A stretch of DNA of 63,896 nucleotides, filler included, from Craspedostauros australis (lineage: Eukaryota), in assembly GCA_030167865.1 (NCBI GenBank). It is 16 parts of 16 records of this genome, joined end to end, with 100 filler letters (N's around TTAATTAATTAA, not from the genome) between each part and the next. Parts side by side here need not be neighbours in the genome. Positions count along the whole stretch, not along the records: positions 41,504 to 46,175 come from JALAGF010004928.1; 15 more parts are not named here. One strand, given 5' to 3'. The notes beneath the pieces were generated by a model that was given only the letters and a program-made list of their open reading frames with translations, was not told the origin of the DNA and searched no databases. Numbering within the stretch: position 1 is the first letter of the stretch; the number at the start of each line of letters is the position of its first letter. The translations under genes and the position numbers were made by a program. Positions 1 through 63,896 of the stretch are shown one piece after another.

Positions 1-261
1 GGAATCGTACCGCATGAATGTAGATGATGATATGCATGATGAGATGCATGATGGAGATGCCTGATGAAAGGATCGATGAATACAGGCGAGAATGCATGAT
101 GAAGACAGCATGAAGACAGCATGAAGGCAACAGTATGACATGATGTTACTGTGGATTATACATGCTATGGCAAATGGAATTGGAAGAGCTGAAGATGNNN
201 NNNNNNNNNNNNNNNNNNNNNNNNNNNNNNNNNNNNNNNNNNNNNNNNNNNNNNNNNNNNN

Positions 262-2124
262 CTGGGTTACCCCGGATTTCCAACACGTTTCGAAACGTTA
301 TGATTGAAATCCAACGTTTCCATCACCACCAACACTAGCCAACATCACCATCGTCGACATGACCATCAACCACACCGAAGACTATTGCAAGTAATGGTCC
401 CCTGTGTCAAGAGAGAGGAGAGCAGGACGCTCTGGAGCACGGTGCTCCTTGCCAATGGACGCCAAGAACGGCACGGCAACCCCCACATGAGCGAAGACGT
501 CGAGATGATGATGATGATCGAATCGAGCGCCCCCGCGAGTCCACCAGCAGAGTGGAGACCGCAGCTGAGGTAAGCGCAAGCACCGCATGTACTACTGGAA
601 GCAAGGAGGCGCTCGACACACGCATCAGAAGAACTGTCCATGGTCATGGGACCATGAAGTCGAGGAAGGCACGGAGAACTTCACGGCTATGTTGGAGCAT
701 GAGAGCAAGCTGCTCGCAAGAAGAGATTCAGACGCAGCAGGCCATGCTCTCGGACGCATCAGACTCAGCAGACTGCGCCATGAAGGCGAGATAGCTGATG
801 GAGCTCAATGAGATGCAATCGAGGAAGCGGTGAGAGCTTCCTACCTACCCCTACAAGGCGCGGAGCTGCCTCGGAACCACTCGGTCGACATCAAAGCCAA
901 GATGGATGAGGAGCAATGCAGATAGCTAATGCAGATCGTCCGTGCACATGGCACGCGCGAGGTAATCTATCACAAGCATGCAGGAAGAAAGGATATGATA
1001 AAGAATCAATAAGATACACGCAGGCATGGGCATGGCCCATGGTCGCGAGCACATTGCAAGTGACGCGAAGAGCAGCAATGGAAGCACCGAGATGATCACA
1101 TGGCGCTGTTGGCCATCGTGTGATACAGGTTCGAGTGCTGGCTGCGAATACTGCTGCGATATGATCGCGGAGNNNNNNNNNNNNNNNNNNNNNNNNNNNN
1201 NNNNNNNNNNNNNNNNNNNNNNNNNNNNNNNNNNNNNNNNNNNNNNNNNNNNNNNNNNNNNNNNNNNNNNNNNNNNNNGAGGTCCGACCGCGCTTCGATC
1301 CCACGCTCGAGACGAAAGCCGAGGAACAGGAGGTATCCTCGCATCGGGGAAGACGACGAATCGGAACATCCGCGCAGCTATGAGCCTCATCTACGATCGC
1401 CACCGTATCAAAAACGGTTATAAGCGCGCACGAGGCAACAGTAGTGAGAGCGAGATGATGCTGGCTACGGATCGATCGGTTGGGGAGTAACAGTCCTAGC
1501 CGCGATGCCCACGACAGTGAGATGACGGATCAGCGTTTGCCAACAATGAAAGGCAAAGGCAAGAATAGCGGTGATGCCAAGAGGCAGAGCAACCGCGATG
1601 ACAAACAAAGGATGCGATGCAGGAGGCTGAGTCGACCAACGTCGCGATTGACAGGATGGATGACATCGCTCTCATCACTGACGAGTTGATGTGTGCGGCC
1701 ATCAACAAAAACGCGGCCGACATCAAAAATGTGACCAACACGTAATTTGTGGTCACCACCGAAATCGCGAACAACAAAAACGCGGTCGACATCAAAAATG
1801 TGACCAGCACGTAATTTGTGGTCACCACCGAAATCGCGAACAGCAAATCAAAAATGTGACCATCAGAAACCACGCGATGATGCGCGACGACCAACGCGAA
1901 ATTCGTGGTCATCACCGAAATCGCGAACAACAAAACAATAATGTGACCACGGGAAACTACACGATGGATACTCGTGATAACTGACAATGATGATGTCTCC
2001 GACTTTGACAGCGGAACACCATTCAACGACTACGAGTGGATCAGGGAGGAGACAGCCGAGTACACTTCGGGAGTGCATGGCTACTACGGATCTACGATCG
2101 ACCACGAAGAGTTGATCAACCGAG
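262..2124 (+). mobile_element. Heavily decayed LTR-retrotransposon 5' region (LTR end plus gag-like remnants)
   Basis: TTCCAACA-CGTTT at ~278-290 matches the LTR end/leader junction of the copia at 16128 (minus strand TTCCAACA-CGTTT). Downstream fragments such as NIRAAMSLIYDR and KGKGKN loosely resemble that family's gag C-terminus. No intact ORF. Confidence 0.35.
1703..1950. repeat. 69-bp tandem repeat (two near-perfect units plus degenerate copies)
   Basis: Unit CAACAAAAACGCGG...CACCGAAATCGCGAA starts at 1703 and 1772, with partial copies to ~1950. Confidence 0.85.
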
Positions 2125-2169
2125 ANNNNNNNNNNNNNNNNNNNNNNNNNNNNNNNNNNNNNNNNNNNN

Positions 2170-2181
2170 TTAATTAATTAA
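2170..2181. other. Artificial contig linker TTAATTAATTAA flanked by N runs (first of 15)
   Basis: The same 12-mer, with stops in all six frames, sits within ~44-N runs at 2170, 5804, 7250, 9178, 20506, 27456, 34141, 35535, 41448, 46220, 47620, 54499, 57001, 61179 and 62488. Confidence 0.97.
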
Positions 2182-2226
2182 NNNNNNNNNNNNNNNNNNN
2201 NNNNNNNNNNNNNNNNNNNNNNNNNC

Positions 2227-2308
2227 CAAGTGCGTATGAGAGAATAACGGGTGAACGATGCACATATACTCGTACATCTCGACATATACTCACATGTACA
2301 TCTCGACA
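2227..2308 (-). mobile_element. Start of a copia LTR (TGTCGAGATG...) inserted into a copia pol region
   Basis: Near-identical to 34019-34096 and 55246-55328. Begins with TG on the minus strand and interrupts the host ORF after SESNHEDD; the copy at 34197-35490 continues as EILPSG. Confidence 0.85.
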
Positions 2309-5300
2309 GTCATCCTCATGATTGGATTCGCTCCGATCTTCCTCGTCGTTGTGAATTAGTTGAGTCACTACTCCATTGTCCTCGTCATCGCTATCTGATA
2401 GGATGTGATATCTGTTGGTATCAGCGAAAGATGCTCTCTTCGCTTCTGATGTTAGACGTGTTGCCGTCCTTGGCGTTGCTTCCTTCCGTCCGATGGTTGT
2501 GAAGCCGTCTGCGTCTGTTGTTCTTGATTCGTTGGATATGTTCAGTGCTGGTGCCCAGCCACGGAACTGTCCGTATGCTTGGTTGAGCCACTTGATGTCG
2601 CGTGAGCAGATCAGTGATTTGGTCGATGGTCTGTACATTTTGTAGACCCCTGATGCGTGTTGGTGTGCATATCCGATGAACACCATCTCTTCTCCTCTAT
2701 TCTTGAGCTTGGCGGTAATCTCGCCATAGGTAGTCTTCACAACACCCACCTCTCCAAACGTGCGGAGTGCATCCGCATATGGTGGATCGCTGCCGAAGAA
2801 TTGGCGATGTGGTGACTCCTTTTGGTTCTTCGCTATGGTGATGTTGGCGATGGCGGTGACAGTGCTTGCAGCTGCTACCCACAGGCCATGCCTATATTCT
2901 TCGTCGAGCTGTGCTCCGTTGAGCATGGAGCGGATCTTGGTGTAGAGATACGCGAACTTGCGTTCTACTCTGCCGTTCTGTTGCGGTGTGTTCGATGCCG
3001 TGAATTCGAATTTCACGTTCAGTCCTGCATCGATGAGAATATCCTGCGTGGATTTGTTCTCTCCGCTGTTGTCTCCTCGGAAGATGATCTGTTGGTCACC
3101 AGTCTGTGATTTGATCGTTTGGACGAATCGTTTGATGTACCCTGGTTGATCACTTTTGTTCTTGAGGAAGAAACTCCAGCAGTGATCCGTGCAGTCGTCC
3201 ACGATCAGGATCCAGTAGCGTTTATCTCCGAAGCTTATGTGTTTAGTGTAACTAATGTCAATGAAGAGCCATTTGCCGCGGCGAGTTGCTCTTGGAATCG
3301 TTGCCTTCGGAATGTTCTTCACTCTTGCGTTCGCGACCGCGCAGTCGCGACATACCGGCATCTCACCGATGATCTTCCATCCGTATTGGGCGGCTGTCCG
3401 CTTCATGGTTTCGAGTGGCGCGTGGCCGAGCATTCGATGCAAGTTCACCGCGCTGATCTCCTTGGATGGATTCTTGATGATGGCTGTGCAAGCCTTGTCG
3501 TCGTTCATTGGCATGATGGGATGCATCTGTACTCCCGTGATGAATCCGTTCAATGTGGGGAAGACTCGGTCAAATACGATCTTCGTTCCGGATCCGTTGA
3601 TGATGTCCATCAGAATGCTGTTGTTACCAAGCTGGTAACTGTTGTACAGAGCCTTGTTCGTGGAGAAAAGGTTCACCGCCATTTTTGGTGTGTACTTCAC
3701 ATCGTCGAGCCGGATGATGTGGCCAGTGTTGTCTCGTTGCTTGACCTTCAAGCGAATGGATCCCATTTTGGGAGATTCCAGCTTTGTGCTGTCTCCCACT
3801 TGGACGAAGGACTTGATGTGCCGCACGTTGAAGAGAGCGGCGTCTGAGTTGACGATGTGACACGAAGCTCCGCTGTCGGCAAGCCAGGTGTCCTTGTTGA
3901 CCTTGTCCTTGTACTTGGTGCTGAGTTCGTGGAGCTGCTCCACAGCTGCTGCGGCTGTATCGTCCATGATGTTGTCTTCGTCTTCTTTGTCGACATGGAC
4001 TCCATATTCATTCCATGGGTTCTCGTGATGTTCATCGTCCGCGTCGTCGGGTAGTTGCGTGTAGTCCGATGGAGTCGTGATGTTCCGATGTGATCCTGTG
4101 GCTGGATCATATGGGTAGACGCGTGGTCGTTCGCGTAAGAGCACGCGCATGCATCCTCCAAGGATGTAATGCAGATCCGTTTCTGGGATCGTCTCTGTGT
4201 TGTCCGCTTCCAGTATGCGGTTGATGACGACCGAATTGGCGAGAATCTCTTCGATTGATCTGAAGTTCCCGGATAGAATCGATCCCATCATGTTCACCCA
4301 TATTGGTCTGAGCACTCCTTGTGCGACTCCTGGGAACAATTTCACTCCTGTTTCCATTGCGGCATCGAATATGAGTTGCTTCTGGATTATCAATGCTGTT
4401 GCTGTTCCGTATGGGATGGTATCATGACGATGGAGATAGTCTGAGTTGTTGGGATTCCCAATCGGTGGGAATTCGATATCCCCTGGGTAGATGACACGCT
4501 CGTTTCGATTGAAGCTGTCGTCTGGATGGTCTTCGGTTTCGTCGCTGTCATCTTCATCGAAGATGCCCGATCTGTTGTTCCCCGCCGCTGGAGGAGGCGG
4601 CGCTGCGCCGCTGTTCGTTTCATCTTGGCCTCCATCGATCTCGTTGATCTCATCGTCAGCCTCTTCACTCATGGCCTCTTCGATGTCACTATCGATGGCC
4701 TCGTTGCCCATCTCGGCTCCGTTGCCATATGAACCGATCAGGTCGTTTGCGTTGAAGCAGCATTCGTAGCTCACTTCGCGTCTTGGATCCACCTCGTGGA
4801 TGATTGGCTCTTCGCTGAGCCACTCCGGGACGATCTCATCGTCCTGTACTTCGTCGTCACTNCCGACGCACTCGAAGTTATCGAAGAAGGAGTCTTCGAT
4901 GTAGTCNTCGGACACCAACATGCAGAGCGGCATGTCCTTTGCCGAGAGTACCATCTCGTGCCCGCTCTTGTCGTGTCCTTCCGTTGCTGTGTTGGCTTGT
5001 TCGTTGGCCTTCTTGTTCTCGTTGAACTTCTTCTTTTGGCACTCCGCCTCGCGGTGTCCGAAGATGCCACAGTAGTTGCACTTCCCGTTGAAGCCACTTC
5101 CCTTGTTGTGGTTGTTGTTGCGCTTTCCGTTCATCTTGTTGTTGTTGTTGTTGTTGTTTTTCTTGTTGTTCGATTTCTTGCGTTCTGGGCAATCGGCGGA
5201 TCTGTGACCATACACACCACAGTTGTGACAGGTACCCTTGAAGTTACCGGTGCTTGTGAAGCCGGTGTCGTTGCTCTTCGTGTTACTGTCTTGGAAGTCG

Positions 5301-5759
5301 TCGATGTACGCCTTGCCTCCTTGATGGGTGGCGTATGTTGTGCGGAGTACTCCTCTGATTGCGTTGATGGTAACCAGTTCCGGATTAAACGTGAGTTGAT
5401 GTTGGAAGTTCACGACGTGGGTTCTGTATTCGTTGCTCACCGTGCTGAGGATTTGCATGATCATTTCCTCGTCCGTGATCTCGTACTTGACATCGTGGAG
5501 ACGCGATCGTAGACCCTCGAGTCGTGTGATGTAGATGTTGGGGTCCGTGTCTCTCTTCATCTTTTCGTTGTTGAATTGGCGCTTGAGTTTGATCTTCGTT
5601 GCGGCGTTGGATGGACGGAACTTCTCCTCGAGAACGTTCCACGCTGCGTGTGAGTCTCCTTTGGGATAGTCGTCAGAGACGCATTGGTTGATGTACTGGA
5701 TGGCCTGCTTGCCTTTTCCTTTCTCTGCATCCATCATGAGGATCAGATCGCTGAAGCAG
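2309..5759 (-). mobile_element. Ty1/copia gag-pol fragment (family A): gag, two CCHC zinc knuckles, protease, GAG-pre-integrase, integrase
   Basis: Zinc knuckles CHNCGVYGHRSADC and CNYCGIFGHREAEC, protease WLADSGASCH, HRMLGH...CRDC, integrase FIDIS/RGDNSGE/TPQQNGRVER. The PR-IN order is copia-type. Confidence 0.93.
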
Positions 5760-5859
5760 NNNNNNNNNNNNNNNNNNNNNNNNNNNNNNNNNNNNNNNNN
5801 NNNTTAATTAATTAANNNNNNNNNNNNNNNNNNNNNNNNNNNNNNNNNNNNNNNNNNNN

Positions 5860-7205
5860 CCTTGAAGACAGCAACATGAGATACAACTCAATGAAGATAA
5901 CATAAGACCAGAAGTCACTCAACCCAAACAGTGTCTTCACTCATCAGCTTGTCACCCTCGTCCTGAAAGACTTGATCTCTCTTGAAGGACTCGTGTGATT
6001 TCGCTGTGTACGATAACGTGATAACAGATTAACAGTCGCAAGCACTACGTCCTGACCTGACTGAGTGAACCCCCTCCAAACCACCGAGCTGATCCCATCA
6101 GCAACGAACTGATTGCATCACGTGACGACGTGAAGCAAGAACCGAACAAGAACAAGAGCCTTCCAAGGCAGCGCACATGAACATACCGAGCACAGCGTAT
6201 CCGCTTCTCCGTACCGAACCGAACAACAACAAGAGCCATCAAAGGCATCGCAAACGAACTCACCGAGCACAGCGTATCCGCTTCTCCGTGACGAACCGAG
6301 CAACCGAACACACCGAGCACAGCGTATCCGCTTCTCCGTGACGAACCGAACCGAACAAGATGACAGAACCCACCGACCCCATCACCGTACTGAACCATGT
6401 CCTCAAGGCCGTGGGTATCTCCGATGACTCCGACCATCGCCGCGTTATCATCGACGCAGCGGTGGAGAATGTTGACGACCTCACCTTCCTCACCAAGGAA
6501 GACCTCGACGGTCTTCATCGCGACNTCACTCCCACCNCGGGAGACCCATACTCATGCCGATTGACTGCNTTGCACATTCGCAAGATCCTCGCACTCCCAA
6601 TGTGGTATGACGCGCAAGCTGGCGACGGCGACTCCGTCTGGCTTGGCCTGAATGCTGCGAGGCTCCAGAGCTTCATGAGAGCTGAACTCAAGAAGCGCGT
6701 GGATGCCTCCATGCCAACACCCGAACCCACCATGTCGTCCATGGTGACGCCACCATCACCACCTGAACACATCTCTGATGGAGCCGCTGCCTTCGACAAG
6801 GGCATCAAGCGGAACCTCAGCGACTATCCGATCCTGAAGAGCGACGACCAGTTCATGGTCTTCGACCGACGTCTNNNNNNNNNNNNNNNNNNNNNNNNNN
6901 NNNNNNNNNNNNNNNNNNNNNNNNNNNNNNNNNNNNNNNNNNNNNNNNNNNNNNNNNNNNNNNNNNNNNNNNNNNNNNNNNNNNNNNNNNNNNNNNNNNN
7001 NNNNNNNNNNNNNNNNNNNNNNNNNNNNCAGGCATACGCCGATGACGAGAATGGCCATGGGGTGTATACCATGCTCCGTGAGGAGTACGCGACCGGAGTG
7101 GCCGCAGCCAACAAGGCCCAACTGATCCAAGAGGAGATCCGAAACCTCAAGCTGAACCACTCCTGGAACGGCAGCCGCGAAGCCTTCGTGAACAGCTGGC
7201 TCAGC
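5860..7205 (+). mobile_element. 5' part of another copia-like element: LTR end/leader and gag ORF 6360-7205
   Basis: The ORF contains FDKGIKRNLSDYPILK and ENGHGVYTMLREEY, which resemble gag of diatom copia elements. It has a repeat-rich leader and is cut by the contig end. Confidence 0.65.
6184..6352. repeat. Three ~40-bp direct repeats in the retroelement leader
   Basis: ACCGAGCACAGCGTATCCGCTTCTCCGT occurs at ~6185, 6262 and 6312. Confidence 0.9.
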
Positions 7206-7305
7206 NNNNNNNNNNNNNNNNNNNNNNNNNNNNNNNNNNNNNNNNNNNNTTAATTAATTAANNNNNNNNNNNNNNNNNNNNNNNNNNNNNNNNNNNNNNN
7301 NNNNN

Positions 7306-7478
7306 TTTGAGTCAGTGGTGATTCATGAATGAGTGTGGGAGAAGGAGGGAAAAGGGCGATTGTTCCGTATTTGTTGGTGGGAGGTTTCGCGCCAAAATTT
7401 CGCGCCAAAAATAATTTCAAGGTGCGACAAGGAACACACTGAGTGAAAAGTAGTCCGTTCTTTAGATGAACTTCAACT
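7306..7478 (-). mobile_element. LTR fragment of copia family B (begins AGTTGAAG on minus), inserted into an unknown ORF
   Basis: Near-identical to 27561-27733. Identity ends exactly at TTCAACT in both copies. Confidence 0.85.
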
Positions 7479-7939
7479 AACATGATTAATGCCGGGTTCA
7501 TGTCGGTGGCTTCTTCATGGATGGTGATCAGCAGTTGGGAGATGGTCTTCTCTTCCGCGAGGGTCTTGGCTGGAAAGAGATCAAAGATCATGGCGGTTTC
7601 GATGCTGATCCGAAACTCCTGTTTGAGTTCCGTGAACGCGTCCCAGGTAGTCTTGTGGATGTGGCGCATGACTTCGGTTTCGTTGGTTCTTTCCTTTTGG
7701 TTCCATGCATCCACGATGATGGGGTGTCGGAAGGTAACCTCGATGAAGTCAACTCCGATCTCTGTGAAGGAGAGCGAAGATGGCCCGGCTGTTGGGTAGC
7801 CTGGCGTGCCATCAAGGATGGCAGAGAGGCTTGGGTCCTTTGGGTCCGCGGGAAGGGTCTCGAAGGCTTCGGTCCTGTCTCNTGGGCTCCTCTTGGGAGG
7901 TGGCNGGTTGGAGNCNTGNAGGCGTTGGGTGACGGTCAT
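7479..7939 (-). pseudogene. Unknown ORF truncated by an LTR insertion, probably TE-derived
   Basis: Open frame of ~150 aa running into the LTR. No recognisable motif. Confidence 0.3.
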
Positions 7940-9757
7940 CTTGCAGAGGTCTAAGAGCTTGACAATCTTTTGCGACTGTTAATCTAATAGAGCCCAAACG
8001 TAATGGCTGTTGTCTTGTTGGTTGTTCTTTAGCTGTAGGCAGAGGCTTGACTGGCAAGCAATCCGGACGAGAGTCTTCTGTTCCACAAGTAGTCAATTTA
8101 GAATACTGGTAGATGGTGAAGAAACGTGCGGATTATGAGATTATTGCTATGGTTCTTCTCTTCGAGGGGAATCTNCTGTGATGTCCTGTATGACAATGCG
8201 TGTGGGTTGTGTAGCCCAAGTACCGTGGGTCGAGATCCGTCGTCTGGGTTCTGTGAGAGACAATGGGCGATGATGCTCGTTGTTGTGGTTTTGGTTCCGT
8301 GCGTCGGCGTTTTGGCGATGGTGGGTGTCAGAAACTTGGTTATCGGAACCCCATTGGTTCCCTGACACGAATTCCGAAGATCCGCTTCAAGGTTCTGGAT
8401 CTGTCTCCAAACGTGGGGTTCGGCGAAGTGTCCGTCCGATCTACTGGAATGCTGACAAGTCGGATGATTTGTAGTCTCTCTCGCTAAGGTGGTTACTAGT
8501 TTAGCTCTATTAGGCAGAAGAGCGAGATGTTACTGCTGGAGCTACTTCTGTATACGTACCATTGCAGTCGCGGCGGGACTTCCATCCCTTTCTCCATTCG
8601 CTGTATCCGTTGCTCCTCTGCGCACGGACTGGCCCAATGTGCTGCAAACGAGCATGGGGAGAGCACTTGAAGTGTAGAATAGAGCATAATGGGGGATCTG
8701 ACGATCGGTAGTAGTATAGATGGCATGGCATGTCAAAGAGAGTAAATGATTATCTACCGTTACCATTTCGTCGCTGTTTTGGCCTGTGCCTCTGCCGATC
8801 TCTTTTCGCGGAGGCATGATCGGACATCTGTGATATTGGTTCCAGATGTCAGCACTGTGAGACCGGCGTGTGCAGTGGTGAGATCGTGGGCTCTGGTTTG
8901 GAGGTAAATTGGTAATCGTTAGTTGTCGATTTAGTTGGTTTGCGTTGTTGAGTTGATTGAACTCTCGGTTTATGAGATGATGACGAGATGTTGTTCTGTC
9001 AGAATGCAAGTTGCAGGGTCAGCAGCATCTCCCGTGTAATTCGTCGTGGTCATCATCCTCATTCGATTTGGGTCCTCGCAATACACCGTGTTGTACTTCA
9101 TTTGGTCTTGGGTTGCGATGGCACTCCGAGGTCNNNNNNNNNNNNNNNNNNNNNNNNNNNNNNNNNNNNNNNNNNNNTTAATTAATTAANNNNNNNNNNN
9201 NNNNNNNNNNNNNNNNNNNNNNNNNNNNNNNNNGTCTCCCAATGCTCTTGGTGTCTCCCAACTATGAGTTGGCACGCGAGATGCTCTCTCGCTGTTTCTT
9301 GCATTCTCTCTCTCTCTCTCTTGCATGTTGGGACTATGCGATATTCCGTACTCGATATGTACTCCGTATTCGATACGTAGTCAGTCCGCTCATCTTCTAC
9401 TGACCCACTACTCTGCGTGTAGTTGCCAATATCTCGTCCAAACTCCTCCTTGCATATCCATGATCTCTGTTGGCAAGTTCTGCTCATGGGTATTCTTGTG
9501 ATTGNNNNNNNNNGTGTTGGTGGTGGTGGTGGTTACAATTCTGCTTGCTATTTCATTACGTTGCTATTCCGATTCTGTCTCGGAGTCTCCCGACTATGAG
9601 TCGGCACGCGACATGCTCTCTCGCTGTTACTCATATTCTCTCTCTCTCTCTTTCTTGCGTGTTCGTACTACGCAATATTCTGTACTAGATACGTGCTCCG
9701 TTGTCAGGATGCACATACACATATTTGCATCCTGACACCCTTCCTGTGTGCATTTGG

Positions 9758-11630
9758 TCATTCGAATGTTCTCGATTTATCAAGGTACGACTTCTCATGT
9801 TCTCGTTGTAAGTCGGCCTTGATGTTCTTGGTGAATCCGTCGCTTGTGTTCTGCTCGGATTTGACAAAAATGATTGGGATGGTCTTGTTGGTTACCATGT
9901 TCCTCATGTAGTGATGGCGCACGTCGATGTGCCGCGATCGTTGGGATGTTGATGGGTTCTTGGCGATGAAGATCGCTCTGACGTTGTCCACACGGACCTT
10001 GATCGGTGTCTTCACTGGGACGCCCACACTTTCGAGTAGCTGCACGACGAAGAAGATTTCCTTTGCCGCTTTGGAAAGGGCAACGTATTCTGCTTTGGAT
10101 GAGCTGAGTGTCACAGCCTTCTGTGCCTTGGATCGCCAAAGGATTGGTACCTTGCACAGGTATAGGATGAACCCTCCTACGTTGATTCTTGTGTTCTTGT
10201 CTCCTGCATATTCGCTATTGCAGAAGAGCTCCATGTCCCAGCCGTCGTCGTCTGGATGTGCTGGATGGATCTCCAATCCATGGTGCTGCGTATCGATCAC
10301 GTATTTGATGATCCGATACATCTCCTTCATTGCGGCCTTGGTGGGCCCGATCAATACCTTGGAGAGTTCTCTCACAGGGTTCGCGATGTCCGGTCGCAAG
10401 TGCTTGATGAGGAAGAGTAGCATACCAACACCTTGGCGGTATTTGGCATGTTCTTCTGGTCCAACCTTCTGTAGTCCGTTGTCTTCGGATAGTCGTACGA
10501 TGATTTGACCTGGGGTTGCGTAGCGCCGCATCTTTTCAACCTTGGTTCCGAACTCTTCGATGAGGTGTCGGATGAGATGTGGTCGACGCAACGTTGCTCT
10601 GGTCTTGTCGTGGTTCAGCTCAATGTTGCAGCTGAGGTAGTTGCCGATTCCGCGCTCGATGGTTACCTTGAACTTGCTGCCTTGAATGTCCTTCAGGAAT
10701 GTCTCCAGTGCTTTGGAGTCTCCGCAGCAGAAGCAATTGTCCACGTCGATGGCTACGATCATGCTTCCTTCGTTCGTCTTTTGGTAGAACAGGCACAGAT
10801 CTGCCGCGCTCTGTTCGAAGTTGATGTTCTTGAGGGTCGATACGAACATCTTGAACCATTGCCTGGCGCTCTGAACAAGTCCGTAGATTGGCTTATGTAG
10901 GGTCAGGGCTTCGCCTACTTGATGATCCATCCTGTCGGGACAGTTCATGTAGATCTCCTCGTCGAGGTCTCGGTGTAGGAATGCCGTTACGACATCGACA
11001 AGTGCGCAGTCCATCTTATTGATCAGCATGATCACCATCATGACCCTGTATGTCATGTCATGAATCACTGGTGAGTAGTGTTCCTGGAAGTCTACGCCTG
11101 CAACTTATCAGCACAAATACGTATAGTGCAAATTACATTACTCCCATAGCCCCCACTATCTATAAATTTCACTTGTGTTTAGATCAGCAATCGCAATGCC
11201 TGTAGCTCAATGGTATAGCACCAGTAATTCTCACTGAGGTTCCAGGTTCGAATCCTGGCATGGTACTTTGCTTTTGCTCTCCCCTTGTGATTTTTCGATA
11301 GTGCTCTTTCATGACTTGTGCATATCCACATGCAACGAGCCGCGCTCGATGTGTGCCATCGCNTTTCAACTTGAAGACCCATTTGCATTTGCAGCATCTG
11401 CGGCCTNGNGGGGTGGCGTCTCATTTGATCTTGCTGTACACCTTGCGTGTATCCATGGAGCTGAAATCTTTCTTGATGGCTGCTCGGTATCCCTTTCGAT
11501 GGATGGGATCCGGATGGTTGAATGCCCCATCGAACGTCGTTGGTTCGATGTGCTTCTCGGATTCTTCGTTCTGGTCCTGAAGCGACAGTCCGATGTCAAT
11601 CGCTGGTATCTCGGCAACAATTGCATTCAT
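9758..11630 (-). pseudogene. Copia reverse transcriptase/RNase H, disrupted
   Basis: RARLVACGYAQ, VDVVTAFL, IYGLVQSARQW, RPDIA, VTLSSSKAEY and SRHIDVRHH are present. Catalytic YVDD has decayed to DVDN, and a 207-bp insertion interrupts the frame. Confidence 0.9.
11197..11265 (+). tRNA. tRNA-like sequence (pseudo-tRNA or SINE head), not a confident functional tRNA
   Basis: A box TAGCTCAATGG, D stem GCT/AGC, anticodon stem CAGT/ACTG around AATTCTC, T arm CCAGG-TTCGAAT-CCTGG and an imperfect acceptor TGCC-TG/CATGGTA. The anticodon loop lacks U33. Confidence 0.7.
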
Positions 11631-14600
11631 CTTGTATAGTCTGATGGATAACCTCTGTCTCTTCTATTTTGTCTATGATTTCCTCATCGTCTGTGTTCTC
11701 GTTGTCATCACTCAGTTCGTCAGCTAACTCGTCGCTGCGTTTGTTGCTCTCCTTGTTTGATGATGATTCGTTCTCATCACCTCGTTCCTTTTGACCTGGT
11801 CTGTTGTTGTCTGCGAGCGCGCACAGTGCTTTGGGAATCTTCTTCCCTGCAGTTGCCTTGGGATTGTTCTGTCCCTTCCTGCCTCTTGCTTTGTGACACA
11901 TGAGTCTCTCCTTTCTGTCTATGTCACGCTTGCTTGGTTTGGTTGGTGAAGGTCTTGATGGTGTACCACGCGCAGGCCTCGCTGGTGTGTTCAGAGGAGT
12001 GATGCCCTTGTCATTGTCGGCTTCGTCGCCGGATAGTAGGATCTCGTCATCCTCAGGGTCGGACTCGCTCCGATCTTCCTCGTTCTCGAGCAATTGGGTC
12101 GCTGCTTCCTCGTCCTCATCATCGCTGTCCGATAGGATGTGATACTTGTTCGTGTTGGCAAAGGATACTCTCCTTGGTTCTGTCGTTTGATGCATTGCCA
12201 TCCTTGGCGTTGCTCCCTTCCGTCCGACGGTTGTGAAGCTATCTGCATTCGTCATTTCTGAATTGTTGAGTGTGTTTGGTACTTGCGCCCAGCCACAGAA
12301 CTGTCCGTATGATTGGTTGAGCTATTTGATGTCGCAGGAACAGACCAGTGACTTGGTTGATGGTCTGTACATGTTGTACACTCCTGATGCATGTTGGTGT
12401 GCATATCCGATGAACACCATCTCTTCTCCTCTATTCTTGAGCTTGGCGGAGATCCCACCATAGGTGGTCTTCACAACAACCACCTCTCCGAATTTTTGAA
12501 GTGAATCGGCGTATGGTGGATTGCTGTCAAAGAATTGGCGATGGCAGTGGCAGTGCTTGCAGCTGCTGCCCACAGGCCATGCCTCTATTTGTTGTTGAGT
12601 TGTGCTCCGTTGAGCATGGAACGGATCTTGGTGTAGAGATACGCAAACTTGCGTTCTACTCTACCATTCTACTGTGGCGTGTTGGACGCCATGAACTCGA
12701 ATTTCGCATTCAGTCCTGCATCGATGAGAGTATCCTGTGTGGACTTGTTCTCTCCGCTGTTATCGCCTTGGAAAATGATTTGTTGATCACCTGTGTGTGA
12801 CTTGATTGTCTGCACAAATCGTTTGATGTACCCTGGTTGGTCCCTCTTGTTCTGCAGAAAGAAACTCCAGCAGTGGTCCGTGAAGTCGTCCACAATCAAG
12901 GTCCAGTAGCGTTTATCTCCAAAGCCTATGTGTTTAGTGTAACTGATATCAATGAAGAGGTGTTCGCCACGGCGAGTCGCTCTTGGGATTCTAGTCTTTG
13001 AGATGTTCTTCACTCTCGCATTCGCGACAGCACAGTCGCGACACACCAGCATCTCGCCGATGATCTTCCATCCGTATTGAGCAACTGTCCGCTTCATGGT
13101 CTCGAGTGGTGCGTGATGGAGCATTCGGTGTAAGCTCACCACGCTCACCTCCTTGGATGGGCTCTTGATGATGGCTGTGGAAGCCTTGTCATCCTCAGTT
13201 GGCATGATGGGATGCATCTGCACTCCTGTGATGAATCCGTTAGATGGTGGGAAGATGCGATCGAAGATGATCTTCTTCCCAGCTCTGTTGACGATGTCCA
13301 TCAGAATGCCGTCGTTACTGATCTGGTAACTGTTGTATAGTGCCTTGTTCGTAGAGAAAAGGTTCACCACCATCTTGGGTGTGTACTTCACATGATCAAG
13401 CCGGAAAATGTGGCCAGTGTTGTCTTGTTGCTTGACCTTCAAGCGAATGGATCCCATTTTGGGAGAGTCCAGCTTTGTGCTGTCTCCCACTTGGACGAAG
13501 GACTTGATGTGCCGCACGTTGAAGAGGCCGGCGTCTGAGTTCACGATGTGACACAAGGCTCCGCTGTCGGCAAGCCAGGTATTCTTGTTGACCTTGTCCT
13601 TGTATTTGGTGCTCAGCTCATGAAGCTGTTCCATGGCAGCCGCTGCCATGTCGTCGTCGTGATCTTCTTCGTTCCGTCGTCCATCCTGTGGTAGTCCATG
13701 CCGTTGTAGTACGGTTCTCCGACTGCTGGAGTCATGTCTTCTCGGTGAGTTCCTGTCACCGAATCGTATGGCGTGACTTGTGGTCGCTCGCGCAGGAGTA
13801 CCTGCATACATCCTCCAAGGACATAGTGCAATCCCGTCTCTGGAATGAGTTTGTCTTTCCTCCAACAGCCGGTTGAGGATCACTGTGTTGGCGAGAATCT
13901 CTTCGATTGATCGGAAATTGTCGGACAGTATGGTGCCAATCACGCGCACCCATATGTGTTGCAGTCCCCTGTTGATCATCCCTGGGAAGAGATGCATGCC
14001 TGCTACCATCACAGCGTCGTGGATGAGCTGTCGTTGCATTGTCTCTGCTGTCAATGTAGGATATGGGATCGTATCATGCCTGTGTATGGTGTCGAAGCCT
14101 CTGGCGTTCTGGACTGGTGGGAACAAGAAGTCTGTTGGATAGATGACTCTCTTGTTTGGATTGAATCTGTCCACTTCTTGTTCTGATTCATTGCTGCTGT
14201 CTTCATGGAAGATACCCATTCTGTTGTTCCTTGCCGCTGGAGGAGGCGGCGCCTCACCGCCGTTTGTCTTGTCGCCAGAGACGTCTTCGTTGTCTTGATG
14301 CGCGCCGTTCTCATTGGTGTCGGTATCGTCTGCATTCGTGACCGCTTCCAACTCGATGGCTATGGTCTCTGCTCCCATCTCAGCTGCGTCGCCGGACCGA
14401 TCAATGATGTCGTTCACATTGAAGCAGTACTTGTAGCTGACTTCGCGACGTTGGTCGACTTCATGGATGATTGGCTCGTCGCTGAGCCACGCTGGCACGA
14501 CCTCGTCGTCGTGTACTTCGTCATCGTTTTCGAAGTGTTGGAAGTGATCGAAGAATGAATCCTTGATGTTGTCGGATACCTCCAAGCAGAGCATCATGTC

Positions 14601-16046
14601 CAGTATAGAGAGCATCATCTCATGGCCGCTCTTCTCATGTCTTTCCTTCGCTGTGTTGGCCTGCTCGTCGGCCTTCTTCTTTTTGTTGAACTTCTTCTTT
14701 CGGCACTCTACCTTGCAATGTCCGATGATGCCGCAGTAGTGGCACTTTCTGTTGAATCTGCTTCCCTTGCCTTTGTTGTTTCGGTTTCCGTTCTTTCTGT
14801 TGTTGTTGGCGCTTTTCTTGTTGTTTGCCTTCTTCCGTTCGGGACAATTCGCAGATCGATGACCATACACACCACAGTTGTGGCAGATTCCCTTGAAGTT
14901 GCTGGTGCTCGCAAAGTCAGCGTCATTAGTCTTCATGCTGCTGTCTTGAAATTTGTTGACGTAGACCTTCCCTCCTTGGTTGGTTGTGTATGCTGTGCGA
15001 AGTAGTGCTCTGATTGTGTTGATTGTGACGACAATTGGGTTGAATGTGAGTTGATGTTCAAAGTTGACGACTTGTGCTTTGTACTCAGCACTCACTGTGC
15101 TGACGATCTGTATGATCATTTCCTCGTTGCTGATCTTGTGCCTGACGTCTTGAAGGCGGGAGTGCAGTAGCTTGAGCCATGTGATGTAGACATCTGGATC
15201 AGTGTCCTTCTTCATCTTCTTGTTGTTGAACTGCCTCTTGAGCTTGACCTTGGTGGCGGCATCGGACGGCTTGTACTTCTCCGTGAGTAGTTTCCACACC
15301 TCGTGTGGGTTCCCCTCAGGGAATATGTTGGAGATGCATTGGTTGTTGTATTGGATGGCTTGCTTGCCTGTACCCTTCTCTGCATCCATCATGAGGATCA
15401 GATTGCTGAAGCAGTTGGCTGCCAGCTTGTAGGTATCCTCCAATACTTCCTTGTCTGCTTCTGTGGCAGCTCCGATGTTGCTCTTGGTTGGGCTCTTTGT
15501 CTTCCCCAACATCACATCTCTCGTTCTCTGCGCACACGTGTACGCCTTTGTTTGGGACTCCCAGGCATTGTAGTCCTCCTGACTACCACTGAATAGCGGC
15601 GCCTTGATGGGTTGCTTGTTCACGTTGGCTGATGTCGCCATGTTACTCTGTTGCTTCATTGATGTTACGTGCACGCTCGTGATCTCCGTTTGTTTATGTG
15701 TGATCGCTTTTTCAATTTTCGCTCGTGTTTCCGCGGAGATGTCTTTCGTCACAAATTCTCCTCCTCATGTTGTCTCACTTTCTCTGCTCTGTTTGGCCGT
15801 GCGAATGCTCTTCGCCACACCTGTCTCTTCTTGCTTGATATTTGTGAGAATGCTCTTCTGCACGAGTCGTAGTCTCACAAACCGATCCTCGTTGGTCTCG
15901 TTGATCGTGCTTCCTTCTGCGCTAGAGAGGACAGTGGGCGCACCTGCTTCCTTCTGTGGTTGAAGTGGAGTCTCACTTGCGCCTTCTTCTTGTTTGATAG
16001 TTGGGTTGGACAGAGGGATGTCTTTCAATTCCTCTTCCTCACTCAT
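11596..16046 (-). pseudogene. Copia gag-protease-integrase, disrupted
   Basis: FSGSQEDYNAW, CHNCGVYGHRSANC, WLADSGALCH, HRMLHH...CRDC and QGDNSGE. Collinear with 2309-5759, with stops at 15765 and 12669 plus frameshifts. Confidence 0.9.
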
Positions 16047-16127
16047 TCAGCCTGCTGCTCTTGAATGATGTGGTCTTCTTTGCACGATCCGATCCGCGGG
16101 CTTGCCCTGATCTATTGTTTACAAACG

Positions 16128-16879
16128 TGTTGGAAAGTTCCGTAGACGGATACCTTGCGATCATGGAAGACAGTGATGGCTGTTATGATGACAATTGTTA
16201 TTTCATGACATTGCTCCTCCGATGCTCTTGGTGTCTCTCTCTGACTATGAGTTGGCACACAAGATACTCTCTTGCCATTACTTGTATTCTCTCTCTCTCA
16301 ATATTTTGCGTTCACAACAAGCGATATTTCATGCTCGATATGTGCTCTGTATTCGACACATACTCAGCCGTCTTGTCCTCTACTGGCCCACTACTCTGCG
16401 AGTATTCGCAAATGTTTTGTCCAAACTCCTCCTTGTATATCTACGATCTTGATGTTGCTTGGCCATTGAATCTTTGCCTTCTTGATCTGATGTGGAGACA
16501 GCTGCCAACGTGGTGACATGATGACATCCTGTCAATGTCAGCTGTTGTCTTCCATGGTCCTTCAGAATCCAGATTCCATTGATGATGCAGTGGTCTGGCA
16601 AGGGTGTCATCATTTGAGGTTTAGTTGGGAAATATATCAAGCCTGACTCGATATCACATGTTTTGTTGATGGATGGACGGACGATGTTCCTTATGCTCTC
16701 ATAAATGGTTGTTCACAAATTTCCCCCAAGATTTTGGTGGTTTTTGTGTGTCCGAATTTGTGATGTGATTTCGATCAAACACAGTTCACTATCAACACGA
16801 ATGTAGTTGCGCCGTCTGTGTGTATAGTATAAGAGAACAATGAGTGAGCGATGCACATGCACATATGCACATTCCAACA
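16128..16879 (-). repeat. 5' LTR (752 bp) with 8-bp inverted termini TGTTGGAA...TTCCAACA
   Basis: TGTTGGAA at 16128 and TTCCAACA at 16872-16879. The interior is similar to 9234-9700 and 54555-55328. Confidence 0.8.
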
Positions 16880-18881
16880 TTGGTAGCCTCATCCGCAGAG
16901 ACATCATCATTGGCAGGAGCCTTAGAAATCCTGGCATCACTGTCTGCAGTGGTGTCAACTGCATCAAGTGCGGGATCTGGTGGCGGCGCAATGCATGTTG
17001 GCAGAGTGATGCCATTGGCACTTGGAACAGTGGTGAAGTGGTGCAGATACATGTGGAACTTGCAGGCCTGGAAGTTGGTGACCCAATCGTTGTTGCCATC
17101 ATCTCCACAAGCATGAAACCATGATCAAAGCTTCCACCTGCCATGGACATGGACAAGATTGCCACATCAATGCACCAATTGGGCATGGAAGAAGTCATCA
17201 TCACTGTTGAGCAAATTGTAGAATTTACCGTTGGTGGTAGTCTTGAGGTCATCCCACATGAGGGGAACCACGTCCAACTGAGCCACGCAGAGATGAGGGA
17301 GGCATCAACAAGAGCATGGCGCTACCATTGTTGACAGCCATGATGGAAGGAAGAAGGAAGCAAGAATGGAGAGCATGGGCAAAGACGTTGAGGGAAGATA
17401 CTGTGAATGCAATGGAATGTGATGTCCCTGAGCACTTGCGAAGAGAGGAAGTAATGACAGATTCACGTGACACGTGAAAAAGCCATCACTTGTCACTATT
17501 GTGCGAGTGTGGTGTGTTTGAGATGGTACTAATGGTGGATTTAGAGTATTGGAGATGTGATGATCTAGGTCTGTGGCAGCCGAGGTGCCTCCATCAGCAT
17601 CTGTCATCATACGGAAGCACGTATGCCAACAAGCGAGTTTGCAAAAGTTGAACACAACAAAGCCAACTAAAAATACGCATAAATACTAACTTCGACCAAT
17701 TCGCACTGTCAGAATTTGTATTTTGGCGCATTTCTGACAGCTGCCTCATCCAAAACATGAGAAAATTAACAATTATGAACGCTTTCGAACACCTGATGTG
17801 ACGTCACGACACAGAATTGCGGGAAGACATCCACGAACAGAGGGGAGGGACAGAACGCATCGATGATAAAAACCTGTCGGATCGACACACAGGATGGTAT
17901 CGCATTCTGCTGTCGTGGTACTTGGCAATGCCAGAGACAAGAAACGAGCGCGCGAGTTTCGAAGGAAGGAAGATTCACTAAAAACAGGCAGTTTGGTTAC
18001 CGCAACCCCCACTTTTGATGACGTCGTTGGTGTCTCAACACATGTCGCAAAAAAGATAAGTGGAAATCATTTCGGAACGGAGGAATATAATATTATAGAA
18101 TATGTTGTATGTTTGAGAGGAGTCTTCCTGTGCAGGCTGTTCATCGTCATTCCTCGATTATATTAATAGCATTCATTTCTTGAATACAGCGCGGAAGGTG
18201 GCGATGCCGCCGATTCGAGATCTTGCAGCCGAGATGGTGCCGTTTGGGTATTGTCGACTGTCCTCGTCGCCGCCAGTATCGTGTTGGTTGTTTCCAACAA
18301 CAAACTCCAGGTTTTGCAGTTTGCCGGTGCCTCCTTGTTGGTGTGGCGAATACCTGAGAACCAGTATCCATTCGGCGCCAAAAGGCGAGGACAAACGGAA
18401 CAAACACATCCACAACAGCATTTTCGTCATCACCATTCCCCCACTCACAAAGTCCCCGTGTCAGAACAACACCGAGCAACAACTACAACCGCAACAATCG
18501 TCTCGATGATTGCAACTATGGCTCTCCGCACTCTTGCCGTACCTATTGTACTTGGCTTTTGATTCCCCCCAGCCACCCCTCAAGGGCAGTGTCAGGTATA
18601 ATATGAAAGTGGATAGCAACCAACAACCGATAACCGACAACCCAAACAGGCAAGTGCTTTCATTCCAGCCAGCAACAACTACAACCACAACATGGCGAGA
18701 ATGAAGGTGAAGAGCCATAGGCAGAAGGGACGAACGAGCAACAAGGATCACAAAATGCGGCAATCAGTATCAGTAGCACTATCATCACGAATACAGCACG
18801 CAACACGCGATAATACACTACAATACGCTACACTCCAGCAGAGCAGAGCAAAAAGTCCACTCGTGCAAACGCAACACCAAG

Positions 18882-20461
18882 ATGCCCATCATCTCCAAAG
18901 TCGCCATCTCGACGGTGCTCGGCGCCGCCTCAGTGCTGACGACAGCCAAGGCACAGCAAGTCCAACCGGAGCAGCGTAAGCACCATGCCCAGCAGCAGCA
19001 GACCCACCAGCAGAAGCGCAAGGATGAGAACGGCAACGAAGAACCGACAGAAGCAGCCTTCGCTGAATCCATCGTCTTCGGTGGCTACGGCTCGGCATCG
19101 AAGGGTCCCAAGTGCGAGGAGACCACCAAAAGCTCCGCAACCAACTCCCCCCAAGCCAAGCAGACATGGGACGCCTTTGCGCAAGACAGAAAGGATTCTG
19201 CGTCCCAACTCCCTGCCGCCAGCAGGATCCAGGTGACCCAGTTCGGAGCCGTGCCGTCCGCCTCTCACGGTCACGCCGGCGCCACAACCAGCGATGTCGG
19301 GAACCTGGGGGATCACGGCGGCATCAACGTCATGGATGACGGTCTCAACGCCGACAAGCAGCTGCATGACCACGCTCCCATGCTTAACAGCAAGGTCTGG
19401 TTTTCGGAGCATCAGGTGGACGGAGTCCCCATGGCCAACCAGATGCACCGCCAGCAGAGGCGCAAAATCCAGCTGCCCCCGCGTCTGGGCACACCGACAG
19501 GACCGACCAGTCCCACTGGACCATCAGGGCCGACTGGACCGACTGTCCCGGCCATCGGAAAGGCGAGCAAAGCCGGGATCGCCCCCTTGATTTTGGTCAA
19601 GAGCCCCAAGGGCTCAACTCCAGCGCCCGGCACGGATCCGAACGGACCACCTCCAGGCACCTGCTTCGAAGAAGTCAGGGCCCGCTTCCGGCTTTCCCCA
19701 AGCGGCAAGGCCATCAAAGGTGCTTCTGTGGAGACGTATATCGGCACTATCTGCATCGCGCATGACAAGGAGAGTGAATTATCGGAGACCCCGAGTGAAA
19801 CACCAACCGCGGATCCCATCATTGTGGTCTTCCCTTCTTCGGAGCCTTCGTTTGTCCCTACCGGCAGCATGAACCCATCCCAGGCACCGACAGGGGTACC
19901 GTCACGTACAACGGCACCCTCCAGCGCTCCATCTGAGATTCCGACCGATTCTATCACACCATCCGTCACCCCGTCTCACATTCCAACTAGATCGAACGCA
20001 CCATCAACTCTGCCATCTGCAACTCCAACGGACTCAAGCGCACCATCAACTCTGCCATCGCAGACACCAACGGACTCAAGCGCACCATCAACTCTGCCAT
20101 CNNNNNNNNNNNNNNNNNNNNNNNNNNNNNNNNNNNNNNNNNNNNNNNNNNNNNNNNNNNNNNNNNNNNNNNNNNNNNNNNNNNNNNNNNNNNNNNNNNN
20201 NNNNNNNNNNNNNNNNNNNNNNNNNNNNNNNNNNNNNNNNNNNNNNNNNNNNNNNNNNNNNNNNNNNNNNNNNNNNNNNNNNNNNNNNNGCGCACCATCA
20301 ACTCTGCCATCTGCAACTCCAACTGATTCCAGCGCACCATCAACTCTGCCATCTGCAACTCCAACGGACTCAAGCGTACCATCAACTCTGCCATCGCAGA
20401 CACCAACGGACTCAGGCGCACCATCAACTCTGCCATCGCAGACACCAACGGACTCAAGCGC
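18882..20461 (+). CDS. Secreted Pro/Ser/Thr-repeat (mucin-like) protein with KxxK motifs, 3' truncated
   Basis: Hydrophobic signal-like N-terminus (MPIISKVAISTVLGAASVLTTAKA). Motifs KGPK, KASK, KSPK, KAIK, followed by 14-aa APSTLPS(A/Q)TPTDSS repeats. Confidence 0.75.
19997..20461 (+). repeat. 42-bp coding tandem repeat
   Basis: GCACCATCAACTCTGCCATC...ACGGACTCAAGC recurs on both sides of an N gap. Confidence 0.9.
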
Positions 20462-20560
20462 NNNNNNNNNNNNNNNNNNNNNNNNNNNNNNNNNNNNNNN
20501 NNNNNTTAATTAATTAANNNNNNNNNNNNNNNNNNNNNNNNNNNNNNNNNNNNNNNNNNN

Positions 20561-23500
20561 NATGGGCGGAGCGGAGTCGCCGAGGCTCTGGCGCAAGGCC
20601 TGGACCCAGGGGATGACCTGGCTGGCCGCCTCTGTGCTGGGGGGGCGTTCCCAGAGCGGGCGCAGCACCGCTGGTATGGTGGACGGTGCCTGCGATTGCA
20701 ACGCTTGGAAGTACTGGAGCAATACTGGTGTCATGTCGTCTTGCGTCATGGCTGCCTTAGTGTCGTTCCGATCCTGCCACTGGGCCAGCACTGCGTGCCA
20801 CAGGGTGTTGGTGACGCTGGCCTGCCAGTCATGGAGCAATCGCGGGGCCCGTCTGCAGCGGTGAGGCGCCATGGGCGGCGCCTGTGATCTCCACTGAACG
20901 GCCCATCCTCCCCAAACCATTGCATTCCAACCCACCTTGCTCTGGTGCAGCTGTATGTCCCTGGTGGGAGAGTCTCTGATGCCGGACGGTGGGAGGCCCC
21001 CTGTGGTGATGCGTTGTATGGCTGTGCACACTAGCTGGGCGACGGCCAGTGGCGTCGTTGGCGGTCGCACGATTGACCGCACCTTCTGTATCGCCTTGGC
21101 CCAGATAGCTTGGCTGGACAGGCCGGGGCACATGATGATGTGGGAGTTGTCCTCGGACCTCCCGCATCGGGGACATCGGTCCGTCGTCGTCTGCTGTCTC
21201 CTGGCCATATTCTTCCCGCTGGCGCTGGTGCCAGTCATGAGTTTGAGCAGGGTGCGCCGCTTGCCGCCCTTCCATTTCCGTGAGACAGAGCGTAGGGGCG
21301 CCCAGTCCACCTCGGCTGGCTGGCTTTGGCCCCACCTGTTACACCATTTGGCTTGGACGTCGTTCCGATGGAGAGCTTTGTAGATGGTCCAGTAGTTCAG
21401 ATCGGAGATGGTGCCGCTTGCGGTGCGCAGGTGCCATCCACCTGTCTGTATGACCAGCTCTGGGGCCTGCGGTCCGTGGACGGCGAAGGCTGCTGCCCAG
21501 CGATGTCCCGCGTGCTTGTCGGCTAGGACATTCATTACCTCCCAGTCCGACAGCAGACGGCCGTCGTCGTCGGCGTGGCCTTGGACCTCCTGCTGTTGGA
21601 ACCGTACTGGCGATTCCCGCAGACATCGGACCAGCTCCGACCAAAGGTCGTAATCTGGTTTGTTGGGGTCCGGCCATAGGGATGGATCGGCGGCGCGCAG
21701 TGCCCTGTTGTTGTCGCACGCGATCGTCGCCGCTCCCTGTATGCCTGCCCACTCTGCTACCGAGGTGATGATCCACACCGACATTAGAACGCCGGCAAGT
21801 TCCGATCGGTTGGAGTCGGTGGCGTGCGACCCGATTGGCACTTCGGCAGTTGCGACAATTTGGTGGTCCTCGTCGTTTGGGGCCCGTTGGATGACGGTGG
21901 CTGCAGTTCCTTGGCTGTTCTTGGCCGATGCGTCACTGCAGGCCGAGTACGTGCCTGCTGCGATTGCCTGGACTAAGCGGTGAATGCTGCCATGGACTTG
22001 TATGTCGGACAGCATATGCGCCGCCGCTGGCCCTTTGCTTCGAAACCATTCGCGCAGCGTGGAGGGAGGTTGTGGTCTTCGGATTTGCCCTTGAGATACG
22101 ATGACCATGCCCGACCGCCTGGGCGCTCGGTCAATGACTGTGGCTGGTTCCTGGTCGGCCCCGTCAGTTGTGGCAGCCTGGCCTGGCAGTGTTACCGTCC
22201 CGTCTGGTCGTAGGGTGGCGCGTCGCCTTGGGGTGGTTAACCACGGCCCCAGCTTGTGTCTCACATGCCATCCCGGTCTGTCTGTAGCTACTAGTGCTTG
22301 CAGCACTTGGTCCCATGCCTCCCAGGCCTTCTTGGAGACTCCTCCCACCACTGGCCACCTCGTGACTCCGGCCGGTAGTCGGGAGTGTTGGAGGATGCGG
22401 GATCGTACTTGGTCGCCTTGGGCGGTGGCGATGTCCGATAGCCAGAGCACTCGCAGATACAGTCTGGCTACGTTTGCCAACGCCAGCGTGGAGCAGTGCA
22501 CCCCTGCTCTGATGGCAAGGTGCATGACGAGCTCGTCGCCGTCTCGCGGGGGCCTTGCCTGGTGCCTTTGTTCTGTCATGATGATACCCAACTCTGTCGC
22601 TGATTGGAATGTGTTCTGCCACCATGTGGCTGCGGTCCAGGCTTTCCACTTCGTCTCTGTTTGTTGGAGACGCCCAGGCAACCCTGTCCACAACTCCAAA
22701 TGCCTCAGGGACGTCCGCAGTAGCTTGCCAGTGTCGGTGGGCTGCTCAAAGTGTCGCATGATCGTCGACAGGTGGGCGATCACTTGATTGGTGTGGAGGT
22801 GTTGGATCCCCATTCCCATATTGTCGGTGTGCCCGAACACGTAGTCTCTCGCGATGGTTCTGGCAACGCCCATGGATGGTAGGGCAGTGGTGAGGGCTGC
22901 ACTCATGATTGCCTCCCATTGCGGTCGGGACATGGTTGTGGCTGGGGAGGAGTATGCGAGGGCGGGCCACAGCACTGACTTCGTGGCGATTTCGACGTCC
23001 TGCTTGTGGATTCGGGATGTGCGGATTTTGTTGGCCCACTCTCTTGACTTCTGTAAGAGATATGACGCGTGCTCCGTTTGCCGTCCATCTCGTCGCGACA
23101 CCATACCCAGGTACTTGGATGCTGACCTGGGGCTGGAGACTGCCAGTTGAGTGCGTCTGCCTGTGGGGTTGCGCATGTGAAGGCTTTGGGTTGGAGCGGC
23201 GAGGTCGTACACCCATTTGACTCGGTTCCATTTGAAGCGTATCAGTTGCCAGAAACTATTTGACGGCTCCAATGCTCCTCCCGTGGCTGTCAGCAGGTCG
23301 TCCCAGCTGCTCACTGTTGTCTGGAACATTGCTGCTTGCTCGTTTGGGCGCGCTGTCGGCAGGCTGTGCATGACGTTGGTGTCGTCAACGTACGCGGTGC
23401 CAACTATCGTGTGTTGCTCGTTGGTGACGGGGTTGGGCACCCGGAGTCCATGTCCTTGTGACCGCATGTGGTCTATGATGGCTGAGCTGATGAGTAGCCA

Positions 23501-26056
23501 ACCGGTTGGTGCCGATCCGAGTCCTTGCACGAGGCCCTGCAGGTGGTTGCGGCGCTGTTTGCCCGAGTACGATGCTTCGGATGTTCCGGCCGCTGTGCGG
23601 ATTCTGTGTGTCATAGACTGGAGCGTGTTGAGTGTGCTGGCGATTGGCGGCGTGGGTACTCCCTGTCGTTGAAGGGCCAGGCTGAAGATGGAGTGGGCGA
23701 TGCGGTCGTAGCATCCTTTCGCGTCGTTCGAGCATACCGCATAGTGTTCGCCGGTGACTCTGTGGATGTCGTCGATTAGCACTGAGTTGAGCAAGACCTC
23801 TTGGGCCGTGTGGGCCTTTCTGCTGCCGTATTGTTCGGCTGCAATGGTGCCTTGTGTCTCAGCATGGGCGCGGGCTTGCTTGCCCAGGAGGCGATTATTC
23901 ATGTTGAAATCGCCCTCCATGAGTCCGATGGTCCGGGTCTTGGTGACGGAGAGATCTCCAGGCTTCTTACGGAGCTGGATGTCCACGCATTGTTGCCATC
24001 TCTTGAGGCTGTACCCTGTGCGATACGGGATCTCGCGCAGGATGGCATCGATGGTTGCCAGTGTTGTGTCGGTAGCATTCACTTTCCAACACCCAAAGTG
24101 GACTCCTGACGGCCCGGACGAGGTGCTCTCCTTGATCTTTGCCCATCCTCGGGAGTGGTCTGACGGACTAATCTGGAGTTGGCTGGGGTTCCACTCCGTG
24201 GCTGCCGCAGGTTGTTTGAGTGCCTGGAGGAGGTCCCGGGTGTTAGTCTCGATTTGAGTTGGGACGATGCCTTGGAGCACAGCAGTGGCTGCGGCGTTGG
24301 TGCTGTATCGCCCGAGCGAGTGTTTCAAGGGCCTTTGGCATACTTCCGCTCTCCATGCCTGGCTGTACTTGTCCACATTGTTGTTGCAGCATGCTTTGGC
24401 AACGTCTTCAACCTTCGTGAGGAGCTGGCTGTTTCCTCCGGGGCCGTTTCCTCCGGGGCCGTTGTCCACCACAATCGAGACTTGCGCGTCGGATCCATCC
24501 GCCTGTAGCGACCACTTGATGCGTCTGTATGTGGCCTTGGTCTCTTCGCGCTGGAGTATTTGCGCTCGGTATTTTGACGTGTCGCGCCCTGATCGAGTTT
24601 CTTCCTCTTCATCTCCCGCCAGGAACGTCCATCTGTGGTTGTCTGCGTTGCGTTTCTCTTGTTTGTATGCTTTCCATGCCGCGTTCTTGCGTTGCTGCAT
24701 TTCTACCGTCGTCATGCCCCTTGTGCGTACTGTCAACTTGGCCTTCTTTTTGGCTTTGTCGATGGTCCGTCCGTGGATCTGGTGTCCCTTTCGGCGTTTG
24801 ATGCTGAGGGTCCAAAACTGGTGCTCCCAGTGCAGCTTCGCCATTAGTGGGGAGAATGGCACATGTCCTGCACGCACTTTCCGGCACTTGCGTTCTGCTT
24901 GCAACATTGCTGTCACTCTGTCGTTGTCCAGAGCCTCCAGCTGCCGGGCCTGGTGCGGCGATATCGGGCCTGCTCCGATTTCGTCGTTGAGCGTCTGTGC
25001 CCGTTGTAGGAGTTGGAGTGCTTCTGCTTGGGTGGTGTAGGCTTGCTTGTATTTCCGCACTGTTGCTGGTTGGTTCATCTGGAGTCTGCGACCACGGAAC
25101 GGCGTTGTAGGCATTTTGGTGGGCCCAAAGAGGCTGACTTCGCCCACGTCCATCCATATCGTCCGGTGATCCCAGCTGCCGTAGGGTGTGGCGCCAAGTT
25201 GTGTCGGCCTGACATCGCTCGTGGTCCACATGCCGTCGATGGGGATGTTGCTCCTGTTTCTGATCATCGTAGCGTAGGGTTGTGTTATGGTCGTGGTGTG
25301 GTGTTCTTGGAGCCCTGTCGATGACATCATGTTGGCCATTTTGGACCTCCTGATATCCATGTTCACGTCTCCTCCGATGACGACTGACTCCCCTGCCTGT
25401 TTCCATTGCATTATTTGGGCGCTGAGGTCTTGGATGAGGAGGTCGATGGGGTCTAACGTGGGCTGTCGCTGCGCAGCTCGGACGGCTTGTTGGTTGTAGA
25501 CTGTGCCCGCGGTGTGCGTCGATTTGGTGGGGACGTAAATCGACACTGCGCGGACCTTAATGCCCTGCCTGCCTTGTAGGAGCACGCTCGCCCACCTTCC
25601 GCACTTTTCTGGGTCGTTGTCTCGGGCGAGGACTCTTCCTGCGATGTTTCCATGTACCACTATCGCCGTGCCACCCCATTGTCTCGGGCTGTGGTTCGTT
25701 GTGTGGCAGTGGGCCGCGCTCGTCTTCGTCATCTTCAGATGCTGGTCTGCTCTGCGGCTTAGGGTTGCCTCTGTGGATATTTGGCTCCAGTTGAGGCCGA
25801 CTTCTGTGAGCATGAGGATGTCTATCTTGTGTTGCTTGATTGTTTGCCATAGGTCGTCGTTCTTTGGATCTGTGGCGTCCGGTGGTATGCTGCCTACGTT
25901 GAGTGCAGCTATTCTGATTTGGGTGGTCGGTTTGTTGTCCGTCCGTTGCCCCAGGTGTTGTAGTTGGTCGTTCGAATCATCCGATCTCGAGCGTCCGGTG
26001 TTGTTGGGTCCGTCGCGGTTCGGGCTGGACTGTGCCCGCATGTGGCTGACTATCAT
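20561..26056 (-). CDS. LINE ORF2: AP endonuclease, reverse transcriptase, RNase H, zinc-finger-like motif
   Basis: APE: ALNVG, LTEVG, IGGDVN, IDGMW, WDH. RT: QYGSR, NDAKGCYDRI, GLVQG, YVDDT, YLG. RNase H: SDASAK, SELAG, IACDN, VQGHAD, LADKHA. Cys/His motif: CPRCGRSEDNSHIIMC. Confidence 0.92.
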
Positions 26057-27411
26057 GGTGACTGTCCTCCATTGGGCTGCGGAGGGTCGCCGTTGGGTTT
26101 GCCGAGTTCCCTTCTGAGTGCTTGGACCTGTGCGAGCAGCTGGGCTTCCCAGGATTGCTGTTGGCTGTACCTTGTGTCGGATCCTGTGCGGAGTATCCCT
26201 TCGGGGCTGGCAGAGTCGTGATGGGGAGCTCGTTCTGTCTGCTCGGTCTCCGTCTGTTGGTTGTCGGTCTCCTGCCTGGGAGCTGCTGTGTACGCTGAGT
26301 CGATTGACCGATTGGTTGTGCCAATTGTCGAGTTTGGGTTGAAGATGCTTCTGTTGTCGAGAGCTGCCGGTCGGTGGGTGGTGGGCATCATGTCAGGGAT
26401 GTTGGTGATAATCACACTGGCGGGGAATTCTTCGTCGGCGATGTCTTCGAGGTTGTGGACGTCTGGAGATGTGTAATCGTTTGTGGCCGGGTCGTGCACG
26501 ATGTTGAGGCTGGCGATCCACACCTCCGGACTGAACCATTTCTCGGCCTTCTCCCCCACTTTGTGACGTGCGATTGCTGGCAGCAGGCTCATGGAATGCT
26601 TGGCTTCCTCTTGATATTCGGGAAAAGAGTGTGCCACTACTTGGTCATCGGTGCCTCTTGCGCGGTCCACGCTGTGAAAGATTCGCTTGCCTTTGTCGTT
26701 GGTCTCTCTGAGGATTAGCTTTCTGAGTGTGATGGACTTGTTGTCGCGACCTTTGACCTTTTTGTCGAGGTGGATCACACCATCGGCGTCGGAATATTCG
26801 ATCACTGACAGTATGGCTTGGTGTTTGGCCACCAGTCCCTCTCTGAATTCGGCCTTTTTCCGTGACATCTGCTCGTATTTTTTGTCGGGCAGGAATCTGA
26901 AGTTGGTGGCTCCTGGGCGTTCTTCTCTGGTGTTGAACAGGTTGGCGACCGCGGTGACTGCATTGTATGCTTGCGACCGCTCGACTTCGAGTTTGACCGC
27001 CCTCCATGGTTGCACCGTCCAGTGCCTCTTGCCTTCTCTGTACTTCTCTCTGGTTTCTGTGCTGACCTGAACGATGTTCTTGATCTTGCCTCCCACTCGG
27101 ACTTCGCTGTTGTTGCGGCGGAGGTTCCTGTTGATGATGTCAACCGTGCCGTCGACGTCGGTGAAGCCTCCGGAGTACAGCAGGAATCCGATTTCTTTGA
27201 CTTCCTCTGCGTCCTGGAGTTGAGCTTCGTATAACCCCTCGTGCTCGTTGTAGTAGTAGGCGTTGAGTTCTGAGTTCCTGTCGGCCGTGATGTCAAATGG
27301 GTTCTCTCTGGTAGTGATGCGCACTTTGGCGTAGGTGATTCCTGTTGCTCCTGAAGGGGCTCGAAGTCCAGGGAAGAAGGTTCGGAGTTCGTCCATCCTT
27401 TCTGGGATCTG
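26053..27411 (-). CDS. LINE ORF1 (5' truncated)
   Basis: Open frame of more than 447 aa directly upstream of ORF2. Its TGA overlaps the ORF2 ATG (ATGA). Confidence 0.75.
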   Translation of the reverse strand, partial: QIPERMDELRTFFPGLRAPSGATGITYAKVRITTRENPFDITADRNSELNAYYYNEHEGLYEAQLQDAEEVKEIGFLLYSGGFTDVDGTVDIINRNLRRNNSEVRVGGKIKNIVQVSTETREKYREGKRHWTVQPWRAVKLEVERSQAYNAVTAVANLFNTREERPGATNFRFLPDKKYEQMSRKKAEFREGLVAKHQAILSVIEYSDADGVIHLDKKVKGRDNKSITLRKLILRETNDKGKRIFHSVDRARGTDDQVVAHSFPEYQEEAKHSMSLLPAIARHKVGEKAEKWFSPEVWIASLNIVHDPATNDYTSPDVHNLEDIADEEFPASVIITNIPDMMPTTHRPAALDNRSIFNPNSTIGTTNRSIDSAYTAAPRQETDNQQTETEQTERAPHHDSASPEGILRTGSDTRYSQQQSWEAQLLAQVQALRRELGKPNGDPPQPNGGQSP

Positions 27412-27511
27412 NNNNNNNNNNNNNNNNNNNNNNNNNNNNNNNNNNNNNNNNNNNNTTAATTAATTAANNNNNNNNNNNNNNNNNNNNNNNNNNNNNNNNN
27501 NNNNNNNNNNN

Positions 27512-27733
27512 AGAGCACATAGTTCCCAAGGTGTCTTGATCCCATTGACTTCGGATAGTGTTTGAGTCAGTGGTGATTCATGAATGAGTGTGGGAAATGG
27601 AGGGAAAAGAGTGATTGTTCCGTATTTGTTGGTGGGAGGTTTCGCGCCAAAATTTCGCGCCAAAATAATTTCAAGGTGCGACAAGGAACACACTGAGTGA
27701 AAAAGTAGTCCGTTCTTTAGATGAACTTCAACT
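27512..27733 (-). repeat. 3' LTR of family B (starts AGTTGAAG right after the PPT)
   Basis: Immediately follows the purine tract and is shared with 7306-7478. Confidence 0.8.
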
Positions 27734-27812
27734 CTCCCTCTCAGTGTTGAGTCGCAGTGAGATCNTGACATCGGTGAAAACTTCATCCGTNGTTNATGTA
27801 NGAATGCCTCTC

Positions 27813-29339
27813 TTACCATCCCATGATTTGGAATCGCAAGTACTGGAAGGTCTGGACGATTGATCCCTTGGTGAAGACATCGGCCAGCTGCTCGCCTGTT
27901 GGGATGTGGTGCACACAGATGAACCCAGCCTTGACCCAATACCAGAAGAAGTGCCACTTGGTGAGGAAGTGTTTAGTTCGAGCAGTGGGTTGGTGACTGG
28001 TGGCGAGTGAGATGCATGCTTCATTGTCTTCGAACACGGTGCACTGGAGGTTTGTGTGTAAAGTCATGTCTGTGCCAGCGTTGTCGATGACCTGGCGGAT
28101 GAGTTGTTGAATCGGGATGAGAGTACGCATTGCGAGGGAAAGCGCAGCATACTCAGCCTCCATTGTTGAGAGCGCGATCTCCGTTTGAAGCTTGGACTTC
28201 CAGATGAGCGGACATCCTCCGAGCTTGATGAGGTATCCGGTACGCGACTTGACCGCCGTGCGGTCCTGGTCAGGCTCTTGTCTGTATAGTCCTGCGAAGT
28301 CGGAGTCAACGAAGCACGTGAGGTCCAATTGTCCAGTGGGGCGTATGATGGTGCCCTTGTCCTGCATAGTCTTCAAGTATCGCATAATTCGCTTAATCGC
28401 TTTTGCGTGCGAGCGGCGAGGGTCGCTTCCAAAGCGAGCGACTTGGGAGACGGCGAACGCGAGGTCTGGACGAGTGTTGGTAGTTAAGTAGAGTAGCATG
28501 CCCACCACAGAGCGGTAGTTCCAATTTTCATCCATGGGTGGTTCATGCGCGTTCCTGCCGAGTGCGGTTTGGGCCGCGGGTGTGTCAGCTCTGCCGCAAT
28601 CCGTCATGCCTGTCGCCGCGAGCACCTTTTGAATGAGCCCTGGCTGCCGCAAGTGGATGTAGTTGGCCTGTGGGTCACGGTTGACTTCGATACCGAGGAA
28701 CTCGTTGAAGCTTCCTTCTTGGGTGAGTTCGAATCCTCGATTTCGCATGGAGCGGATGAAGTTGTCTGCAAATTTCTTGGTCTTGGATGCGATGCCGGCG
28801 TCATCGACGTAGAGGACTATCATGATGCCTTCGCGGATGAAGAGGCACTGCTCCTGATCGCAGGCCGTAAATCCTTTGGCAAGGAGAGCTCGAATGAGGT
28901 GTTCGTACCACAGGCGAGGGGCGATTGTTAGGCCGTATAGACTCTTTCTGAGGACAAGGCAGGTGTTCGATCCCTTGCTTGACTTGAATCCTTGTGGTAG
29001 ATGGAGAAACACTGGCTTGTGGATCTCTGCTTGGACGAAGGCGTTGGTGAAGTTGATGGATGTCGTGACCCATCCCAGGACGATGGATGTGATTAGGAAG
29101 ATGCGGACGGAGGACCATGCCACGACTGGCGCATAAGTTGAAGCATCTTCGAGGATGAGATCGCCGCGGCAGCACCATCGACCCTTGTACTTTTTGATTG
29201 TTCCATCGGGGAGGCGCTTGCGGTGAAAGACCCACGTTCCTGGGTAGATCTTCTCTCCATAAGGCACAGTGCTCTTGTCGACTTCCTCCCATGTACCCTT
29301 CTCAGTGAGGTCTTGGATCTCTTTGTTCGCCGCTTGCAT
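27813..29339 (-). CDS. Copia reverse transcriptase/RNase H
   Basis: KYKGRWCCRGD, TYAPV, KSLYGL, LYVDD, TRPDL and IALSTMEAEY. Confidence 0.92.
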   Translation of the reverse strand: MQAANKEIQDLTEKGTWEEVDKSTVPYGEKIYPGTWVFHRKRLPDGTIKKYKGRWCCRGDLILEDASTYAPVVAWSSVRIFLITSIVLGWVTTSINFTNAFVQAEIHKPVFLHLPQGFKSSKGSNTCLVLRKSLYGLTIAPRLWYEHLIRALLAKGFTACDQEQCLFIREGIMIVLYVDDAGIASKTKKFADNFIRSMRNRGFELTQEGSFNEFLGIEVNRDPQANYIHLRQPGLIQKVLAATGMTDCGRADTPAAQTALGRNAHEPPMDENWNYRSVVGMLLYLTTNTRPDLAFAVSQVARFGSDPRRSHAKAIKRIMRYLKTMQDKGTIIRPTGQLDLTCFVDSDFAGLYRQEPDQDRTAVKSRTGYLIKLGGCPLIWKSKLQTEIALSTMEAEYAALSLAMRTLIPIQQLIRQVIDNAGTDMTLHTNLQCTVFEDNEACISLATSHQPTARTKHFLTKWHFFWYWVKAGFICVHHIPTGEQLADVFTKGSIVQTFQYLRFQIMGW

Positions 29340-32300
29340 CCATGCGTCTCTATTGTCATCGCGGATGGCCTCATCGAAGGTGAGTGTGTCTGGGTCGGAG
29401 ATCGAAGCCTTGTACGCTGCCGTTCATTCAGAGATGTCGAGGTCGGCGCCTGTAGCGAAGTAGCTCATGAGCTGCCAGTCAACATAAGCTGGGAAGTTGG
29501 TGGCATCTGGCTGTGGCTCAATGATGTTCACGGAGTATGCGTGTTGTTCGATGTTGGCCCAATCCTTCTGTGGGATGCAGTTGTTGGTGTCAAGAATGTA
29601 GCTCGGGTCAACTGTTAGGGTGCTTTGGAGGATGGCTTGATAGTCAGTCTCGCGCGTGTTGGGTACGTGATGGACCGGCTCGGTGCCTCCTTCTTGTACT
29701 CCGAAGTTGAATTGCTGAACTTCGAACTTGCTGGGTTGCTGCCATGGTCCTGGGCGAATGGTGCTGGTGTGCTGTCGCAGGGACTCGAACGCCAAGCGGT
29801 AGTTGTGGCTCTGTCCGATTGCATTCCAGATGGAGAGGAACTTTGCCTTGAACATTGTTGCTCCGAGTCCGCATTCTGGAGGGGTGTGTCCTTCGTTCAT
29901 TAGCGTTTCGATGTCGTCGGATTCGGATGGATCACGAAGAGAACTTGCTGCGAAGTCGAGCGCATCGAAGTGTGGGGTCATGATTCCTGTGAGCATGTAT
30001 TTGCTCATGATCTCGAGGAACTTGCGTACAGCATAGGCTGTCACTTCGTTCTGTTGTTCCTCGAAGAGGAATTCGCACTCGCGATCCTCCATGATGTGGA
30101 GCTCCATGTCCAGGAAGAAGTCTTCGTATAGATCTGTTACGTTGAATGGGGCGTCCTCCGTCATGTCTGATGGTTCCGGTTGCCACCAATCGACCATGTT
30201 CGCTTGAAACTCCTCAGGCTCCATTCTTGGTAGGTCGTTGACTGAAGCTTGTGGATTGAGAGTTCGGTAGCGTTGGCGAAGTTGGCGCAACAAGTATAGT
30301 GAGTTGACCTTGAAATCGTGGAGGTAGATAGAGAGAGGGTCACTGCCGTTTCGTTGCAGAAACTCAATTGTGTTCAGACAATCGATGACAGCTCGTGAGA
30401 ATACGTGAATTGGATACGAGTCTGGATGTATGTCAGATGTGGCGTCGTCTGATTCAATTTCTTCTTCAGCAGCCGTCGCAACACAAAGGAGGTACTCATC
30501 ACAATCGTCGTCTTCAAGCCATGCTGCCTTGCCTCCAAGGCGTCCATAGGTGAATCGCCGTGGCTCTTTGCGAATCCTGGTGCTCCGTTCTCGTTTGGGT
30601 GTAATCGTGGACGATGGTGGAATTGGTGATGAGGTTGTAGTCTCTGTCGTAGTCTCTGGTACATTTGTTGTTGGTATAGAGGACACAGGTTGAAGTGATG
30701 GTTGAGCTGACTGATCTTTCTTCAGCGGATCAGGGAGCTGGTCAGAAGGTTCCCATTGCAGTTCTTGTGAAGCGGGGCGCTCTTGGAGTTCCTCGTCTTC
30801 ACTTGCCGTAGGGGGATAGTTGAAATCTCCCTCTGTCGAAGACAGTGGTTGATTCACTCCCTCTGAAGTTGACATTGGAGGGGCGAGGTCATCATTGATG
30901 AAACCTGCGTCCGTTTGCATCATTGGTTTCTGCTTTGGAGCAGGTAGCGATGGTACCTCTGCGCCTCGATCGTCAGCGGATGGAAAGGGTATGTGAGGCG
31001 AAGTTGGAATGTTTGGGTCGATCGCATCGTTTCGCTTCAATCGACTATGGTCTATGAGGTCGGAGTTGAGGGTTTCTTCCTGCTCCATAGCCTCTATGTC
31101 GTCGTCATCAAATGGATACTGAAAGGTTGTATCACCAAACATACGTGTCCATTCTTCTGATTGGTAGTTCGGCAGGTGTTTGGGATCAGTTGCTATAGTA
31201 GCAAACCAATCGTCGAACACCACATGGAATTGAGGTGTGATGGATCCTGTTCGTGGTGAGAGAACCAAAGGCACTGTAGAAGCGTGCTTTGTAGAGAGAC
31301 CTACGTTGACGTATCGCTCTCCTCTTGGTTCCCATCGAGGTATCTTGCGTCCATCTGCGAGTGCTTTGTTGAGCACATACACAGGGCTGCCCCACACGTG
31401 TAGATTGTGGAGCTGTTTGAGTGGAAGTCGGACACGAGAGAGAACATCGTATGGGGTTAGTCCTGTTGCTGGATTGGGCACACGGTTGTAAATGTAAGCT
31501 GCGTGTACCACTGCCATAGGCCATAGCTGTGCATCAAACATGTCAGGCCAATGAATACTTTGGTGCATCATCATTGTTCAGGCCATCGACACGATGGTGC
31601 GGATGCTTCGCTCTGCTATGCCATTGTGATGGTGGGCTCCGACTCCGGCGAATTGATGGACTTGATGGAAGGCTTCGAGGTGTCGAGTGTATTCGGGTGA
31701 AGTGAAGGTGGTTGCGTTGTCTGATAGGTAAGAGCGCACGGGCACGCCGACATCGCGAAACATTAGCTCAAATCGTTCCTTGGCTTCTAGAGTAGCGTGT
31801 GTAGTCAGTGCTGCTACTGGTTCCACGTGAATGTAGCTTGATGCGTGGTCAACGAAGATAGCTCCGCCCTTATACATATCAATTGGGTCTCCTTTTCCTC
31901 TTCCTGTGAAGAGGCGGCCTGGTGTTCGTCCGACGAAGTGGTCCACTGACACTTGTTGGCCTGGGAACAGGTGGTCGGTCCGCAATACACCTTGTTTGTC
32001 ACGCACGACATGTTGAGTTATACCTGGCGAAGGGCACCGGTGCAACTTTCCAAACTGACATGCGGCACAAAGAGGGAGGTCGGTGACTTTGGCGGCTGCG
32101 GTGTGCATTTTTCGGGATGCTTCGGACCCTGTGAGAACACCTGAACGTAGAAGGAATTTCACTCTGTTGAAGGATAAGTGCCCGAGGCGGTAATGCCAAC
32201 GGAGAAGCTCCTTTTGTGGTTGAGTGAGATTGACGTTGTGGTCTGACACGGTTGACACAATTGACGAGAGTGCTGTGAGTAGGTCGTGGATGTTGTCCGA

Positions 32301-34018
32301 GTTGTAGCCAACTGAAGTTGGTAGTTTCGTTGACTTCTTGTAGTTGGCGACAACAGCGCTGCGACCCTCGTGCCCGTCCAATCCGCTCAATTTGCATGAA
32401 GAATTGTCAAAGACGATTGTTTCTCCAGGGTATTCTTTGAGGAGACTCGAAGTGCTGATGAGCTTCACTTTGGACAAGGGTACATAGAAGGCGGGCAGTC
32501 GTAGCTTGCGTGGGCTTCCACGCACGTCGAGCACATGCCATTCCACTGTCCCCAACGCATTCACTTGGATTTTCTTGAGGAATCCACTCAGAAAGGTTGG
32601 TTTTGGTGGAAGGCTTGGAGTAGTGCAGAAGTCATCGAGATCGTTCGTGACAGATATAGAGGCTCCACTGTCCCACACCAATTCGAATGGAGCGTTGGGA
32701 GAGAGACAGTTTTCTGCCTTCTGTGGAGATGCAAAAGCGTGACGATTAGTAAAGAAGGAGGCGAGGCCTTGCAGAGAAAGAAGTGCAGGAGCGTCAGTAT
32801 CACTGGGTTGAGTTTGACTTTTGCCGCAAGCCAAGTCAATACCGAGCTTGGGGTAGATGTTCCAGAGATTTCGTGAGAGGGTTGATGTGCGACTTCGTGT
32901 ACGTGTGATTGGATTTTGCGAATTGTTTTGTTTCGCGCCATATTTGGAGTACTCCAACGGTGTTTTGGGCTTATTCCAATGGTGACGTTTTTGGTTGCGC
33001 TTGCGAGTTTTGGTCCGAGCAGGGCGATGTTTTGATTGCGCGTTCCATGGCGGACTAGTATTGAGGGCTCGCATTGACACAGGATCAGTTGTTTTACTGT
33101 TCTCTGTCATCACATCGTAGAGAGTGCGCTTCACAGGTTCATTGAAGTAGATGGGGCGGCGGATGTTGCTCTTGGACTTGGTTCGAGACATTGCTTGGAT
33201 GGTGTCGACAGCTCTGATGGGGCTGTGTCTTCGTGGAACGTTTGAGTGAAGGAGGAGCAGCGTGATGGCGATTATCATCCAGGCGTTAGTAGCTGTGACG
33301 TACCACCCGTGCTCGACTCCAAGTGTGTAGACTTGGATGCTCACGAAAGAAAGAATTGATCCGATCACACAGCTGAGGTGGTTGAAGGAGGTGAAGAGGT
33401 TCCACACAAACGACCACCATTCCTTTTCGTCTTGGCTAGTGGTGGCTGTGAAGCAGGTCCAAGCGGCCATGTCGACGACGAGGTGGTCAGGCTTGGCGTT
33501 GTTGTTGCCTTTACCTTTTGGCTTGAAGTTGTCTTGATGGCTCTCGGTGTTATGCGAAAGACGCCAACGACGACACTTCGCGCACCACATGAACGTCTTG
33601 TCGTAGACAAGCTTGCGCTGTGGTTCACCCGCTTTGGGTGGCGTGGATGCCCAACCTTGGTTCGGTTTTCGATTGCCGTTGTTGTTGTTGTTGGGCTTCC
33701 TTGGTTGATTCTTCTTCTTCGCGTTGTTCCTTCCGAAACCCTTGTGTTGCTCAAGGATGTTGGCCTTTGGATGCTTGGCCACGTTGTTGAAGTACGATTG
33801 CCTGGGGACGTTGCGGTCCTTCACGCGTCTAATGGCGTGCCAACGATCTCCACGTACTTCGTTGTCGTACGAAGCCTGCGCTTTGTTGCAGATTGCCATC
33901 CAGGTGAGGTCATTGGCTGCGAGCTTTGGAAGAGCTTCTTGGTACGTGAATATGGGGAGACGCTTGAGGATTGTCTCAAGATCATCCTTCATCACATAAA
34001 GAGGACGGCGGTATTGTT

Positions 34019-34096
34019 TGTCGAGATGTACATGTGAGTATATGTCAAGATGTACGTGTATATGTGCATCGTTCACCCGTTATTCTCTCATACGCA
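34019..34096 (+). mobile_element. Start of the TGTCGAGATG LTR inserted into the family B gag
   Basis: Reverse complement of 2227-2308 and 55246-55328. Confidence 0.85.
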
Positions 34097-34196
34097 NNNN
34101 NNNNNNNNNNNNNNNNNNNNNNNNNNNNNNNNNNNNNNNNTTAATTAATTAANNNNNNNNNNNNNNNNNNNNNNNNNNNNNNNNNNNNNNNNNNNN

Positions 34197-35490
34197 TCGA
34201 ACGTTGTAGGTTCGATGTGCTTCTCTGGTTCCTTGTTCTCGTCCTGCATCGACAGTCCGATGTCGATCGCTGGTGATTCGATGATGATTGCATTCATTCC
34301 GTACAGTCCTGTTGTGCTGTGATGAGTGATCTCGATCTCTTCATCTTCGTCTTCGATTTCCTCATCATCTGTAGTTTCGTTGTTGGAGTCGTCGATCATC
34401 TCGTCGCTGAGTTCGTCACTCGCCTCATTGGATGATGAATCGCTCTCATAGCCTTCTTCCTTTCGACCTNNNNNNNNNNNNNNNNNNNNNNNNNNNNNNN
34501 NNNNNNNNNNNNNNNNNNNNNNNNNNNNNNNNNNNNNNNNNNNNNNNNNNNNNNNNNNNNNNNNNNNNNNNNGGATCCTCTCCTTTCTAGCTATGTCACG
34601 CTTGCTTGGTTTGCTTGGTGGAGATCTGGATGGTGTGTCATGTGTAGACCTCGCTGGTGTATTCGGAGGAGTAACATCTGTCTCGTCATCGGCTTCGTCG
34701 CCGGAGGGTAGGATTTCGTCATCCTCATGATTGGATTCGCTCCGATCTTCCTCGTCATTCTGGATTAGTTGAGTTACTGCTCCGTCGTCCTCATTATCCT
34801 CATCATCGCTGTCTGATAGGATGTAGTATCTATTGCTGTCAGCGAAAGATACTCTCTTCGCTTCCGATGCTTGACGCGTTGCCGTCCTTGGCGTTGCTCC
34901 CTTCCGTCCAATGGTTGTGAAGCCGTCTGCGTCTGTTGTTCCTGTTTCGTTGGATATGTTCGGTGCTGGTGCCCAGCCACGGAACTGTCCGTACGATTGG
35001 TTGAGCCACTTGATATCGCGTGAGCAGATGAGTGACTTGGTCGATGGTCTGTACATGTTGTAGACCCCTGATGCGTGTTGGTGTGCATATCCGATGAATA
35101 CCATCTCTTCTCCTCTGTTCTTGAGTTTAGCGGTAATCCCGCCGTAGGTAGTCTTCACAACACCCACCTCTCCAAACGTGCGGAGCGCGTCCGCATATGG
35201 TGGATCGTTGCCAAAGAATTGTCGATGTGGTGACTCCTTCTGGTTCTTCGCTACAGTGATGTTGGCGATGGCGGTGGCAGTGCTAGCAGCNGCTGCCCAC
35301 AGGCCATGCCTATACTCTTCGTCGAGCTGTGCTCCGTTGAGCATGGAGCGGATCTTGGTGTAGAGGTACGCGAACTTGCGTTCTACTCTGCCATTCTGTT
35401 GCGGCATGTTCGATGCCGTGTATTCGAATTTCACGTTGAGTCCTGCATCGATGAGAATATCCTGCGTGGACTTGTTCTCTCCGCTGTTGT
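34197..35490 (-). mobile_element. Copia family A fragment: integrase C-terminus and IN-RT linker
   Basis: PQQNGRVERKFAYLYTKIRSML and MVFIGYA. Highly similar to 2309-3070 and 11530-12760. Confidence 0.9.
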
Positions 35491-35590
35491 NNNNNNNNNN
35501 NNNNNNNNNNNNNNNNNNNNNNNNNNNNNNNNNNTTAATTAATTAANNNNNNNNNNNNNNNNNNNNNNNNNNNNNNNNNNNNNNNNNNNN

Positions 35591-37003
35591 GATCATGATC
35601 CAGACTTCAAGACTTTCTGGAAACAACTCCATCGAAAATTGTGGGTTCCGAAGACTGCATTCAATATACAGAGTCATTCAAGACAGCAGATCGACTGCTA
35701 CAGTGTCACACCCAAGCGGATGGAATACTGGGACATGGCCATCGAAGCAGGATTCACCGTCGCTGACTTGGAATCGATGCAGTGGTGGCACAAGCACGTT
35801 GCTTTATCATCTCGTGTTCTACTGAGCAAATCGCTTTTTCAGAGAAGCGGATGGATGGGTATTGGATCCCTGTATCTGAAATTCGGCAGCAATGACCAAT
35901 TCGGAGAAGAAGACAAGCAAGCCATTCGCTTTGTACTTCGATTGGCTGCCAAACGCCCAGCCAAATCTATATTCGGCGAAGGCATCTGCTTGCCTCCATG
36001 CTTCGTGAAGATAAAACAGCTCCATGATATCCCTCTTGTGACACATCGTGTGCATTTTGATTCATGTGATCTTGTTGATTGTGACAAGCTCATGTTCAAC
36101 ATCTCCCAAAACTCCAAATACGTTTCGTTTTGTTTCTGCAAGCTCACCAATGGGGGCGCTGATTTGTGCAGATGGCTGTCTCCAAACAATTGCAGTGTCA
36201 CCGAAGTATTCTTTTGGGACACCCGTATCACTTGCGATAGCTTGGCAAAGCTATTCCAGTCAAACAAGCGCATCAACAAGCTCAACATCAATTGGTCTCG
36301 GCTCTCCGACACTCAACAAATCCACTCACAACAAGAAATCGACCAGATCATCAAACTCCTTTCAGATGCATCACACCTGAACAAGCTCGAGGTTTCCTGT
36401 ACTTGGGACATGTCATCGCAACAAGAGGGGGTGACAAGGTTCGACACTTTGATCTCGCTCCTGGGAAACAAGAGCTTGTCATCTCTCAGATATCGTCATT
36501 TTGATGTCCCCAGCATGTTTGAGGTTGCGCCCGAGATCTTCTCGGCACAAATGAAAGCACTTCAGCAAGCCTTGGAGCAGACTACCCAACTCACCCATCT
36601 CGACATTTATCGAGACTCGCCTGACGAACATGTCCATTCGTACAATGCGCTTGTTGAACAAAACTTGCGGCGAAATCATCGCAACAAGGTGACAGCAGTG
36701 TTGTGTTCCCTTTCAACATGGTCGCGGCCACTGGCCCTGTTTGGAGAGATGCTGATGAGAACAAGCAAACGTCGTGGTCCAATGTTTGAAGAGGGTCTCA
36801 TGGGTACAATGGATCCCACGAGCGAGACTTTCAACATTCTGCTGCAGGGCAGTGAGACGTTGAAACAGGCATGGGATGACAAGAGAGAGGATCGGCTCGT
36901 CCGAGTTGATGATCCTTCTGCTTGTCATGTGGAAAAGAAAGGTACATCGATGATTGATGCGATCCTGGATGGCCTTGGAGTATTCTTGTCGTCGAGTAAT
37001 TAG
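35591..37003 (+). CDS. Uncharacterised protein, possibly RNI/leucine-rich-repeat-like, 5' truncated
   Basis: The frame is open from the contig start to TAG at 37003. Spaced LxxL-type segments INKLNI, LNKLEV, LSSLRY and LTHLDI. Confidence 0.6.
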   Translation, partial: DHDPDFKTFWKQLHRKLWVPKTAFNIQSHSRQQIDCYSVTPKRMEYWDMAIEAGFTVADLESMQWWHKHVALSSRVLLSKSLFQRSGWMGIGSLYLKFGSNDQFGEEDKQAIRFVLRLAAKRPAKSIFGEGICLPPCFVKIKQLHDIPLVTHRVHFDSCDLVDCDKLMFNISQNSKYVSFCFCKLTNGGADLCRWLSPNNCSVTEVFFWDTRITCDSLAKLFQSNKRINKLNINWSRLSDTQQIHSQQEIDQIIKLLSDASHLNKLEVSCTWDMSSQQEGVTRFDTLISLLGNKSLSSLRYRHFDVPSMFEVAPEIFSAQMKALQQALEQTTQLTHLDIYRDSPDEHVHSYNALVEQNLRRNHRNKVTAVLCSLSTWSRPLALFGEMLMRTSKRRGPMFEEGLMGTMDPTSETFNILLQGSETLKQAWDDKREDRLVRVDDPSACHVEKKGTSMIDAILDGLGVFLSSSN

Positions 37004-37299
37004 AACAGCGCATGAAGACAGTATTGATACTCTGGTGCATGTGAGTGTGTTGTTGTACGAGTGAGATGGAAAAGGGAGATGGTTGGTTGGTTGGTTGCTT
37101 GATTGATTGATTGGGAGATGTTCACTTGTGATTATGATTATGATTGAGTGGTGTGGTTGGTGAGAAGTATGGAATGTCTGGATCGTACAAGTGTGGCTGG
37201 TCCGTCAACAACAAGCGAAAGCCGTCCACAGAATCTATCTGCATCACACCGCGATTTCACGTCGCGATTTCGCACTGCTCCGCACATTCTCATATCCTC

Positions 37300-38040
37300 A
37301 GAACAGCGGCATCCAGAAAGATCTTCTTCGCAACGCCCGTCTTGTCCATGATGAAGAAGCACACATCCCGGAACTTGGCCAACGGTCCTCACAAGGCCTT
37401 CAGGTATCCCATCAGACCAGGGTTGGCTATGCTGGACGTGATGGTCCCGATGGTGGACCATCACTTGTCCATGTATTCTATCTGCAGGATGTCTTTGAGG
37501 CTGTTCCCGCCATTGGCTTGTTCGTCGTATTGCATATTGTATTGCCGAATGGCGTTGGCCAGACAGTTAGCGTCTTGGATGGCCTGATTGTCGCCCTGTC
37601 CAAGGAACAGAGGCACAGCGTGCGCCGCATCACTACAGACAGTCAGGATGGCGGCTTTCTCCACATCTGCGTCTTTGCAAGTGCTTCCATTGAAGTTGCC
37701 GTGGGTGGCCATCATCGCCTTGGTCCATCACGCAAAGGGCTTGTGGAAGTAGATCCCCAACTCGAAGAAACGATCGGCATTGTCGATGAGTCGATCGATG
37801 ATGGGCCTGATGGTGTGCNTGGGGATCTTGGCATCATCGATCTACTGTCGCATCTGCTGCTGGATGCGCTCAGCCTTGGATGATGCCTTCCAAGCGACGT
37901 TGTTGTCGCTGTTGTCGCTATTGTCGTTGGTGTCGTTGGTGTCGGTATTGCTGTTGTTCTCGAAAGCCTGCGCCAGGAGAGACCAGCGCTGCCACCGCCG
38001 ATCACGGCAATCTTCCGTATTGGTTGGTGGTTCCCACTCT
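37300..38040 (-). pseudogene. FAD-dependent monooxygenase pseudogene
   Basis: Rossmann motif KIAVIGGGSAGL (~38015-37980) and (S)DAAHAVPLFLGQGDNQAIQDA (~37640-37570) are broken up by frameshifts and stops, and the middle of the domain is missing. Confidence 0.75.
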
Positions 38041-39167
38041 CATTGCTTCTTCTCCTGCTGCTGCTGCTGCTGCTTCGCTTCTGCGTTGGAGTGAGGATGA
38101 CGGGGACGACAGGACCGTCCGGTACTTGGATTAGTCATGGATAAATACGACGGACAGACCGCCCATGGAACCCAATGACGTTTCCAATCGAGTCCCGCGT
38201 AACCAAACTTCGTGCTGAAGCAATAATTTGAATTTGTGTAGACGTTATATTAGCGTTACGCGTGTCAGTCTGTTTCCGTNNNNNNNNNNNNNNNNNNNNN
38301 NNNNNNNNNNNNNNNNNNNNNNNNNNNNNNNNNNNNNNNNNNNNNNNNNNNNNNNNNNNNNNNNNNNTTTCAGAACGGATTCAGAATCGAGTCAGAACTT
38401 CAGAACTTCAGAATTTTTCCATTCTGATTCTGAATCGAGAGTGTCCCTCCGAGTGATCCCTGTGGGGGCTTCGTCGCAGGCACACACAAGTTTCCTTCTG
38501 TCTGTTGGCTTGTCCGGGCGTATGATGTCCAATCGCATTGTTCACCCATGCAGATACACGAATGCTCTACTGTACACAAACACAAACACAAACACAAGAG
38601 ACAGTAACAGCCAGAATACTGGGTGTGACATCAACAACATGACCACAAGTAGAAACATCTTGGCGCCAGAAAAGATGTTGTAGGCAGTATGACAATGACA
38701 ACTAGTATGGTAATCTACTCAGTATTCTGTTCTTGGTTGACTGCGCGTGCTGCGCTGAGGAGTTGTTCGTGCATCGCAGTTACGATTCGGGCGTAGTCGG
38801 CGCGAATCGGTGGAAGATGTCTCTTGGATCTGCCAGCTTCGGGATAGCCGTGTGATGCAGTTCAAGAGAGGTGTACTGATTGAAGAGTTGTTACTGTAAC
38901 GATGAGTAGATGAGTGCTTTGTAGCTAATCTTTGTCTGTGTTTATTATGAGTTAGCTTGTGGTGTTAATAGGGTGAAGAAACGATGTCACACAACTTGGC
39001 GAGACCCCGCACTGATGTACTTGGTTCAGTGCTACAGGGTATACAGTCATTACAGCGCCTTGCTCTCCACACACGTAGTTACACTGCAGTGTAGATCATG
39101 GCTCATGACAGTGACGACCATGAAGCAGTGGCTGTGGTTGGAGCTGGCTCTCGGATTCCATTGCTTG

Positions 39168-39465
39168 AGTTGAAGCAAGTTGGATACACGCGTTAAGACT
39201 ACGGCAGTGGTGCAGTAGTCATCAGCATGGAGGGAATCGAGGTGTGTTGTAGTAAAAGGATCTGAGGAGCATATAGTTCCCAAGGTGAATTGTGAGTCAG
39301 GTCGGTCATGTTTGAGTCATGATGGATTCGTGAATGGAGGAGAGAAAAGAGGAGAAAAAGGTTTGGTGGTCGATCAAGTCGGAAGATTTCGCGCCAAAAC
39401 AAGAATTTCTCCCATCTGGTTGATACCGTATTCGGTAATAGTCTGTCCCTCATTGAATCTCAACT
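39168..39465 (-). mobile_element. LTR-like sequence related to family B
   Basis: GAGCATATAGTTCCCAAGGTG, TTTGAGTCA and TTTCGCGCCAAAA are shared with 27512-27665, and it ends in TCAACT. The left boundary is uncertain. Confidence 0.55.
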
Positions 39466-39944
39466 ATCGCCTTCTTTTTCTCCTCCTCATTTTTGCGACG
39501 CTGCGACCAGTATGTCGATGCCATCTTACTTCGCTTGAGATGATGGATGTGATCGCGAAGTTGCTTCAGCATGAACTGGTGGTACACAACATTGGACTCG
39601 TAGAGCTCGTTGGGTTTCTTGGCAAGGTGCAGGCCACTATCAAAATCAGTTGCCAGCTGTGCCTCTGCATTTGATCCTTTCCATCGAGGGCGAGTGGGCA
39701 CAATTGGTGGAAGGGCCTTGAATCGTTCGAAAGCCTGGGCATCAGCTTGTGCTCGTCGCTTCTGTTCATTGCATGCCTTGCGAAGAGTTCGAAGATTGGT
39801 ACGGAAGTTGACGTAGTTGATTTGCTTGTATTCGACTCGCAGTTCGTAGACGGCGCGAGGTTTCATGTCATCAGTGATTCTCCCATGCAGAAGATCATCA
39901 CGAAGAGTCTCCTTGACCGCTGGCCACAACTTGCTGCGAGGCAT
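39466..39944 (-). CDS. Unknown ~160-aa protein with an internal duplication, repeated at 61235-61668
   Basis: Two similar halves (W..vketL.DD...G...mkP..vYe....Y....fR and W.gSnAeaqL..D...G....kP.eLYes...Y.qF...lR). The C-terminus runs into the LTR-like sequence. Confidence 0.6.
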
Positions 39945-40281
39945 GATTAACAAGTAGTCGAGATGTTGTTCTGTTGTAGTTTGTGTGTGAGACCTGTTGT
40001 GACGTTGGGCAAGAGTCGCAGTGAGACCAAGCGGACTCTACCACTCATATCTGCGAGATAACACCCAACAATCGATACGAAGAGAACAGCATGAGCAACT
40101 ACAACGAGTTCGGTAGCCCCGCCAGCAATAATCCGTTGCTTGTTTGTAATCTGTCCAAACGGCGATGCACACAAGACTGCTTGATCTTCCCACCAAAACA
40201 GGGCCATGACAATCGTGCCAACGAGCTCAGTCTCCCACATAGTGCTCCTTGCGACGACAACACAAGTATACCCAACACGCA

Positions 40282-41379
40282 ATGAATCAGAATCTAGGCT
40301 CAACTGTATCCACAATAAATGCTGATCAGCATCATCATATACTAGTTCAAAACCAACCAACCATGGAGGACTCTCAGGAGAAACAAGCGCGCAAGCGAAA
40401 AGGTACGAAGGCCCCAACCAGCGCCACCGACACGCAAATTCTGAGCTTCATTCAAAACCCATCCAAGCACGGCAAATTNNNTANATTTTGTGATCAGAAT
40501 GTCTTNCTCTTTGGCCTGGCGCGGTCGCCTGAGCGGAAGAGAGCGTACAATAGAAAGAACTACTTGGAGAAAACCGTGAGTGCAGCACAAGGCAATGACA
40601 TGGATGAGTTGTGCTCCATGTTCCAGAATCACGCCATCGAATCACCACACAAAAAGCGAAAGCATCACAACCAACAATCCAACACCCACCCACGAGCCAG
40701 TNANNNCCTCANCACCTCAGCACCAGCACCAGCACCAGCAACCATGTCCAAGAACATCGCCTTCCGCACCAGCTTCACCCTCAANGGAGATGGCGCAACA
40801 ATGATCCCTGGCGGAATCGCCATCTACGTCGCATCTGCCAAGGCCGACGGTAATCTCGTCGTCGACAAGGTGGTCATCTCGAAGCTTGTCACTGACGCTC
40901 GCGACATCAGCCATTACTCCGCCATCCTGGGCGATGACAACAAATCAATCATCATCACTGAGCCAGTGTTTCCGCTCGTTGACGTTCGGGACAAGACGGC
41001 CATTGCAACCGCAAGAACTCAGGCCATCTTCTGTGACAAGGCCAAGGAGGAGTACTTCAAACTCTCCAATCGGTTGGACAAGACTGAAGGATCCCGTCCG
41101 CTCATGGAGACCACTCTTGTGCCCCCAGATGGGATGGAGTTCTGCAAGGAGTTCTACAATGTGCGGAAGGATCCCACCAACCACTCCCTGAAGCGCTGCA
41201 GCCGACGTATTGAGCTGTCAAGCAAGGACGCCAATCCAGGGGCAGCCACAGACTCCTTCATCAAGGTCTTCTGGCATGTGGCTGTGGCCAATACAACTGC
41301 AGACACCAGTGCTGTGCGAACCGCTGAGGATGACGACGATGATGACGATCTTGGCGCAGGCAACGTGAAACGTGAGTGA
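40282..41379 (+). CDS. Unknown protein divergently oriented to the 160-aa ORF, N-terminal half repeated at ~62008-62443
   Basis: Open frame of ~360 aa containing FCDQNVxLFGLARSPERKRAYNRKNYL. Start codon uncertain. Confidence 0.55.
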   Translation: MNQNLGSTVSTINADQHHHILVQNQPTMEDSQEKQARKRKGTKAPTSATDTQILSFIQNPSKHGKXXXFCDQNVXLFGLARSPERKRAYNRKNYLEKTVSAAQGNDMDELCSMFQNHAIESPHKKRKHHNQQSNTHPRASXXLXTSAPAPAPATMSKNIAFRTSFTLXGDGATMIPGGIAIYVASAKADGNLVVDKVVISKLVTDARDISHYSAILGDDNKSIIITEPVFPLVDVRDKTAIATARTQAIFCDKAKEEYFKLSNRLDKTEGSRPLMETTLVPPDGMEFCKEFYNVRKDPTNHSLKRCSRRIELSSKDANPGAATDSFIKVFWHVAVANTTADTSAVRTAEDDDDDDDLGAGNVKRE

Positions 41380-41882
41380 ATACAAGTGAAGCAATGGTGT
41401 GTGNNNNNNNNNNNNNNNNNNNNNNNNNNNNNNNNNNNNNNNNNNNNTTAATTAATTAANNNNNNNNNNNNNNNNNNNNNNNNNNNNNNNNNNNNNNNNN
41501 NNNCAAAAATGAAGAACACATTTGTCCGAATTGACACAATGTAACATGTCGCAGTACTCTGAAACTTGTTTTCGGCATCACGCCCGTCCGCCAAACGACA
41601 CGAAAATGACACTCGTTTGCACAAGCGAACCTCACAACTAACCAAGCACGAGATTGAGGATCGGGCGAGAGCGGGGATCAGGCACGCCCGGCGCGCAACT
41701 TCAGCGCTTGACGGGAACTACGTCATAAAGCACGACTCGATTCAGCTCAATCACGAGCTCGTGGAGTCGTGAGTGGACAAATTACCGTGTTCCCCAGGTG
41801 GCGGAAAAAGAGGGCTCCCCCCCCAAAAGAGAAAGAAGTGGAAGAAAAAGAGGAACAACGAGAAAAAGTGAGCGGCCGGCGA

Positions 41883-43580
41883 TCACATGCAAAGCGCGGT
41901 GATCCGCAACCGGTCCGCGAGTGACCACTGCAGATACGCCGTAGGCATATCCTCGTTAGCGCGCTGTCGCCGCCAGCGCCCGTGTTCGGAGACCTCGAGT
42001 TTGGTGGCCGCTCGCATACATCCCGGACGCTTCCGGGAAACGTGGGTGCGTCCCCCTCGCCGATACATGTGAAACGAGTAGAACCGCGTGGGAATGGGCA
42101 CTTGTTGCGCGCCGATGGCCGATCGTAGAAAGGTGGCGCCACGCTGTTGTTGCTCCAGCAGGGATGGATACACGAACGTCGTGCGGTAGAATTGCGATGT
42201 CCACGGCTGTCCCGAAGGATGGTGAGCCACGAGGTCCGTTGGGACGTGGTGATCCCGCTCTGCTCGCGCGCGAAGCATCCAGTCGCCGAGACTGAGACCT
42301 GACGAGGTGCGGAAGGCAATGACGACGTCGGCTTGTCGACTGCGATCGGACTTCGTCTGCATGGCCAGGCGTAGCAGTACCGCGCCTGTGTTCGGTGGGA
42401 GGTCGTTGTTGCTGGCGTCTCGTGGGTCGAGAATGGTGACATCCGACCATGAGATACCGAAGGTTTCCGCCGCCCGTAGCCATCCCAGCCAGCCCATGAG
42501 GTTGATGACGCCCGCCATTGCTGCTGTCCGCCACTGTTGTGGCGTGACCGCATGTTGGTATTGGTGGAGGAAGCTTCGGTCCATGAAGTGGATGTGACGA
42601 GAGAGCAAGGCGGCTGGAGGGCGCGAGTCTTCGCCGAGTCGCGTGCGCATGCCCTGCGTCAGCATCGAATACCCGAGATGGTCCGTCGGGAGGCATGTGT
42701 CGACGGTGATAGGTCGCTGTTTGGCGTCGAGCATGGCGCGTTCGGGATGCGCGATGCACATATTCCACATGCCGAAGGCCGATGCAGCGCTGCGTAGTCC
42801 GCGTACGGTGCTGAACTTGATGGTCTGGGCGTCGAGTGCGCTCTTACGAGAGGGCGCCTGTGTGGCGTAGTGCTCCTGCGCCCACATGATCGGGATCGTG
42901 TCGGAGCAGGGTGGTGATTGGATGTCGGGTGGTTGCATCGTCGGGATGCCGTATTGCAGACCGAACTTGCGCAGCACCTGAATCTTGCTGCTGTATGTGG
43001 TGAGCGTGCCCGCTGCCCAGTTGTGTGCCATGTCGATGATGCGCATACGTTCCAAGCGGAGGAGGTGATAGTCGGTGGGGCTGGAGATCAGTTCCCGCTG
43101 GAGGTGCACTCGGACCGTGCATGCTTCACAGACAAAGAGACCCAGTATGCTGAGGTTGGGTGGCAACACCAGGCCCTTGTGATTGCGGAGACGCGTGCGG
43201 AAGGGAGGTCCGGCTCGACAGCACAGTTTGTGGTATCGGGTGTGGCACGGTTGGTAGGAGATGCTGTCGTGAGTGAATCCGCTGTCTGCGAAGTGACATT
43301 GGTGCGCGGCGGTGTGCCGATTGATGCTCCTAGCACAGCCCGTGCAAACGCTCGGCGATCCGTTGGTGATGCCGCCGATTCCGGGAGCGGGGAGCAAAGT
43401 CCAATCTGGGAGGCGTGAGAGAGCGAGTGTGTGGAGAGACGCGGAGGAGGAGGTTAGGAATGTTGAGAGGAGAAGAAGAAGAGAGAGACAGGTCGTCATT
43501 GGTGAACACTCCGACCCGGATGAGATGACGTGAGAGTCGGACGAAAGTGCGTTGGAGCACTCTGGGGACGAGGATGACAA
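41883..43580 (-). CDS. Tyrosine recombinase with N-terminal Cys/His-rich domain
   Basis: Catalytic set WLRAAE (R), QTKSD (K), FHMYRRGG (HxxR), HGRW and MPTAY (Y). The true start is uncertain. Confidence 0.88.
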   Translation of the reverse strand: MSSSSPECSNALSSDSHVISSGSECSPMTTCLSLLLLLSTFLTSSSASLHTLALSRLPDWTLLPAPGIGGITNGSPSVCTGCARSINRHTAAHQCHFADSGFTHDSISYQPCHTRYHKLCCRAGPPFRTRLRNHKGLVLPPNLSILGLFVCEACTVRVHLQRELISSPTDYHLLRLERMRIIDMAHNWAAGTLTTYSSKIQVLRKFGLQYGIPTMQPPDIQSPPCSDTIPIMWAQEHYATQAPSRKSALDAQTIKFSTVRGLRSAASAFGMWNMCIAHPERAMLDAKQRPITVDTCLPTDHLGYSMLTQGMRTRLGEDSRPPAALLSRHIHFMDRSFLHQYQHAVTPQQWRTAAMAGVINLMGWLGWLRAAETFGISWSDVTILDPRDASNNDLPPNTGAVLLRLAMQTKSDRSRQADVVIAFRTSSGLSLGDWMLRARAERDHHVPTDLVAHHPSGQPWTSQFYRTTFVYPSLLEQQQRGATFLRSAIGAQQVPIPTRFYSFHMYRRGGRTHVSRKRPGCMRAATKLEVSEHGRWRRQRANEDMPTAYLQWSLADRLRITALCM

Positions 43581-46175
43581 ATCCAGTATCCAATGGCTGC
43601 TCCGCCCAGCACCCCAGCAGGAAGTAGATCAGCTGATAGGCCAGTTCTGGCGGCGGTGCCCACAGGGTGATGCAGTCCATGCAGCTCTCCGGGTTCCACG
43701 GGCGGTCCCATCGACGTAGTAGTACAGTCGTGAGGGTGTCGGGGAAGGCGAGGGACGCGATCCGGGGGACATGCCGTTGTTGGAGTGGTGCCGGGGCCAG
43801 ACATGCGGAGAGGATCTGCGATGAGGTCGGTCTCTGATGGGGCCGCATTGATCCAGATCCCACGGCTGAGTCGGTCAGTCCCTTCTGTGATGATGGCGGT
43901 GCCAGGGATGTGGATGACTTGGAGGTGACACGACAGGTGAAGCTCGAGCTGCTTGATCTTTCGAACCATCTTGTGCAGTTCCGGTGATGTGGAAGTGCCT
44001 CCATCGACAACACAGTAGGTGCACATGTTGTCGGTGAAGTAGAAGAAGGTGGCTCCAAAGACGTCGGTGGCGGATGCTGGGTTGTTAGCAACCTGCTGTA
44101 GAGTGCTGAGCAAGGTGCGCAGCTCCTTCCAGTTGGAGGAGTGGCGTGTTGCCACGAGGGTGGACCATGTGCCCATCCACATACATGAGGGTTGACTGGG
44201 GAAGAGGATGGTGCCACCGGTGCCTGTGCCACTGCCGTCTCCAAAGCTGCTGACGAGAACGCCGGTGCGGGTCGCGCGACCGCTTCGTGCGGTATCGTTG
44301 GTGAGCGCTGATCGCCACCACTGGAGGTCTTGTGTGACTGCGAGGGTGATAGCTGTGTAGCTGAAGTATGGTAGATCAGGTTGGTCCCATTCGTCGGAAT
44401 GGACGAGTGCGTAGAGAGCCCGCAGGTAGTTGCGACCGAGGTACGATGGTGTGGCCTCGGCGACGCTCTCCAACATGCCTGCCAGAACAGCGAGGGCGAG
44501 TTGGGAGACTCTTGTGGGTGTGGCTTCGATGTAGTCCAACACCGCAATGATCTTGTCCCGTTTCAGCGGAGGAATGCGTAGACGTGGTGTGCTTGTGGTG
44601 TCGAATATCAGTGCAGTGTACTTGACAACCTGGCTGGGTGGTGTGAGCTTGCCAGGGTGACAGAGTAGGCCGCAGTCCACCGACAGGTCGAGGAAGGCCG
44701 ACAGTGCCGCCGCGGTCTTGTGGCGTGTGGGTCCATGGATGATGAAGTCATCACAGTGGGCCCACACGAGAGCGGCGGGCGATCCGTCGGATCCGATGGC
44801 CACAAGTCCCTGTCCTCTGGTGTGATCATAGTCCAGGCCTTGGTCGAATGCGGTCCACCACATATTAGAGCATTGAGTGCCTTGGTATATCGGAGAATGC
44901 TCGCGTAGTCGTCGGAGGAAAGCAGTTCCTAGCCTGCATGCGATAGCCGGTGATTGGCTAGATCCCATNGGCAGCCCAGCATACTGGTACATTTTTCCCG
45001 AAATCGGATGTTGGATGCCGAGAAATCGCCTTTCGTCAGGACGCGTTCGAAATTGGTAAAAATACTTCGAAGCGTCCACCACCGCCGACCATCCACCGTG
45101 ATACATTTGTTTCAAAATGTCGCGGCTTTTTGGAAAAATGGTCGGGTCGGCCCCAATGAACTCGTTGGTGCGATTTTCTCGCATGTTGGCGATGATGCGC
45201 CATTGATCGGGCTGCATGGGTTTCGGTAGGGCGAAGAGTGGAGCATTAACGACCACTGGGTGGAGTGGGTCTTGCGGTTCGACGACACCGAGGCTGAGTA
45301 GCTCGTCGACGAAGTCCGCTGCCACCTGTTGTTGCTCAGCGGTCATGTCGGTGTTATCATGGTGTCCTGATTCCGGAGTGCCCAGAAAATTCATCGGACT
45401 CCCTTCTCGTAGATGGTCCCAGTGTTGCTGAGGGAATTCCCACCAGAGCACTCGTAGCTGTTTGGGGACGGGGTGTGTGTCGGTGTAGTTGGTGCGGTGC
45501 ACGCGTAGGTCGTCGAGTCCGTCCTCGAGTAACGAAGCGGATCGTTCTCCGTATCGCGCACAGGCTTGCCGCAGGTTGCGCACACGGCGCCGATACCAAT
45601 CGCCGCCAGGAGAGAGGTCGGGTGGAGTCCATAGATATGGGGAGTCGCCGTCGTTGTTCTCGGGGATAGTTGGTTGGGTCTGTCTTCGTCGTCTTCGTCG
45701 TCGTCGTCGTTCTGTCGTTGGTGTCGTTGGTGTCGTAGGTTGGGAGTGTTCGGAGTGCTGATGTACTTGGCGGGCCAAGTCCATCAGCGGTGTGGAGAGG
45801 TACTCCAGCAGATGTTGTGACGGAGTGTGGAAAAGCACTCGCCATTTCGCCTGCTTCAGCACCTCTCCGGGGAGCGAGCTGCCCAGGGCTTTCCCTAGCT
45901 CGTCTGGAAAGAGGCGTCGGACGCCTCTATCCGTCTGAATGAGGGCAAGCCGGTCCATTGGCATCGCAGATGTTGCGCTGTCGACGACCGACTGGGCGTT
46001 GCTCTTCGTTGTATAGCATCGTCGAGGAACTCCGCAATGGCGAAGACAGTTCGCCATGCTTCGCTCAGATGCAGGTTGGAGGTCTGGCCATTCGATGCCA
46101 GATGCCGTCCACGTTGTTGCCGCCCTCACCACCACCGTATAAATCACCGATACCGCTCCACCCATTCGTTGATTG
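43330..46175 (-). CDS. YR-element Pol: possible C5-MTase tail, RT, RNase H, then a DIRS-type methyltransferase-like domain after a frameshift at ~43840
   Basis: RT: PLFALPK, WRIIANM, VDASKYFYQF, GLxMGSSQSP, HCDDF. RNase H: FGDGSGTG, SSNWKELR, FTDN, HIPG, TDRLSRG. Second frame: TLWAPPPELAYQLI...FVILVPRVLQRTF. Confidence 0.85.
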
Positions 46176-47938
46176 NNNNNNNNNNNNNNNNNNNNNNNNN
46201 NNNNNNNNNNNNNNNNNNNTTAATTAATTAANNNNNNNNNNNNNNNNNNNNNNNNNNNNNNNNNNNNNNNNNNNNGATGCATGAGATTGGCGTGCGGAGC
46301 GCACTCGACGTGGCTCGCAATGTGTACGCAATCAACGACATGCTGGAGAACAGCAACCTTACTCCGATCCAACAGACGCTGATTGGATACAGGAGTCGCA
46401 TGCAAGGGGTATGGACCGCACGAGTGAACCTGGTGATGACCAGGATCCTACTCACGATGAACGTGACATGGATGGATACGTCATGTGGGCAATCGAGTGT
46501 ATTGAGAATGCCAGCAGGTCAGTACTGACAGACCTGGGAGATGACGACTCTACTTCAGGGATGAGTACCCCAGATAGAAGAGTGACTTGGGAGCGACGTG
46601 CGGATACCATCCGAAGCATGGAGACCGACGACGCTGATGAGAGCAGAAGAGCCGGAGACGACACAGATACAGAAGACGCTGCTCGAGGGCAAGATGACTT
46701 GCTCCCTACCGAAGGGACGATGAGACGGGACGAGACGACTTGGTCGAGGACGCACCAAACACAGTCCCAATCGCAGAACCTGTCATGCACATGCCGAGGA
46801 TGCTGAGTGCTCTCGTGGGATACAACAATACACCCATCCGAAGGAGGAGCGAGAACTTAGATCAGGTGGAGAATCAGAATCAGAGAATGATGAGGGGTAT
46901 GAGACCACTCAAGAGATGACTACCACACCACCGGCGACAGGAGGACCCAACTTTCACACAGAAGGGTCAACAGTCAACAGAGATATCGCAGGCTTGATGA
47001 TTGGCACCACTCATGAGAAGATGAGCCTGGGTGACTTCATCGCCGCGAACCAAGCATTGAACTACATACAGAACGAAGAGGGATCCGAGCAACCAAATGT
47101 CGCAATGATGCTGGATCCGACCACAATTGACGAATGACGGGGTCATGTGGATCCCAAGAAGAGCAATGAATGGCACGAGGCCATGATGGTACGGTTCAGT
47201 GATATAGCCATTGCATGAGCATGGCAGATGATCAAGAAGAACCGGATGCCGAATGATCGGCGAGATACTACGAGCACAGATATGAGATCGGTGTGCGATG
47301 ACAATGAGATCGATGAGAGAGAGACACGAATCTGGAAAGGATACAGCTATGAGAGCGCGAGCCATGAACGGCGGATTCCAGATACAGTGAGCCAAGACGC
47401 ATCGATANACGATCAATGAGAGAGACGCGGGCATGTCGGATGAAGAATCGAATGACAGAGCCGGAAGGGAGGAACCTCAGATGAATGGAGGATGAATGGC
47501 AGGATGCCACCAACCACTCCCATGACGAAGAAGCTGCAGCATGATGAATCGATGCTATCCAGAAGAGGATGAAGGNNNNNNNNNNNNNNNNNNNNNNNNN
47601 NNNNNNNNNNNNNNNNNNNTTAATTAATTAANNNNNNNNNNNNNNNNNNNNNNNNNNNNNNNNNNNNNNNNNNNNCGATTACATTTCAAATCAAGAGGAG
47701 AAACTCCGGGTTGCAAAACGAACACAGACCAAAGCAATGAAGCAAAATCCATGCATAATCATACTCACATTGTATTCTAGTCTCTTAGTTACAAACACAT
47801 CTCTGAGTTACTAGTTGTCAACAGAGCCAGGCAGTATCCTCGTCCAAATACGGGCGAGTTCACTGCTGGAAAACAACAACGCTGCGTGATGTGCAGGCGG
47901 TATGGACACCATGCCAATTTTGCACTCACGTTGTGGGA

Positions 47939-50900
47939 TCAACCTGATGCATCCGTCAACACGGAAACATCATCGTCTTCATGGTCTTCTTCAAGACTAT
48001 GGCTTTGATGCATCGTGCCGCTATGATCGTTGGACATGTACGACATGCCGCCCCCTCTCCCGGAAACGCTGCCCTTCGCTGAACCCTGCATCCATTTGGT
48101 CTTGTGATCGTTCACATCCACTCCAGCCCGCCACTCTGATCGTCCATTACGTGACGATGATGCATCAGCCATGGACCCCGTTGTGTTGTGGATGTCAATA
48201 CCGACAACCCGTTGATGAGCATTCTTGTGGTCACCACCTTGATGCTGCGCTTCGCCACGCCCATCTCCAATGTCCAAGTACTTGGATCTGCGCTCTTGGA
48301 TATCTTTGACCTTGACAGAACATCCCCACTCTCTGTAGTATTGCACAGCTCGTGTCATGTACTTACGGATTGAGTCGCGGAGAGAGGTCTGCAAAGCGTA
48401 CATATCCGGGCTGGGCTTGGTGCGAGCGACTCTCCCGAGCGCTCGAATGAAGTGTTCGGCAGCCTGCTCGCATGCAATGGCGCAATAATGAGTCAACGAT
48501 GCCTGCTGGGCCACAACGATGGCCATAGCGTAGGCGTCTTCTGCGCGGCGGATAGTCCAGAGGTCAGATCCTGTGGCCTTCAGAGAGAGCCTCTCGGCCT
48601 TGAGCAACTGCAAGAGGCTCGTTGCATTGCTTCCCTTGTTGGCGACGAAGGCTCTGGCAAGGCCGATTTGCCGCTTCAGCTCCTTCTTGTGTTTGGCCTT
48701 GCCTGTGGCGAGATACAAGGCAGACGAGGACAGTCCTTGGGCGAGCATGACGGTCGTGTCGTAGCAATAGTTCTTGGAGTGATCTGGTAAACCATAGTAC
48801 AGCTTCGTCATTTGCTGTGCGAGTTCGTATTTGCGCAAGAGGATGGTCGGCACCAGCAAAGCAGGGTATCTCGCTAGCAACCGATTTGCGTCGCTGCCAC
48901 GTTTCTTCAGGTCCTGCTGTGTGTGTCCCTTGATGTCATCCCAATCGATTGGTTGGCCACCCGTCAAGTATTGCGACACCATCAATAATGCCACAGATGC
49001 GTCATCGTTCATTTTGATGTTGTAGACTTGGTATTGCTTGAGGACATTCTCCAGACTTCCCACCAAAGGCTGAAGCTTGCATCCAAAGTAAAACGCCAAC
49101 ACCTTGCTGCATTGAAGGTTCACCAGCCCCAACTCGAAGTTTCCAGATTCCATCCCAAGGGAATAGCCTTTCTCCAGGCCCTTGATGCATTTGCTATGGG
49201 GCTCGCTGCTTACGTAGATCGCTCCAGATGTGACCACATGAACCCAGCCAGCCTGTTCCGGCCCGCCTACGATTTGCAAGAGCTTGTGCGAAATACCAGC
49301 ACACCGCATCACCAAACTTCGATCTTCGCCGCAGATGTCGAAGATCATTCCCAGTGATGCGAACACCGGTGCAGACTCGGGACTGATCCCGTATCGCATG
49401 GTCGTGCGGGTCTGTTTCAGCGCTTGCACAAGCCATTGTATTGAATCACCGGTGAGAAAAGATCGGACGCCAATCTCACGGACGAATCGTACTGCCATCA
49501 GTATCTTTGGGTCCTGGAGGATGGGCAGATTCAGAATGTCCTCGTCCGTGTTGTTCTTGAGGAGGGCCTTCATCCACAGGAAATCATTCGCCACATGGAA
49601 AAGGTAAAAGCGTCTTGGGAACACGCCTAAATTCCGTGCTACCGATAAGCTGACGGAAAGAGACTCTGTCACCTTGTCCTCTCGTCCCAACGCTTGGGCC
49701 ATGACGAAGTAGGTCGGGAGCTTCTCATCCAGCGTCCGCGCCTTCTTGATGATGGCATTGCCAATGTTGTGGCCGGTCTCGAAGTTTCCCAACGATAGCT
49801 CCACCTCCGACCGGCATCGGAACAGCTCCAGACACAGATCATAATGATCCTCCCACGGATTGCGCACGCGTTGCAGCGCCACGGATGCCTTCTGCAGGTA
49901 GGCGGCCGCTGACGACAGCGCGGCCATCTGGAGTGCCTTCTGGCCGACTTCGAGGTTGAAGGTGACGAGGAACAGACGATCCTTGGTTGACATGCTGTTG
50001 AGATGATTGGCCGCAATGAAGAGCAGACTGTCAACGTCTCTGATGAGATGCTGCTGCTGTTGCTGCTGGTGATGATGGTGGCCTGCATGATTGGTGCCTG
50101 TAGGTCCTTCGGCATCATCGTGTCCCTTTTGATCTTCCTCTTGATCTTCGTCTTGATCAGCGATCAATGTCGCGGCTGCTGCTGCCGCTGCTGTCGTTTT
50201 GGACTTTCGGTATATGTCCAGGAGACAGTGACCGATCTGCAACCGGAGCTTGTTGCGGGCCTCACCAAAAGGAATCAACCCATGAGCTGCCTGCTGGACG
50301 CGATCATGTGCGAAGTGATACCGACTCTCACCGATGGAGTTCGTGCCAAGGCCCTCCAGAAGAGCCTTCTCCAGAACAGAGTGCAGCCGATCGATCGTCC
50401 ATGCGGAAGCTTCCGGTATGGTCATCTGCGCGACTCCTTCTGCTGTCACTCCTTCTCGTCCTCTTTGGAACATCATATCCAACCCGCCTTGATCATTCAC
50501 ATGCTGCAACACCACCTGCAGCACATGGATATCGAAGGTCGATCGAATGTAGGCCGCGACTGAAAGAGCATATTGGAGATCATGTGGTTGATCCTTGAGC
50601 TGCATCTCGATGATGGCCACGATGTTGTCACCGATGGGAAGATCATCACCGTCGCCGGTGGAGTGGCTCAGATCCCATTCCCATCTCTTGGAGGTGCGAT
50701 TGTGGAGGATGATGCCCCGTCTCTTGAGCTCTTCGATGGCCTGGAGCGTGAAGTAGACGTTGCCGTGTGTCTTGTTGTGGATCTTGGATACCAGCACCTT
50801 GAGGTCGTCGTCATCGCGGGATCGATGAAGGAGGTGAGACAGCCACTGGGTGCAGTCTGTCACGGATAAATCACCCAGGGTGATCTGCTCGAGTTGTTTG

Positions 50901-52249
50901 GTGCTCTGGTTGACATCGATGTTGCCATCGATGTTGACGTCATCCTGGGACAGCAGCCGGTCGAGGAACGATGTTTGCAAGGGTGCATATGGCGAGAGCT
51001 CCATCGCTTGATGGTTGTGAGGATCTGTCTCCTGTCGGATCACACCGAGCAACATGAAGTCGTTGAGACCAGTGTCGGTGAGAAGAGATGCCAGAAGCTC
51101 GAGTCCGGCTGCGGATGACCATTGCAGATCGTCAATGAAGACATAGACGGGTCGTTGTGGAGTGGAGATGGCCTTCATGAATTGGATGAAGATGTAGCAG
51201 AGGCGGTTCCATGCACTCTGGGAGTTAGCTGTGGCTGCGTTGTCACTGGTATCTCCGCCAACGTCAACGCCAACGCTAGCTACCTCCGACGTGGCGTGGC
51301 CAAGCACGCTGTTGGTGGATACGGATCCATTGCTCAGGTCATTGTTGGATGTGGCACGCTGCACGCTTCTCTTTGATGGAGTTGATCTGCCGGTCATGAC
51401 ACTCGAGGATGATCCCACAGTGTCGGAGACCAGCACAGATAGAGATGGGACGACCGCGATCAAAGCTGCCATGGCCGAGTGGGTCTGAGCCGGAGTGCCG
51501 ATGTGCGTCTGGCTGACCGAGTCGTTGTGAGTAATGTTGTCTTGGTCTTGGTCGGCGACGTCGGTGTCTGCGGCGAATGCATTTTGTACGCATCGTCGCA
51601 CTCGCTCGAGCTCATCAGCAGATCCTTGCTTGAGCTGAGTCGCGAAGTCATCGAGTGCTTGGATGATGGCGGAGAATGGATCCTTGCTGCCTGTGTACTC
51701 GTCGTACTTTCCACGCATCACGTAGCAGCAGGAGCATCGTTGTTGTGCCTGCTGCGGATCTTGGTTCTCATCTGAGTGCTTGTTTGACTGGTCTCTGACC
51801 CCGCAGGAGCAGCACGTTTGATTGAGAAAGTGCTCAATGAGCAGGGACTTGCCTGTTCCGCTTGTTCCCCAAACCAAGGCAGCTGGGAAGATGGGTTGGT
51901 CGTCGTGGATGCGCTGTCGGATGTTGCGCAGATGGCGCAGCTCTTCATCTCTTCCGAAGAAGAAGAAGTCGTTGGTAGGCTGATCCGGGACGTGCGGAAG
52001 CATCGCCGCGGAAGTGGACGAAGACACGGAATCTGTTTCCTCAGTCTCGTTCGACTTGGGAGCCGGGAGTTGGGGAATCGATAGGGTGATAGTGGAGCTG
52101 GCCTCCGTTGTCGTTGTCTGGTGTGGAGTGTCGGCTGAAGACGACTCCGCACATGCAGAGCTATCATAGGTGTTGCCCATGTTGGCCTTCATGGTGGTAC
52201 TAGTATTGAACTCAGTGTTGGCGGTGCTCTTGGCTTTATCAGTGTTCAT
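47939..52249 (-). CDS. Large STAND-class/AAA_16-like P-loop ATPase with helical (TPR-like) C-terminus
   Basis: FFGRDEEL, Walker A GTSGTGKS, GKYDE...PFSAI, Walker B VFIDDLQW, THGNVYF and YHFAHDRVQQAA. One open frame of ~1440 aa; the first ATG is at 52249, while the ORF track starts at a GTG at 52339. Confidence 0.88.
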   Translation of the reverse strand: MNTDKAKSTANTEFNTSTTMKANMGNTYDSSACAESSSADTPHQTTTTEASSTITLSIPQLPAPKSNETEETDSVSSSTSAAMLPHVPDQPTNDFFFFGRDEELRHLRNIRQRIHDDQPIFPAALVWGTSGTGKSLLIEHFLNQTCCSCGVRDQSNKHSDENQDPQQAQQRCSCCYVMRGKYDEYTGSKDPFSAIIQALDDFATQLKQGSADELERVRRCVQNAFAADTDVADQDQDNITHNDSVSQTHIGTPAQTHSAMAALIAVVPSLSVLVSDTVGSSSSVMTGRSTPSKRSVQRATSNNDLSNGSVSTNSVLGHATSEVASVGVDVGGDTSDNAATANSQSAWNRLCYIFIQFMKAISTPQRPVYVFIDDLQWSSAAGLELLASLLTDTGLNDFMLLGVIRQETDPHNHQAMELSPYAPLQTSFLDRLLSQDDVNIDGNIDVNQSTKQLEQITLGDLSVTDCTQWLSHLLHRSRDDDDLKVLVSKIHNKTHGNVYFTLQAIEELKRRGIILHNRTSKRWEWDLSHSTGDGDDLPIGDNIVAIIEMQLKDQPHDLQYALSVAAYIRSTFDIHVLQVVLQHVNDQGGLDMMFQRGREGVTAEGVAQMTIPEASAWTIDRLHSVLEKALLEGLGTNSIGESRYHFAHDRVQQAAHGLIPFGEARNKLRLQIGHCLLDIYRKSKTTAAAAAAATLIADQDEDQEEDQKGHDDAEGPTGTNHAGHHHHQQQQQQHLIRDVDSLLFIAANHLNSMSTKDRLFLVTFNLEVGQKALQMAALSSAAAYLQKASVALQRVRNPWEDHYDLCLELFRCRSEVELSLGNFETGHNIGNAIIKKARTLDEKLPTYFVMAQALGREDKVTESLSVSLSVARNLGVFPRRFYLFHVANDFLWMKALLKNNTDEDILNLPILQDPKILMAVRFVREIGVRSFLTGDSIQWLVQALKQTRTTMRYGISPESAPVFASLGMIFDICGEDRSLVMRCAGISHKLLQIVGGPEQAGWVHVVTSGAIYVSSEPHSKCIKGLEKGYSLGMESGNFELGLVNLQCSKVLAFYFGCKLQPLVGSLENVLKQYQVYNIKMNDDASVALLMVSQYLTGGQPIDWDDIKGHTQQDLKKRGSDANRLLARYPALLVPTILLRKYELAQQMTKLYYGLPDHSKNYCYDTTVMLAQGLSSSALYLATGKAKHKKELKRQIGLARAFVANKGSNATSLLQLLKAERLSLKATGSDLWTIRRAEDAYAMAIVVAQQASLTHYCAIACEQAAEHFIRALGRVARTKPSPDMYALQTSLRDSIRKYMTRAVQYYREWGCSVKVKDIQERRSKYLDIGDGRGEAQHQGGDHKNAHQRVVGIDIHNTTGSMADASSSRNGRSEWRAGVDVNDHKTKWMQGSAKGSVSGRGGGMSYMSNDHSGTMHQSHSLEEDHEDDDVSVLTDASG

Positions 52250-52391
52250 TTTATGACATGCATAATCGTGCCTTTGTTGGTGGCGCTGTGGGTGCTGATG
52301 CTGGAGACGTGATGCATTTGGCGGCGTGTGATGAACCACCGACCCCAGTGAAGGAGCGATGTCATGACGGCCACCCGCGAGAGTGATGATG

Positions 52392-52932
52392 CCAAACCAG
52401 GATGCATGTGAAACGGTTAAATCGGCGTTACAACGTGGACACAGGTGTCAACCAATCAGGTAGCAACAGCCACGTAACTCAGCGTGCAAGAAGGTCTCCA
52501 TAACACTCATAATCTGCGTTCTTACGCTTTCACAACTCTTTTGGGTTTCATGCGTGTAATAACTTGGTTTATCATTCTCATCCGCTCAATAGAGCACGCG
52601 TTAACACGAGGGACTGCCTGAAGAGGCATCGAACATACTGGGGCACCGCTCTGAGGCTGAACCGTCATCAGCTGGCACGGCTTGTATTGTGCTGTACCTC
52701 CTTTGACCATGATGTTCTGACACATGATGGCCGGTGTCAGAGGGGTACAATCCTACCGTTCGCTTTCGCGCGGTTGGGGTGACAATGGTGGACGCACCTA
52801 CCGTAGGCCATACGGGGATTCCTACGAGGGCACTTGCTGTTTCTCTCAGCATGGGATCGTGTGAAATTCACCGACCCTGTGCTCCTCACCGTGGATCAAC
52901 ACCATGACTTAACACGCAGAATCCCCTTTTGG
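52392..52932 (+). repeat. Putative 5' LTR bounded by CCAAA...TTTGG
   Basis: The start CCAAAC(N7)CATGTGAAACGGTTAAA matches the sequence after the PPT at 56542, and it lies directly upstream of a gag ORF. Confidence 0.5.
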
Positions 52933-53048
52933 ACGAAACACACGTCGTCCCAGTGTGTGTCTGTCAACAACAAAACTCGTTCTCTTTTTCTCGTTTTTCT
53001 TTTCACATCATCATTGTCATACTCACTCTCACACACAGCAACAACAAC

Positions 53049-54454
53049 ATGGCTGTTCCAACTATCAACAACAACAAGATCAAGTTCTACATTCAAGGTG
53101 TTCTGAACATCACCAGTGAAGAGATTGCTGGTGCTTTGTTCGAGCAAGGCTTGATGAGCTTCGATGGTCTCCTCTCACTCACAGACAATGACCTTTGCAA
53201 ACTGTGCAAACGCATTTGCGTAGGCAGTGGGCTGATCGATAACCCTGCCTACAAGGGAGGCAAAACATCTGTACCATCCCAGATCAAGGATCCAGGAACC
53301 ACCATCGGGTGGCTCCACGAGCTCAGACTGCGTCAACTCCGTTATGCTCGGTTTCATTTTCATCGCATTCAACGTCCATTCTCTGCCATGGAAGCACCCA
53401 TGGATCGCCTTTTGGCTCTGTGGGAACTGTTCCTCGAAGAGAAACGCATCAAGGACGCACCGGCGATGGACATGCCCGATCAGCTCACCAGGGTTGAGAA
53501 CGTACGAGACAGTCTGGAGGACATCCAGAATTACTTGGACAGCACGCTTGGTGCTATCGATGCTCCGCTGGCGTACATCATCCGAGAGGACATCCGCAAA
53601 CCAGAAGATCGAACACCACCCATCCATACCGGATTTGGTGTGCCATCCATGCAAGAAGAACTCGTCGATAGAGCACTCCATGAAGGGGTGAAATACCATG
53701 CAGACAATGCGGCTGTATGGCAAGTCATTCGACACGTGACACATGGTGGTCCGGCATGGGCTTGGGTCCAAGGGTATGAACGTACCAGGAACGGTCGCTC
53801 CGCATACATCGCTCTGAAAGAGCACTACCACGGGGACTCGTTCCAAGCGCGGACAAAGGCAGCGGCCTCACGCACCATTGCCACACTATTCTATGACGGC
53901 AAAGCACGTCACTTCCCATTCGAGAAATACGCACAAACGATGAACTCTGCTTTTGAGGATATGTCCAAGTGCGGCGAACCTTTGGTGGAAGCCGCCAAGG
54001 TCCGCCACCTCATTACCGGGATTCGTGATCAGCGTCTTGCCAATGCTTGTGACTCCATCATGATGAACAAATCCATTGCCCTCAATTTCCAGACAACCGT
54101 CAACACTCTCAGCGAAGTCCTTGATCGCAAACAATCCACCACGTCCGCACGCAACATTGGATCAATGGGAAGAGGCAAGGGTGGTCGCGGCAACCGCAAC
54201 AATGCATCCAACAAAGGAGGTCGCGGAGGTCAAGGCAAGGCAAAGAAGTATGACCCCAACATGGTCATCACAGACCGCCACTACACACCAGAAGAGTGGT
54301 CTGTCATGTCGGCCGCTCAGAGGTCCAAGGCAATTGAGATGCGCCAAGAGCGAGATAAGCGTCGTGGGGTCATGGTTGTGGGTAGGAATACGTCGTCCAA
54401 ACGTCCCAAAGAGGACAAGGACGATTCTTACCAACCACCAGCGACATCCGGCAC
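53049..54454 (+). mobile_element. Copia gag (diatom CoDi-like), 3' truncated
   Basis: APLAYIIRE, DNAAVW, RNGRSAYIALKEHYHG, YDGKARHFPFEKY, KVRHLITGI and a G/R/K-rich tail with YTPEEW. Confidence 0.8.
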
Positions 54455-54554
54455 NNNNNNNNNNNNNNNNNNNNNNNNNNNNNNNNNNNNNNNNNNNNTT
54501 AATTAATTAANNNNNNNNNNNNNNNNNNNNNNNNNNNNNNNNNNNNNNNNNNNN

Positions 54555-55328
54555 CTACGATCGTGGAAGATGGTGTTGGTTGATAGTCGTCTGTTTGCTA
54601 TTTCATTACTTGGCTACTCCGATGCTCTTGGTGTACGCTGTTCTCTTGCCCGATGCTCTCGGCACTTCAATCTGTTTCGTAGATTCGGTCTCCGACTATG
54701 AGTCGGTACGTGAGATGCTCTCTCGCTCCTCTCTGTATTCTCTCTCTCTCTCTCTCTCAACATCATGTGCTTGTACTACACGATACTCCGTATTCGATGC
54801 GTGCTCCGCATTTGACACTCTGTTCATTCAGTACTGGTTCCTACTCCATGAGTACTTACCATTTGAAGTTCACCTTCAGTATCCATGATGCTGATCCTCN
54901 TNGGTCATCGGATCTTCGCCTCCTGCTCTGACTTGGAGACAGATGTCGACGTGGTGACATGTTGACATCCTGTCGACGTCAGTAGGCGTCCTTCTGCTGT
55001 CTAGATGTCATGTTCCATTGGTGATGCAGCAGCCTGTCAGATGATATCGTCATCTGAGGTTTAGTTGGGAAGTACCTTGAGATTCTCTTGGTACCATTGA
55101 TGGATGGACGGACGATNNNNNNNNNNNNNNNNNNNNNNNNNNNNNNNNNNNNNNNNNNNNNNNNNNNNNNNNNNNNGTGTGTTCCATTTCCCCTGTAATT
55201 CTGACGAATCACAGCATACTATCGACACGAGTATAGTTATACCGTCCAGGTGCGTATGAGAGAATAGCGGGTGAACGATGCACATATACACGTACATCTC
55301 GACATATACTCACATGTACATCTCGACA
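54555..55328 (-). mobile_element. Most of a family A LTR (TGTCGAGATG start) inserted into a copia RT
   Basis: Collinear with the 16128-16879 LTR, with a terminus near-identical to 2227-2308. Confidence 0.85.
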
Positions 55329-56371
55329 AGCGCATCCTAGATGCAATCAGCTCACACTTCTTCCTCAAACCGAGTTCCATCGGCCCTCCTACAACTTTCC
55401 TCGGCTCCACTATCGCGCCATACCACATTGACTCTGATGCAACACGTCCGAAATGGAGCATGGGATCACTGGCGTACATACGAGCCGCGATCAAGATCGT
55501 GACGAAATGGCTCACAGACCGACAGGGACGACTGAAGACGAAAGCACCCAGTGTAATACCAAACAACTATCGACCCGAATTGGATGCAACACCGTTGTGC
55601 GACGCAGAAGAGATGGCGTTCTACCAGCAACTGATTGGGATCCTGTGTTGGACCGTTGAACTGGGTCGAATCGACATATGCTGTGAAACATCAATGATGT
55701 CCTCCTATTGTGCTGCGCTACGTACGGGTCACCTACGGACGCTCTTCCACATGTTTGCCTATTTGAACTCACACGATCGTTCCCGTCTTGTCTTTGATGA
55801 TGCATACGTTGACAAACCCGCTGTGATACAACCGGAGTGGGGCGACTTCTATTCCGACGCCCACGAACAGATACCGAATGACATGCCACCACCACGCGGA
55901 AAAGAGGTCCAGATGACTTGCTTCGTTGATGCTGACCATGCCGGTGACCGGGTAACACGACGATCGCGCACCGGAGTCCTACTGTACCTGAACTCATCAC
56001 CCATCCTATGGCACAGCAAGAAACAAAACAGCATCGAGACGTCCACGTTCGGCAGCGAGTTCACCGCGCTCAAGGTAGTGACAGAGATCGTTGTCGGGAT
56101 GCGTTACAAATTGTGTATGATGGGCGTCCCAATGGACGGCCCGACGGACATGCGCGTCGACAACCAGAGCGTCGTGTACAACGCCTCACTCCCCGCATCA
56201 CAGCTACGAAAGAAAGCCAACTCAATTGCATATCACTTCGTCCGAGAAAGCATCGCGGCGGGTGTGATGACCGTCTCACATGCGCCATCAGAGACCAACC
56301 TCGCTGACATGCTCACGAAGCCACAATGAGGACCAAGACGGACAGCCCAGGCACAATGCGTCTTATTCTAA
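55329..56371 (+). pseudogene. Copia RT C-terminus and RNase H with a late premature stop
   Basis: ELGRIDI, FVDADHAGDRVTRRSRTG, ETSTFGSEF, VDNQSV and NLADMLTKP. TGA at 56327, and the frame continues to TAA at 56371. Confidence 0.9.
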
Positions 56372-56541
56372 CACACAGACTGCGCGACAGTACCCATGGA
56401 TGGCCGGCCACGGATTCAATCCGTGGTGGATGGGATGAGCGCCCTGTGGTGCCCACGCATGGGGCATGCAGCAGGTACATACCATATGAAGCAGAAATGT
56501 GACGATCCGACAGTCAGCAAAGCCACAGCGAATCGAGGGGA

Positions 56542-56863
56542 CCAAACAGAGATACATGTGAAACGGTTAAAACGGGATTAACATGCGAACACGGGCATCG
56601 CCCAACCACGGGAGGCTGGAGTACTCTCTGACGATCCTACACGACCCTATAACCCTTATAATCTGCATCCTTTGGGTTTGCAACCCTCAATACCAATGCA
56701 TGTGTGTGTTAACTTGGATCCAACGGCTGAAGATCACACTGTTTGTTGTTGGGTGGGATATACGGTAAATAAAATATATATCTCACTTTCTGCGGACGTC
56801 TTTCTCATCGTCACAGCACATGTTGGAAGGAGTATCGACGCAACGCTCAAACGGAGCCTTTGG
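56542..56863 (+). repeat. Putative 3' LTR (CCAAA...TTTGG) after purine tract GAGGGGA
   Basis: Downstream of RNase H and shares its start with 52392. The right boundary is inferred. Confidence 0.45.
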
Positions 56864-57056
56864 AGGCCGCTGGTGGATACGATTACAGTGTACAGTAGAG
56901 AGGTGTGTACTCGCATGGCATTGCCCTCCGACCGACCTCTTCTGCTACTCGTACTTNNNNNNNNNNNNNNNNNNNNNNNNNNNNNNNNNNNNNNNNNNNN
57001 TTAATTAATTAANNNNNNNNNNNNNNNNNNNNNNNNNNNNNNNNNNNNNNNNNNNN

Positions 57057-57411
57057 GTTGTCTGCGCACAACAAGGAGTGATTGGTGTTCATGAGAGGGA
57101 AGTGAGGAAAGAAAAACAGAGTTTGAGAAGTGATGCACCACACACACATGAACATCACCGGAGAGACCAGCACCATCGTTGCACTCCAACTTACCAAAAA
57201 AGATCTTATTTTGTAGCAGCTGTGACTTAATCTCCTTCCATCCTGCAGCAAAGTTCTTGCATGGGTATTTTGTCAGAAATGCGAAATGCTGCTGCAGTCT
57301 GCGTGCTTCCCAAAACCAGAGAGTGCTGTCCTTTGAAAGCTCGTAGATGAGCTGCCTGGCATCCCCACCCTTCTTCATGAAGCGTGGATTATTTTCCTTC
57401 TTTCGTGGCAT
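57057..57411 (-). CDS. Short unknown ORF (MPRKKENNPRF...), truncated or spliced
   Basis: Open frame running to the contig end, with only weak resemblance to the 39466-39944 repeat unit. Confidence 0.25.
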
Positions 57412-58265
57412 GATGAATGCTGCAAGATTGTTTTTGTGATGGAAGACTGCCCAATTTGCAATGCCCAAACAACCCAAAGCTCTACATCTCCGTGCTTGAG
57501 GGGTGGCATTGGCGCGAACCGAGACAGAGCCAACCATACAAAAGCCAAATATCAGTGTTCCAACACCATCACATCACATCCCTACTGCCATGGAGGGCAG
57601 GCCTACACCGCCCTCTCGATCTTCCCAACAACGATGAATCCACTGTTATCTGTAGATAGAAGAATCACAACATACCAGCCGTACTGGCGTAACGTGATGC
57701 TCGTTGGTTCCAGGACGGGAGAAATAGTCCCGTCCAGGGAGGAGCAACATCACAATTGTCCGCGACCTGGACTACATGACAGCGCATGTATCGTCCAACA
57801 GCGATGAAGGGAGTGTGCGAAACAAACAAACAACCAAAAACGGCATTGCGGAGTATGTATGGGATTGTGCAATTGTGCCAAGCGGTAGCTAGTGCCTCTA
57901 TTGGGGCTTTGATCTACACAAACGCATTTATCGCCCTCTATCGGCATGGTAAATGCGAAAAGATTCATCTCTGCTTCCAAAGTACTCAAACGAGGTAGGA
58001 TTTGGACTCTTGGGTCATACTCGCACATAACTCTGTTTCTCCCAAAAGGCGCAGATGGCATTTTGCGAATGCAAGGTAGAGGGAGAGGCGGTACTATCTG
58101 TCAGAGTGGAACCAGTCATCTGCTGTCTATGTCGAAAGCATGTTCATGATGTATTGATCATTGACAAAGAGTAAACAATACTCTACACTAAGCTCCACCA
58201 TGTGATAAAGTATACTCTGTTCTGCAATGATTATAATAACTGTGTTAACGCAGGTTTACTCAGCG

Positions 58266-59478
58266 AAAACGATTAACTTTACGTAACTATATTCTGCAAC
58301 AATGATTAACTGTGCGAAACTTTATTCTGCAACAACGATTAATTTTACACCAACTTTATTTTCCGCCAATTACGATGTTTGCATAACTTTATTATCCACC
58401 AATTTCGATGTTTGTGTAACTTTATTATTCGCCAATTACCATCTTTGCATAACTTTATTTTCTGCCAATTACCATCTTTGCGTAACTTTATTATCCGCCA
58501 ATTATGATGTTTGTGTAACTTTATTATCTGCCAATTACGATGTTTGCATAACTTTATTATTCGCCAATTACCATCTTTGCATAACTTTATTATCTGCCAA
58601 TTACCATCTTTGCGTAACTTTATTATCCGCCAATTACGATGTTTGCATAACTTTATTATCCACCAATTTCGATGTTTGTGTAACTTTATTATCCGCCAAT
58701 GACGATGTTTGTGTAACTTTATTATCCGCCAATTACCATCTTTGCATAACTTTATTATCCGCCAATTACCATCTTTGCATAACTTTATTATCTGCCAATT
58801 ACGATGTTTGCGTAACTTTATTATCCGCCAATTATGATGTTTGTGTAACTTTATTATCTGCCAATTACGATGTTTGCATAACTTTATTATCCGCCAATTA
58901 CCATCTTTGCATAACTTTATTATCCGCCAATTACCATCTTTGCATAACTTTATTATCTGCCAATTACCATCTTTGCGTAACTTTATTATCCGTCAATTAT
59001 GATGTTTGCGTAACTTTATTATCTGCCAATTTCGATGTTTGTGTAACTTTATTATCTGCCAATTACCATCTTTGCATAACTTTATTATCCGCCAATTACC
59101 ATCTTTGCATAACTTTATTATCCGCCAATTTCGATGTTTGTGTAACTTTATTATCTGCCAATTACCATCTTTGCGTAACTTTATTATCCGCCAATTACGA
59201 TGTTTGCATAACTTTATTATTCGCCAATTACCATCTTTGCATAACTTTATTATCCGTCAATTATGATGTTTGCGTAACTTTATTATCCGTCAATTACAAT
59301 GCTTGTGTAACTTTATTATCCGCCAATTACAATGTTTGCGTAACTTTATTATCCGTCAATTACGATGTTTGTGTAACTTTATTATTCGTCAATTACGATG
59401 TTTGCGTAACTTTATTATCCGTCAATTACAATGTTTGCATAACTTTATTATCCGCCAATTACAATCTTTGCGTAAGTT
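58266..59478. repeat. 33-bp minisatellite, ~35 units
   Basis: Unit TAACTTTATTATCCGCCAATTAC(GATG/CATC)TTTG(C/T)(A/G), with degenerate units at the left edge. Confidence 0.97.
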
Positions 59479-60004
59479 TATTCCTCCATTCCAAAAATAA
59501 CAGCTACACTGACAGCCAAAGACAAGCAAATCAATGGATACACAAACAGACCATGCACAACAGATTGTGACAAGCCTCTTTTTGGCTTTTGTTGCACTCT
59601 ATGGCTGTGTAAGAACACAAACAGACACAAATGTAGTAAAATGTGGATTGTTTGGTAGTCACAAGCAAACATACACAAACACAGACAGCCATATGCATAA
59701 ACAGCCACAGAACAAGAAACCATCTCTGCAGCCATGGTTGTAGCTTGAAATCGGTCTTTCTTGGATGATGATCCTGTGCTAAACAAGCAAACCCCGAGGT
59801 CCTGCAACATCTCAGCCCTGTTCATCCCTGCCCTTTTGTCTTGGTTGGTGTCAACTTTGGAGGTTGGGTGGGCCGACTGTGTCCTCAACTGACAGACACC
59901 AGAAGTTCAGCACAGACACACAGACAGACAAACAATCTGGAGTAAACAGCCATAAACACACAATCAGGAGGTTACAAAGTTTATGCCTTTTTGTACGCAA
60001 TCGT

Positions 60005-60885
60005 CATTCTTCGCGGAACAATCCGAACTTTGTTTTCGCATACATACGCAAACTCACAATACCTGGTTTGTGAACAGTAAAGTTTGCGAACAATCCCATC
60101 TGTGGTGGAAAAAATCTTGTCATGGATTGTTGTTCTTTGCGAAAAAATCCGAACTTTGTTTTCGCATACATACGCAAACTCACAATACCTGGTTTGTGAA
60201 CAGTAAAGTTTGCGAACAATCCCATCTGTGGTGGAAAAACTCGTGTCGTGGATTGTTGTTCTTCATGGAACAGTCCGAACTTTGTTTTTGCATACATACG
60301 CAAACTCACAATACCTGGTTTGTGAACAGTAAAGTTTGCAAAACAATCCCATCTGTGGTGGAAAAACTCTTGTCGTGGATTGTTGTTCTTCATGGAATAG
60401 TCCGAACTTTGTTTTCGCATACATACGCAAACTCACAATACCTGGTTTGTGAACAGTAAAGTTTGCGAACAATCCCATCTGTGGTGGAAAAAATCTTGTC
60501 ATGGATTGTTGTTCTTTGCGAAAAAATCCGAACTTTGTTTTCGCATACATACGCAAACTCACAATACCTGGTTTGTGAACAGTAATGTTTGCAAACAATC
60601 CCATCTGTGGTGGAAAAAATCTTGTCGTGGATTGTTGTTCTTCATGGAACAGTCCGAACTTTGTTTTCGCATACATACGCAAACTCACAATACCTGGTTT
60701 GTGAACAGTAAAGTTTGCGAACAATCCCATCTGTGGTGGAAAAAATTTTGTCGTGGATTGTTGTTCTTCATGGAACAGTCCGAACTTTGTTTTCGCATAC
60801 ATACGCAAACTCACAATGCCTGGTTTGTGAACAGTAAAGTTTGCGAACAGTCCCATCTGTGGCAAAAAAACTCTTGTTGTGGATG
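60005..60885. repeat. 126-bp tandem repeat, ~7 units
   Basis: TCCGAACTTTG at 60022, 60148, 60274, 60401, 60527, 60653 and 60779. Confidence 0.97.
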
Positions 60886-60937
60886 GTTGAGAATGACACA
60901 TTCTTTTGTTTGCAACGTGCTCTTTTGATTGTCTGGG

Positions 60938-61133
60938 CAATCATTCACTGACACGGACTGTATAACAATCAATGCGAAAGAGAGCAACAAAACGATACCA
61001 AGTTTTGTGGACAATCATTCACTGACATGGACTGTGTAACAATCAATGCAAAAGAGAACAACAAAACAATACTGAGTTTTGTGGACAATCATTCACTGAC
61101 ATGGACTGTATAACAATCAATGAGAAAGAGAGC
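60938..61133. repeat. 74-bp tandem repeat, more than 2.6 units, cut by the contig end
   Basis: CAATCATTCACTGACA at 60938, 61012 and 61086. Confidence 0.93.
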
Positions 61134-61234
61134 ANNNNNNNNNNNNNNNNNNNNNNNNNNNNNNNNNNNNNNNNNNNNTTAATTAATTAANNNNNNNNNN
61201 NNNNNNNNNNNNNNNNNNNNNNNNNNNNNNNNNN

Positions 61235-62443
61235 TACGTCGATGCCATCTTGCTTCGCTTGAGTTGATAGATGTGATCGCGAAGTTGCTTCAGCGTGAAC
61301 TGGTGGTACACGACATTCGACTCGTAGAGATCGTTGGGCTTCTTGGCAAGGTGCAGACCCTCATCGAAGTCAGTTGCCAGCTGTGCCTCTGCATTTGATC
61401 CTTTCCATCGAGGGCGAGTGGGCACAATTGGTGGAAGGGCCTTGAATCGTTCGAAAGCCTGGGCATCAGCTTGTGCNCGTNGCTTNTGTTCATNGCATGC
61501 CTTGCGAAGAGTTCGAAGATTGGTACGGAAGTTGACGTAGTTGATTTGCTTGTATTCGACTCGCAGTTCGTAGACGGCACGAGGTTTCATGTCATCAGTG
61601 ATTCTCCCATGCAGAAGATCATCACGGAGAGTCTCCTTGACTGCTGGCCACAACTTGCTGCGAGGCATGATCACCGAATAGTCAAGATGTTGTTCCGTTG
61701 TAGTTTGTGTGTGAGGCTTGTTGTGATGTTGGGGAAGAGTCGTATTGAGACCAAGTGGACTCTACCACTCATACCTTCGATGACAACACCCAGCAATCGA
61801 TACAAAGAGACCAGCATGAGCAACTACAATGAGATGGGTAGCCCCGCCAACAATTATCCGTTGCTTGTTTATAAACTGTCACAAACGGCGATGCACACAA
61901 GACTGCTGGATCTTCCCACCAAAACAGGGCCATGACAATCGTGCCAACGAGCTCAGTCTCCCACATAGTGCTCCTTGCGACGACAACACAAGTATACCCA
62001 ACACGCAATGAATCAGAACCTAGGCTCAACTGTATCCACAACAAATGCTGATCAGCATCATAATATACTAGTTCAAAACCAACCAACCATGGAGGACTCT
62101 CAGGAGAAACAAGCGCGCAAGCGAAAAGGTACGAAGGCCCCAACCAGCGCCACCGACACGCAAATTCTGAGCTTCATTCAAAACCCATCCAAGCACGGCA
62201 AATTNNNTANATTTTGTGATCAGAATGTCTTNCTCTTTGGCCTGGCGCGGTCGCCTGAGCGGAAGAGAGCGTACAATAGAAAGAACTACTTGGAGAAAAC
62301 CGTGAGTGCAGCACAAGGCAATGGCATGGATGAGTTGTGCTCCATGTTCCAGAATCACACCATCGAATCACCACACAAAAAGCGAAAGCATCACAACCAA
62401 CAATCCAACACCCACCCACGAGCCAGTGACTGCCTCATCACCT
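61235..62443. repeat. Second copy of the divergent two-ORF unit at ~39513-40716
   Basis: Nucleotide and protein sequences are collinear, with most differences in the intergenic part. Confidence 0.92.
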
Positions 62444-62543
62444 NNNNNNNNNNNNNNNNNNNNNNNNNNNNNNNNNNNNNNNNNNNNTTAATTAATTAAN
62501 NNNNNNNNNNNNNNNNNNNNNNNNNNNNNNNNNNNNNNNNNNN

Positions 62544-63896
62544 TCCTCAAGTGCTCTCATTTTCTCCATGAGACGAGCATTGTGAGCTTGCGCAGCACAG
62601 ACCTGCGCTTCTGCCTCGGATGAAGCTTTCTGTTGCGCCAATTTTGTGCGAGCATTTGCCTGCTCAATGAGTGCTCGGGCTTCCTGCTCTGGCTGGCGAC
62701 GACGGTCCTCCTCCTGTTGTGCACGAGCCTCTGCTGCTTGGCTGCGTGCTGCCTCCNNNNNNNNNNNNNNNNNNNNNNNNNNNNNNNNNNNNNNNNNNNN
62801 NNNNNNTGTGTGTGTGTCTTGGTTGGTGCTCATTTGTTGCCCATTGTGCGCTTTTCACTGCCTGGTGTGTTGTTGAGCGAGCATCCTCTTGCAACATGAA
62901 CTTGGTTGGGGCTCATGCATGCACTGTTGATGCAAGTCCATCCTCAGAGACAGCAGCTGAATGAACTCCTGTTGTGACAGATCTTGGAACACCATCCATT
63001 CGTTGGTGTACAGAATCGTTTCGGCTCAGCACATTGTCATTCTCGCGACGATGGACAAACCCAGCAGTGGGGGCTTGTGGCATGTCCGAGATTGAGAAGG
63101 TGGTGTTGTCAATGTTGGTTGCTGCTGCGCGCTGCTGCTCCACCATGCNNNNNNNNNNNNNNNNNNNNNNNNNNNNNNNNNNNNNNNNNNNNNNNNNNNN
63201 NNNNNNNNNNNNNNNNNNNNNNNNNNNNNNNNNNNNNNNNNNNNNNNNNNNNNNNNNNNNNNNNNNNNNNNNNNNNNNNNNNNNNNNNNNNNNNNNNGCT
63301 CGGGCTTCCTGCTCTGGCTGGCGACGACGGTCCTCCTCCTGTTGTGCACGAGCCTCTGCTGCTTGGCTGCGTGCTGCCTCCTCCTTGTTCTTGTGGCGCC
63401 CAGTAGAGCGCAGCGCGAAGTTGCAGCTCCTGGCATGTTGCCAAAATGGCTTGCTGCTCCTTGCTGTCCCCAACCAAACCCTTGTTGATGTAGCTGAGTT
63501 GGGGTTGCAAATGGCTGTGTGCCAAACCCAGCAGGCAGGAATCCATGCCTGTTGGCAGCGACACCATGGTGTCCTGAGAATGCTGGGGCTCCTGGTGATG
63601 GAGAGAAGACACTGGGCGCAAACCAGTTGTGGCTGCGTTGNGGAGTTCCAAACGGTGCTCCACCAAATGTGTTGTTTGGCTCCATCCCCGCGATGGTACG
63701 TGAGATGGTGTGACCAAGCGGAATCGCCGCCTTCTGCTGCAGCTCAAAACAGAACGCCACGATGGTGAACGACCCAAGACCGTTGTAGATGATGTGGTAC
63801 TGCGCAGGCATTGGCATCTTCATCACAGCATGCCAGAAGTTGTTGTCCATCTGGAAGTCAACACTTACCCTGCGCGTGACTGCAAGTTCACCGTTC
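62544..63896 (-). pseudogene. Fragmented unknown ORF with a duplicated Ala/Gln/Glu-rich coiled-coil-like segment
   Basis: EAARSQAAEARAQQEEDRRRQPEQEAR is encoded at ~62674-62756 and ~63298-63380. Frameshifted, with gaps. Confidence 0.35.

Follow-up and report, generated by a model that had tools for sequence, protein, structure and literature searches.

The Pol protein of a DIRS-like retrotransposon in Craspedostauros australis begins with the C-terminal third of a domain that has the fold of C5-cytosine methyltransferases (C5-MTases). We read this domain, across its family, as most likely a conserved pseudo-enzyme that does not methylate, and the copy at hand as probably dead; we assign this reading a probability of roughly 0.75. 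The element occupies one contig of a 63,896-nt window (the whole stretch of DNA analysed, from assembly GCA_030167865.1), which according to the linker map consists of 16 contigs and 15 linkers of the form N44-TTAATTAATTAA-N44.

Organization of the element

The features of the element are as follows.

41504..46175, genes on the minus strand: DIRS-like retrotransposon copy, 5'-truncated, with this interval as its contig (linker map and ORFs)
46176..46275: contig joiner (N44-TTAATTAATTAA-N44), artificial and non-biological, one of 15 identical linkers in the window
45782..46174, minus strand: C5-cytosine-methyltransferase-fold domain, C-terminal ~131 aa, at the Pol N terminus (blastp to P0003; row 26 of alignment A2; family profile; P0002 model)
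46124..46162, minus strand: motif VIII equivalent GGAVSVIYTVVVR (family consensus GGAIDQSRLVVVR)
46043..46063, minus strand: RSMANCL, with the family-invariant R-x-M-x-N-x-L of the target-recognition region
45881..45931, minus strand: motif IX equivalent DRGVRRLFPDELGKALG, aligned to HhaI 'RKLHPRECARVMGYP' and P0116 'VTLTARESARCMD'
45797..45832, minus strand: motif X position FHTPSQHLLEYL, helix kept, canonical Gly-Asn replaced
44642..45142, minus strand: reverse transcriptase (RT) core, with HCDDFIIHG at 44732-44758
43859..44245, minus strand: RNase H-like region, from FGDGSGTGTGG to GTDRLSRG (motifs invariant in alignment A1)
43698..43844, minus strand: frameshift interval between RNase H and the C-terminal tail (relatives in frame there)
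43333..43770, minus strand: conserved Pol C-terminal tail (LWAPPPELA...LVPRVLQR), a weakly methyltransferase-like half-domain (row 25 of alignment A3), out of frame with RT
41883..43628, minus strand: ORF with tyrosine-recombinase features, first ATG at 43499, overlapping Pol and downstream of it

Translation of the minus strand gave a Pol ORF (43496-46174) that is a single open frame of 892 residues. It begins at the contig end with NQRMGGAVSVIYTVVV (46127-46174), and LIQTDRGVRRLFPDELGKALG (45881-45943) shares its frame with the RT and RNase H motifs; the N-terminal peptides quoted as in frame with RT in the initial annotation of this DNA were thus exact. Because a linker cuts the frame at 46175/46176, the part of Pol 5' of NQRMGGAVSVIYTVVV is missing, bearing out the earlier expectation that motifs I and IV would lie beyond the contig break. 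Searches of the other window contigs (tblastn and blastn) recovered neither the missing part of Pol nor a second copy of the element. Since the window holds none of motifs I-VI, everything said below about those motifs is about relatives. Repeats within the contig, whose 5' end is missing, amounted to short matches of chance size, none long. The remaining contigs of the window are mostly Copia and LINE elements, and Rfam gave a single tRNA-like match over the window.

The rest of the element has the make-up first proposed for it: RT and RNase H-like motifs are followed by a conserved tail, and an ORF downstream shows tyrosine-recombinase features. The RT core, 43%-48% identical to the best relatives, matched Pfam RVT_1 on residues 345-511 at E 8.9e-4, below the curated cutoff; the 29.6-bit cutoff was passed by 15 of 34 relatives scanned. 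Pfam gave no RNase H match, so the RNase H assignment is a motif reading. No ORF of contig 41504-46175 matched rve in Pfam; Pol, with its RT and RNase H, lacks a DDE integrase.

Homology to C5-cytosine methyltransferases

The domain segment at 45782..46174 contains a motif VIII remnant, the target-recognition region, motif IX and the motif X helix. Residues 5-131 of the window peptide (P0001) aligned by blastp with residues 173-299 of the relative P0003 at 36% identity (E 1.6e-14), and alignment A2 (26 rows) has seven invariant columns, each of which the window copy keeps; on these two grounds the motif resemblance is not a matter of chance. Motif IX of the window, VRRLFPDELGKALG, aligns to motif IX (R-x-L-T-x-x-E-x-x-R-L-x-G-F) of HhaI and P0116, and two of its residues are strongly conserved in the family (R235 in 74 of 77 rows, E241 in 77 of 77). 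The target-recognition residues R185, M187 and N189 are each present in 77/77 family rows. Two near-invariant residues of motif VIII, Q156 (70/77) and R158 (68/77), are replaced by V and Y in the window copy. At motif X the window copy reads T-P-S and the family consensus T-T-S.

Searched against PDB sequences, the A2 profile returned 11 M.HhaI variants as its top matches (E 6e-5 to 1.8e-3), with an alignment that spans motifs VI-VIII and continues into a colinear, weak stretch over motifs IX-X. L-asparaginases also appeared in this search (E 0.013-0.21) and were taken as chance matches. An AlphaFold2 model of residues 1-294 of P0002, built from a 26-row alignment, reached a pLDDT of 91.4 and a pTM of 0.89. 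The model has the two-lobed C5-MTase fold (a Rossmann catalytic lobe plus a target-recognition lobe), of which the window copy spans the last third. All 39 matches listed by Foldseek against the PDB belong to the C5-MTase family, HhaI among them at E 1.2e-12 and TM 0.68-0.75. The top matches bearing names in a viral library were nearly all named cytosine methyltransferases. Atlas features pointed to PF00145 clusters (scores 0.88-0.89), a lead only.

A canonical version of the domain occurs at the same place in two relatives. Among 29 long relatives scanned, P0116 (E 2e-21) and P0137 (E 5.7e-24) carry a full-length PF00145 domain N-terminal to RT. Alignment of A2 with P0116 by hhalign had a probability of 90.9% (E 1.2e-6) over 267 colinear columns; against the second canonical relative the probability was 56.7%. 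The best PDB sequence match of both P0116 and P0137 is M.HhaI (E about 5e-18), and DNMT3 chains were absent from the matches of P0116 (to E 10) and of P0137 (to E 0.001). The M.HhaI profile match, the hhalign result with P0116 and the AlphaFold and Foldseek results together support the initial proposal that VRRLFPDELGKALG corresponds to motif IX in a C5-MTase-fold domain N-terminal to RT.

Conservation of the domain among relatives

Residues 1-330 of P0001 are covered by five relatives at 37%-42% identity, four of which reach further upstream. The upstream ORF extension in relatives that are 37%-48% identical measures 115-175 aa. An exhaustive search recovered 2142 relatives (E<=1e-3), many of which match query residues 3-4 from their own residues 117-177. 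An HMM built from A2 detected it in 113 of the 207 proteins stored (E<=1e-5), and none of those whose LWWEFP motif is preceded by 250 aa or more lacks it. A minimum of 55 additional clusters at 90% identity contain it, and their precomputed Pfam annotation is PF00078 or none. PF00145 was found in just one of 26 domain members, at E 0.019, and not on the window peptide; matches above the curated cutoff were confined to the distant relatives P0116 and P0137. At E<=1, Pfam assigned no family to the N-terminal 131 aa, the frameshifted tail ORF or the recombinase ORF of the window.

This distribution bears on the possibility that the domain is a functionless, decaying relic that travels with an RT under continuing selection. 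Over 54 full-length proteins, mean pairwise identity is 0.36 for the domain, 0.55 for RT and 0.40 for the tail, so that, the linker aside, no part of Pol is less conserved than the domain; catalytic motifs have been lost in the family, and the window copy shows further losses, all of which would fit a relic. Yet the domain is present in all stored proteins whose N terminus is long enough, the reading frame is open in every one of these domain-bearing proteins, and six columns (G151, R185, M187, N189, P221 and E241) are invariant in 77/77 rows despite an identity of only ~36%. The high pLDDT obtained from just 26 aligned rows also argues against decay, and we regard the relic reading as improbable.

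Catalytic and cofactor-binding motifs

Full-length relatives show what has become of the motifs missing from the window. The motif IV Pro-Cys is found in 0 of 76 family rows, at the motif or near it. At the aligned cysteine position the family has mainly H (23 rows), S (10) and T (9), among others; Cys occurs in one of the 73 rows with a residue there, in the context 'RGCV'. The catalytic loop is shorter than in the canonical relatives P0116 and P0137. In place of FxGxG, motif I has (Y/F)G(T)(I)(D/G)(C/G)G; its Gly-rich loop survives, with Gly at both G16 and G21 in 51 of 58 rows, and Cys20 of this loop is present in 24 of 59. At motif II, the residues just before the site are mostly Arg-Arg, and positions 38-43 of P0002 hold no conserved acidic residue. 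A Glu is kept in 69/76 rows, located at the ENV glutamate or one residue before it (one before in both alignments), and the Arg aligned to R165 of HhaI is kept in 68/77. A catalytic Cys that had moved to another position was also considered. In 26 of 77 rows the domain does contain Pro-Cys dipeptides away from motif IV, several of them after the invariant P221; the idea was rejected because these scattered dipeptides are not conserved.

Because the catalytic loop and cofactor motifs are altered, methyl transfer has most likely been lost. Cofactor binding may persist, since the Gly-rich motif I loop survives, and an intact base pocket could leave some chemistry in place. The window copy is incomplete and probably dead, judging from the cut at the contig end, the loss of Q and R from motif VIII, and the frameshift before the tail.

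The initial annotation had gone further and raised the possibility of an element that methylates its own DNA, a suggestion that the family data do not support. The loss of Pro-Cys at motif IV and of FxGxG in full-length relatives, the want of a conserved acidic residue at motif II and of Gly-Asn at motif X, and the single PF00145 match among 26 members all count against it. CpG observed/expected is 1.06 for the element (0.58-1.11 for the other window contigs) and therefore gives no sign of methylation-driven decay. The check proposed alongside that suggestion was to look in full-length copies for catalytic motifs and for a profile or structural match to C5-MTases; its outcome is split, because the catalytic motifs are absent yet the profile and structural matches are strong.

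An active C5-cytosine methyltransferase working on the cDNA or DNA of the element would do so through a rearranged active site or with a nucleophile other than the canonical one. Several findings fit such an enzyme: the fold is predicted with high confidence; the domain is conserved and has invariant residues; the motif I Gly-rich loop, the motif VIII Arg and the Glu near ENV are kept; canonical enzymes sit at the same position in P0116 and P0137; and DNMT domains of Symbiodinium DIRS elements are described as methylating CG in yeast (PMC5890265). Against these stand the motif IV, II and X losses just listed, the shortened catalytic loop, Cys20 in fewer than half of the rows, the CpG ratio, and, in the window copy, the missing Q and R of motif VIII, and we judge activity even less probable than a decaying relic. 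Chance likeness to motif IX in a gag-like or otherwise unrelated N-terminal region might account for the Pfam blank on the 131 residues of the window and for a word-based search with residues 1-135 alone that found relatives in 0 of 402 candidates (they emerged on widening to residues 1-330), but it is very hard to reconcile with the homologous region of P0003, the profile match to M.HhaI, structural matches solely to C5-MTases and the hhalign match to P0116.

A conserved, probable pseudo-methyltransferase in Pol

The reading we prefer is that of a conserved, non-methylating pseudo-enzyme, and it suggests the following history. An ancestral element would have captured a cytosine methyltransferase of bacterial or viral type (M.HhaI-like) ahead of RT. 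Pol now runs from the DNMT-like domain through RT and RNase H to a small conserved tail, and the putative tyrosine recombinase has a separate, overlapping downstream ORF. Two distant relatives, P0116 and P0137, still have the canonical enzyme ahead of RT. Along the large clade that includes the window copy, the Pro-Cys loop would have been shortened, the cysteine lost and cofactor motifs I, II and X altered, with the strand core, the target-recognition region and motifs VIII and IX remaining under constraint. This direction of evolution is suggested by a midpoint-rooted FastTree phylogeny of 30 sequences, built with no outgroup and leaving out P0001 and its closest subgroup. The domain would probably serve retrotransposition as a nucleic-acid-binding pseudo-enzyme, for instance in keeping hold of the template or cDNA, or in target choice.

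A wider scenario is possible, and we offer it tentatively as rather speculative. In a widespread, unannotated DIRS-like clade, the capture of an HhaI-like cytosine methyltransferase (bacterial or viral type) may have been a separate event from that of Dnmt3 in Symbiodinium. The enzyme might now be a conserved, dead, DNA-gripping module, perhaps one that still flips a cytosine, acting as a reader that would steer integration towards the methylation machinery of the host or shield new cDNA from it, and the tail might be a second exapted relic.

Relation to known systems

Retrotransposons that carry DNA methyltransferases form a recent, small class, comprising in the accounts available Symbiodinium DIRS and LINE elements, a Klebsormidium Gypsy element and EpiLTRs (2026 preprint), and all are described there as found through Pfam-detectable, catalytically intact domains. 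The closest of these is SymbioDIRS-Dnmt3 of Symbiodinium (de Mendoza et al. 2018, PMC5890265), whose DNMTs are described as found by PF00145, keeping key catalytic residues, clustering with eukaryotic Dnmt3 and methylating CG in yeast. By that description, the two elements share the DIRS type, a C5-MTase domain together with RT in the Pol ORF, a separate ORF for a tyrosine recombinase (putative in the window element), and an RT too divergent for a good Pfam RVT_1 match (PMC5890265). The same published description sets the window family apart, in which PF00145 is matched by 1/26 members (E 0.019) and Pro-Cys by 0/76 rows. The canonical relatives P0116 and P0137 also differ in being nearest to M.HhaI, with no DNMT3 chain matched, an indirect comparison made through PDB sequences.

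The family shares its two-lobed fold with M.HhaI and other bacterial and viral PF00145 enzymes (TM 0.68-0.75). Motifs VI, VIII, IX and X are colinear with those of M.HhaI, and the R165-aligned Arg is kept in most rows. Unlike M.HhaI, the family lacks Pro-Cys, FxGxG and the motif X Gly-Asn, has a shortened catalytic loop and is fused to RT. DNMT3L, a host regulatory partner of DNMT3A/B, is a catalytically dead type of DNMT paralogue. The parallel would be a C5-MTase fold without catalytic residues and with a presumably non-catalytic role, but the domain described here is part of a transposon polyprotein.

Integrase-bearing LTR elements with DAM and DNMT domains likewise combine two methyltransferase-derived modules in one retroelement. 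Those elements have a chromodomain, Pfam-detectable DAM and DNMT domains, and a DNMT that is sister to DNMT4. In contrast, the window element is DIRS-like, its DNMT-like domain is N-terminal and degenerate, and its tail has no detectable DAM (0/25). The listings and passages covered by our literature search described no degenerate DNMT-like domain in DIRS elements and no such elements in diatoms.

The element family is a variant of the known DNMT-in-DIRS theme in which the methyltransferase has most likely become a conserved pseudo-enzyme. The DNMT-RT fusion also exists in a form that domain scans miss, and because the degenerate form escapes such scans, PF00145-based surveys would undercount transposon-borne DNMTs. 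That the fusion can outlast its catalytic loop implies that the transposon puts the methyltransferase fold to some use other than catalysis. Set against the degenerate clade, P0116 and P0137 provide a natural before-and-after pair for experiments.

The conserved tail and the recombinase ORF

Adenine methyltransferases carry the motif (D/N)PP(Y/F/W), and a proline-rich WxPPPE sits at this place in the conserved tail. The element also follows the order RT, RNase H, further conserved domain and tyrosine recombinase (putative here) described for DIRS/PAT elements; a putative methyltransferase (MT) domain that follows RNase H is what distinguishes DIRS from Ngaro/Viper (PMC4157794). A difference from the DIRS/PAT MT may lie in the tail, which has no Pfam family and is structurally like KsgA/Erm-type methyltransferases only, weakly (TM 0.42).

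No tail member matched a Pfam family (0/25), and the tail gave no match among PDB sequences. Its model (pLDDT 85.9) had KsgA as best Foldseek match (E 5.4e-4, TM 0.42), within a list in which weak KsgA/Erm/Dim1 matches are interspersed with dihydrofolate reductases. A Dam-like methyltransferase was rejected as an identity for the tail on these results; the model looks like the beta4-beta7 half of a Rossmann methyltransferase. In the window copy, tblastn with three relatives passed from frame -2 to frame -3 across 43698..43844. The earlier assignment of a DIRS MT after RNase H therefore stands as regards a conserved tail with WxPPPE, though this tail resembles a methyltransferase only weakly and, in the window copy, does not share the RT frame.

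The downstream ORF had no match in Pfam or among PDB sequences. By eye, its C-terminal part shows a tyrosine-recombinase pattern of R (GWLRAAE), K, H-x-x-R (FHMYRRGG), H/W (HGRW) and Y (AYLQW). Its nearest named Atlas cluster (score 0.96) has PF00589 in 18% of members, and other rows carry PF00589 or PF02899.

Element contig and Pol architecture

The window is made up of 16 short contigs with 15 artificial linkers between them (N44-TTAATTAATTAA-N44, at 2126–2225, 5760–5859 and so on to 62444–62543). Genes on either side of a linker are not genomic neighbors. The DIRS-like element occupies a single contig and comprises the following features:

41504–46175: element contig, with the Pol finding at its right-hand end
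43496–46174, minus strand: Pol frame of the window copy (P0001), a single long frame of 892 residues
P0001 residues 345–511, minus strand: reverse transcriptase (RT; Pfam RVT_1, E = 8.9e-4), with HCDDFIIHG, in the same frame
FGDGSGTGTGG to GTDRLSRG, minus strand: RNase H-like motifs, in the same frame as the RT
43333–43770, minus strand: Pol tail, in a different frame from the RT
41883–43628, minus strand: downstream ORF, first ATG at 43499, overlapping the tail

The first residues of P0001, at the contig edge, are NQRMGGAVSVIYTVVV, and LIQTDRGVRRLFPDELGKALG follows at 45881–45943; translation thus confirmed that the N-terminal peptides quoted in the initial annotation are in frame with the RT. 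The suggestion that the upstream part was lost at the contig break also held, as neither the missing 5′ part nor a second copy was present in any other contig of the window; those contigs carry mostly Copia and LINE elements.

The truncated N-terminus is the end of a family domain

A word-based search with P0001 residues 1–135 alone returned none of 402 candidates, and residues 1–330 returned five proteins at 37%–42% identity (E ≤ 0.001, among 4131 candidates), four of which extend upstream of the window copy's first residue. An exhaustive HMMER search with P0001 found 2142 proteins at E ≤ 1e-3, 258 of them at E ≤ 1e-30, and in many of the best 150 the match opens at query residues 3–4 against residues 117–177 of the protein found. 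When residues 1–300 of one relative, P0003, were compared by blastp with 156 collected proteins, 44 matched, including P0003 itself and P0001 (residues 5–131; 36% identity, E = 1.6e-14). The upstream reach of the relatives and this match together indicate that what remains of the N-terminus in the window is the C-terminal ∼131 residues of a ∼285-residue domain that opens the family's Pol; several relatives begin, with Met, exactly at the domain start.

A profile search for longer proteins scored 8000 candidates, and the 55 at E ≤ 1e-5 added 51 new clusters; none is named, and their precomputed Pfam annotation is PF00078 or nothing. An HMM of the N-terminal domain alignment (A2; 25 domain segments plus the window piece) detected the domain in 113 of 207 collected proteins (E ≤ 1e-5), including every one with at least 250 residues ahead of the LWWEFP motif. 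In 54 full-length proteins compared pairwise, identity averaged 0.36 in the domain, against 0.55 for the RT, 0.53 for RNase H and 0.40 for the tail.

The domain has a C5-methyltransferase fold

The initial annotation read the truncated N-terminus as the end of a C5-cytosine methyltransferase, on the strength of a diverged motif IX, and both the motif call and the architecture proved sound. In a comparison of the A2 profile with all PDB sequences, 11 M.HhaI variants led the list (E = 6e-5 to 1.8e-3). Positions 100–179 of the profile align to HhaI residues 104–184 (motifs VI–VIII), and a weak colinear stretch (235–283 to 269–321) spans motifs IX–X, placing the family's gvRrLlaeElakGlGlp over HhaI KTRKLHPRECARVMGYP. 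Other C5-methyltransferases followed at E = 0.03–1.6; L-asparaginases in the same list (E = 0.013–0.21) were regarded as chance matches.

The structural comparison with M.HhaI proposed in the annotation came out positive. An AlphaFold2 model built on A2 (first row, P0002 residues 1–294; pLDDT 91.4, pTM 0.89) gave 160 Foldseek matches in PDB at E ≤ 0.001, and the best 39 of the 160 were all of the C5-methyltransferase family: HhaI (E = 1.2e-12, TM 0.68–0.75), M.MpeI, HaeIII, DNMT2, DNMT3A/B, DNMT5, DNMT1 and MET1. By Foldseek, nearly all of the named top matches in a viral library were cytosine methyltransferases, from giant viruses and phages. PF00145 clusters also came up in an Atlas feature search (scores 0.88–0.89), which we treat as a lead only. 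The Pfam check was essentially negative: no family was found on the window N-terminal peptide, and PF00145 matched one of 26 domain members (E = 0.019).

Full-length PF00145 domains do stand at the same place, N-terminal to the RT, in two of 29 long relatives scanned: P0116 (residues 38–350, E = 2e-21, profile positions 2–321 of 324) and P0137 (residues 4–322, E = 5.7e-24). A third, P0016, had a sub-threshold trace (E = 0.028). These two canonical relatives share ∼30% identity with P0001 over matched stretches in the exhaustive search and have Pro-Cys, with E-x-V in motif VI and Gly-Asn in motif X. By hhalign, A2 aligned to P0116 with 90.9% probability (E = 1.2e-6, 267 colinear columns) and to P0137 with 56.7% (E = 1.1e-4).

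DNMT domains are known within DIRS Pol proteins of Symbiodinium, where a Dnmt3 origin is described (PMC5890265). The best PDB sequence match of both canonical domains was M.HhaI (E about 5e-18, whole domain), with no DNMT3 chain up to E = 10 for P0116 or E = 0.001 for P0137, which argues, at the level of PDB matches, against such an origin here; capture may have been independent of that in Symbiodinium. In a midpoint-rooted FastTree phylogeny of the RT–RNase H region of 30 proteins, built with no outgroup and with P0001 and its closest subgroup removed by a motif filter, the canonical pair was the sister group of all degenerate members. This topology is consistent with, and no proof of, a single capture and a single later loss of the catalytic loop.

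The catalytic loop is lost and other residues are kept

The annotation had further suggested that the element might methylate its own DNA, which now appears unlikely. The combined family alignment has 77 rows, 76 of which cover motif IV, and Pro-Cys is missing at this motif from all 76. In place of the canonical Cys the alignment shows His (23), Ser (10), Thr (9), Phe (5) and others, with one Cys in an RGCV context, and some 15–20 residues around the PCQ loop of P0116 and P0137 are missing from noncanonical members. Motif I reads (Y/F)G-T-I-(D/G)-(C/G)-G and not FxGxG, Arg-Arg predominates just ahead of the motif II site, where no acidic residue is conserved, and motif X is T-T-S in place of Gly-Asn. 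Of the three signatures expected upstream, FxGxG and PC are absent; near the third, ENV, a Glu is kept in 69 of 76 rows, and both alignments put it one residue ahead of the ENV glutamate.

Other positions are strongly conserved (P0002 numbering): G151, R185, M187, N189, P221 and E241 are invariant in all 77 rows; 70 rows keep Q156 and 68 keep R158. R158 aligns to HhaI R165 in the profile comparison and to the last Arg of P0116 motif VIII by hhalign. Our reading, drawn from these motifs, is that the domain is a pseudo-enzyme retained for a noncatalytic job, most plausibly nucleic-acid binding.

Also invariant is the (D)PMP loop at P0002 218–222, within the target-recognition region; several members have a Cys right after it. 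Counted anywhere in the domain, the Pro-Cys dipeptide turns up in 26 of 77 rows; its positions are scattered and unconserved.

Pol tail and downstream ORF

Relatives continue in frame past RNase H, and the conserved tail that follows has ∼190 residues (consensus ...TxWxPPPExARQ...LFxxPRxLQxxW...). For the window copy, the tblastn alignments of three relatives change frame, −2 to −3, within 43844–43698, which indicates a frameshift or sequencing error in that interval. The tail had no Pfam family in any of 25 members and no match among PDB sequences. Its model (pLDDT 85.9) showed a weak Foldseek likeness to KsgA/Dim1/Erm-type adenine methyltransferases (best E = 5.4e-4, TM 0.42), intermixed with dihydrofolate reductases. 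Judged by secondary structure, the tail looks like the beta4–beta7 half of a Rossmann methyltransferase, with its proline motif in the place of motif IV; this motif may be comparable to the (D/N)PP(Y/F/W) of adenine methyltransferases. On this evidence the Dam-like MT of DIRS elements is at most a tentative identity for the tail.

The downstream ORF probably encodes a tyrosine recombinase. Pfam and PDB sequence searches gave no match, the nearest named Atlas cluster scored 0.96 (PF00589 in 18% of its members), and an R..K..HxxR..H/W..Y pattern is readable in the C-terminal part. No terminal repeats were found in the contig; a truncated element would be expected to lack them.

State of the window copy

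At the family's near-invariant Q156 and R158 the window copy carries V and Y, and two well-conserved positions of motif X are P and L. A Thr/Pro-rich insertion with an Arg run, TTPTTPTTERRRRRRRRRQ (45660–45730, minus strand), separates the DNMT-like domain from the pre-RT region; a GTC/GTCGTC-type simple repeat encodes it, and none of the five closest relatives has it. This copy, which is also truncated and frameshifted, is probably dead. Its CpG observed/expected ratio (1.06) lies inside the span of the other contigs (0.58–1.11) and so bears no trace of methylation-driven CpG decay. The lowest ratio in the window (0.58, against 1.06 in the DIRS-like contig) belongs to the last contig (62544–63896), where TpG is high (1.78).

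Comparison with known elements

The Symbiodinium domains and those of a second known set were discovered by way of Pfam and are catalytically intact, whereas those of the present clade are missed by Pfam and have lost Pro-Cys. We regard three features as new: a large clade with a fused DNMT that lacks the catalytic loop yet is conserved; the bacterial or viral (HhaI-like), not Dnmt3-like, affinity of the canonical relatives; and the co-occurrence of a DNMT-like domain and a second, weakly methyltransferase-like tail in one DIRS-type element. A limited literature search found no description of these three.

Other features of the window

Several Copia-type retrotransposon fragments, with Pfam matches to Retrotran_gag_2, zf-CCHC, Pol_BBD, rve, SH3_retrovirus and RVT_2, lie on the minus strand at 2174–5803, 9758–11104, 12669–15764, 27813–34079 and 34145–35542. 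A 1960-aa open frame (20510–26392, minus strand) with an Exo_endo_phos endonuclease and RVT_1 is a LINE-like element. The sole large nontransposon ORF seen (47939–52447, minus strand; 1502 aa) combines an AAA_16 ATPase domain (E = 2e-21) with long runs of low-complexity sequence, and may be a STAND-type host gene. The window's single Rfam match, at 11201–11260 (plus strand), is tRNA-like, barely passes the cutoff (30.4 bits; cutoff 29) and adjoins a Copia fragment.
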